Source: Anabaena sp. UHCC 0187 (GTDB lineage Bacteria > Cyanobacteriota > Cyanobacteriia > Cyanobacteriales > Nostocaceae). Taken from it: a stretch of DNA of 32,000 nucleotides. The number at the start of each line of letters is the position of its first letter. Position 1 is the first letter of the stretch. This document shows positions 1 through 32,000 of the stretch, piece by piece. Made by a program: the position numbers and the translations under genes. The notes under the pieces were generated by a model. The model had not been told where the DNA came from. It worked only from the letters and a program-made list of their open reading frames with translations, and searched no databases. Where the stretch lies: positions 114,519 through 146,518 of the forward strand of contig NZ_VILB01000006.1 of NCBI RefSeq assembly GCF_009712035.1, written 5' to 3'.

Positions 1-1
1 C

Positions 2-514
2 TTAACCATAGCGGTTAATTTATCAGCAATTGAATTTAATCAATCAGATTTAATTCCCAAAATTATTCACTTGATATCTAACAATAACATTCAATCAAAT
101 TTTCTGGAGATTGAACTAACAGAAAGAATGATTATGGAAGATGTGGATGTGGCAATAGTTGCCATGAATAAACTGCGCTCTCTAGGGGTAAAAATTGCTA
201 TTGATGATTTTGGAGTTAGTAATAATTCATTGATGACTCTCAAACAATTACCAATGGATACGCTCAAAATTGACCGTGATTTTATCCAAAATATTAATGA
301 TGATTACCGCAAAGCAGCAATTACAAAAAACTTAATTCGTTTAGGACATGATCTAAATCTAAAAATTATTGCTGAAGGGGTAGAAACTGAATCAGAACTA
401 GCATTTTTACGGGAAAATAAATGCGATGCTATCCAAGGCTTTATCTGTAGTCCAGCATTACCCGCTTTAGAATTTCAAAAGCTGTTATTAACTAATAAAT
501 CTTTGTCTATTTAG
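2..514 (+). CDS. EAL-domain c-di-GMP phosphodiesterase, C-terminal part (5' end lies outside the window)
   Basis: The frame is open from base 2. The translation LTIAVNLSAIEF...LEIELTE...KIAIDDFG...LKIDRDFI...EGVETESELAFL...IQGF carries the EAL-domain motifs in order. The TTG at 71 in the ORF track is only the first in-window start. Confidence 0.85.
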   Translation, partial: LTIAVNLSAIEFNQSDLIPKIIHLISNNNIQSNFLEIELTERMIMEDVDVAIVAMNKLRSLGVKIAIDDFGVSNNSLMTLKQLPMDTLKIDRDFIQNINDDYRKAAITKNLIRLGHDLNLKIIAEGVETESELAFLRENKCDAIQGFICSPALPALEFQKLLLTNKSLSI

Positions 515-517
515 GGG

Positions 518-575
518 AATAGGTAATAGGTAATAGGGCAGAAGAATCTAAAATCCAAAATCCAAAATCTAAAAT
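518..575. repeat. Tandem heptamer arrays (STRR-like): AATAGGT x3 then C[TC]AAAAT x4
   Basis: Read directly: aataggtaataggtaataggg ... ctaaaatccaaaatccaaaatctaaaat. Confidence 0.85.
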
Positions 576-578
576 TGT

Positions 579-1001
579 ATGAATCAAAATGAAATTGATA
601 TCTTATCAAATCCGAGTATAAATTCCTCACACCCAGGCGATAGCGTTCGCGTCTCGAAAGAGATAGTGCGACCTAGTAATCGCTATTGGGGCTATGTAGA
701 AGTTATTGAAGAAGGGGAAAATTATCGCATCAGTCGGGTAGAAATTAAGCCTAGACACGGCATTAAAGCCCAAATCCATTATCATCGTCATGAACATTGG
801 GTAGTGGTTTCTGGGGTGGCTAAGGTAACTTGTGGTGATCAAGAAATATTACTCAATCACAATCAATCCACCTATGTACCAGCAGCCACACTGCACAAAG
901 TAGAAAACCCCGGTTCAATCCCTTTAATCATTTTAGAAATCCAAAATGGCGAGTATTTAGGTGAGGATGATATAGAACGTCCAGTAGAGGAAAATGCTTA
1001 A
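579..1001 (+). CDS. Cupin-domain protein (like the C-terminal cupin of type II mannose-6-phosphate isomerase)
   Basis: RYWGYVEVIEEGENYRISRVEIKP...QIHYHRHEHWVVVSGVAKV...STYVPAATLHKVENPG...LEIQNGEYLGEDDIER matches the cupin_2 / ManC C-terminal pattern. The stop lies 2 nt before the next ATG. Confidence 0.8.
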   Translation: MNQNEIDILSNPSINSSHPGDSVRVSKEIVRPSNRYWGYVEVIEEGENYRISRVEIKPRHGIKAQIHYHRHEHWVVVSGVAKVTCGDQEILLNHNQSTYVPAATLHKVENPGSIPLIILEIQNGEYLGEDDIERPVEENA

Positions 1002-1003
1002 AA

Positions 1004-4000
1004 ATGACTTATCCCTCCGTCAACTGGTTCGCTAAAATATTCACCAACGTACCACTAAGAACCTTGTTGATAGTGCCGTTTGTTTTGCAAACTGTGGGAA
1101 TGGTGACACTGGTGGGCTATTTTTCTTACCGTAGCGGACAGCAGGCTGTGGATAAGCTGGCAGATCAATTAATGACAGAAGTAGGCGATCGCATTGAGCA
1201 ACATTTACATACTTATTTAGGCAAAGCCCAGCAAATCAATAGTACCAATGTAGATGCCTTTGAATCGGGCATCTTAGACTTAAATGATTTTAACGCTCTG
1301 GGTAAATATTTTTATCGTCAGGTGCGATCTTTCAATTTTGCTTATGTTAATTTTGGTAGTAAAGAGGGAGGATTTATTGGTGCGGGTTATGGGCTGGGTA
1401 ATAGGTTGGAAATTGGAGAAATTCTCATATCTCATCTCAGCCAATTCCACTTCTACTCAGTAGATAAGGAGGGTAATCGTCTCTCTTTAGTAGATACGCT
1501 GCAAAACCCGCTATATTCTAATTTTGCCTGGTACTCAGATGCAGTCAAAGCTAGTAAGCCGATCTGGAGTTCCATTTACACTTGGGGCGGTTTACCTAAT
1601 CGCATCAGCATTTCTGCCAGCACTCCAGTCTATGACAAGCAGAAACAGTTCATGGGAGTTCTCGGTATTGATCTCGAACTCTCGCAAATTAGTCAATTCC
1701 TAAAAAAACTGCATTATGGAAAATCACGTCACATTTTCATCATCGAACCATCAGGATTGATTGTTGCCAGTTCTGAAGATGAATCTCCTGCTCCCATTGT
1801 CAATGGCAAAGCGACACGATTACAAGCCTTGCATAGCCGTGAACCCGTAATCCGTGACATAACTCAGGATTTAATCCGGCGGTTTGGTAGTTTACAAGCT
1901 ATCTCTAAACCCCAACTTTTGCGCCCGTCTTTGCCAGACAAACCCTTTGTGAGAGTTACACCCTACCGCGACGATTACGGCTTAGATTGGCTCGTAGTCA
2001 CGGTAGTTCCCGAATCGGAATTTATGGCAGAAATTAATGCCAATGCTCAAATAACCCTGCTACTTTGTGGCTTAACCCTAATAATTGCCATTGGCACGGG
2101 TAGTTTGACTGGATACTGGATTACTAAACCAATTTTACGCTTGAGTCGAGTTAGTCAAGCTATGGCTAGGGGAGAGTGGCAAGAGTCTTTATCTGAGAAT
2201 ATAGCCATAGCAGAACTCAAGGTTTTAGCAACATCCTTTAACCAGATGTCTGCTCAAATCAAAAAAGCCTTTCAGGAATCAGAAACTAAATTTTCGACTA
2301 TTTTTCATACTACTCCTGACCCTGTTTGGATTGCCACCTTAGGGGAAGGAAAATTTTTGAATGTCAATGAAAGTTTTTCCCAGTTTTGGGGAAATACCCC
2401 AGAAAATATTGTTGGCAAAACCTGTGTGCAATTGGGATTGTGGAACAATATCGACGATTTACACCACCTGAAAAAGACGCTAGTTAATGAAGGAAGTATC
2501 CTCAATTTTAAAGTGGTAATTCGGACTCACTCCCAGCAAACTAAAACCGTTCTCATGTCAGCTAGGTTACAATTCTTGGGTGAAGAAGATTGTCTGATTG
2601 GTGTCATGAAAGATGTTAGTAATCTCTACGAAGAACTGAAGTTACGCAAACAAGCAGAAGATCAATTGCGAGAGAGTCAGCATTTTATTGAACAGATTAC
2701 AGAACTAACGCCAAACCTACTGTATATTTACGACCATACTGAACAAAGAAATGTTTATATTAATCGTTCTGTTGGCGAAATATTGGGCTATTCTGCCACA
2801 GCGATTCAAGAAATGGGAGCTAACTTGTTTCCGATTATTTGTCATCCCGATGATCTCCCTCTGATTTATGAGTCTATGCAAAAGCTTTATAGTCTGCAAG
2901 ATCGTGAGTTCGTGGAGGTAGAGTACCGAGTTAAAAATGCCCAAGGGAACTGGTGTTGGCTTTATAGTCGAGATATGGTGTTTTCTAGAACTGCGGATGG
3001 TAGGCTAAAGCAAAGTTTGGGAACGTCCCAGGATATCAGTAAGCGAAAACAAGCAGAGTTAGAACTCAGGAAAAGTCGAGATTTTAGAGAAGCTATCTAT
3101 AACGAATCTACCGATGCCATTTTTTTGGTTGATGTTCCTAATCCGTTGATTATTGATTGCAATAGCCGTTCTGTGGAGATGTTTGAAGTTACCAGCAAGG
3201 AGGAACTGATTGGTACTGAAGGGCAAAATTTACAAAAACACCGCTTTACCGATGATGACATGATCATGATTGTTGATGATATAGCTAAGTTAGGATTTTG
3301 GAGTCGAGAAATCGAATATGTGACTAAAAAAGGGAGGAATTTTTGGGGGAATCTCGCAGTAAAACGCATTAATATCGCTGGTAAAACTATTGATTTGGTG
3401 CGAGTTACAGATATCAGTAAACGCAAGAAAGCCGAATTAGCCTTACTCAAAAGCGAAAAGCGGTTTCAAGAGATTTCTGCATCTTCTCCAGGAGTCATTT
3501 ATATTACTATTAGGCGTTTGGACGGCTCTTGGGGTTATGAATATATGAGTCGTGCCTTTGAGGATATTCATGAAGTAACTGTTGCTCAGATACTAGAAAA
3601 TCCCAATCTCTGCTTTGAGCAGTTTCATCCTGATGATTGCGCTGGCTATGAAGCAGCAGTAGCTCACAGCCTGGAAAATATGTCTCCTTTTAACTATGAG
3701 TGGCGCATTATCACTCCTTCAGGAAAACTCAAGTGGATAAAAGCCAGGTCTAGACCAGAACGGCGAGAAAATGGAGATATTGCTTATTATGGTGTTGTCT
3801 TAGATGTGAGCGATCGCAAACAAGCAGAATTAGCCTTGCAAGCCGCAGAATATAACCTCAGAATCGCCAATCAGGAACTGGAAAAACTGGTCAATATTGA
3901 TGGGTTAACGCAAATTGCCAATCGTCGCTGTTTTGACAATCGTTTAGAGCAAGAATGGCAGCGACTATACCGGGAACAGCAACCTTTATCTTTACTGTTG

Positions 4001-4396
4001 TTCGATGTTGATTATTTTAAACGCTATAACGATTCCTATGGTCATCAAATGGGGGATGAGTGCTTGATCAAAATTGCTCAGGCTGTAGAGCAGGTGGTAT
4101 GTCGTCCCGCAGATTTAGTGGCTCGCTATGGTGGGGAAGAATTTGTAGTGGTTTTACCTAATACTCATATTACAGGGGCGATGGCGATCGCTCAACGAAT
4201 TCATGGGGCAATTAAAGATTTAGCCATTCCTCACCAAGCCTCGGAAGTAAGTAATACAGTTACTATTAGTATCGGCGTTAGCAGTTTGATACCTAGTTCC
4301 GAATTATCAGCAACTAACATAATTGAACAAGCTGATCAAGCACTTTACCGCGCTAAACAACAAGGACGCAATCAGTCTACAATCTTTTCTCAATAA
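1004..4396 (+). CDS. Membrane sensor diguanylate cyclase (periplasmic Cache-like domain, HAMP, about four PAS/PAC units, GGDEF)
   Basis: 1130 aa. Two TM segments flank an extracytoplasmic domain. SKRKQAELEL-type PAS linkers recur. The C-terminus reads DGLTQIANRRCFD...LLLFDVDYFKRYNDSYGHQMGD...RYGGEEFVV. Confidence 0.9.
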   Translation: MTYPSVNWFAKIFTNVPLRTLLIVPFVLQTVGMVTLVGYFSYRSGQQAVDKLADQLMTEVGDRIEQHLHTYLGKAQQINSTNVDAFESGILDLNDFNALGKYFYRQVRSFNFAYVNFGSKEGGFIGAGYGLGNRLEIGEILISHLSQFHFYSVDKEGNRLSLVDTLQNPLYSNFAWYSDAVKASKPIWSSIYTWGGLPNRISISASTPVYDKQKQFMGVLGIDLELSQISQFLKKLHYGKSRHIFIIEPSGLIVASSEDESPAPIVNGKATRLQALHSREPVIRDITQDLIRRFGSLQAISKPQLLRPSLPDKPFVRVTPYRDDYGLDWLVVTVVPESEFMAEINANAQITLLLCGLTLIIAIGTGSLTGYWITKPILRLSRVSQAMARGEWQESLSENIAIAELKVLATSFNQMSAQIKKAFQESETKFSTIFHTTPDPVWIATLGEGKFLNVNESFSQFWGNTPENIVGKTCVQLGLWNNIDDLHHLKKTLVNEGSILNFKVVIRTHSQQTKTVLMSARLQFLGEEDCLIGVMKDVSNLYEELKLRKQAEDQLRESQHFIEQITELTPNLLYIYDHTEQRNVYINRSVGEILGYSATAIQEMGANLFPIICHPDDLPLIYESMQKLYSLQDREFVEVEYRVKNAQGNWCWLYSRDMVFSRTADGRLKQSLGTSQDISKRKQAELELRKSRDFREAIYNESTDAIFLVDVPNPLIIDCNSRSVEMFEVTSKEELIGTEGQNLQKHRFTDDDMIMIVDDIAKLGFWSREIEYVTKKGRNFWGNLAVKRINIAGKTIDLVRVTDISKRKKAELALLKSEKRFQEISASSPGVIYITIRRLDGSWGYEYMSRAFEDIHEVTVAQILENPNLCFEQFHPDDCAGYEAAVAHSLENMSPFNYEWRIITPSGKLKWIKARSRPERRENGDIAYYGVVLDVSDRKQAELALQAAEYNLRIANQELEKLVNIDGLTQIANRRCFDNRLEQEWQRLYREQQPLSLLLFDVDYFKRYNDSYGHQMGDECLIKIAQAVEQVVCRPADLVARYGGEEFVVVLPNTHITGAMAIAQRIHGAIKDLAIPHQASEVSNTVTISIGVSSLIPSSELSATNIIEQADQALYRAKQQGRNQSTIFSQ

Positions 4397-4406
4397 TATC
4401 AAATTC

Positions 4407-4429
4407 GGGCAACCACGGGGGGTTTGCCC
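4407..4429. terminator. GC-rich stem-loop between convergent genes (possible bidirectional terminator)
   Basis: GGGCAA (4407-4412) pairs with TTGCCC (4424-4429). It sits in the 45 nt gap between the stop at 4396 (+) and the stop at 4442 (-). The flanking U-tracts are weak. Confidence 0.4.
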
Positions 4430-4441
4430 CTACAAATTCTT

Positions 4442-5200
4442 CTAAAACCATCCTTCTTGTTCGAGGGTTTCGATTAATTGCAAACCGCGAGGATCTCCTA
4501 CTCCTAGAAGTGAGGCTTTGGTGTCTGCTCTGACTCCTAAATCTTTATCTTCGGCAAAAGCTTGAATTAATGCGTCTATGGCTGTAGCATAGACAACATT
4601 AGATGGGAGTTCTTTACAAAGTTGGCCGATTGTCCAAGCGGAGTTACTTCGCACAGCGGCGATGGGGTCTGTAACTAAGGCTTCAATCAGGGCGGGAATT
4701 GCGCCGACGATGGCTTCATAACCTACTTCTGTCATCTGTGCTAGGGCGCTGGCTGCCCAGAGACGCACGGCGGGAATATCGGTTCTCAGGGCATTGGTGA
4801 GGGGTGCTAAGGAACGGCGATCGCGGCAGTTACCCAAAGCCCAAACTACACCTTTACGAACATAACCATTAAAATCGCGGTTAAGTTGCATAATTAACGG
4901 TTCTACGGCTTCCTTGGCGGGATTGCGACCAATACCGTAAGCTGCACTGACTCGCACTAGGGGACAATTATCTGTTAATAGATGAATAAGATGAGGTGTT
5001 GCTCGTTCATCTTGAATATCACAAAAAGCACGCGCTGCTAACATCCGCTGCTGGGACTGGGGATTTGTTAAAAGTACCAACATTAATTCGGGATCAGGTT
5101 TTTCCACTTCTGATTCATCAGTAAGTGGTTCTATTTTATCTAAGGGGCTTTCTAGCTCCGCTTCGGTATCGAGTAGGCTGAGTTCGTATTCGTCGTACAT
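4442..5200 (-). CDS. HEAT-repeat (PBS-lyase HEAT-like) protein
   Basis: 252 aa with repeated L..D....VR..AA.ALG units (VRVSAAYGIG, VRKGVVWALG, VRLWAASALA, VRSNSAWTIG) and an acidic N-terminus. Confidence 0.8.
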   Translation of the reverse strand: MYDEYELSLLDTEAELESPLDKIEPLTDESEVEKPDPELMLVLLTNPQSQQRMLAARAFCDIQDERATPHLIHLLTDNCPLVRVSAAYGIGRNPAKEAVEPLIMQLNRDFNGYVRKGVVWALGNCRDRRSLAPLTNALRTDIPAVRLWAASALAQMTEVGYEAIVGAIPALIEALVTDPIAAVRSNSAWTIGQLCKELPSNVVYATAIDALIQAFAEDKDLGVRADTKASLLGVGDPRGLQLIETLEQEGWF

Positions 5201-5245
5201 AATTATTCCACTGTAACCCCTATTGACACTCCCCGGTCTAAAATT

Positions 5246-5317
5246 AATTGGTAATTGGTAATTGGTAATTGGTGAATAGAAATAACTCTTACTCCTCTTG
5301 TCTCTTGCCTCTTGCCT
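5246..5317. repeat. Tandem heptamer arrays: AATTGGT x4 and CCTCTTG-type x3
   Basis: Read directly: aattggtaattggtaattggtaattggt ... cctcttgtctcttgcctcttgcct. Confidence 0.85.
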
Positions 5318-5326
5318 ATTCCCTAA

Positions 5327-5812
5327 CTAAAGTGATTTTACCATCCAGAGGGATTGTTCTTGATAACCAAGTTGATGATAAAGATTTAATGCGGGTGTGT
5401 TGGATAGAAATACTTGTAGTCCGATTTGGCGATATCCTTTTTGTGTAGCCCAATCTTCTATATAAGCCATCAATCCTTTACCAATGCCTCTGTGGCGATA
5501 TTCTGGGATCACGTAGAGGAGAAAAATATGCGGATGGCGATCGCCACTGACCTGATCTATAGCATTCCCAACCCAAAGACAAGCTATGGGGGAAAATGTC
5601 TCTCCCCTGCCCCCAGCCCCCTCCTCCCTTGCCTCTTCATCTACCCACCATAAAGGGGTATCACGACAGAAGTATTGCTCAACTGTATGTGCCAAGTGGG
5701 AAAAATCTTGACGGGGGAATTGTTCTTGGTAAGTCCGCTGCATGAACTTAACCAAGAGGGCTTTATCTAGAGTAGAACCTTTGCGAATAGAATAGCCTGG
5801 AAGTAAATTCAA
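5327..5812 (-). CDS. GNAT family N-acetyltransferase
   Basis: 161 aa. The acetyl-CoA binding motif is YVIPEYRHRGIGKGLM, and the tail is ALNLYHQLGY. The ORF uses a TTG start; no upstream ATG exists in this frame before a TGA at 5816-5818. Confidence 0.75.
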   Translation of the reverse strand: MNLLPGYSIRKGSTLDKALLVKFMQRTYQEQFPRQDFSHLAHTVEQYFCRDTPLWWVDEEAREEGAGGRGETFSPIACLWVGNAIDQVSGDRHPHIFLLYVIPEYRHRGIGKGLMAYIEDWATQKGYRQIGLQVFLSNTPALNLYHQLGYQEQSLWMVKSL

Positions 5813-5815
5813 AAT

Positions 5816-5983
5816 TCAAAATTTCAGATGTGATGAAATCATTTGCCAATCAATTATCATGCCAATAGGAGCGGGGGCTGCCATGTCCGATGGTAAAAAA
5901 ATGCGGGCGCTGACTGCTACTAAGGCAAAGGTAAAGATCAGGATTGCCAAGAAAGGAGCGATATATTGACGCAAAATAGCCAT
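5816..5983 (-). CDS. Small hydrophobic protein (55 aa), absent from the ORF track because it is under 60 aa
   Basis: My own translation from ATG at 5983-5981 is MAILRQYIAPFLAILIFTFALVAVSARIFLPSDMAAPAPIGMIIDWQMISSHLKF, with a TGA stop at 5818-5816. It has one clear TM helix. Coding status is unproven. Confidence 0.35.
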   Translation of the reverse strand: MAILRQYIAPFLAILIFTFALVAVSARIFLPSDMAAPAPIGMIIDWQMISSHLKF

Positions 5984-6053
5984 GTTGTCTGTTGTAAATA
6001 AATAGCGACTGGATTGATTTTAGCAATTATTCGGGTTTGGCAAAGCCTTGATC

Positions 6054-6455
6054 TTATTGCTGATCCCGATCTAATTCATCTAAGACTCTTTCACAGTACC
6101 AATTTTCTGGCATTCCTGGGAAGTTTTGTTTGGCTTGCTCAATCAGTCTTTCAGCAGCCGCAACGTCTCCAGATAATCTAGCGATTAGGCGATTTTTGAG
6201 GTAGTTGCTAGTAACTTCTTCGTCCACTTGGTTGGGGATGCTGGGATTGACTGATTGGAGGGGTTCGCGTCGCAGTTGCCAAAATAAGACGTAATAAAGT
6301 GTACCAAAAATTAGAATCAGGCTGATTGTTCCCAGGAGTGTGAGGAAATTAAAAGCCAGATTTTGGAGAACTAATTGTGAGAGGACATAGCCCAGTAATA
6401 GACCTGTAACTATTAGAACAAATGTACCGACAAGAATAACTACTTGTGTTCCCAT
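6054..6455 (-). CDS. Two-TM membrane protein with a soluble C-terminal helical domain (hypothetical)
   Basis: 133 aa. The ATG overlaps the ampG-like stop by 16 nt. Two hydrophobic helices are followed by LSGDVAAAERLIEQAKQNFPGMPENWYCERVLDELDRD. Confidence 0.6.
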   Translation of the reverse strand: MGTQVVILVGTFVLIVTGLLLGYVLSQLVLQNLAFNFLTLLGTISLILIFGTLYYVLFWQLRREPLQSVNPSIPNQVDEEVTSNYLKNRLIARLSGDVAAAERLIEQAKQNFPGMPENWYCERVLDELDRDQQ

Positions 6456-7972
6456 ATATCTTCTTCTTCTAGTCCTGGTCTAGTTGCTGCCAATACTTTG
6501 GGATTCCAAGGGGCAACAATAGGTAATAGTAGCAAACCAGGTAACGCCGCTACAAGAGAAAGTAAGAAAAATGTCGGCCAACCTGTGGCTTTTGCCCAAC
6601 TTCCTGCGGGTGCGGAAAGTACGTCTCGACTAATGGCCATGAGGCTGGAGAATAAAGCAAATTGAGTGGTTGTGAATCGGTGGTTACAGAGACGCATTAA
6701 AAAGGCAACTGTAGCAACTGTTACTAATCCAGCAGAGAAGTTTTCAATATTTACTGCTATGACTAATAGAGAATAATCTTTTTTATTAGCCATCGCTAGG
6801 GCATAATAACCTAAGTTACTCAATAATTGCAGCGCCCCAAATACCCACAAACTGCGATTTAAGTTGATTTTGGTCATGATCACACCCCCAGCTAATACGC
6901 CGACGGTGGTGGCAAGAAATCCCATTCCTGCTTGAATTGCGCCGATTTCGGTTTTAGTAAAGTCTATTTCTCTCAGAAATAAGTTAGCTGTAATGCCGAC
7001 GAGGGAATCACCTAGTTTATAAAGTAATATAAAACCTAGTGTTAAACTCGCTTGTTTGATACCAAAGCGGTGAAAAAATTCTTTAAAAGGTAGGAAAATA
7101 GCTGTTTGTAGGTTTTCAGGTGGACTATCTTCGCTAACTTCATTTAGTAGGGAGTTTGGTAATAATACGGATGCAGTTATCCAAGCCACTAATAATCCTG
7201 CTAATAACCAATAAAATACAGGTTGGGGAATGAATCCGACAAAAACCCCAGCTATTAACCCTGCCACTAGTAAGGTAATCAGGACTATAAAAATCACGTC
7301 TTTGGCAGAAATGGGTGCTAATTGTGTTTTGTCTTGTAGTTTGTGTTCTGCGGGCGACCATAAGGTAGTAAATATACTTCCTGCCATAATTACTGCCATG
7401 AGCAAATATACTACATTCCAAGGTAGATAATCTGCTAACACTAAGGCCAGGGAACTGGTAATAAATAAGGCGATGCGATAGCCTAATACCCACACAGATG
7501 CCCCTGGTTGCGCCTCTAGGGGGTTTAAAATGTCGGTACGGTAGGCATCACCAGCGATGTCCTGGGTGGCACTGAGGAAGGTAATAATCAGGCAATTGAT
7601 GGCGAGGATTTGTAATACTTGTTCGTTTTGGGCTGGTTGTTGAAGGGCAAGGGCAGCGATCGCTAATACTAAACCAATTTGAGTAATAATTAACCAACCT
7701 CTTCTGCCACCTAATAATGGTGGTGTAAATCTATCTAATAGAGGCGACCACAGGAATTTTAAGGAATAAGGTAAACTTAATAAACCAAATAAGGTGATTT
7801 TGGCAATATCAACTTTGGCATCTTGCATCCATAGTTGTAGGGTTCTACTGGTCAGAAATAGTGGTAAACCTGATGCAAAACCTAGTAATAATAAAGCACC
7901 CATTTTCTGGCTTTGGAAGGCCTGTCGGAGTGCTTGAATTTCTTTCATAAGATTATCTTGCCATGCTGGCAC
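6440..7972 (-). CDS. ampG: AmpG-family MFS permease (muropeptide transporter-like)
   Basis: About 500 aa and polytopic. The N-terminal LLGFASGLPLFLT...LQLWM and the RRGWLIITQ loop are typical of AmpG/MFS. The start is ambiguous: GTG at 7972 (track) or ATG at 7948. Confidence 0.75.
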   Translation of the reverse strand: MPAWQDNLMKEIQALRQAFQSQKMGALLLLGFASGLPLFLTSRTLQLWMQDAKVDIAKITLFGLLSLPYSLKFLWSPLLDRFTPPLLGGRRGWLIITQIGLVLAIAALALQQPAQNEQVLQILAINCLIITFLSATQDIAGDAYRTDILNPLEAQPGASVWVLGYRIALFITSSLALVLADYLPWNVVYLLMAVIMAGSIFTTLWSPAEHKLQDKTQLAPISAKDVIFIVLITLLVAGLIAGVFVGFIPQPVFYWLLAGLLVAWITASVLLPNSLLNEVSEDSPPENLQTAIFLPFKEFFHRFGIKQASLTLGFILLYKLGDSLVGITANLFLREIDFTKTEIGAIQAGMGFLATTVGVLAGGVIMTKINLNRSLWVFGALQLLSNLGYYALAMANKKDYSLLVIAVNIENFSAGLVTVATVAFLMRLCNHRFTTTQFALFSSLMAISRDVLSAPAGSWAKATGWPTFFLLSLVAALPGLLLLPIVAPWNPKVLAATRPGLEEEDIWEHK

Positions 7973-7985
7973 AAGAAGTGCAAAA

Positions 7986-8381
7986 TCAGGATTTTACTTT
8001 GTTTGTGGACTGTTCAATTAGATCTTCAATTTTCTTAATATTCTGATCTCCTGCTAAGTAACCAATCCCCCGATGTAAATGTAAGCGAAATTGCGTAATT
8101 AGGGTTTCTCTATCTGTATCTAAGCCGTCGTTGTAGCAGCGTTGTTTGAGGGCTAAAAGTAAAATATCGGACATTTCTCCCCCAAAAACCCGCCATGTCA
8201 TTTCGACGTTGCTATCTTGGGGAATGGGTACGGGGGAAGGTGCAGCAACTTCTGCGAGGGAACGACAAAACGCCCACCGACATAATATGTTCCATTGTTC
8301 GATTTTGGTGCTGCGTTTGAGTTTGAGGAGTTGTTCTTTGGCTGTTTGAGAGAGTTTGATTCTTTCTATTGGTGATTCCAT
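7986..8381 (-). CDS. dndE: DNA sulfur modification protein DndE
   Basis: MESPIERIKLSQTAKEQLLKLKRSTKIEQWNILCRWAFCRSL is the characteristic DndE N-terminus, and the 131 aa size fits. I trimmed the track ORF (to 8441) because its first 20 codons lie in a dispersed repeat. Confidence 0.85.
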   Translation of the reverse strand: MESPIERIKLSQTAKEQLLKLKRSTKIEQWNILCRWAFCRSLAEVAAPSPVPIPQDSNVEMTWRVFGGEMSDILLLALKQRCYNDGLDTDRETLITQFRLHLHRGIGYLAGDQNIKKIEDLIEQSTNKVKS

Positions 8382-8410
8382 GATTTTGGTGAAAAATATG
8401 AATTGAGTTT

Positions 8411-8450
8411 CGCGCAAAGGCGCTAAGGAGCAAAGACGCAAAGGAAGAAA
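8411..8450. repeat. Dispersed short repeat unit (GCAAAGG-type triplet)
   Basis: cgcgcaaaggcgctaaggagcaaagacgcaaaggaagaaa is the reverse complement of the unit at 16017-16053. Confidence 0.7.
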
Positions 8451-8467
8451 TTAAGAGGAGTTGGAGT

Positions 8468-10456
8468 TTACCAAAAATAACCAGGTTTGATTGTGGTTTC
8501 TCTTTTGTTGGAGTTATATTGGAGTAGGTATTCGCGGGCGATGGCTTCGGTTTCTTGCAGGTTTTGATATTCTTTTTTGCCGATTTCGGTGTCGGTGGAA
8601 AGGAGGATTACTTGATGGCTGGCTGAGGGAAAGTATCTTTCTACTAGGTTGTTGCGGTGGGAGGAGTCTAGTCTTCCTAATGGGGTGTCTATGGCGACGG
8701 GTAAGCGTCTTCCTGATACTTTGGCTAGTCCCCACAAAAATGCGATCGCTAATAGTTGTTTTTCTCCGGCGGAAAGTCTATGTTTGGGAACTGGTTTTCC
8801 GTTTAAATCATATAATGATAAGCCGAAGGTTTTGCTGTCTATAGCTATGCGATGTACTAGGTCTGATTTATGTAATAAATATAGAAAACAGTTTTTTACT
8901 TCTTCTTCTAATTTATTCAATTTTCTCAGGGTTAATCTTTCTCGAAATACTTTTAATGTTTGTTGAACTTTTAATGCAGAATCAATAATATGTTCACTAT
9001 TTTGATATTTGATATTTTGTACAGTATATTCATTTAGTTCTTGTCTCAATCTTTTGGTTTCTGTATCTAATTCTATCAGTTTTTGAGTCATTATATCCGA
9101 CTGAGATTTAATTTTATTAAATTCAGTTTGTGCTTCTTTTACTGCTTTTTGTAGTTTTGTATATTCTTCCGGTGCAGCCGCAGTTTGTACTTGTCTTTCT
9201 AAGGTGAGGATTTCTTCTTCATAATTAGTTAATTCATCTAGTTGCTTTTGGGCGGTATTTTGGGAAACCTGTAAACGATAGGTTATATTGTCAAGTAAAC
9301 TTAAACTTTCTTCATCTCCATTTAACCAATTATTTTCTGTTGATAAGTTATTGGTATATAAATTATTAATATCTTCAGCTAGAAAAGATTGAATATTAGT
9401 AACTTTATTAGTTTCTAGATTTAATTGTTGTAGCCAATTTAATAATCTTTCATCTCTAGCAATTAAGACATCTTTAGCTAATTGGATTTGTTGTGTTTTT
9501 AGTTCTTTTTCTCCTTGTCTTTGGACTTGCGATAATAAAGGACTAATTAAGGCTAAAGGTAAAACATCAGCAGCTATTTCACGCAAGGATTCACGGACGT
9601 TATTCGCAACTTTGATTTTTTCTTCCCTTTGTTGTTCTAATTGGCTACGTTCAGCGGCAATTTTACCACCTTCATTCACAAATCTATCTAAAGCCTCTTC
9701 ATGAATTTGTTCTAATTCTTCAACTTCAATATTCAGATTTACGAGTTTTATTTGATTATTTTCGTATTCTGCTTGTTTTTCCTGGATTCGGGTTTCAATT
9801 TCTTCTAATTTAGCTAAATCTTTTGTATCTGCAAATTCTCGTTTTTTGCGATTTACTAAAATCTCTAAATCAATTGCTAATTTATCGGCTAATTCTAAAC
9901 CCAAAAGTCCGTTAATAGCATCCACAACTATAGGAGGTGGGATTTCCTGTTCTGCAAGTTCTTTAACTTGTTCACCGTCAAAAAGAAATAAATTGGAAAT
10001 ACCTATAGGTAAGATATTTTCTATATATTCATCCCAAATATTTACTAATGAATCAATTGGCCATGTTTCATCATCTCCTAATATTCCTAAATGGTCTTTA
10101 CCGTCTTTAGGATTTTTTTCCCATGTCCGCACAACTCGATATTTTATTGGTCTATCTTCTTCGATATGTTCAAAAACTAATTCAATTCTGGTTTTTTCTG
10201 TGGGGGTACTTTTACTATTCACGCATTGGGTTAAAAAATCACTATAACTGAGATTTCCTCTTGTTGAACATTGGGCGCGTTGTCCATATAAAGCGAGGCG
10301 AATGGCATCCATAAGGGTGGTTTTTCCGCCGCCGTTCATTCCTCCTAATAAGATAATTGGGCGGGTGTTGTCTTCGTCAATTTGGGGGTTGAGGTTGATG
10401 ATTTGTTTTCCAGCATAAGGACCGAAGTTTTGCAGGACTAATTCTAGGAATATCAT
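8468..10456 (-). CDS. dndD: DNA sulfur modification protein DndD (SMC-like ATPase)
   Basis: 662 aa. Motifs are MIFLELVLQNFGPYAG, Walker A GGMNGGGKTT, FLFDGEQV, a long coiled-coil middle, signature LSAGEKQLL and Walker B/D-loop PVAIDTPLGRLD. Confidence 0.85.
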   Translation of the reverse strand: MIFLELVLQNFGPYAGKQIINLNPQIDEDNTRPIILLGGMNGGGKTTLMDAIRLALYGQRAQCSTRGNLSYSDFLTQCVNSKSTPTEKTRIELVFEHIEEDRPIKYRVVRTWEKNPKDGKDHLGILGDDETWPIDSLVNIWDEYIENILPIGISNLFLFDGEQVKELAEQEIPPPIVVDAINGLLGLELADKLAIDLEILVNRKKREFADTKDLAKLEEIETRIQEKQAEYENNQIKLVNLNIEVEELEQIHEEALDRFVNEGGKIAAERSQLEQQREEKIKVANNVRESLREIAADVLPLALISPLLSQVQRQGEKELKTQQIQLAKDVLIARDERLLNWLQQLNLETNKVTNIQSFLAEDINNLYTNNLSTENNWLNGDEESLSLLDNITYRLQVSQNTAQKQLDELTNYEEEILTLERQVQTAAAPEEYTKLQKAVKEAQTEFNKIKSQSDIMTQKLIELDTETKRLRQELNEYTVQNIKYQNSEHIIDSALKVQQTLKVFRERLTLRKLNKLEEEVKNCFLYLLHKSDLVHRIAIDSKTFGLSLYDLNGKPVPKHRLSAGEKQLLAIAFLWGLAKVSGRRLPVAIDTPLGRLDSSHRNNLVERYFPSASHQVILLSTDTEIGKKEYQNLQETEAIAREYLLQYNSNKRETTIKPGYFW

Positions 10457-10487
10457 GGGTTTTTGGGTTGGGTATTCTAGTTTTTTA

Positions 10488-10541
10488 AACGAACCACAGA
10501 GGCACAGAGGACACAGAGGAAGAGAGAAAGGAGATGTTTAT
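10488..10541. repeat. Dispersed short repeat unit (CACAGAGG-type triplet)
   Basis: aacgaaccacagaggcacagaggacacagaggaagagagaaaggagatgttta closely matches 22408-22460. Confidence 0.75.
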
Positions 10542-10617
10542 CTCGTTCCCTGGCTCTGACAGGGAATACTTTCAAGAGGCTCTGCCTCTGTTATGGCTAG
10601 GAATGAGGAATATAGAT

Positions 10618-10664
10618 TAAATGAACCACGAAGGAGCGAAGAACACGAAGGAAGAAGGAAGAAG
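10618..10664. repeat. Dispersed short repeat unit (CGAAGGA-type triplet)
   Basis: aaatgaaccacgaaggagcgaagaacacgaaggaagaagg is the reverse complement of 20008-20045. Confidence 0.7.
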
Positions 10665-10695
10665 ATAAGTAATCTTATACTGAGAAGGGAGTATT

Positions 10696-12309
10696 CTATT
10701 CATCTGAGTTTTTTTGTGCATATTTGAAGTTAGCCCAAGTTTGTGGTTTAGTCTCTTGTTTTTCGGCGGTATCTCCTAAACTCAATTGTTTGAATTTTTC
10801 CCGAATTGTGGCTACATCACCTTCTAATGCTGCTTGTCTTAAATCCCTTTTTAAATGGGCATTTGCGATCGCTTGTTCTGGTGAACGGGAACTTGTATCA
10901 AAGCATTTTTCTAGGCTTTCGTAGATACCCACACGGCGGGTTTTTTTCTTAAATTGTCTTTCTGTATCTAATAGTCTGGCCATTAATTCTAGGTGCATTC
11001 CGTCACCTTCACAGATTTCTTCTAATATTTCCCATTCATCACTACCAAGTATGCTTTGATCTGCACCAGGACGAGAATCTTTAAATACTTCTCCTGTAAC
11101 TTCTTCATATATACGGGGTAAACTATCATCAAATTCGTGTTTGTCTTCTAACCATATTCGGCGGATAGCACTTAATTCTTCCATACTAATTAGAGTAATA
11201 TCACCCATATTTTTAGGTGCTGTTTGCCGGACTTGTATTTGCGCTTTTAGTAATTTTGTCAACCAATATTCTCGCCAATATTTTGTATATGGACCTGGTA
11301 CTGGTACAACATCTTTCTTTCCTTTAATATCTCGTTCAAATAATTGAACCTGCCCCCGAATTCTTCTAAAATCTCTTTTATCTCTATCATCTTTAACATC
11401 TAATTCATTACGAATATCTAGTAGTATCTGCATCCACTCTTTTTCTTCATCATTTTGGATCATTGCCTCCATTGATTTATCTTTATTTACTAATGTGCAT
11501 ACCCAGCAACCAAATCGAGAATCGCCACAACTAGGTGTAGAAGTATCAACAACTAAAGGACATTCATTATCTGCTGTTGCACCTCGATACATAGTAAATA
11601 AATCTTTATTATTTCCTCCCCACGGATTTTTATATTGATTCAGGTATATCCAAACATCGTTATTACTCCAGTCTTCAACAGGCGTATAAATTAGAGAATT
11701 TGGTAAACTTGCATTAGGACTAAGCCTATCTCTAACTCTACCTAGCTGATGTTTATTCATGGTAGCTGCACGTTTGGAACTTTCCGCTTTACGTGTACCT
11801 AAAACAAGAATTGTTTCGCCATTAGCTCTCACTATTTGACGAATAAATTGATTAGCTGGATTTATTTTTAAACGCGAAGTACACCAACGAAACTGATTAC
11901 GAGGTGCTGGGTATCCTTTACCAATAAGATTTACCCAAAAAGAATCTTCAACTACTGGCTCTAGAAGATGCGCTTCAATTGGCATATTTTGTTCTTGAGC
12001 AGCTAACCGAATATGGTTGATAGATTTACGAACCCAAGCGGCAACTATGGGATTTTCTACCCCCGTATCAGTTGTAATAACATAGATAGTCTTAGTTCTT
12101 TTGTTTGGAGGAAGTGAATAGATAGCATTCCAAACAAGCTGCAAGACTGTACTAGAATCTTTACCCCAAGATACACCTATAATCCAAGGTATCTCATCTA
12201 AACAATACAATTCTTGAATTTCTATAGTCAGAGCTTGAATATCTTCGATTAACTCTGGTACAGTACGATTCGGCTGATTTTTATTTTCTGGCTGTTGTGT
12301 TGTAGTCAT
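10696..12309 (-). CDS. dndC: DNA phosphorothioation sulfurtransferase DndC (PAPS-reductase/PP-loop fold)
   Basis: 537 aa. The PP-loop-like motif is GVSWGKDSS, followed by RWCTSRLKI and the Cys cluster CGDSRFGCWVC typical of DndC. Confidence 0.9.
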   Translation of the reverse strand: MTTTQQPENKNQPNRTVPELIEDIQALTIEIQELYCLDEIPWIIGVSWGKDSSTVLQLVWNAIYSLPPNKRTKTIYVITTDTGVENPIVAAWVRKSINHIRLAAQEQNMPIEAHLLEPVVEDSFWVNLIGKGYPAPRNQFRWCTSRLKINPANQFIRQIVRANGETILVLGTRKAESSKRAATMNKHQLGRVRDRLSPNASLPNSLIYTPVEDWSNNDVWIYLNQYKNPWGGNNKDLFTMYRGATADNECPLVVDTSTPSCGDSRFGCWVCTLVNKDKSMEAMIQNDEEKEWMQILLDIRNELDVKDDRDKRDFRRIRGQVQLFERDIKGKKDVVPVPGPYTKYWREYWLTKLLKAQIQVRQTAPKNMGDITLISMEELSAIRRIWLEDKHEFDDSLPRIYEEVTGEVFKDSRPGADQSILGSDEWEILEEICEGDGMHLELMARLLDTERQFKKKTRRVGIYESLEKCFDTSSRSPEQAIANAHLKRDLRQAALEGDVATIREKFKQLSLGDTAEKQETKPQTWANFKYAQKNSDE

Positions 12310-12489
12310 TTTTCCTTACCTGTGGATATATGAACATAGAATCAATACTTCCCTTTGTGGGAATGGAATCATTTAGTATATAAATAAACTTAACCTATGC
12401 GTGCAACATATTTTTAAAAATTGCATCCCTAGTATCCATTTTTTCGGACAATAAAGCAAGAGTCAGTCACCAAGTTTTCAAAAATTAAC

Positions 12490-14091
12490 ATGAATGATAA
12501 TACAGATACACTAAATAATCAACTCGCTAACGAGTATTTAGAACGGGAAAATAAGGATAAACAGGTATTAGCTTTACTGCTAGACAGGTTTTTAGAGAAG
12601 AAAGACCAAATCCTTGTCCAAAAAACCGAAATGGGTGGTACTGAGGCTTATGTAGGTTCTGTGACATTGGAATGGTTTGCGGGACGGGTACATTTTGCGT
12701 CTGGTTTACCCTTGCTGCAAAAAAAGTACAACCCAGAGACAGAGAATATTGAAATTGACGCTGATAGTATTGATGAAATTCAACAACGTCCTGTTGATTG
12801 GTCGCGTCAAGCACCGTTAGTACAGTATTTAGCAGCGAGAAAAAACCATAAATTTCCGGCTGTGTTGGTAGTAATTAATCAACCTTGGGTGGATAACCCC
12901 AAAGCAGCGGAGTGGGATAGTCAAGGACGAGCTAAAAAAGCGACAACTGATTTTATACCTTTAGATAAAGATGGTAAAGTCGGTTTATTGAATATTTCTG
13001 AAGACAATGTGACAATTTATGCTTTAGATGGTCAGCATAGATTAATGGGTGTCCAAGGTTTAATGGAGTTAATTAAATCTGGTAAACTCCAACGTTATAA
13101 AAAGGATAAAACTGCTGATGAAAGTTTTATTACTCTATCTGATTTGATTGATAAATATCAAGTAGAACCTGCTTATTTACAAAATTTATCTAAAGAAAAA
13201 ATTGGCATTGAATTTATTTGTGCGGTGAATACTGGGGAAACTCATACAGAAGCAAAACGACGGGTAAGATCAATTTTTGTTCATGTAAATTTAATGGCTG
13301 CACCTTTAACTAAAGGTCAGTTAGCACAATTAAATGAAGATGATGGTTTTGCTATTGTAGCGCGAAAAATTGCCGTTACACATCCACTTTTAGAACAAAA
13401 ACCAAATCGCAATCCCCGTGTTAATTGGAATAGTGCCACAGTAGCCGCTAATTCTACGGTTTTGACGACGCTACAAGCCTTACAAGATATGTCTGAAAGG
13501 TATTTGGGGCAAAAGTTCCCCCACTGGAAACCTTTGGAAAAAGGGTTAATTCCCATGCGTCCAGAAAATGAAGAAATTCAGGAAGGAATTGCCGATTTTA
13601 GACTACTTTTTGATAATTTAGCTAATCTTCCCAGTTATAAAATATTGGAACACGAAGATACAACTGTTTTGCGTCGCTTCCATTTTGAAAAAGACGGAGG
13701 TGAGGGAAATATGTTATTTCGTCCAGTTTCTCAAGTTGCTTTAGCGCAAGCTTTGGGAACTTTGGTATTTAAAAAAGATTTTGGTTTGACGGATATTTTC
13801 AAGAAGTTGGAGAAATTTGACCGTCAAGGGGGTTTTAGTAGTATGGAATATCCTCAATCTTTATGGTATGGGGTTTTATATGATCCCAATAAAAAGCGGG
13901 TACAGGTAGTAGGAAAAGATTTAGCTGTGAAGTTATTTATTTATATGTTGGGAGGAATGACTGAAAAAATGGAAGTTACTGCTTTACGTAAAGCTTTAGC
14001 TAATGCTAGGACAATGGAAGACCAAACTATAGGTTTTGATGGTAAGTTTGTCAAACCGCAAGATGTAGGGCTACCAGTTATACTGAGTTAG
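12490..14091 (+). CDS. DGQHR-domain protein 1 (DndB-like, ParB/sulfiredoxin-type fold), 533 aa
   Basis: QRPVDWSRQAPLVQYL is followed by YALDGQHRLMG (DGQHR codons 13027-13041), then FVHVNLMAAPLTKGQ. It is divergent from dndC. It is longer than the classical DndB as I remember it. Confidence 0.8.
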   Translation: MNDNTDTLNNQLANEYLERENKDKQVLALLLDRFLEKKDQILVQKTEMGGTEAYVGSVTLEWFAGRVHFASGLPLLQKKYNPETENIEIDADSIDEIQQRPVDWSRQAPLVQYLAARKNHKFPAVLVVINQPWVDNPKAAEWDSQGRAKKATTDFIPLDKDGKVGLLNISEDNVTIYALDGQHRLMGVQGLMELIKSGKLQRYKKDKTADESFITLSDLIDKYQVEPAYLQNLSKEKIGIEFICAVNTGETHTEAKRRVRSIFVHVNLMAAPLTKGQLAQLNEDDGFAIVARKIAVTHPLLEQKPNRNPRVNWNSATVAANSTVLTTLQALQDMSERYLGQKFPHWKPLEKGLIPMRPENEEIQEGIADFRLLFDNLANLPSYKILEHEDTTVLRRFHFEKDGGEGNMLFRPVSQVALAQALGTLVFKKDFGLTDIFKKLEKFDRQGGFSSMEYPQSLWYGVLYDPNKKRVQVVGKDLAVKLFIYMLGGMTEKMEVTALRKALANARTMEDQTIGFDGKFVKPQDVGLPVILS

Positions 14092-14145
14092 ACAAGTTAG
14101 CGAGTAATATCACCTTGTGGTTTTTACGGATGTTCAATACCACCG

Positions 14146-15384
14146 ATGTTGTTTACTATGTTTTTTGACATCGCTAAGTGTATCAGCATTTATATGACTC
14201 AATTGAACGAAGAAAACAACAAAGATATTACTCCTGAAGTGAAAGCTCAGTTTAGCTCATTTATAGCTCCATTCTTCTCTAAATACCATCGTGATCGGTG
14301 CTATTTAGGACTGAGATTGACACATGGAAACAGGACTATGCTACAAATTAATGTACCTGCTGGTGACTTTTCTGGACTTTTGCAAGCTAAACCTTCAAGT
14401 GGTAATGATCCTGATTCTGGTAAGAATCGTCCAGAAGTTAAAGGCCATGCAGAAGAAATTAAAAAATACATTATCGAACGTGCTAAAAAACAAAAACCTT
14501 GGATTGTGGGAACATTAACAGCAAATGTTTCCCCAAAAGAGATCACTTTTTTAGAATTTGATAGAGATTTTGGCTTAGTTGTTATTCGCAGAGGAGTGAA
14601 GCTAGACATTACTGATGGACAACATCGAAAACGTGCAATTCATGAATTAATAGAAAGTGCTGATAGTTACTTAATTAAAGATGACAATTTTCCAATAACT
14701 TTAGTTTTAGAAGGAGATTTTCAACAGTGTCAGGCAGATTTTAGAGATATGGCACAAACTAGACAGCTTGATAAATCTTTATTGCTGTCATTTGGTGAAT
14801 TTTCTGGTAGAGTCGGCATTAGTAAAGAGTTAGTAAGCCGGGTGTCATTATTTAAGGGGAAAACTGAGAAAATTAAAGCATCACCTTCAACTAAAAATAA
14901 TCTAATTTACACAATGAACTACATCGCTAAATTTGTAAGTTGTGTATTTAGTAATGATATGATGAACCAATTAAAAGAGATAGATGTAGATAGCACATCT
15001 GATACTTTGGTTACTTGCCTAAATCAGTTTTTCTCAGAATGTAGTAATACAGAATATATAGCTTCACTCAGTGTATCTGAATTAACAAATGATGAAGTTG
15101 CTGCATTTAAAGACGATTGTTTATTGGGTGTAAGTGTAGGATTAGAAGTTTTAGGTCGCTTACTATACTGGTCTTATGATGCTGAAGAAAATTATTTTGA
15201 TTCAGAAAAAATTTCTCAACTAGCAAGTTTAAACTGGTCAAGAGAAGATGAAGTTTGGAGAGATAATATAGTTAGAATTGAATCCCAACCCAAAAATTCA
15301 AGCAAGCCTTATAAAATATCAGCGACTGCTGGTGCTGTTACAGACGCAGTAAAGGCAGTAAAAAATAAATTGGGATGGGTATAA
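14146..15384 (+). CDS. DGQHR-domain protein 2 (DndB-like paralogue), about 396-412 aa
   Basis: LDITDGQHRKRAIHELI (DGQHR codons 14614-14628). It begins 54 nt after the previous stop. The start is ambiguous: ATG 14146, or ATG 14194 giving MTQLNEENNK. Confidence 0.75.
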   Translation: MLFTMFFDIAKCISIYMTQLNEENNKDITPEVKAQFSSFIAPFFSKYHRDRCYLGLRLTHGNRTMLQINVPAGDFSGLLQAKPSSGNDPDSGKNRPEVKGHAEEIKKYIIERAKKQKPWIVGTLTANVSPKEITFLEFDRDFGLVVIRRGVKLDITDGQHRKRAIHELIESADSYLIKDDNFPITLVLEGDFQQCQADFRDMAQTRQLDKSLLLSFGEFSGRVGISKELVSRVSLFKGKTEKIKASPSTKNNLIYTMNYIAKFVSCVFSNDMMNQLKEIDVDSTSDTLVTCLNQFFSECSNTEYIASLSVSELTNDEVAAFKDDCLLGVSVGLEVLGRLLYWSYDAEENYFDSEKISQLASLNWSREDEVWRDNIVRIESQPKNSSKPYKISATAGAVTDAVKAVKNKLGWV

Positions 15385-15412
15385 ATGATTAACTGTTTAC
15401 ATTAGAAAAGGC

Positions 15413-15874
15413 TTAGGAGAGGAATTTACTTAAATCAAATTCCTCCGTTTCTTCATGAATATTTATTTTTTGATACTTGAGAAATAATAAAATTCGTTCT
15501 GAATAATCTACAGCACCCCTTAACTCATTTTGTAATATTTCTAGTCCACCATTAGCATATTCTTCAAAAGTATGAATACGTTGATCATCAGATGTTTCAT
15601 CATCACCTAAAATTTTTATATCTTGTATTTCGGTGATAGCTAATAAATTAATCAGCATAGTGAAGCTACTGGGAAAATAATCCTGTCGTAAAGGGGATAA
15701 ATCTTTAGAACTTCCTTCTAGTGGAACTCGCTTTTTATACTTTACTCCCAATGATGCTGCAAATACCATGACTTCTACATAAGTCTGAAAAATCCCACTG
15801 GTATCTTTGGAAGCTACTAACGATTTCACCAACTCAGCCTTATCTTGAGCAATTTTGATTCTATTTGCAGCCAT
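15413..15874 (-). CDS. 153 aa protein, probable 'dnd system-associated protein 4' family member
   Basis: Clean ATG ORF downstream of the DndD-like ATPase on the same strand. The family name rests on my memory of a roughly 150 aa family found beside DGQHR and DndD-like genes, not on a motif I can verify here. Confidence 0.55.
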   Translation of the reverse strand: MAANRIKIAQDKAELVKSLVASKDTSGIFQTYVEVMVFAASLGVKYKKRVPLEGSSKDLSPLRQDYFPSSFTMLINLLAITEIQDIKILGDDETSDDQRIHTFEEYANGGLEILQNELRGAVDYSERILLFLKYQKINIHEETEEFDLSKFLS

Positions 15875-15935
15875 AACTATAAAATCTACACCCTAAATAT
15901 ATTAAACCAAACCTAACTTACTAATAACACACTCT

Positions 15936-15979
15936 CGCGCGCCTCTCCGCGCCTCTGCGCCTCTGCGTGAGAAAAAAAA
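15936..15979. repeat. Dispersed short repeat unit (GCAGAGG-type triplet, inverted orientation)
   Basis: cgcgcgcctctccgcgcctctgcgcctctgcgtgagaaaaaaaa; its reverse complement resembles 10488-10541 and 22408-22460. Confidence 0.65.
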
Positions 15980-16016
15980 TCAACAAACATCCTCACAAAC
16001 CGAGGACTCATATAAC

Positions 16017-16053
16017 TCCTTTCTTCCTTTGCGTCTTTGCGCCTTTGCGTGAG
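16017..16053. repeat. Dispersed short repeat unit (GCAAAGG-type triplet, inverted orientation)
   Basis: cctttcttcctttgcgtctttgcgcctttgcgtgag is the reverse complement of 8411-8450. Confidence 0.7.
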
Positions 16054-16058
16054 ATATA

Positions 16059-18131
16059 TTAATTTCGTTCCACTTCAACAATTTCAGTATATTCAAAACC
16101 ATTCAAACTCTGTCGAACCAAAGCATATCTTTCCCTCCCCAACTCAATAAAATCCTGTTCACAATTAGGCTTAGAAGAATAATAAACCAAAACATATTCC
16201 TTCCCAACCTTATCAGCAATTTCCTCCTCAACCTCAACCCTCCACTGAGTCTTAGTCACCAACACAACCAACTGATTTGCTAACTTAGGAATAGTTCGCG
16301 CAATGTGACGACGAGAATTAACATCTAAACTCCCAAAAGGAGAATCCATAACAATCGGAAAAGTGCTACTTTCAGGAAGCATGATCATTTTCCGCTTCTC
16401 ACTCCAGTCGCGTACCTTATCAATAATACTAGCGATAAAAGATAAACTGAGAATTTGATTTTCTCCCGTAGAAGCTGCGACTGGTGCTTCAATTCCCGTC
16501 GTATTTTCCACCAAACTTAATTCATACTTTTCGCTAATTTTGGGAATGTATGGAGTAAAAGAGATATCCGAGAAAATTTCCTGTACCCGCTGTTCCAATT
16601 GCAGACGAAATTGATTTTCTTGACGGTTTTTAACTTCCGATAATCTATCAATTGCATCTTGAGTAGCATTAATGCGACGCTGTGCTAAAGATTGTTTTTC
16701 CTCATTTTGTTTTTGCTTAGAAATTTGTTTTATCAAAGCATCAATAGCTGTTTTCAGATGAGAAACTTCCTGTTGATTTGCACCTTGTTCTCGATTTAAG
16801 TCATCAATTTTGGCTTCAATTTCATCCAGACGTTTTTGTAAACTACTAATTTCCTCATTGGGATCTTTTCGGAGTTGTTCTTGAATAGTTGCTAACTCCA
16901 ATTCAACTTGATTGAGATTTTCTCTTAACTGTTGAATTCGTGCTTGTTCTCTGTCTGCTTCCTCCCAAAAAGCAACTGCTTGTTTATCAATTTCATCAAC
17001 TTGTGCGCTCATTCTAATTGCGGTTTCTTCCACAGTCGAAGAACCGGATTTTCTCATCAAATTCTTCACATGAAAATGAGTATGAGTTCCTTCCCTCAAA
17101 TCTGCACCACAAATACAACGTCCACTATTGAGTAAATCATTGACAAATTCCCGCGAAATTCCCGCAGTTAATTCACCTTTTTGTTTTAAATCTGTGAAGA
17201 TTTCCCGAAACTTAGCGGTAGTTTCCGACAATAGAACAGTATAACCCCGTGCGGAAATAGCCTTTTTCAAATTCTCCCGTGTTTTCTTCAACTCTTCCCG
17301 TAAACTATCTTTTTGCGATTCTAAACTTTGCTTTCTTTCCTGTAATTCCTTAACAGCACTCAATTCTCGTAACTTGTTACTAACTTCCTTTTTAAAAGTT
17401 TGCTGATATTCCAACTCTTGATTTATTTCTGTTTGACGTTTATTGATATTATCAATTTCCAGTTCTTGTTTTTCTTGCTGAGTCAATAACTGTTTAGTTT
17501 CCGCGTCACCAATATGTTTCAACTCAGTTTCTAAACTCTTTTTAGCATCTTTCAAGTGTTTAATCGAAAGTTCAATAACTTCCACACCCAAAAAAGTTCT
17601 AATTGCTTCAGAAATTTCCGCTTTATTATCAGAACGGACAATTTCTTCAATCCGTTCACCGTCAAAGAAAAAATATTGATGTAAACTTGCTGGTAAAATC
17701 TGAGTAATAATTTCCTCAGCTTGTTGAAGAGGAAAATACCATTTTCCATCATCTCCAGCAACTTGAATTTTCAACTGAGTTTTCCCAGCTTCAATCACAT
17801 CACTTTCATTTTTATAAACCCGACAACCACGAGTAGCACGATAACGATTACCTTCATGTTCCCAACCAACTTCCACCCAACATTCCACAGGTTGACTAGG
17901 TTGAGATTCTGCAATTGCGCGTTTATTTACTAACTGTTCAGTTGACGCAAAAGCCGCACTAAATTTTTCATATAAAACCCAAGTAAACGCATTCAAAATA
18001 CTAGTTTTACCTGCACCATTACTACCATAAATCATAGTAGTATTGCGAACATCTCCACCAGCCAAAGTTATTTCTGGTGTCTTCCCATAAAAAGAACGAA
18101 AATTACATAATTTAATAGAAGTTAGCTTCAT
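16059..18131 (-). CDS. SMC-like AAA ATPase, paralogue of DndD (690 aa)
   Basis: Walker A GSNGAGKTS (18000-18026), FFFDGERIEE, about 350 aa of coiled coil, signature STGENQILSL and Walker B/D-loop PIVMDSPFGSLD. Each motif parallels the DndD gene at 8468-10456. Confidence 0.8.
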   Translation of the reverse strand: MKLTSIKLCNFRSFYGKTPEITLAGGDVRNTTMIYGSNGAGKTSILNAFTWVLYEKFSAAFASTEQLVNKRAIAESQPSQPVECWVEVGWEHEGNRYRATRGCRVYKNESDVIEAGKTQLKIQVAGDDGKWYFPLQQAEEIITQILPASLHQYFFFDGERIEEIVRSDNKAEISEAIRTFLGVEVIELSIKHLKDAKKSLETELKHIGDAETKQLLTQQEKQELEIDNINKRQTEINQELEYQQTFKKEVSNKLRELSAVKELQERKQSLESQKDSLREELKKTRENLKKAISARGYTVLLSETTAKFREIFTDLKQKGELTAGISREFVNDLLNSGRCICGADLREGTHTHFHVKNLMRKSGSSTVEETAIRMSAQVDEIDKQAVAFWEEADREQARIQQLRENLNQVELELATIQEQLRKDPNEEISSLQKRLDEIEAKIDDLNREQGANQQEVSHLKTAIDALIKQISKQKQNEEKQSLAQRRINATQDAIDRLSEVKNRQENQFRLQLEQRVQEIFSDISFTPYIPKISEKYELSLVENTTGIEAPVAASTGENQILSLSFIASIIDKVRDWSEKRKMIMLPESSTFPIVMDSPFGSLDVNSRRHIARTIPKLANQLVVLVTKTQWRVEVEEEIADKVGKEYVLVYYSSKPNCEQDFIELGRERYALVRQSLNGFEYTEIVEVERN

Positions 18132-19754
18132 AAAAATACCTGGTATGTGGGAAAATCAGCGGCTTTCGCTCTGAAAGGGATGGTTCTACATGGCTCACCA
18201 GCCGCGACACGGGCGGTTTTAACCGAATTTAACTTTTTAACTTGAGTAACCATACCCATCTTTTTTGTGGATAGTTTTACAAGTTTTATAACTAATTCCT
18301 TGAACTAATCCATTTCTAGTTGAAATATTGAAACTTCCTGTCGTGCGAGTAGCAATTCTTCCAATATATTCGCCAACTTTTTTACCAGTTTTGACAACTG
18401 ATTTAACGATGTCTCCTGTTTGAAAACCAAAATGAAATTTAGTTCTAGAACAGTGACGATTTGGGAATCCGTATTTGTCTGTACGGCAAGATTGTCTAGT
18501 GCCGTGACCGTTAGCTGTAATTAGCAATGGCTTAACACCTTTGATATTGAGAATTGGAGTTAATTGACCAACACAAGCCGCATCAATCCAGTGAGTTTTC
18601 GCTAGTTTCTGTTGACTACGATTGAATTTAGTTAAACCTCCTGAACCCGTTTCTACAGGTAATCCAGTCGCTTTCAAAACTTCTAGTAATACAAAACGAG
18701 TTGTGTTTACTGCGGCTGCATCAGCCAGTGGTCTTTTAGCTTGTTTCAATATTTTTTCCAATTTTGATGGGTCTTTTTTGAGGAAATCTTTAATATCTTT
18801 CGTTCCTTTTTTTGTGTTACATTTTTCACAACTTAAAGCGAGGTTTGTAATTGAATTACTACCACCCTTGGCTTGTGGATGAATATGCTCTACTTGAAAA
18901 GGAACGTCTTTCACTCCACAGTAGGCACATTGCCTATCCCACTTTTCTAGTAAGTATTCTCTGGTTTCATAACCAGCTAAAGTTCCTTGTTGATATTCCC
19001 TACCTTGAATATCAGGATTAGCCATTAACTGCATATCAAAACGTACAAGTTCCTGACTGATAGCAACAACATGGGCAATTTTACTCAGCTTCTTAACCCA
19101 AGTTTTTATATTCTCAATCCGACTTTGCAGGCTTGGTGCTAACCAGCCTAAAGGGCGTGTTCTATTCAAAAATCTTGGTTTTCTGTAACGAGTAATTCTT
19201 GCCCGTCTAAAACGTCTTAATTGTCTTCTAGAAGTTAAAGCATCTCGAATTGCAAAACCTCTATGTTTTAATTCAGCAGCAAATACAACCTCACCACTAG
19301 CATCGTTAATTAATGCTATTCCTGTATGCTTTGCTCCGGGGTCAATCTTTAATCTTAGAGGTAATACGGTTTTAGAACATAATTCTTTCAGAATTAAAGT
19401 AAAAGGAAAACTTCTAAAAACTGCTGCTTTACCATTTCTTAATAGTTGTCTAGCTTGTGCTGAATGAATTGGATTTAATGGTCGTTTATCGGTATCAATT
19501 ACAAATACTTTGGACATAAAGTCCCTCCTTTCGGGTAATGTTAGCTTCGTCAATGTTTTAAGAGCTTTTTAGATTTGCAACACTGTTTCAGTGACTTTAA
19601 AACTGTTTAATTGCAAATGACAGAGCAGGGAACTAGCTACGCATTCCAGGGTGTCGTGACTCAAAAAACGTAGTCAGTGAAGACTTAGACTGGTCAATAC
19701 AGCTTGTTTCGATTTCTCTTACAAGCTCAGTCTCTTTAGGGCTGAGTTACTGAC
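18132..19754 (-). mobile_element. IscB-encoding IS200/IS605-like element with no tnpA (non-autonomous), 1623 bp
   Basis: Both ends are homologous to the mini-copy at 31550-31995, and homology stops at 18132 and 19754. Subterminal hairpins lie at 18214-18225 and 19726-19746. Removing 18132-19754 restores an ATGA stop/start overlap between the flanking genes. Confidence 0.8.
18237..19517 (-). CDS. iscB: IscB RNA-guided endonuclease (PLMP-like N-terminus, split RuvC with inserted HNH)
   Basis: MSKVFVIDTDKRPLNPIHSAQARQLLRNGKAAVFR is the PLMP-type domain. Catalytic motifs are IDPGAKHTGIAL (RuvC-I), AISQELVRFD (RuvC-II), CAYCG...VEHIHPQAKGGSNSITNLALSCEKCNTKKG (HNH) and THWIDAACVG (RuvC-III). The start is set at ATG 19517, preceded by AAGGAGGG at 19523-19530. 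Confidence 0.9.
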   Translation of the reverse strand: MSKVFVIDTDKRPLNPIHSAQARQLLRNGKAAVFRSFPFTLILKELCSKTVLPLRLKIDPGAKHTGIALINDASGEVVFAAELKHRGFAIRDALTSRRQLRRFRRARITRYRKPRFLNRTRPLGWLAPSLQSRIENIKTWVKKLSKIAHVVAISQELVRFDMQLMANPDIQGREYQQGTLAGYETREYLLEKWDRQCAYCGVKDVPFQVEHIHPQAKGGSNSITNLALSCEKCNTKKGTKDIKDFLKKDPSKLEKILKQAKRPLADAAAVNTTRFVLLEVLKATGLPVETGSGGLTKFNRSQQKLAKTHWIDAACVGQLTPILNIKGVKPLLITANGHGTRQSCRTDKYGFPNRHCSRTKFHFGFQTGDIVKSVVKTGKKVGEYIGRIATRTTGSFNISTRNGLVQGISYKTCKTIHKKDGYGYSS

Positions 19755-19770
19755 TGCACCGCTTCCTTCA
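19518..19770 (-). ncRNA. Putative IscB omega-RNA (scaffold 19518-19754 plus about 16 nt guide from flank 19755-19770)
   Basis: It sits immediately 5' of iscB on the same strand, as known for IscB loci. A core of about 100 nt is nearly identical to the second copy (31809-31896). Compensatory substitutions in the stems at 19701-19707/19721-19727 and 19726-19730/19742-19746 indicate conserved RNA structure. Confidence 0.65.
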
Positions 19771-19924
19771 CAATAGTGAGAATATCATCATTAATATGAC
19801 CCTTACTCTTTCTATCTAACCTGCTTTTCTCCAATCTCCATACCTTCTCAATAATTTGCTTTACCTCCGGTGGTGCGCTGGTAATTGGTTCTTGAACGTC
19901 CTCAATATTTGGTTCTGGTATCAT
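19736..19924 (-). CDS. Small protein (62 aa as read; 57 aa native plus 5 IS-encoded residues), first gene of the ATPase operon
   Basis: MIPEPNIEDVQEPITSAPPEVKQIIEKVWRLEKSRLDRKSKGHINDDILTIVKEAVQ, followed by SVTQP* read from the IscB element end. It may belong to the 'DNA modification system-associated small protein' family (from memory only). Confidence 0.55.
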   Translation of the reverse strand: MIPEPNIEDVQEPITSAPPEVKQIIEKVWRLEKSRLDRKSKGHINDDILTIVKEAVQSVTQP

Positions 19925-20007
19925 TTCAATACTGCAATAGATTTATTTTCTATTTTAACCAGTTCTGATACTATAGATATAACCCACGCAAAAATTCTCT
20001 AAAACCC

Positions 20008-20045
20008 TTCTTCCTTCGCTTCCTTCGTCCCTTCGTGGTTCATTT
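20008..20045. repeat. Dispersed short repeat unit (CGAAGGA-type triplet, inverted orientation)
   Basis: cttcttccttcgcttccttcgtcccttcgtggttcattt is the reverse complement of 10618-10664. Confidence 0.7.
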
Positions 20046-20315
20046 CTCCTAATTCCTATCTAAATACTAGTATAAATTTATATTTAAGTAAAAAAATTTC
20101 TTTTTTTAGGGTTCTGGGGATTGACTTGCGCCGCCAGGCGTGATATCCTGATAATGGGAATGTGTGCCTCTATAAAAATTTTATCCACACTCCATTATAT
20201 TAATATAGCACATCGCCGGCGATGTTGCCAACCAACTTCCGAAAAAAAAATTTCGCGCCAAACGTAAAACTGGGAAATTGTGTAGAATTGCTAGGTGTAA
20301 CGTTCAAGCTAGATA

Positions 20316-22310
20316 ATGGATTTTAATCTGCAAGCACCTTTTGTCCCCACCGGTGATCAACCACAAGCGATCGCACAACTTTCTGCTAGTATTCAAACAG
20401 GAAATCATTATCAAACATTACTGGGTGCGACAGGAACCGGTAAGACATTCTCCATAGCCGCAGTCATTGAAAAAGTCGGTAGACCTACCCTAGTATTAGC
20501 CCATAATAAGACATTAGCCGCCCAGTTGTGTAACGAACTGCGGGAGTTTTTTCCTAATAATGCAGTTGAGTATTTTGTCAGTTATTACGATTACTATCAA
20601 CCCGAAGCATATCTACCTGTTACTGATACTTATATAGAAAAAACATCAGCGATTAATGAAGAAATAGATATGTTACGACATTCGGCCACCCGTTCCTTAT
20701 TTGAACGCAAAGATGTGATTGTTGTCGCCTCAATTAGTTGTATTTATGGTTTAGGAATGCCGGCGGAATACCTGAAAGCCGCAATTCGGTTACAATTGGG
20801 AATGGAAATTGATCCGCGTCAAGTTTTACGGGATTTAACAGCAGTTCAATATACCCGCAATGACATCGAAATGGGGAGAGGAAAATTTCGAGTTCGGGGT
20901 GATGTTTTAGAAATTTCTCCTGCTTACGAAGATAGAATTATTAGAGTGGAATTCTTTGGAGATGAAATTGACGCAATTAGATATGTAGATCCTGTGAGTG
21001 GGGAAATTCTCCACAGTTTAGAAGCAGTAAATATCTACCCTGCGCGTCACTTTGTTACTCCTAAAGAAAGAGTAGAAATAGCTTGTGAAGATATAGCTAC
21101 AGAATTAAAACACCAACAACTAACATTAGAATCAATGGGTAAATTAGTTGAAGCACAACGCATTGACCAACGTACCCGTTATGATTTGGAAATGTTACGA
21201 GAAGTGGGATATTGTAACGGTGTAGAAAATTATTCTCGTCATTTAGCCGGAAGACAAGCAGGAGAACCACCAGAATGTTTAATTGATTATTTTCCCAAAG
21301 ATTGGTTATTAGTGATAGATGAATCTCATGTTACCGTTCCCCAAATTCGCGGAATGTATAACGGAGATCAAGCGAGAAAAAAAGTATTAATTGATCATGG
21401 TTTTCGGCTTCCCAGTGCGGCGGATAATCGTCCTTTACAAGCCGAGGAATTTTGGCAAAAAGTCAATCAATGTATTTTCGTTTCGGCGACTCCCGGAAAT
21501 TGGGAATTAGAAATTTCGGAAGAGAATATTATTGAACAAGTAATTAGACCGACGGGAGTAATTGACCCGGAAATATTTGTGCGTCCCACGGAAGGACAAA
21601 TTGATGATTTATTAGGAGAAATAAAAGATCGAGTTGACCGTCAAGAAAGAACTTTAGTGACAACATTAACTAAGCGTATGGCGGAAGATTTGACTGAATA
21701 TTTAGCAGAGAGGGGAATTAAAATCAGATATTTGCATTCAGAAATTAATTCTATTCAACGCATTGAAATTTTACAAGATTTGCGAAATGGTGTTTTTGAT
21801 GTGTTAGTCGGTGTGAACTTATTGCGGGAAGGTTTAGATTTACCTGAAGTTTCGTTAGTTGCAATTATGGACGCAGATAAGGAAGGATTTTTGCGAACTG
21901 AACGTTCTTTAATTCAAACTATCGGACGTGCGGCGCGTCATATTAGAGGAAAAGCAATTTTATATGCTGATAAAATGACAGGAAGTATGATTAAAGCTAT
22001 TGATGAAACTGATAGAAGAAGAGGAATTCAAGCGGCTTATAATAAACTACATGGAATTACACCGCAACCGATTATTAAAAAACAGAGTAATTCGATTTTA
22101 TCTTTTTTAGATGCTTCCCGACGCTTAAATGCAACTGATTTAAAAATGGTTGATGAACATTTAGATGAATTATCAGTGGAAGATATTCCAGAGTTAATTA
22201 CAATTTTAGAAAAACAGATGAAGGAAGCAGCGAAGAAGATGGAATTTGAGGAAGCTGGAAAATTGCGCGATCGCATTAAGCATTTGCGAGATAAAATGTT
22301 AGGACGTTAA
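20316..22310 (+). CDS. uvrB: Excinuclease ABC subunit B
   Basis: 664 aa. Motifs are [28 protein letters not shown], helicase motifs and the C-terminal UVR domain [15 protein letters not shown]. Confidence 0.95.
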
Positions 22311-22392
22311 AAAGCTGGAAAATTGCGCGTTAGCCTGGCGCTGCGTCAGCGATCTCATTAAGCATTTGCGAGATAAAATGTTGGGTAGTTGA
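22311..22392 (+). repeat. Tandem degenerate duplicate of the last ~60 bp of uvrB, carrying a 22 nt insertion
   Basis: aaagctggaaaattgcgcg[ttagcctggcgctgcgtcagcg]atctcattaagcatttgcgagataaaatgttgggtagttga aligns with 22251-22310. The insertion splits the HIP1 site and breaks the frame. Confidence 0.8.
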
Positions 22393-22407
22393 TGATATTC
22401 TTTTTTT

Positions 22408-22460
22408 AACGAACCGCAGAGGCGCAGAGAACGCAGAGGAAGAGAGGAAGGAGATGTTTA
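22408..22460. repeat. Dispersed short repeat unit (CGCAGAGG-type triplet)
   Basis: aacgaaccgcagaggcgcagagaacgcagaggaagagaggaaggagatgttta closely matches 10488-10541. Confidence 0.75.
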
Positions 22461-22510
22461 CAGTTTATTTAGGATTGCTGTATATTTGCATTACAGTAAT
22501 AGCGTGGTGA

Positions 22511-22924
22511 TTATTCTGTAATTTTACCCCTATTCAACTTAATTTGTCCGCGCTTGTTTTTACTATCAAGACGTTTTCTTTGAGAATTACGACTTGGTTT
22601 CGTTCGTTTACGTTTTCGGGGTAAAACAGAAACACTTTTAATCAGTTCTTGAAGTCGTCTAAAAGCCTCCTCCTTATTCTGTTCTTGACTGCGGTATTCC
22701 TGCGCTTTAATCACCACAACTCCCTCAAGAGTAATGCGGTTATCTTTCAACTTTAAAAGCCGTTCCTTATAGATTTCTGGTAAGGAAGAAGCACCAATAT
22801 CAAAGCGCAAATGAATAGCAGTAGCCACCTTATTAACATTTTGACCACCTGCACCCTGAGAACGAATTGCACTAATTTCAATATCGCTATCAGGAATAAT
22901 TACTGTCTGGTAAATTTCTATCAT
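22511..22924 (-). CDS. arfB: Alternative ribosome-rescue factor ArfB (peptidyl-tRNA hydrolase, GGQ class)
   Basis: 137 aa. The GGQ motif is RSQGAGGQNVNKVATAIHLRFD, and the C-terminal tail is basic (RKRKRTKPSRNSQRKRLDSKNKRG). Confidence 0.85.
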   Translation of the reverse strand: MIEIYQTVIIPDSDIEISAIRSQGAGGQNVNKVATAIHLRFDIGASSLPEIYKERLLKLKDNRITLEGVVVIKAQEYRSQEQNKEEAFRRLQELIKSVSVLPRKRKRTKPSRNSQRKRLDSKNKRGQIKLNRGKITE

Positions 22925-22927
22925 TGC

Positions 22928-23542
22928 TTATATTTTCCATCCCCGTAAATTTTTATGAACCACCGCTAAATACCACATATAATCATCAATTTTGTACTCG
23001 TCAGCAGCCTTGACAATATATTCCCGTGCTAACTCCAAATTATTCTCAGCTTCATAATATAAACCCAAATAAAGATGACTGTAAAACTTCCCCTTCAACC
23101 CTGCCAATTTTCCGACATTTAAAACATCATCTTTTGTGCAATTACCCGCAAATAAATCATAGATAGACAGCATTATTTTCCGAGGATCATTTTTCACAGG
23201 TAAAAGAGAATTCCGGGCTTCTGTCACACCAGAAAACCTCGCCATACAAAGATATCGCCAAACAGTTTCCTCCACATCTTGAGCATTAACAGTCAAATCA
23301 ACTGCAAACTGTTTTGCACCTTCAGAAAATCGTTCAGCATAATAATAAGATAAACCCCGTTGCCACAGATAAGGAGTAATATTAACATCTAACCTTTCAG
23401 CAGTATCAAAATCTTGAATTGAGTCTTCAATTTTCGCCAACTTAAAATAAATCATGCCTCGACGAATATAAGCATGAGGATTATTGGGCTGATTACTAAT
23501 AGTATTATTCCACTGCTGGAGTTGATTTTCTAAAGAATTCAT
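22928..23542 (-). CDS. TPR-like repeat protein (hypothetical)
   Basis: 204 aa with helical-repeat character (AYIRRGMIYFKLAKIEDSIQDFDTAERLD, SHLYLGLYYEAENNLELAREY). It lies 3 nt upstream of arfB. Confidence 0.6.
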   Translation of the reverse strand: MNSLENQLQQWNNTISNQPNNPHAYIRRGMIYFKLAKIEDSIQDFDTAERLDVNITPYLWQRGLSYYYAERFSEGAKQFAVDLTVNAQDVEETVWRYLCMARFSGVTEARNSLLPVKNDPRKIMLSIYDLFAGNCTKDDVLNVGKLAGLKGKFYSHLYLGLYYEAENNLELAREYIVKAADEYKIDDYMWYLAVVHKNLRGWKI

Positions 23543-23589
23543 AAAAAATATATTAGTGATAGGTAATTGGTAATCATCATTTTAATTTT

Positions 23590-23613
23590 CCTCCTCCGTG
23601 TCCTCTGTGTCTG
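23590..23613. repeat. Partial dispersed repeat unit (CACAGAGG-type, inverted)
   Basis: cctcctccgtgtcctctgtgtctg; its reverse complement resembles the core of 10488-10541. Confidence 0.45.
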
Positions 23614-23773
23614 GAGTGCTATGGCTATAGCTTGCGTGACGACGGAGGAGTCATAGGCCACGCTTGGCTATCGTTAAAAAAAACAGATTTTAATTTTTAA
23701 CACCACCCTGCGGTACTAGCTTATAATTGCCAAGGGGCTGATGCTCCTGTACTCGTAAGTCGAAGGGGGATAG

Positions 23774-25300
23774 ATGACAATTAAGCGGTTGCTGTTACTT
23801 GGACTAACTCTGTTAGCGATAATGTTGTCAGGGGTATCTTTATTGAATAGCTGGCAAAAACCTCAATTCCAGAGTCGTCTAGAATTGTACCAGACAAATA
23901 TCGTCTTACAAGCTCAAGCATGGCAACCAGAAGATAGTAGCGATAATAGTATTCAAACACTGCAAGAATCTATTCTCGGTGCAAATCCTCTAGAAAGTGC
24001 AATAAAGCAATATCAAGAAGCGAGTGAATCTGTTCACACCAGTTTGCAGACAACTCAAACAAAATTAGCAAAACTGCAATCTTCCGCAATTACTCCTATT
24101 CCCGCAGAGGAGAAAAGTTTACAAAAATCTATCCAGCAACAAGAAAAAATGTTAGCAGAGGTAGATTTACGGTTGGGAATTTTGCAAGCACAGCAACAGG
24201 AAACAGATAACGCTGTTAAAACTTGGAATGAATTACAGCAATATTCAGATATTAATCCCAAATATCAAGAAACTGCACAAAGTTTAAGCGGAATGTGGAG
24301 TAAACCTCCGCGTCTATTTCCCAAAGCTGAACAACTCATTCAACAAAATTTAGATGCTTGGTTTCGTTCTACAGCGTTAGAAAAATTATATCAACTCCAA
24401 CAACGTCAAGAAGCTTTATCATCTCTGAAAATTGCCCAACAAGAAGCAGCAACCCAAGCATTATTAAAATTGGCGATAATTGCTACTATCCCCACCTTAA
24501 CAGCCTTTATAGGGCTAATACTACTGATTTTCTTATTAGTTCAACGCTTACTTAAAGGGCGAGAATCTCTATTAGCGACAAATGGCGATTTACCTTGGTC
24601 AACTCCTTGGAATTGGGAAACAATTATCCAAGTTTTCGTCCTGGGTTTTTTCTTAATGGGACAATTATTTATCCCAGAATTATTATCTATTCTCCCTATT
24701 CCGCGGGGTACAGGTAATGCCAGAATTGAGGCTTTTGTGGTTTTAGTCAGTTATCTGTTAGTAGCTTTCGGTTCTTTGTCAGTGCTATATTTTTCCATTA
24801 GGCGTTTTTTCCCCCTTCCCGAACACTGGTTTCGCTTCAATGTCTTCAGTAATTGGTTTTTGTGGGGACTGGGTGGCTATTGTACAGCTTTACCCATTGT
24901 GGTGATAGTATCACTGATTAATCAAAAATTATGGCAAGGCCAAGGTGGCAGTAATCCACTTTTACAAATGGCACTAGAAAGCCGGGATAATACGGCATTA
25001 GGGATATTTTTCTTTACCGCAGCCATAGCCGCACCGTTTTTTGAAGAATTCCTATTTCGAGGCTTTTTATTACCGTCTCTGACTCGTTATACGTCGGTTT
25101 GGGGGGCGATTTTCGCCAGTAGTTTGTTGTTTGCGGCTGCTCACCTGAGTTTATCAGAAATACTCCCGCTGACAGCATTAGGGATGGTCTTAGGAATAGT
25201 TTACACGCGATCGCGCAATTTACTTTCTTCTATGCTGCTCCATAGTCTTTGGAACAGTGGCACATTAATTAGTTTGTTTCTTTTAGGTAGTAATAATTAA
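23774..25300 (+). CDS. CPBP-family intramembrane glutamic endopeptidase (CAAX protease-like) with a long N-terminal extension
   Basis: 508 aa. The C-terminal half carries FEEFLFRGF, FAAAHL and HSLWN motifs in hydrophobic helices. Confidence 0.8.
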   Translation: MTIKRLLLLGLTLLAIMLSGVSLLNSWQKPQFQSRLELYQTNIVLQAQAWQPEDSSDNSIQTLQESILGANPLESAIKQYQEASESVHTSLQTTQTKLAKLQSSAITPIPAEEKSLQKSIQQQEKMLAEVDLRLGILQAQQQETDNAVKTWNELQQYSDINPKYQETAQSLSGMWSKPPRLFPKAEQLIQQNLDAWFRSTALEKLYQLQQRQEALSSLKIAQQEAATQALLKLAIIATIPTLTAFIGLILLIFLLVQRLLKGRESLLATNGDLPWSTPWNWETIIQVFVLGFFLMGQLFIPELLSILPIPRGTGNARIEAFVVLVSYLLVAFGSLSVLYFSIRRFFPLPEHWFRFNVFSNWFLWGLGGYCTALPIVVIVSLINQKLWQGQGGSNPLLQMALESRDNTALGIFFFTAAIAAPFFEEFLFRGFLLPSLTRYTSVWGAIFASSLLFAAAHLSLSEILPLTALGMVLGIVYTRSRNLLSSMLLHSLWNSGTLISLFLLGSNN

Positions 25301-25637
25301 TTTAGTTGTCACGGAACAGGGAATAGGTTAATAGGATTGATTAGGTTATTGCTAACTGTTTTTATCCTCATTGCTAACTCTTCAACTACTTCTCAAATAA
25401 AATTATCCGGATTTCCCATCAATAGATATGTAGAAAAATCTATAGTGTTGTATCTTTGCTGATTTTGAGGTTAATTACTACCTGGAAATCAGCCAAGATG
25501 CTGCACGATATTTTTCTGCCAAATTTTCTATGTTTTTATGAGTATTTAAACTACAGAGAACTCTTGCTCAAAACAGTCATTATCAATTATCAATTTCCTA
25601 AATTTTATAATTCATAAATAAAGGAGCATAGTTAAAT

Positions 25638-25913
25638 ATGAGTAATCTCAACCCATCTCATACTACCAAACAACTATTAGCTAGTTATGCGGGAATTATT
25701 TTTGGCGGATTTGGGCTGCATAAGTTTATTCTTGGTTACACATCAGAAGGGCTGATTATGTTAGTAATTTCGGTAATTGGTGGCTCTTTTACCTACGGAT
25801 TTACATTAATAATTATGCAATTTGTTGGTTTAATTGAAGCGATGATTTATTTGAATAAACCCCATGAAGAATTTGTTAATACTTACTTTGTGAATAAGCA
25901 AGGTTGGTTTTAG
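25638..25913 (+). CDS. TM2-domain membrane protein
   Basis: 91 aa. GGFGLHKFILGYTSEG plus two hydrophobic helices. AAAGGAG precedes the ATG. Confidence 0.7.
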   Translation: MSNLNPSHTTKQLLASYAGIIFGGFGLHKFILGYTSEGLIMLVISVIGGSFTYGFTLIIMQFVGLIEAMIYLNKPHEEFVNTYFVNKQGWF

Positions 25914-25924
25914 GTAAAATTGAT

Positions 25925-26095
25925 ATGCAAATTCTCAAACATAAACAGATAGGCTTACTCATCCTGCTAATAATGAGTATGGGATACTTTACTATAGTAT
26001 CAGATTGGGAAATAAATTATTTCTATAAAAGCCTGATTTTGATGTTGCCCGTACAATTAACTGCAATAATTTACACTACCAGAACAAAACTATGA
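25925..26095 (+). CDS. Small membrane protein (hypothetical, 56 aa from the ATG)
   Basis: The track ORF starts at TTG 25904 and overlaps the previous gene. ATG 25925 gives MQILKHKQIGLLILLIMSMGYF... with two hydrophobic stretches. Coding status is uncertain. Confidence 0.35.
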   Translation: MQILKHKQIGLLILLIMSMGYFTIVSDWEINYFYKSLILMLPVQLTAIIYTTRTKL

Positions 26096-26239
26096 TTTTT
26101 GTGATTTAGATGATTTTTAGAATTTGCAGCAACTTAATATTCTTTCACTTGGTCAAAATGGCAGATTTGGCTTAACCTCAAAGTAGAGACGCTAGTTGTC
26201 AAGCGTCGAAACTAACAAGAGCGAAGCTAAAAACTGGCC

Positions 26240-28657
26240 ATGCAACTGATCCCAAAATCTGAAATAGTCCCAGAATCTAACCCTCCCACAAACATATTAA
26301 ACTTAGAGAAAATTATTTTAGATGTTGGGGGGATGAAGTGTGCTGGATGTGTGAATGCAGTAGAAAAACAGCTTATTAAGCATCCAGGAGTTAAAAGCGT
26401 TTGTGTCAACCTCGCAACAGAAGTTGCAGTCCTAGAGGTGGAAATTGGTATTGTAGATGCAGAGGCACTAGCTCAAGGATTGACAGCTACAGGATTTCCT
26501 AGCCAATTGCGAACAGCTAAAAGTGCTGGTGATAAATCTGCAATCCCTAACCCAGAAGCAAGACAGCGCCAAGAAATGCAGGCGACAATCAGACAGTTAG
26601 TAATTGCTAGTTTGCTACTACTGCTGTCGGGAATTGGGCATTTTGGTAATATTGGCTCTGCCATTTTTCCCTTCTTAAATGATATCTGGTTTCATTGTGG
26701 ACTGGCTACCATCGCCATTATTATTCCTGGTAGACCGATTTTAGTAGAAGGCTGGCTAGGTTGGCGACGGGGTGCGCCAAATATGAATACTCTCATTGGT
26801 TTGGGAACACTCACAGCCTATACTGCAAGTTTAGTGGCCTTATTGTTTCCCCAAATGGGTTGGGAATGCTTTTTTGATGAACCTGTGATGATGCTGGGTT
26901 TTATTCTTTTGGGGAGAACCTTAGAAAAACAGGCTAGAGGACGTGCGGCTAAAGCATTTCGGCAATTGTTAGCCCTAGCACCCCAAACAGCCCGGTTAAT
27001 TATTAACCCAGAACCAGAAAAATTAATTGCCGGTGCGAATATGATGGAAATTCCGGCGGAACAAGTGCGTGTGGGTGAATGGTTGCAGGTACTCCCAGGG
27101 GATAAAATTCCCGTTGATGGTGAAATTCGTTTTGGACAAACTACCATAGATGAATCTATGCTGACTGGGGAACCAGTACCCGTGATCAAGCAACCAGGAG
27201 ATATGGTCACCGGGGGAACTCTTAATCAGTCAGGAGCGATCGCTATTCAAGCTACCCGCATCGGTGATGATACAACTCTAGCCCAAATTGTGGCTTTGGT
27301 GGAAGCTGCCCAAACTCGCAAAGCCCCAGTTCAGAAATTAGCTGATACGGTGGCTGGGTATTTTACCTACGGTGTCTTAACAGCCTCTTGTTTAACATTT
27401 GCTTTTTGGTATTTGTGGGGAACTCACCTTTGGCCAGATGTTACTATGTCTGGTGCGATGGAAATGGCTCACAATATGGGACATAATCCCCAGGATTTAT
27501 TACCTCATACCCAGTATTCCTCACTATTAATTAGTTTAAAATTAGCGATCGCTGTTATGGTAGTTGCTTGCCCCTGTGCCTTAGGACTAGCTACCCCTAC
27601 AGCCATTCTGGTGGGAACGGGTATGGGTGCAGAACGGGGATTATTAATCAAAGGTGGTGACGTTTTAGAAAAAGTTCATAAACTAGACACGGTAGTTTTT
27701 GATAAAACCGGAACTCTCACCACAGGTAAGCCCACGGTGACAGATTGTCTAGTCATTGAAGAATCAGCTTTACCATTATCATTAATTCAACTAGCCGCAG
27801 CCGTAGAAAGCGGTACTTATCATCCCCTAGCTGTAGCTATTCAACAAGAAGCCAAACGCCAAGAATTAACTATCCCTCATGCTGTAGACTTCCACACCGC
27901 ACCGGGCATGGGTGTATCCGCTGTAGTCGAGGGAAAAAAGGTTCTTTTAGGTAACTGGGAATGGTTTAATTACCACCAAGTCAATATTAGTGAAACCGCA
28001 CAACAACAGGGATATAAATTAGCCACAGCCGGAAAAACCGTGATTGGTGTGGCTGTAGATGGGACTTTAATGGGATTAATTGCGGTTAGTGATACCCTCA
28101 GACCCGATGCGAAAACCGCAGTAGACAAATTGCGACACATGGGTTTGCGAGTCATGCTCCTCAGTGGTGATAGATTAGAAGCTGCCAATGCGATCGCTAA
28201 ACAACTAGGCATCGCCAAAGCTGATATTATGGCAGGTATTCCCCCAGCCCAGAAAGCTGCTACTATTCAATCTCTTCAATCTGGGAACATCAAATCTGTT
28301 GTCGCTATGATTGGAGATGGCATCAACGATGCCCCGGCTTTATCACAGGCAGATGTGGGCATCGCTTTACAGTCTGGTACAGATGTAGCAATGGAAACTG
28401 CTGAAATTATTTTAATGCGAAATTCTCTTACTGATGTTGTAAAATCTATTCAGCTAAGTCGAGCCACTTTTAATACTATCCGTCAAAATTTATTCTGGGC
28501 TTTTGCCTACAATACAATAGGTATTCCCCTAGCTGCCGGCATATTATTGCCTAGCTGGGGTTTTGTTCTGACTCCCTCCAGTGCAGCGGCATTAATGGCC
28601 TTTAGCTCTGTGAGTGTTGTGACTAACTCAATTGCATTAAGGAGGTTTGCTTCCTAG
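26240..28657 (+). CDS. Copper(I)-translocating P1B-type ATPase
   Basis: 805 aa. N-terminal HMA motif [12 protein letters not shown], the CPC transmembrane motif, DKTGTLT, HP in [15 protein letters not shown], plus YN (AFAYNTIG) and MxxSS (MAFSSVS) Cu(I) signatures. Confidence 0.9.
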
Positions 28658-28823
28658 CACCGTAGGGCGGAATTAAAAATTAAAAATTAAAAAAGCAGAG
28701 TTAACCAGCTTTGCAGGAATTTTTAATAGCGAGTTTATTTTCGCCTTAGTGTAATATCCAATTATTTTGCAAATTTTTCTGTAATTTGTAGGAATTGCAG
28801 GAAAATATCCGCCACTAATATTT

Positions 28824-29297
28824 ATGATTGATCAAAGTTCAGGTGATTCTAGTATCTCTTTTAAAATGGCAACAGCAATTAATGAAAACCATTTACTGAT
28901 TATTGAAGACGACCAAGGACGGAAAGAATTTCCTTTAGAAAACCCTGTCTATTCTATTGGTAGAGATCGGGATTGTGATATCCGTTTGTTCTCCCAATTT
29001 GTTTCTCGTCATCATGCCACATTAGTAAAATTACCACGCCCGAATAATAGTCAGCGATTTTATTATCGAATTGTTGATGGTAATGCCAAAGGAAAACCCA
29101 GTTCTAATGGTTTAATGATTAATGGGCGGAAAATACCAGGCCATGACCTCCAGAATGAAGATGAAATTATTTTTGGTCCCCAAGTCCGTGCTATTTATTA
29201 TCTACTCAAAAATACTGATCGTTTGTCCTCAACTGATGCTAGTGAATATGACATTACATTAATTAATCCTGGCATGACTGACGATTTTGATGACTAA
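28824..29297 (+). CDS. FHA-domain protein
   Basis: YSIGRDRDCDIRLFSQFVSRHHATL...SSNGLMINGRKI...LQNEDEIIFG is the FHA core. The start could instead be the ATG giving MATAINENH. Confidence 0.8.
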   Translation: MIDQSSGDSSISFKMATAINENHLLIIEDDQGRKEFPLENPVYSIGRDRDCDIRLFSQFVSRHHATLVKLPRPNNSQRFYYRIVDGNAKGKPSSNGLMINGRKIPGHDLQNEDEIIFGPQVRAIYYLLKNTDRLSSTDASEYDITLINPGMTDDFDD

Positions 29298-29336
29298 CAG
29301 AGTTTTAATTTAAGCAGGTAACAATAAACAGGCAAG

Positions 29337-30257
29337 ATGAAAATAGCAATTAGTGGTGCAACAGGATTTGTGGGTAGTCGGCTGGTAGAGAGATTACACA
29401 CACAAGGGCATAGAATATTGGTGTTAACTCGAAATACTAACTTTGCCCACAAGGTTTTTCCATCCTCAACTTTTCCTAATGTCGAAATTATTGCCTATAA
29501 CCCCCGTGTATCCGGTGTTTGGCAAGATACTATAGCAGGTTGTGATGGGGTGGTTAATTTAGCCGGAGAACCCATTGCTGAAGAACGGTGGACACCCGAA
29601 CGCAAGCAAGAACTTCTTGACAGTCGCAAACTGGGTACAGAGAAAATTGTTGAGGCTATAGCTAAAGTTAATCCTCGACCCACTGTATTAGTAAATGCTT
29701 CTGCCATTGGTTACTACGGAACTAGTGAAACAGCAACTTTTGATGAAAATAGTCCTAGTGGTCAAGATTTTCTCTCCCAAATCTGTCGGGAGTGGGAAGG
29801 AGAAGCAGGGAAGGTAAAAGATGCTGGGGTGCGGTTAGTAATTTTGCGCTTGGGGATTGTTTTAGGTAATGGTGGCGCTTTGGGGAAAATGATTACTCCC
29901 TTTAAACTCTTTGCTGGTGGACCAATTGGTAGTGGTCGGCAGTGGTTTTCCTGGATTCATTTAGACGATATTGTCAGTTTAATCATCCAAGCTTTAACTC
30001 AACCAACAATGGAAGGGATATATAATGCCACTACTCCCGAACCAGTACGCATGAATGAGTTAAGCACAACTATGGGTGAGGTGATGAATCGTCCTTCCTG
30101 GTTGCCTGTGCCTTCTTTTGCTTTAGAAGCGATGTTGGGAGATGGGGCAAAGGTGGTATTAGAGGGGCAGCAGGTTCTCCCCAAACGCACTTTAGAGTCA
30201 GGTTTTCAGTATCAATATCCTAATTTGCAATCAGCACTAAAGCAGATTCTCAAGTAA
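29337..30257 (+). CDS. TIGR01777/SDR39U1-type NAD-dependent epimerase family protein (DUF1731 C-terminus)
   Basis: MKIAISGATGFVGSRL Rossmann motif, 306 aa, and a C-terminal LEGQQVLPKRTLESGFQYQYPNL tail. Confidence 0.85.
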   Translation: MKIAISGATGFVGSRLVERLHTQGHRILVLTRNTNFAHKVFPSSTFPNVEIIAYNPRVSGVWQDTIAGCDGVVNLAGEPIAEERWTPERKQELLDSRKLGTEKIVEAIAKVNPRPTVLVNASAIGYYGTSETATFDENSPSGQDFLSQICREWEGEAGKVKDAGVRLVILRLGIVLGNGGALGKMITPFKLFAGGPIGSGRQWFSWIHLDDIVSLIIQALTQPTMEGIYNATTPEPVRMNELSTTMGEVMNRPSWLPVPSFALEAMLGDGAKVVLEGQQVLPKRTLESGFQYQYPNLQSALKQILK

Positions 30258-30297
30258 ACGTTAGATTACTGATAGCAGATAGAATAGTTGATGTATC

Positions 30298-30552
30298 CTA
30301 TGACATCGGGGTGGATTTAGTCAATTTCTTAGATACCCAGCTAATAATGCCACTAAGTAACGCACCACCCATGAGGATACCAATGGCAGGGTTAAATAAT
30401 GGTATCCAGAGTTTATGCCACAAATCTAAACCGAGATTGATTCCTGAAGCATCACCAATCACAGCAATAACAAGCCACGCAAAACCCAAAATCACAAGGA
30501 AAACATCAGCGACTAAGATGAAGTTGAGCCAGTTTAATAATTTGTCTTTCAT
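30298..30552 (-). CDS. Small two/three-TM membrane protein (hypothetical)
   Basis: 84 aa with strongly hydrophobic helices (FILVADVFLVILGFAWLVIAVIG, AIGILMGGALLSGIISWV). I prefer it to the overlapping low-complexity plus-strand ORF at 30311-30805. Confidence 0.55.
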   Translation of the reverse strand: MKDKLLNWLNFILVADVFLVILGFAWLVIAVIGDASGINLGLDLWHKLWIPLFNPAIGILMGGALLSGIISWVSKKLTKSTPMS

Positions 30553-30560
30553 TTCTATTG

Positions 30561-30635
30561 GTCAGTTGTCAGTTGTTCGTTGTCAGTTGTTCGTTGAAAA
30601 TATTTTGTCCCTATCCCCTATTCCCTGTTCCCTAA
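30561..30635. repeat. Tandem heptamer arrays: GTCAGTT/GTTCGTT x5 and TCCCTNT x4
   Basis: Read directly: gtcagttgtcagttgttcgttgtcagttgttcgttg ... tccctatcccctattccctgttccctaa. Confidence 0.85.
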
Positions 30636-30642
30636 TTACAAA

Positions 30643-31068
30643 TTATTCTGTTTCAAATAACCATTTTTTGACTTTAACTAAGTTTTTCCAATCAGGGTTT
30701 CTGGTTAAACCATCTTCAATGCTGTTTTTAACTTCTTCTTGCCATTCTTCATTGACAAATATCAATTGTCGTGCAAAGTCAATGTGTTCCCGCAAACCTT
30801 TTTGACCTGTTTCTAGCATAGCTAAAGCTAGATTAATTCTAGCTTGTGGGTCTTGAGGATTGAGTTTCACAGCTTTATTAGCAGCGTTGAAAGCCAATTT
30901 ACCTTTGTTATCAAGAAGATATAACCAAGCGAGACAAACCCAGGCAGAACTGGCTTTAGGAGAGCGATCGCATACTTCTTTAAATACAGGAATCAGAGAT
31001 TCTACAGATTCTCCAGCTTTATAGCGTTCTAAACCTGTATCAAATAGGGAATCAACGGTATTAGTCAT
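30643..31068 (-). CDS. TPR-repeat protein
   Basis: 141 aa. AWVCLAWLYLLDNKGKLAFNAANKAVKLNPQDPQARINLALAML is a TPR-type consensus. Confidence 0.7.
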   Translation of the reverse strand: MTNTVDSLFDTGLERYKAGESVESLIPVFKEVCDRSPKASSAWVCLAWLYLLDNKGKLAFNAANKAVKLNPQDPQARINLALAMLETGQKGLREHIDFARQLIFVNEEWQEEVKNSIEDGLTRNPDWKNLVKVKKWLFETE

Positions 31069-31075
31069 TTGTTCT

Positions 31076-31185
31076 TAGTCAGTTGTTAGTTGTCAGTTGT
31101 CAGTTGTCAGTTGTTAGTTGTCAGTTGTTATGGAAAAATTCTTTCTCCCTGCTTTCTGACTCCTGACTCCTGACTCCTGACTCCT
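31076..31185. repeat. Tandem heptamer arrays: TTGTCAG/TTGTTAG x8 and CTGACTC x4
   Basis: Read directly: tagtcagttgttagttgtcagttgtcagttgtcagttgttagttgtcagttgttat ... ctgactcctgactcctgactcctgactcc. Confidence 0.85.
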
Positions 31186-31192
31186 CACAATA

Positions 31193-31549
31193 TTACACCC
31201 CGAAAGACTTACCGCAACCACAAGTTTGGGCAGCATTGGGGTTAGTAAATTGGAAACCACCACCAATCATGGCATCACTATAATCGAGCATTAAGCCGTA
31301 AAGGTAAAGGAGACTTTTACGATCGCTGATAATTTTGAAGCCATCATAATCAAACACCTCATCATCAGGGGTAATCTTGCTGACATCCTCAAAATCCATC
31401 ATGTAAGACATTCCCGAACAACCACCTTGTCTGACTCCCACCCGTAAGCATAAATCTTGTCCTTGCTTGTCTTGAAGAGACTTAACCTGACGCAATGCAG
31501 ATTCAGATAACAGAATTCCGCGTTGTTGAGTTTGAGTTGCTTGTGTCAT
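31193..31549 (-). CDS. A-type Fe-S cluster assembly/carrier protein (HesB/IscA/SufA family)
   Basis: 118 aa. [14 protein letters not shown] and the C-terminal [16 protein letters not shown] match the conserved Cys triad pattern. Confidence 0.9.
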
Positions 31550-31995
31550 AAGAATATCCGGTAAGTGGGAAACTCAGCGGCTTTAGCCCTGAGAGGGAAA
31601 CGGCACGAGCGGTTAAAACCGCCTTGAATATTTTTTCATTACCGCCTTGGAGTTGGTAAATTCGGTGTACTTTTGTAATGTACTTTCAACGGGACAATTA
31701 CCGATTCAAAATTCCCAACTCTGTACGCATAATGAATGTTTTGCTCCAAAGAGCCTCCCATTTCTGGGGTAATGTTAGCTTCGACCAGTTATCAGAGCTT
31801 GTTAAACTTGCAACACTGTTTCAGTGACCTTAAAACTGTTTAATTGCAAATGACAGAGCAGGGAACTAGCTACGCATTCCGGGGTGTCGTGACTCAAATA
31901 ACGGCTACCCTTCGACTATGCTCAGGGTGGTCTGGTCAGCACGGCTTGCTTGATTACTCTTGCAAGCCCAGTCCCTTTAGGGCTGGGTTACTGAC
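31550..31995 (-). mobile_element. Internally deleted (MITE-like) derivative of the IscB element, 446 bp
   Basis: 31550-31625 aligns with 18132-18228 and 31762-31995 aligns with 19531-19754. Only degenerate remnants of the iscB 5' and 3' ends remain between them (for example cgtacaga..aatcgg versus the RTDKYGFPNR codons). Confidence 0.8.
31762..31995 (-). ncRNA. Orphan omega-RNA-like sequence with no adjacent iscB
   Basis: The core ttgcaacactgtttcagtgac.ttaaaactgtttaattgcaaatgacagagcagggaactagctacgcattcc.gggtgtcgtgactcaaa is near-identical to 19576-19664. The terminal stems are kept through compensatory changes. Confidence 0.55.
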
Positions 31996-32000
31996 AAATT

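Follow-up and report, generated by a model that had tools for sequence, protein, structure and literature searches.

The closest described relative of the genes considered here is the PbeABCD system (Xiong et al. 2019, PMC6459918), which corresponds to the system of CxC ABC-ATPase, clade-2 DndE, small protein and HKD-SF2 helicase in PMC10853773. PbeA is by its published definition a PLD plus ResIII helicase protein and is needed for full protection in Haloterrigena. PbeB, of 66 aa in PMC6459918, corresponds to the small, disordered protein that PMC10853773 names “SP”, and the PbeD-type protein is the clade-2 DndE of the latter scheme. In the haloarchaeal and Ruegeria loci the order is PbeA, small gene, CxC ATPase, PbeD. 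Two other systems are relevant to proteins with a DGQHR motif. DndB is known as a negative regulator of dnd (dndBCDE), and SspE is the phosphorothioate (PT)-sensing effector of SspABCD-SspE, whose ParB/DUF262-type domain is a PT-stimulated NTPase.

The window is a stretch of 32,000 nucleotides from Anabaena sp. UHCC 0187. A preliminary description had joined five of its genes, two encoding DGQHR proteins and three on the minus strand, into one PT-dependent effector module, and on re-reading the window all the sequence features that it listed were present. We propose, with a probability of roughly 65%, that the interval belongs to a cyanobacterial (Dolichospermum/Anabaena-like) PT island, the parts of which differ in their evolutionary behaviour. 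The five genes are three separate parts of this DNA-phosphorothioation island and not one module: a helicase-free PbeBCD system into which an IscB transposon has inserted, a long and conserved DGQHR protein that accompanies dndC, and an exchangeable DndB-like cassette in a variable slot. The island is mostly of known kinds, with one protein family that is uncharacterised, and it shows a pattern of matching alleles.

The modification operon lies on the minus strand and comprises dndC (10696..12309; PAPS-reductase-type sulfurtransferase, TIGR03183 716 bits), dndD (8468..10456; TIGR03185 717 bits, cut-off 245.85) and, as its last gene, dndE (7986..8441; clade-1 DndE, TIGR03184 134 bits, cut-off 71.85; Pfam DndE 150 bits). 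DndD is an ABC ATPase with the motifs FLFDGE (157), SAGEKQLL (562) and DTPLGRLD (590), and a motif search of the protein found no CxC. Since dndA is missing from the window, a housekeeping cysteine desulfurase would stand in for it, with which dndCDE would write PT. The N-terminal ~390 codons of dndC are allelically hypervariable. Its dS versus close relatives is 0.6-0.9, against about 0.2 for dndD, and DndC of the window and of the close relative L005 share 43-90% identity in the first ~390 residues and 93-100% beyond. In the divergent promoter region between dndC and the long DGQHR gene, an AT-rich palindrome, GCAAcatATTTTTAAAAATTGC (12403..12424), is a candidate operator/promoter element, with column conservation of at least 90% across 72 distinct intergenic sequences.

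Profile and homology matches identify the three minus-strand genes among the five as PbeB, PbeC and PbeD, members of the known Dnd-linked Pbe (CxC-ABC-ATPase) system. The 690-aa product of 16059..18131 (-) is a coiled-coil ABC ATPase with a CxC (Zn-hook) motif that matches the PADLOC PbeC profile PDLC02753 over positions 1-648 of 648 (1150 bits, E = 0). It carries CIC at 339-341, the Walker A motif GSNGAGKT, the signature STGENQIL and the Walker B/D-loop DSPFGSLD. As had been claimed, three of its motifs (FFFDGE at 154, STGENQIL at 554, DSPFGSLD at 596) are common to it and DndD, and the PADLOC profile places it among the Pbe-type relatives of DndD. It is 24-29% identical to the Halococcus and Ruegeria PbeC, and CIC lies at about residue 340 in all three. 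The 153-aa protein (15413..15874, -) is, as previously suggested, the TIGR04062 “DNA phosphorothioation-associated protein 4” (“dnd-associated protein 4”; 183.7 bits, cut-off 74.25, E = 2e-54), with 34.6% identity to Ruegeria PbeD (E 2e-20) and 30.5% to the Halococcus protein in the PbeD position (E 2e-10). A search for a DndE-like fold in PbeD by hhalign was negative, and among the Foldseek matches of its AF2 model (pLDDT 62) DndE (4lrv) had the top TM-score, though with E = 4.7.

The PbeB-type gene (19736-19924, -) matches PbeB of PMC6459918 in position and size. In its present form it encodes 62 aa, ending in a tail (SVTQP) that derives from the IS, and the native form reconstructed from 19755-19924 plus 18128-18131 encodes 57 aa, so that the 57 aa given earlier is right for the native gene but not for the present ORF. 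That its stop once overlapped the ATPase ATG is borne out, since removing 18132-19754 recovers the TGA in ATGA. Relatives have a 57-aa orthologue that shares 4 nt with pbeC, and the 57-aa small gene of Calothrix overlaps its ATPase gene by as much. The small gene had been placed outside the four-gene Pbe description; however, PbeB belongs to the published set under either name. The supposed likeness to Pbe therefore holds for these three genes but not for the two DGQHR proteins, the fourth Pbe protein being the helicase-nuclease PbeA. By published analogy, PbeC, as a Rad50-like ATPase with a Zn hook, would form a DNA-scanning complex with the DndE-type DNA binder PbeD, and PbeB would act as a small regulator.

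PbeA is absent from the window. Most Nostoc relatives have a PbeA-type SF2 helicase without a PLD domain before pbeB (493 aa; TIGR04095 673 bits; covering 240-681 of the PADLOC PbeA profile). Furthermore, a 1623-bp IscB IS element (18132..19754, -) is inserted exactly at the pbeB/pbeC junction, on the overlap of the pbeB stop and pbeC start, and removes their translational coupling. It contains iscB (18237-19553, -; NF040563 439 bits; Pfam RRXRR and HNH) and a ωRNA (HEARO) (19535-19754, -; Rfam HEARO 154 bits). The sixth ORF of the interval is IscB and not a module member; the element is a passenger outside the defence system. Four close relatives (L005, L006, L009 and L010) lack it, 18131 being joined straight to 19755, and the insertion is therefore recent. 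Since PbeA is missing and the coupling of pbeB to pbeC is lost, the Pbe module could be impaired or heading to decay, even with intact ORFs. Taken further, Pbe would be a non-functional relic, decaying because PbeA was lost and an IS inserted, the DGQHR pair would be only regulators or accessory NTPases (DndB-/DpdB-like), and the locus would essentially be a solitary modification system, as is plausible given the many dnd systems that have no restriction partner. We regard this as unlikely, as PbeC and PbeB retain their catalytic motifs and are under strong purifying selection across the PbeA-less Dolichospermum clade (ω 0.07-0.14 and 0.03-0.09, respectively, hence 0.03-0.14), and the IS is recent. 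The PbeA-less, IS-split system may still contribute to defence.

The 533-aa product of 12490..14091 (+), here DGQ533, is a long ParB/DUF262-like DGQHR protein (TIGR03187 198 bits, E = 2e-58; Pfam DndB 44.7 bits) with its DGQHR codons at 13027-13041 (GATGGTCAGCATAGA), as described. It had no match to TIGR03233, TIGR04172 or the PADLOC profiles. It represents a distinct dnd-linked family of ~530 aa (E<=1e-30 in 133 clusters formed at 50% identity, those with the highest scores aligning nearly full length) that adjoins dnd genes wherever the flanks reach far enough. DGQ533 has dndC as its neighbour in nearly every one of 80 Nostocales species, the few cases in which dndC is absent or incomplete lying at contig ends. 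In distant bacteria, members of the family (DGQ53x) occur in GIY-YIG/DGQ53x/RelA_SpoT triads beside dndBCDE operons with a canonical DndB of their own (PADLOC 551 bits), so that DGQ533 belongs to a family separate from DndB and is not a Pbe component. The residues Q99, R100, D180, G181, H183, R184, R258 and F263 are invariant, and selection is strong (ω 0.07-0.10 within the PbeA-less clade). The family alignment has no invariant His, Asn or Asp in the C-terminal half, and DGQ533 has no DUF1524/HNH nuclease domain; it is probably not a nuclease. The AF2 model (pLDDT 89.7) had the GmrSD-family protein BrxU as its sole, weak, PDB fold match (Foldseek, TM about 0.2). The earlier statement that no SspE-like protein is present is correct as regards a nuclease domain, but DGQ533 has the motifs QR…W, DGQHR and F…N and so shares those of the ParB/DUF262 type with the PT-sensing NTPase domain of SspE. 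We propose that DGQ533 is a constant, strongly constrained ParB/DUF262-type NTPase that would read or regulate PT status in the manner of the SspE N-terminal domain or of DndB/DpdB. A purely regulatory role would accord with the known function of DndB and with the divergent promoter and conserved palindrome that DGQ533 shares with dndC; however, the company of the distant DGQ53x, with GIY-YIG and RelA/SpoT besides canonical DndB, is effector-like rather than regulator-like.

The second DGQHR gene opens at 14146 (to 15384, +; 412 aa) with its DGQHR codons at 14614-14628 (GATGGACAACATCGA). Homologues begin at its residue 17, giving a protein of 396 aa (14194..15384, +), here DndB396. It is a divergent DndB-family paralogue that matches Pfam DndB end to end (280.8 bits) and TIGR03187 (E = 5e-19), but scores 58 bits on TIGR03233 (cut-off 328) and 72 bits on PADLOC DndB, where canonical DndB scores 551, and is 21.7% identical to canonical DndB. 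The two had been called paralogous; both are indeed DGQHR proteins, but they are remote homologues only, aligned by BLASTP over the motif alone (E = 0.027). In Kamptonema and Oscillatoria (Oscillatoriales) a DndB396-type gene is the neighbour of dndC, which again fits a purely regulatory, DndB-like role. DndB396 is found in 25 of the 80 Nostocales species loci. The slot that it occupies, between DGQ533 and pbeD, takes interchangeable genes, holding 33 HNH_2, 25 DndB396 and about 18 others in the survey. Alternatives include an SBD-HNH-like nuclease, GIY-YIG+DGQHR, HNH+DGQHR, GmrSD, AIPR and HATPase_c_3 plus methyltransferase; that they are mostly nucleases again speaks against a solitary modification system. 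Some Nostocales slot genes weakly match DpdB and TIGR04172.

Families that work alone elsewhere (GmrSD, AIPR, HATPase_c_3 with a methyltransferase) are what a mere defence-island integration hotspot would take up, its contents being independent of Dnd and Pbe. Uma2, toxin-antitoxin-like and SLH genes also pile up nearby. We consider a mere hotspot quite unlikely, since the majority of the alternatives have to do with DGQHR or PT. With 128 bits, under the cut-off of 180, the HNH_2 gene is similar to the “phosphorothioated DNA-binding restriction endonuclease” family. Ruegeria PbeD is also followed by a DGQHR protein (TIGR04172), the distances of slot gene and PbeD are correlated, and PbeD alleles go with those of dndC (see below).

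That the island is made of separate parts is evident from the layout. Its linkage to dnd stands as first described, all five gene families being dnd-linked in cyanobacteria, and the plus-strand pair and the minus-strand operon do converge on a gap of 28 bp between stops (15385-15412), in which a consensus scan found no terminator. Of the 80 Nostocales species loci, 71 have a complete flank of 10 kb on the side of PbeD, and among these PbeD was found in 69, PbeC in 58 and a PbeA-like helicase in 47. PbeC is missing within 10 kb in about 12 relatives that retain DGQ533, the slot and PbeD, and PbeD may therefore act not only with PbeC. A single dedicated, co-inherited effector module with a new mechanism would account for five intact genes lying together beside dndCDE and for the same five-gene content in 18 of the 71 loci. 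Such a module is nevertheless very unlikely. DGQ533 follows dndC even without PbeC, occurring with dndCD and neither PbeC nor PbeD in Chlorogloeopsis, and its partners in distant taxa are different ones. The variable slot has more than eight alternative occupants, among them the 412-aa gene, in whose place roughly two thirds of the species have unrelated genes. The pbeD-pbeC gap ranges from 83 to 4919 bp, often with unrelated genes inside, and three of the five genes have already been described as PbeB, C and D.

Distance matrices further part the genes into a constant and a variable set. From species to species, alleles of dndC are exchanged jointly with those of the slot gene and of PbeD, and dndD, dndE, DGQ533, PbeC and PbeB follow the clonal frame. 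The AMI of dndC with PbeD was 0.57-0.91, with frame genes reaching at most 0.53, and in one clade of 51 species it was 0.83 for dndC-PbeD and 0.07 for dndD-PbeD. By Spearman correlation of pairwise distances, PbeD agreed with the HNH slot gene at 0.91 and with PbeC at 0.25, and with DGQ533 controlled for, dndC and PbeD had a partial correlation of 0.39 (permutation p about 0.002), for species that are not phylogenetically independent. Since the alleles that change jointly are those of PbeD, of the slot gene and of DndC over its N-terminal three quarters, we propose that they would match modification to restriction specificity. Part of the co-variation could be due not to selection but to physical linkage and recombination tracts in common.

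The locus can thus be compared with known systems part by part. The insert resembles IscB/IS200-IS605-type OMEGA elements in its full IscB (RRXRR + HNH) and full-length HEARO RNA upstream, but lacks TnpA and is no part of the PT system. Both plus-strand proteins have a DGQHR ParB-like domain, match Pfam DndB and lie near dndC. Unlike DndB, they fall short of the TIGR03233 equivalog cut-off, diverge from the dnd operon instead of lying within it and, for distant DGQ53x, coexist with canonical DndB; DGQ533 is also about 150 aa longer, with a distinct C-terminal helical domain in the AF2 model. With SspE and GmrSD/BrxU, DGQ533 shares DUF262/ParB-type motifs (QR…W, DGQ[HQ]R, F…N), but not the DUF1524/HNH domain, its C-terminal half having no invariant catalytic-type residues, and the context is Dnd, not Ssp. 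Neither DGQHR protein of the window matches NF041060 (DpdB) or TIGR04172, yet DpdB of the 7-deazaguanine Dpd DNA-modification system and the TIGR04172 “PT-associated DGQHR protein 1”, which sits after PbeD in Ruegeria, are likewise DGQHR proteins tied to modification/defence islands. Compared with PbeABCD, the window lacks PbeA, which relatives have as the helicase part only, with no PLD/HKD nuclease; its operon lies beyond two DGQHR genes and is broken by IscB, and its PbeD varies in step with dndC and the slot gene, not with PbeC. It nevertheless has the same order of small protein, CxC coiled-coil ABC ATPase and ~150-aa protein beside dndCDE, the same overlap of small-gene stop and ATPase start before the insertion, and a PbeC and PbeD homologous to the proteins of haloarchaeal and alphaproteobacterial Pbe loci.

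The locus is a PbeA-less, DGQHR-rich, IS-interrupted variant of the known Dnd-Pbe/CxC system of DNA phosphorothioation (PT). It is not the new five-gene system that the preliminary description had proposed, since one of the five genes sits in a slot whose content is interchangeable among relatives and three others are already Pbe genes. The observations behind that proposal were confirmed and its interpretation was partly supported. Both DGQHR codon runs and all five ORFs were recovered at the same positions, the interval they span also containing an IscB gene and its ωRNA, and the 690-aa ATPase does have three ATPase motifs in common with the DndD of the window. The plus- and minus-strand genes converge with a gap of 28 bp that lacks a terminator-like hairpin, and a promoter and terminator scan was uninformative, its matches being no more frequent than in shuffled sequence. 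The adjoining dndC, dndD and dndE (12309-7986, minus strand) were supported by HMM scores of 716, 717 and 134 bits, respectively.

In the published PbeABCD system, PbeA combines PLD, ResIII and helicase-C domains, PbeB is a 66-aa protein, PbeC an AAA_23 ATPase and PbeD a protein of 152 aa (PMC6459918). A later re-analysis of the same system describes a CxC (Zn-hook) ATPase of the ABC class paired with a cognate 'clade-2' DndE, together with a small disordered protein and an HKD-SF2 helicase (PMC10853773). The minus-strand genes of the window for the small protein (19736-19924), the 690-aa ATPase (16059-18131) and the 153-aa protein (15413-15874) match the Pbe order and sizes. The ATPase scored 1150 bits over the whole PADLOC PbeC profile and contains CIC at residues 339-341, the motif lying at 339 in the PbeC of Ruegeria and at 346 in that of Halococcus, which places it with the CxC Zn-hook ATPases; a CxC motif was not found in the window DndD. 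The Ruegeria genes are carried on a plasmid in the order 'DNA phosphorothioation system restriction enzyme', 63-aa gene, AAA ATPase and 'dnd-associated protein 4', and those of the haloarchaeon Halococcus, likewise on a plasmid, in the order helicase, 81-aa gene, ATPase and 145-aa gene. The window ATPase is 29% identical to the Ruegeria ATPase and 24% to that of Halococcus. The 153-aa protein, a partner of about 150 aa encoded directly after the ATPase gene, scored 183.7 bits with TIGR04062 and matched both the Ruegeria PbeD (34.6% identity, E 2e-20) and the protein that takes the place of PbeD in the Halococcus locus (30.5%, E 2e-10). The small gene, which natively encodes 57 aa and overlaps the pbeC ATG, is placed equivalently to the 63-aa and 81-aa genes, with no detectable sequence homology to either. 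Since order, sizes, CIC and the pairwise matches to the Ruegeria and Halococcus loci agree, we identify the three genes as PbeB, PbeC and PbeD. The likeness to Pbe noted in the preliminary description therefore holds for these three and fails for the 533-aa DGQHR protein, DGQ533, which is no Pbe component, and its statement that the small gene falls outside the four-gene set was wrong, PbeB being a published member. PADLOC recognised neither DGQ533 nor the 153-aa and small proteins, even at E≤10, and no PbeB or PbeD model was matched. The scores obtained with TIGR03187 (see below), TIGR04062 and the PADLOC PbeC model are too high for chance. Comparison of PbeD with DndE gave an hhalign probability of 1% and no informative BLASTP match, and with a PbeD AF2 model of low confidence (pLDDT 62), DndE (4lrv) had the top TM-score in the Foldseek list, below significance. 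The Halococcus dombrowskii Pbe locus (3.1-9.4 kb of the surveyed stretch) adjoins DNA methyltransferases, and dnd genes were not found in the 18 kb covered. The Ruegeria plasmid pTHAF33_d (4.6-11.3 kb) has a full PbeA-B-C-D set with genes for a predicted membrane protein of 180 aa and then a TIGR04172 protein ('PT-associated DGQHR protein 1') after it, so that DGQHR genes following PbeD are not confined to cyanobacteria.

Scanning a single genome for each species yielded 80 Nostocales loci encoding the 533-aa protein, in which ORFs were called and clustered. Their regular order is dndE-dndD-dndC on one strand and DGQ533 on the other, followed by a variable slot, pbeD, and then pbeC with pbeB. 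Where the full 10-kb flank on the pbeD side was available, PbeD was found in 69 of 71 loci, PbeC in 58 of 71 and a PbeA-like gene in 47 of 71. In most Nostoc species a gene for a 493-aa helicase lies beyond pbeB and is followed by lexA and argF. That neighbourhood could suggest a housekeeping DEAD-box gene, a reading ruled out by scores of 673 bits with TIGR04095 ('DNA phosphorothioation system restriction enzyme') and 552 bits with PADLOC PbeA. As it aligns with the PADLOC PbeA profile over positions 240-681 only, the Nostoc helicase is best taken as a PbeA without the PLD nuclease. The clade of the window (Dolichospermum/Anabaena, with a uvrB flank) lacks the helicase; in the window itself the gene beyond pbeB is uvrB, and tblastn with the Nostoc PbeA-like helicase returned nothing better than E=0.99 in the 32 kb. 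The window has 184 bp between pbeD and pbeC. In relatives (L006-L084 of the numbered loci) this interval, which reaches 4.9 kb, is a frequent landing site and holds Uma2-family endonuclease genes, toxin-antitoxin-like genes, a small pair of genes of 78 and 88 aa, or an SLH/DUF3370 gene. At the other end of the island, a protein of 480-530 aa with a weak Methyltransf_23 match is encoded directly downstream of dndE in 42 Nostocales loci (among L021-L084) and also in distant dndBCDE operons (L086, L087, L090, L147). No such gene is found in the window: what abuts dndE there is an MFS/AmpG-like gene (6440-7972).

The pbeB/pbeC junction of the window is interrupted by an IscB element with a HEARO ωRNA on the minus strand (18132-19754, 1623 bp), the bounds of which are exact because four insert-free close relatives, with 90-96% nucleotide identity across these genes, join 18131 straight to 19755. 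The ωRNA (Rfam HEARO, RF02033; 19535-19754) scored 154 bits against a gathering score of 83 and covers model positions 1-211 of 211, and the IscB, of about 426-438 aa, scored 439 bits with NF040563 (cut-off 175), identifying an IscB (RuvC/RRXRR and HNH) OMEGA element with its ωRNA upstream, in which no tnpA was found. The insertion falls precisely after the last sense codon of pbeB and before the ATG of pbeC, and the first HEARO base falls within the final codons of the small ORF. The 57 aa of the preliminary description is the native length of this ORF, which is now 62 aa because the mobile element replaced its last codon. Excision of 18132-19754 gives a protein of 57 aa ending ...EAVQ* with the TGA over the ATG, bearing out the earlier reconstruction of a stop overlapping the ATPase start. 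A 57-aa gene overlapping the ATPase start is annotated in Calothrix, and the relatives surveyed show the same arrangement where they have the gene. Directly 5' of the ωRNA scaffold stands the 3' end of pbeB (…GAAGCGGTGCA), which would be its guide. The insertion, a recent one, may impair pbeC expression in this strain. A second HEARO ωRNA (141.8 bits) marks a miniature element of ~430 bp on the minus strand at about 31565-31996, upstream of an IscA-like gene (31193-31549). Because its left and right ends are the same as those of the IscB element and it has no iscB ORF, it is a non-autonomous, ωRNA-only derivative. In the Halococcus dombrowskii locus a transposase sits between pbeB and pbeC, the same junction that the IscB element has hit here.

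The two plus-strand genes both encode DGQHR proteins, DGQ533 (12490-14091) scoring 198.3 bits and the 412-aa protein (14146-15384) 69.1 bits with TIGR03187 (cut-off 58.85), and 44.7 and 280.8 bits, respectively, with PF14072 (cut-off 29.1), with the motif in both. The paralogy claimed for them extends to superfamily level only (BLASTP E=0.027). Homologues of the 412-aa protein start at its residue 17, giving 396 aa, and we refer to it as DndB396. It spans the entire Pfam DndB model (280.8 bits) and scored 72 bits with the PADLOC DndB model, with which the canonical DndB of a dnd operon on a metagenomic contig (L086), 21.7% identical to DndB396, scored 551 bits. Neither DGQHR protein is a DndB equivalog, as DGQ533 had no match to TIGR03233 and the 412-aa protein scored 58.1 bits against a cut-off of 328. 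Whereas dndB is the first gene of dndBCDE and runs in the same direction as dndC, both window genes are divergent from dndC. DndB396-like genes also occur within dnd operons (L090, L143, L105), and their identity of 23-25% to the window protein is too low to equate them with it. In Kamptonema and Oscillatoria a DndB396-type gene adjoins dndC with a long DGQHR gene after it. The Kamptonema order (L169, 10.0-14.8 kb) is dndC, DndB396-type, an opposite-strand DndB-family gene, a member of DGQ53x (the wider family of DGQ533) and pbeD. Among the Oscillatoriales (L169, L170, L142), where the order is reversed, the DGQHR families remain neighbours and either may adjoin dndC.

Within the Nostocales the slot between DGQ533 and pbeD holds an HNH_2 nuclease gene, in the same direction as pbeD, in 33 species loci; the nuclease resembles the 'phosphorothioated DNA-binding restriction endonuclease' family, with 128 bits that fall below the cut-off of 180. 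In 25 species loci it holds DndB396, as in the window, and the remaining loci have a GIY-YIG-like gene with a 665-aa DGQHR gene, HNH with a 577-aa or 389-aa DGQHR gene, GmrSD, HATPase_c_3 with a methyltransferase, AIPR, or others. Since the slot contents vary in this way, DndB396 is one option among many and no fixed member of the island.

DGQ533 belongs to a family, DGQ53x, of proteins of about 520-570 aa. When 185,579 species were scanned, each represented by a single genome, the family had at least 576 matches. Clusters at 50% identity number 133 (E≤1e-30), and the best-scoring of them align nearly end to end. Distant members, 27-51% identical and found on metagenomic contigs, lie in a co-directional triad of GIY-YIG (about 120-160 aa), DGQ53x (520-570 aa) and a RelA_SpoT-domain protein (about 300 aa) that corresponds to the PADLOC candidate PDC-S33. 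Examples are L086 (9.6-12.5 kb), L087 (8.6-11.5 kb) and L088 (0.9-3.9 kb), with further triads at L103, L126, L130, L131, L135-L138, L140, L145 and L156. The triad adjoins complete dndB-C-D-E operons with their own canonical DndB, and dnd genes are present on every such contig whose flanks extend for several kb. As DGQ533 is always divergent from dndC, it might have been taken for the cyanobacterial equivalent of DndB. Its distant members, however, accompany operons in which a canonical DndB is already encoded, and DGQ533 is therefore neither a DndB equivalent nor a Pbe component, and instead represents a third DGQHR family linked to dnd. With TIGR04172 (threshold 450 bits) no match was obtained for DGQ533 or DndB396 at E≤0.01, PDB sequence searches with both proteins gave nothing usable, and tblastn of DGQ533 against plasmids found no match. 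The confident AF2 model of DGQ533 (pLDDT 89.7) had BrxU, a GmrSD enzyme, as its sole PDB fold match (E 7.5e-4, low TM-score). The invariant residues are a ParB/DUF262-type set (Q99, R100, D180, G181, H183, R184, R258 and F263), and no invariant catalytic-type His, Asn or Asp was found in the helical C-terminal half. DGQ533 does not belong to the SspE/GmrSD-type effectors, which join a DUF262 NTPase to a C-terminal DUF1524 His-Me nuclease, whereas DGQ533 has no GmrSD_N or GmrSD_C Pfam match. Neither the family nor the GIY-YIG/DGQHR/RelA-SpoT triad was found described in the open-access full-text literature, and RelA/SpoT is unmentioned in the dnd re-analysis (PMC10853773). In the divergent intergenic region between dndC and DGQ533, an AT-rich palindrome (12403-12424, GCAAcatATTTTTAAAAATTGC) shows conservation of at least 90% in 72 distinct Nostocales sequences and may be an operator or promoter element.

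Within the PbeA-less clade, the dS to the window is 0.12-0.85 (mostly 0.12-0.5) for DGQ533, PbeC, PbeB, dndD and dndE, with ω of 0.03-0.18, most values being ≤0.14 and the highest that of dndE against L005. These frame genes are under purifying selection along a shared clonal frame, and the selection data argue against decay of the PbeA-less system across the lineage. For dndC, DndB396 and PbeD, dS to the window is 0.6-1.5, except in L006, which carries the window's alleles. Pairwise distance matrices over all loci gave mutual Spearman correlations of 0.58-0.91 within the constant set (DGQ533, dndD, dndE, PbeC, PbeB, PbeA), and PbeD correlated at 0.19-0.33 with that set, 0.49 with dndC and 0.91 with the HNH slot gene. 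The allele groups of dndC and PbeD are near one-to-one, with an agreement score (AMI) of 0.78 (0.57-0.91 over tighter clustering thresholds) against ≤0.53 for any frame gene; in the largest DGQ533 clade (51 species) dndC-PbeD scores 0.83, compared with 0.07 for dndD-PbeD. With DGQ533 as control, dndC and PbeD have a partial correlation of 0.39 (permutation p about 0.002, the species not being independent). Since the variable part of DndC, as seen between the window and L005, is the N-terminal ~390 residues, the end nearest DGQ533, the conserved DGQ533 gene is flanked on both sides by segments whose alleles change jointly. This co-variation may owe something to physical linkage, and it is seen among species that are not independent; it is nevertheless the pattern that would be expected of matched modification and restriction specificities. 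It also suggests that the functional ties of PbeD to the slot gene and DndC are no weaker than those to PbeC.

We propose that DndCDE, together with a housekeeping desulfurase, would modify the host DNA, which would be scanned by the Rad50-like ATPase PbeC and by PbeD as a DndE-type binder, with PbeB as a likely regulator (after PMC10853773). DGQ533 may be a nucleotide-dependent reader or regulator of PT, for which there are precedents in SspE, in which a PT-stimulated GTPase, the DGQQR domain, gates the nuclease, and in DndB, an ATP-modulated regulator. The slot gene would supply or tune the output, encoding in the window a ParB-like protein that is not evidently a nuclease. Since the Haloterrigena Pbe system halts viral replication without DNA cleavage and keeps a weak activity without PbeA (PMC6459918), the nuclease-poor, PbeA-less version could by analogy still act.

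The features that merit attention are the uncharacterised DGQ53x family and the co-varying dndC, PbeD and slot alleles. DGQ53x is a candidate new PT-associated component because it is absent from PADLOC, widespread, and adjacent to dnd genes on all surveyed contigs that extend far enough to reveal what flanks it. Three likely mislabels are also corrected, namely 'DndB' (the 396-aa paralogue), 'AAA family ATPase' (PbeC) and 'DEAD helicase' (the PLD-less PbeA). The locus family bears on how Pbe-type systems sense PT and on what fixes the sequence specificity of DndCDE, and it offers natural experiments in the form of dozens of close cyanobacteria that have the same constant genes with different matched dndC/PbeD/slot alleles, some lineages being without PbeA. 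In the most far-reaching reading, to which we give only about one chance in four, DGQ53x is an undescribed PT-reading NTPase hub coupling Dnd to interchangeable effectors and the joint switching of DndC (N-terminal part), PbeD and slot alleles marks the determinants of PT restriction-modification specificity. In many bacteria the effectors would be GIY-YIG and a RelA/SpoT-type nucleotidyltransferase; in cyanobacteria they would be HNH, GIY-YIG, DGQHR or DndB-like cassettes with PbeD. If true, the allele switching would, by analogy with the swapping of hsdS in type I restriction-modification systems, reveal what sets the sequence specificity of Dnd and how Pbe distinguishes self from non-self.

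What the first reader, a model, noticed from the sequence alone, without database searches (positions are those of the whole stretch)
18128..19770. IscB element inserted exactly into the ATGA stop/start overlap of the defence operon; the pre-insertion site can be reconstructed
Homology between the two element copies ends at 18132 and 19754. Joining the flanks on the minus strand gives ...GAA GCG GTG CA|A TGA AGC TAA CT... The small gene then ends ...K E A V Q TGA, and its TGA shares ATGA with the ATG of the 690 aa ATPase. That is a classic translationally coupled junction. With the element present, the small protein instead reads five IS-encoded residues (SVTQP) to a TAA at 19736. The ATPase ATG is now preceded by 1.6 kb of foreign DNA. 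iscB has the same orientation as the operon, so read-through could still express the ATPase and the 153 aa gene, but coupling and stoichiometry are probably altered. This is a selfish RNA-guided nuclease element sitting inside an anti-MGE system.
Basis: partly seen in the sequence, partly recalled or inferred. Interest (0 to 1): 0.7.

Follow-up and report, generated by a model that had tools for sequence, protein, structure and literature searches.

The report
IscB transposon in an operon's ATGA junction
A 1.6-kb selfish transposon carrying an RNA-guided nuclease (IscB) sits exactly in the four-base stop/start overlap between two genes of a phosphorothioation-linked defence-type operon in a Nostocales cyanobacterium; this element family habitually lands on ATGA start codons, so it is a clean but ordinary member of a known kind.

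Summary
A 1,623-bp element (window 19754..18132, minus strand) carries a full-length HEARO/omega-RNA and an intact 426-aa iscB. It lies between a 57-aa small gene and a 690-aa ATPase.

All 80 orthologous loci from other Nostocales species are uninterrupted. There is no target duplication.

Three corrections:
- Homology between the two copies runs through the shared ATGA to 18128, not 18132. ATGA is the family's target/TAM, not element sequence.
- The second copy (31995..31550) is a 446-bp iscB-less derivative. It lies between the native ribosome-binding site and the ATG of an iscA-like gene, shown by 10 empty sites.
- The operon is a small protein, a CxC/PbeC-like ABC ATPase and dnd_assoc_4, next to dndB-like genes and dndCDE. 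No PbeA nuclease is present, and a defence role is inferred from homology only.

In related elements the target ATG opens a long ORF at 26/46 sites, against 16% of background ATGA. These include hemC, hisC, trpE and thiL starts and a plasmid parA|parB overlap. Such insertions are therefore probably not strongly polar.

The N|ATGA target of IscB transposons was published in 2016. This is a new member of a known kind.

The parts
19736..19924 (-). Small gene as it now reads (62 aa): the 57 native residues plus five element-encoded residues, SVTQP, then TAA. It occupies the position of PbeB, the 'small protein' of CxC-ATPase systems.
   Evidence: ORF list. A 57-aa orthologue ending at the ATGA overlap is present in 80/80 related loci. 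No Pfam, PADLOC or NCBIfam family hit.
19755..19770 (-). Sixteen nt of host flank (TGAAGGAAGCGGTGCA) immediately 5' of the omega-RNA scaffold. This is the inferred natural guide. Together with ATGA it matches the empty allele.
   Evidence: Sequence. The position of the guide follows from published IscB biology (Meers 2023 preprint). The 16-nt length is from memory of Altae-Tran 2021.
18132..19754 (-). Complete non-autonomous IscB (ISC-type, IS200/IS605 superfamily) element, 1,623 bp, with a 5'-GTCA terminus and no target-site duplication.
   Evidence: Boundaries fixed by 80 empty orthologous sites. An identical copy is present in L081.
19535..19754 (-). omega-RNA scaffold (HEARO RNA).
   Evidence: Rfam RF02033, 154.1 bits (gathering score 83), model positions 1-211 of 211.
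18237..19517 (-). iscB, 426 aa. All catalytic motifs are present: D59 (IDPG), E156, HNH C197/C200-H211-C230/C233, and H309/D312.
   Evidence: Pfam RRXRR plus HNH. NCBIfam guided_IscB 439 bits. Solved IscB structures match at E = 1e-37 to 1e-28. Motif positions.
18132..18236 (-). Non-coding 3' end of the element. In transposase terms this is the left end, which abuts the target. It ends ...CCCACATACCAGGTATTTTT.
   Evidence: Homologous to the 3' end of copy B and of related elements. Hairpin prediction is not significant.
18128..18131 (-). ATGA: the host target site and inferred TAM. It is the ATPase start codon, and before insertion it also held the TGA stop of the small gene.
   Evidence: Retained as a single copy in the empty sites. 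(A/G)TG(A/G) follows all 54 hand-placed ends of related elements; an automated homology-end analysis puts the end at the same place for most of them.
16059..18131 (-). CxC-type ABC ATPase (PbeC-like, a paralogue of DndD), 690 aa, intact.
   Evidence: PADLOC PbeC PDLC02753, 1150 bits, positions 1-648 of 648. CxC at residues 339-341 and Walker A at 36-43. 97% identical over residues 1-689 to orthologues.
15413..15874 (-). dnd_assoc_4 protein, 153 aa, in the position of PbeD (the DndE cognate).
   Evidence: NCBIfam TIGR04062, 183.7 bits against a cut-off of 74. No PADLOC hit. No BLASTP similarity to the window's DndE.
18128..18259 (-). A 43-codon ORF inside the element's 3' end whose TGA is the TGA of the target ATGA. 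It would recreate a stop/start overlap with the ATPase. This is a weak lead only.
   Evidence: ORF list. Also called as a gene in L081. Across the family, the frame ending at the target TGA is open for a median of 29 codons, against 15 and 12 in the other frames.
20202..20231 (-). Promoter-like site (TTGGCA-18-TATATT with an extended TG) upstream of the small gene. It is a candidate source of the transcript that would carry the guide, omega-RNA, iscB and the ATPase.
   Evidence: Consensus scan only. The number of promoter-like sites in the region is not above the shuffled expectation.
31550..31995 (-). Second copy: a 446-bp internally deleted derivative with omega-RNA, about ten degenerate iscB codons and the 3' end, but no iscB.
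   Evidence: Rfam HEARO 141.8 bits at 31995..31769. The 3' end aligns to 18180..18128. Ten empty sites read ...AGGAGTTAAAAATTT|ATGACC.
31193..31549 (-). iscA/HesB-type Fe-S assembly gene. Its ATG-A is the target of copy B, so the element separates it from its native AGGAG ribosome-binding site.
   Evidence: NCBIfam TIGR00049, 122 bits. Empty-site comparison.

Best explanation
What it is. The feature is a recent insertion of a non-autonomous IscB/omega-RNA transposon (ISC type, IS200/IS605 superfamily) into the 4-nt ATGA where the TGA stop of a 57-aa small gene overlaps the ATG of a CxC/PbeC-like ABC ATPase.

Shown:
- The element is 1,623 bp, starts with 5'-GTCA and makes no target duplication.
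- It lies between the A that precedes ATGA and the ATGA itself.
- iscB and the omega-RNA look intact.
- The small protein gains five residues (SVTQP).
- The ATPase and dnd_assoc_4 ORFs are untouched.
- The ATPase's native upstream sequence (AAGGAAGCGGTGCA) now lies 1.6 kb away.

Inferred from published biology of the family:
- A Y1 TnpA transposase encoded elsewhere moved the element as single-stranded DNA and joined its left end 3' of 5'-(T)TCAT-3' on the window's + strand.
- The omega-RNA is read through from the host promoter, so its 5' guide is the last 16 nt of the small gene.
- IscB with this guide and TAM ATGA recognises only the empty allele. Cutting it forces repair from an occupied chromosome copy, which keeps or spreads the element.

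Inferred here:
- The stop/start ATGA is a safe and hard-to-mutate landing site.
- Because relatives of this element sit directly before essential start codons, transcription and translation probably continue into the ATPase. The module is most likely still expressed, although the native stop/start coupling to the small protein is lost.
For: Identity of the element.

Exact boundaries and pre-insertion sequence: 80 of 80 empty orthologous sites. The same insertion is present in an independent assembly.

Target and TAM:
- Both window copies and 52 related elements are followed by (A/G)TG(A/G). The 52 ends were placed by hand; an automated homology-end analysis puts the end at the same point for most of them.
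- Copy B has ten empty sites of its own.
- Kapitonov 2016 describes N|ATGA with 5'-GTCA termini and no duplication.
- Meers 2023 places the omega-RNA at the right end, gives the GstIscB TAM as TTCAT (ATGAA on the iscB strand), and reports an orientation bias towards the upstream gene.

Tolerance of such sites:
- The target ATG opens an ORF of at least 90 codons at 26 of 46 sites, against 65 of 408 background ATGA (Fisher p = 6e-9).
- Six of 40 reconstructed sites are stop/start overlaps.
- Downstream ORFs align from profile position 1 to the hemC, hisC and thiL models, and from position 10 to an anthranilate synthase component I (trpE) model.
- A related element sits in the parA|parB ATGA overlap of Trichormus variabilis plasmid C.
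- No terminator-like site is predicted on the minus strand inside the element.
Against: - No TnpA is present in the window, so current mobility is unproven.
- No empty allele was found within the same species. The nearest empty sites are about 93% identical at nucleotide level, so neither polymorphism nor excision is documented.
- The 3' end of this particular copy has only a weak AGG where many relatives have GGAGG or GAGG, so translation of the ATPase could be reduced.
- Predicted hairpins at the ends are not better than shuffled sequence.
- Expression, guide usage and cleavage are all untested.
Confidence: 0.85

Rival explanations
1. The insertion is polar and disables the module. The ATPase and dnd_assoc_4 lose their promoter-proximal position, their native ribosome-binding context and translational coupling. 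The CxC-ATPase system would then be silenced or mis-dosed, and the insertion would be a tolerated loss of function or a step towards gene decay.
For: The native SD-like AAGGAAG and the overlapping stop, conserved in 80 of 80 orthologues, are displaced by 1.6 kb. This copy's 3' end has only AGG before the ATG. The insertion is confined to one lineage, as expected for a young and possibly deleterious event.
Against: Both downstream ORFs are intact and 97% identical to orthologues. No terminator-like site is predicted in the element. Relatives sit immediately upstream of hemC, hisC, trpE and thiL and within parA|parB, which would not be viable if such insertions were strongly polar. In L002, three unrelated genes separate the ATPase from dnd_assoc_4, so the module tolerates rearrangement.
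Confidence: 0.25
2. The element is adapted to start codons. Its TAM equals ATG-A, and its 3' end supplies a ribosome-binding site, and perhaps a short ORF ending on the target TGA, so that the downstream host gene stays expressed. On this view the insertion here is functionally silent by design.
For: An SD-like core (GGAG, GAGG or AGGA) lies 4-17 nt before the target ATG in 27 of 54 ends, against 0-13 at other offsets. Of the ends with this core, 18 of 27 lie at ORF starts, against 10 of 27 without it. The frame ending on the target TGA is open for a median of 29 codons, against 15 and 12 in the other frames. There is strong enrichment at genuine start codons.
Against: The GGAGG lies within a hairpin-forming end that the transposase may constrain for its own reasons. 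The enrichment could come from purifying selection alone. The sites are phylogenetically non-independent and their ends were placed by hand. The two window copies have the weakest SD-like sequences. Nothing was tested experimentally.
Confidence: 0.4
3. The arrangement is ancestral or an assembly artefact rather than an insertion.
For: None found. Only the absence of a same-species empty allele leaves any room for it.
Against: Eighty of 80 related species have the uninterrupted junction. The element has complete transposon anatomy and relatives at many unrelated sites. Two independent assemblies share the junctions.
Confidence: 0.01

Closest known systems
ISC transposons with an N|ATGA target (ISC1-1_MA of Microcystis aeruginosa; ISC2-1_HM and ISC2-1_MS), Kapitonov et al. 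2016, PMC4810608
   Same: Non-autonomous, about 1.3-1.7 kb, and encodes only IscB. It has a 5'-GT(CA) terminus, is inserted immediately upstream of ATGA, and makes no target-site duplication. Boundaries were proven the same way, by empty sites in related genomes (compared).
   Different: A different host (a Nostocales cyanobacterium of the Dolichospermum/Anabaena group) and a different sequence. That paper does not use the term 'start codon' (0 occurrences on a term search).
GstIscB elements of Geobacillus stearothermophilus (Meers et al. 2023, bioRxiv 10.1101/2023.03.14.532601)
   Same: [quoted passage not shown] The TAM TTCAT next to the left end equals ATGAA on the iscB strand, which is exactly the sequence here (ATGAA at 18131..18127). 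Those authors also report an orientation bias towards the upstream gene. Their retention model, in which the donor joint is cut, applies directly.
   Different: Nothing was tested experimentally here, and no TnpA partner was identified. The host is probably polyploid (general knowledge of cyanobacteria, not tested here), which would favour copy-back repair. That last point is inference.
HEARO RNA (Rfam RF02033; Weinberg et al. 2009)
   Same: Both window copies are full-length matches at 154 and 142 bits.
   Different: From memory, that paper noted insertion next to ATGA or GTGA. It is not held in the library and could not be checked.
PbeABCD / CxC ABC-ATPase-centred systems (Xiong 2019, PMC6459918; reappraisal in NAR 2024, PMC10853773)
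   Same: A small protein followed by a CxC ABC ATPase followed by a small partner protein, lying next to a canonical dnd modification cluster.
   Different: No PbeA (HKD nuclease fused to an SF2 helicase) is present in the 32-kb window. Two DGQHR/DndB-like genes lie convergent to the module instead. The small protein and the 153-aa protein hit no PADLOC Pbe model.

Membership tests
IscB/omega-RNA (OMEGA) element, ISC group of the IS200/IS605 superfamily | An IscB protein: N-terminal RRXRR/PLMP region and a RuvC fold interrupted by an HNH domain | tested here: met
   Pfam RRXRR 229 bits plus HNH 49 bits. NCBIfam guided_IscB 439 bits against a cut-off of 175. Solved IscB structures match at E = 1e-37 to 1e-28. 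Catalytic motifs are present.
IscB/omega-RNA (OMEGA) element, ISC group of the IS200/IS605 superfamily | An omega-RNA (HEARO) directly upstream of iscB on the same strand, beginning at the element's end | tested here: met
   RF02033, 154 bits, model positions 1-211. Model position 1 falls on 19754, the first inserted base.
IscB/omega-RNA (OMEGA) element, ISC group of the IS200/IS605 superfamily | Site-specific insertion next to a 4-5-nt motif without target-site duplication | tested here: met
   Eighty empty sites for copy A and ten for copy B show insertion at N|ATGA with no duplication. Family-wide, the ends are followed by (A/G)TG(A/G).
IscB/omega-RNA (OMEGA) element, ISC group of the IS200/IS605 superfamily | Subterminal imperfect hairpins at both ends, the substrates of the Y1 transposase | tested here: inconclusive
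   Stem-loops are predicted on the + strand at both ends, but their energies are not better than shuffles (z = -0.8 and -1.3).
IscB/omega-RNA (OMEGA) element, ISC group of the IS200/IS605 superfamily | Mobilisation by a Y1 (HUH) TnpA transposase, in cis or in trans | not testable with these tools
   No Y1_Tnp ORF is present in the window. The rest of the genome is not available. Meers 2023 reports that only about 1.5% of iscB genes have a tnpA nearby.
IscB/omega-RNA (OMEGA) element, ISC group of the IS200/IS605 superfamily | RNA-guided, TAM-dependent DNA cleavage of the empty site | not testable with these tools
   Only the sequence logic could be checked. The flank TGAAGGAAGCGGTGCA plus ATGA is present in the empty alleles of seven related species.
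PbeABCD / CxC ABC-ATPase-centred system | A PbeC-type ABC ATPase with a CxC zinc-hook motif in the coiled-coil | tested here: met
   PADLOC PbeC, 1150 bits, full length. C339-I-C341 lies at mid-length and Walker A at residues 36-43. It scores below the DndD equivalog cut-off (162 bits against 246).
PbeABCD / CxC ABC-ATPase-centred system | A cognate DndE-like partner (PbeD) immediately downstream | tested here: inconclusive
   The 153-aa gene is NCBIfam dnd_assoc_4 at 184 bits. It hits no PADLOC model and shows no BLASTP similarity to the window's DndE. The fold was not examined.
PbeABCD / CxC ABC-ATPase-centred system | A small, largely disordered protein (PbeB) encoded just upstream of the ATPase | tested here: inconclusive
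   A 57-aa gene, conserved in 80 of 80 loci, lies in the right position. It hits no family model in Pfam, PADLOC or NCBIfam. Disorder was not computed.
PbeABCD / CxC ABC-ATPase-centred system | PbeA: an HKD endonuclease fused to an SF2 helicase | tested here: not met
   No such protein is among the ORFs scanned: 21 of the 37 ORFs of at least 80 aa, covering most of the long non-nested ones. The neighbours are uvrB on one side and two DGQHR/DndB-like genes on the other.

The most novel reading that the evidence does not exclude
This clade of IscB elements may be specialised to live on start codons and ATGA gene junctions. Its TAM/target is ATG-A. Its outward-facing 3' end often carries a Shine-Dalgarno-like GGAGG 5-9 nt before that ATG. 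In some members an ORF terminates on the target TGA. Together these would let the element sit in front of essential genes (hemC, hisC, trpE, thiL) and inside operons (parA|parB, and this small-protein|ATPase pair) without silencing them. The host, meanwhile, cannot mutate the target to escape the guide RNA. If so, the element would be the transposon equivalent of a self-splicing intron's harmless insertion. None of the papers I could read mentions this.
Probability: 0.35. Interest if true: 0.6.

Novelty: new member of a known kind. Interest (0 to 1): 0.4.

Why it matters
As a single event it is a textbook-clean natural example. Both boundaries, the empty site, the inferred guide and the TAM can all be read directly from sequence. 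It also shows a selfish RNA-guided nuclease element embedded in a phosphorothioation-associated, defence-type module.

Its wider value is as an entry point to a family-level pattern. ATGA-targeting IscB elements are found far more often than chance exactly at start codons and stop/start overlaps, including in front of essential genes. That makes two questions directly testable:
- Do these elements carry signals that preserve downstream expression?
- Does using a start codon as the TAM protect the element from target-site escape?

It also warns annotators. Such insertions add a short element-encoded tail to the upstream protein and create a false intergenic gap inside an operon.

Tried and rejected
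1. Element identity as evidence of homing. The element is 100% identical between the window and L081, while the flanks differ at 30 positions. This looked like evidence for recent homing. However, all 30 mismatches cluster in a 750-nt patch of uvrB (20843..21590), and everything else is identical. No inference can be drawn.

2. Same-species empty allele. Exact-sequence look-ups of the ATPase, the 153-aa protein and UvrB found nothing on record. The IscB look-up returned only L081. The 80 orthologous loci contain no related element.

3. Short-query blastn to map the ends of related elements was too insensitive. It was replaced by all-against-all homology ends, hand curation and Rfam.

4. DNA folding of the ends gave no significant hairpins.

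5. Classifying the small protein and the 153-aa protein as PbeB and PbeD by profile search gave no PADLOC or Pfam hits. BLASTP of the 153-aa protein against DndE found nothing.

6. Weinberg 2009, the original HEARO paper, is not held. The 2010 paper does not mention HEARO.

7. The 43-codon ORF ending on the target TGA was considered as a restored coupling device. The family-wide support is weak, so it is kept only as a lead.

8. The promoter and terminator scan found nothing above the shuffled expectation.

Full report
**1. What is in the sequence**

On the minus strand the region reads as follows:
- a small ORF (19924..19736);
- a HEARO RNA (19754..19535; Rfam RF02033, 154 bits against a gathering score of 83, model positions 1-211 of 211);
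- an ORF from ATG 19517 to 18237 (426 aa);
- 105 nt of non-coding DNA;
- the ATG of a 690-aa ORF at 18131.

The 426-aa protein is an IscB. It hits Pfam RRXRR at 229 bits plus HNH and NCBIfam equivalog guided_IscB at 439 bits against a cut-off of 175. Solved IscB structures match at E = 1e-37 to 1e-28. The motifs D59 (IDPG), E156, CxxC/H211/CxxC and H309/D312 are all present. HEARO is the omega-RNA of IscB (Meers et al. 2023 preprint).

**2. The boundaries**

A scan of one genome per species found 80 loci encoding orthologues of the ATPase (76-97% identity), all in Nostocales. Every one is uninterrupted at this point.

The 45 nt before the ATG and the 24 nt after it show that all 80 carry ATGA. 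Seven loci (L001, L002, L003, L005, L006, L008, L010) have the same final 16 nt as the window's left flank. Five of them are identical over all 45 nt. The joined window flanks align colinearly across the junction.

The empty site reads GTGC-A-A-TGA, and the occupied site reads GTGC-A-[GTCAG...TTTTT]-A-TGA. The insert is therefore unambiguously 19754..18132, 1,623 bp, with no duplication.

The small gene is 57 aa in 78 of 80 loci and its TGA overlaps the ATPase ATG in 80 of 80. In the window it keeps Gln57 (CAA becomes CAG) and adds SVTQP before a TAA at 19738..19736.

The same insertion is present in an independent assembly, GCA_030730045.1 (L081, 99.44% identical over 5.4 kb).

**3.

First, homology between the two window copies does not stop at 18132. 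It continues through TTATGA to 18128, matching 31546, because both copies are followed by ATGA. ATGA is host sequence: the target.

Second, the other copy (31995..31550) is a 446-bp derivative. It has a full omega-RNA (142 bits), about ten degenerate iscB codons and the 3' end, but no iscB. Ten contigs that encode the identical downstream IscA/HesB-type protein have the empty site ...CAGGAGTTAAAAATTT|ATGACC. The window's last five bases, AATTT, are that left flank. Copy B therefore sits precisely between the native AGGAG and the start codon of that gene.

**4. The family's habit**

Eighty metagenomic loci encoding IscB relatives (52-85% identity) were fetched.
- All-against-all comparison of the DNA after iscB shows homology ending right after (A/G)TGA at most sites.
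- The hand-placed ends of 54 independent sites give A46/G8, T54, G54, A49/G5.
- The target ATG opens an ORF of at least 90 codons at 26 of 46 evaluable sites, against 65 of 408 (16%) background ATGA in the same host flanks (Fisher p = 6e-9).
- With the 5' ends mapped by Rfam, 40 empty sites were reconstructed: 38 from these loci, plus window copy A and L172. Six are ATGA stop/start overlaps, 14 are plain start codons, two are stop codons only, and 18 are other.
- Ten downstream ORFs were scanned against NCBIfam. Their first residues align with profile position 1 of full-length models for hemC, hisC and thiL, an Mrp antiporter subunit and an OmpR-type regulator, and with position 10 of an anthranilate synthase (trpE) model.
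- In Trichormus variabilis ATCC 29413 plasmid C, a related element lies in the parA|parB ATGA overlap and gives ParA the tail SVTQGQSH.
- PGAP-annotated starts agree for that parB and for a gene on Nostoc sp. C052 plasmid pC052_F.

**5. What is already known**

Kapitonov et al. 2016 described ISC transposons of cyanobacteria and proteobacteria with 5'-GTCA termini. These insert at N|ATGA without duplication, shown by the same empty-site logic.

Meers et al. 2023 showed three relevant things:
- the omega-RNA end is the transposon's right end;
- the TAM abuts the left end and is shared by the transposase and the nuclease (TTCAT for GstIscB, which is ATGAA on the iscB strand, as here);
- iscB elements are biased towards the orientation of the upstream gene.

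None of the papers I could read mentions start codons or operon junctions. The original HEARO paper is not held.

**6. The host operon**

The ATPase is PADLOC PbeC (1150 bits, full length). It has a CxC motif at residues 339-341 and scores below the DndD equivalog cut-off. The 153-aa gene downstream is NCBIfam dnd_assoc_4 (184 bits).

The NAR 2024 reappraisal equates PbeC with the CxC ABC ATPase, PbeB with a small protein predicted to be a negative regulator, PbeD with a DndE cognate, and PbeA with an HKD nuclease fused to a helicase.

In this window the small-gene/ATPase/dnd_assoc_4 unit lies convergent to two DGQHR/DndB-like genes and next to dndC, dndD and dndE. No PbeA is present. A defence role is therefore an inference from homology and context.

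**7. Mechanism**

Shown: the anatomy, the insertion point and the consequences for the ORFs.

Inferred from the family: TnpA-mediated single-strand insertion 3' of TCAT on the + strand; read-through transcription that supplies the guide TGAAGGAAGCGGTGCA; and cleavage of empty alleles followed by copy-back repair.

Inferred here: the junction is a safe harbour. Neither ORF is broken, and the host cannot easily mutate ATGA. Because relatives sit before essential genes, the insertion is probably not strongly polar. No terminator-like site is predicted in the element.

The polar rival remains possible (confidence about 0.25). This copy's 3' end has only AGG where many relatives have GGAGG, and the native SD-like AAGGAAG has been moved away.

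**8. Verdict**

This is a new member of a known kind. Interest is moderate. The single event is ordinary for this family. The family-wide preference for start codons and stop/start overlaps, and the possible donation of expression signals, is the part worth following up.

Noticed in passing
window 31550-31995 (-) and 31193-31549 (-): A 446-bp iscB-less derivative of the same element family (omega-RNA plus both ends) sits exactly between the native AGGAG ribosome-binding site and the ATG of an iscA/HesB-type gene. Ten related contigs show the empty site.
   Followed up: yes
L082-L161 (metagenome loci), L172, L175: Related IscB elements lie immediately upstream of genuine start codons far more often than chance (26/46 sites against 16% of background ATGA). 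These include hemC, hisC, trpE and thiL, and six of 40 reconstructed sites are ATGA stop/start overlaps. About half of the 3' ends carry a GGAGG-like motif 4-17 nt before that ATG.
   Followed up: partly
window 18128-18259 (-): A 43-codon ORF starts inside the last codons of iscB and ends on the TGA of the target ATGA, recreating a stop/start overlap with the ATPase. A gene caller also predicted it in L081. Family-wide, this frame tends to be open for longer than the other two.
   Followed up: partly
L172 (Trichormus variabilis ATCC 29413 plasmid C, NC_007412.1 149.5-151.2 kb): A related iscB element is inserted in the ATGA overlap between parA and parB of a conjugative plasmid. ParA is annotated with an element-encoded tail, SVTQGQSH.
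   Followed up: yes
L002 6116-9315 (Anabaena sp. UHCC 0204); also L004-L006, L009: In several related species the ATPase and the dnd_assoc_4 gene are separated by 0.2-3.3 kb. In L002 the gap holds two ORFs of about 190-210 aa that I read by eye as Uma2-type endonucleases and a 640-aa ORF that looks like an SLH-domain protein (none profile-searched). The spacer in this window is 184 nt, so this intergenic spot is a variable site.
   Followed up: partly
window 20843-21590 (uvrB) compared with L081: All 30 differences between the window and the near-identical assembly GCA_030730045.1 fall in one 750-nt patch of uvrB. This looks like a recombination tract.
   Followed up: partly
window 10481-10540 / 22401-22460; 10619-10658 / 20006-20045; 8421-8450 / 16020-16049: Short dispersed repeats are built from three or so 7-8-nt units (CACAGAGG, CGAAGGA, GCAAAGA types). 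They lie in the intergenic gaps of the dnd cluster, after the ATPase and upstream of the small gene. They resemble small cyanobacterial repeat elements.
   Followed up: no
window 30561-30626 and 31057-31150: Tandem heptamer repeats (GTCAGTT/GTTGTCA) flank the TPR gene next to copy B.
   Followed up: no
L112 428-665 and 1231-1481: Two full-length HEARO RNAs lie about 800 nt apart upstream of one iscB gene. This may be a solo omega-RNA element adjacent to a complete one.
   Followed up: no
plasmid collection: Related iscB elements occur on 32 cyanobacterial plasmids, 17 of them predicted to be conjugative. This is a plausible route for spread between strains.
   Followed up: no
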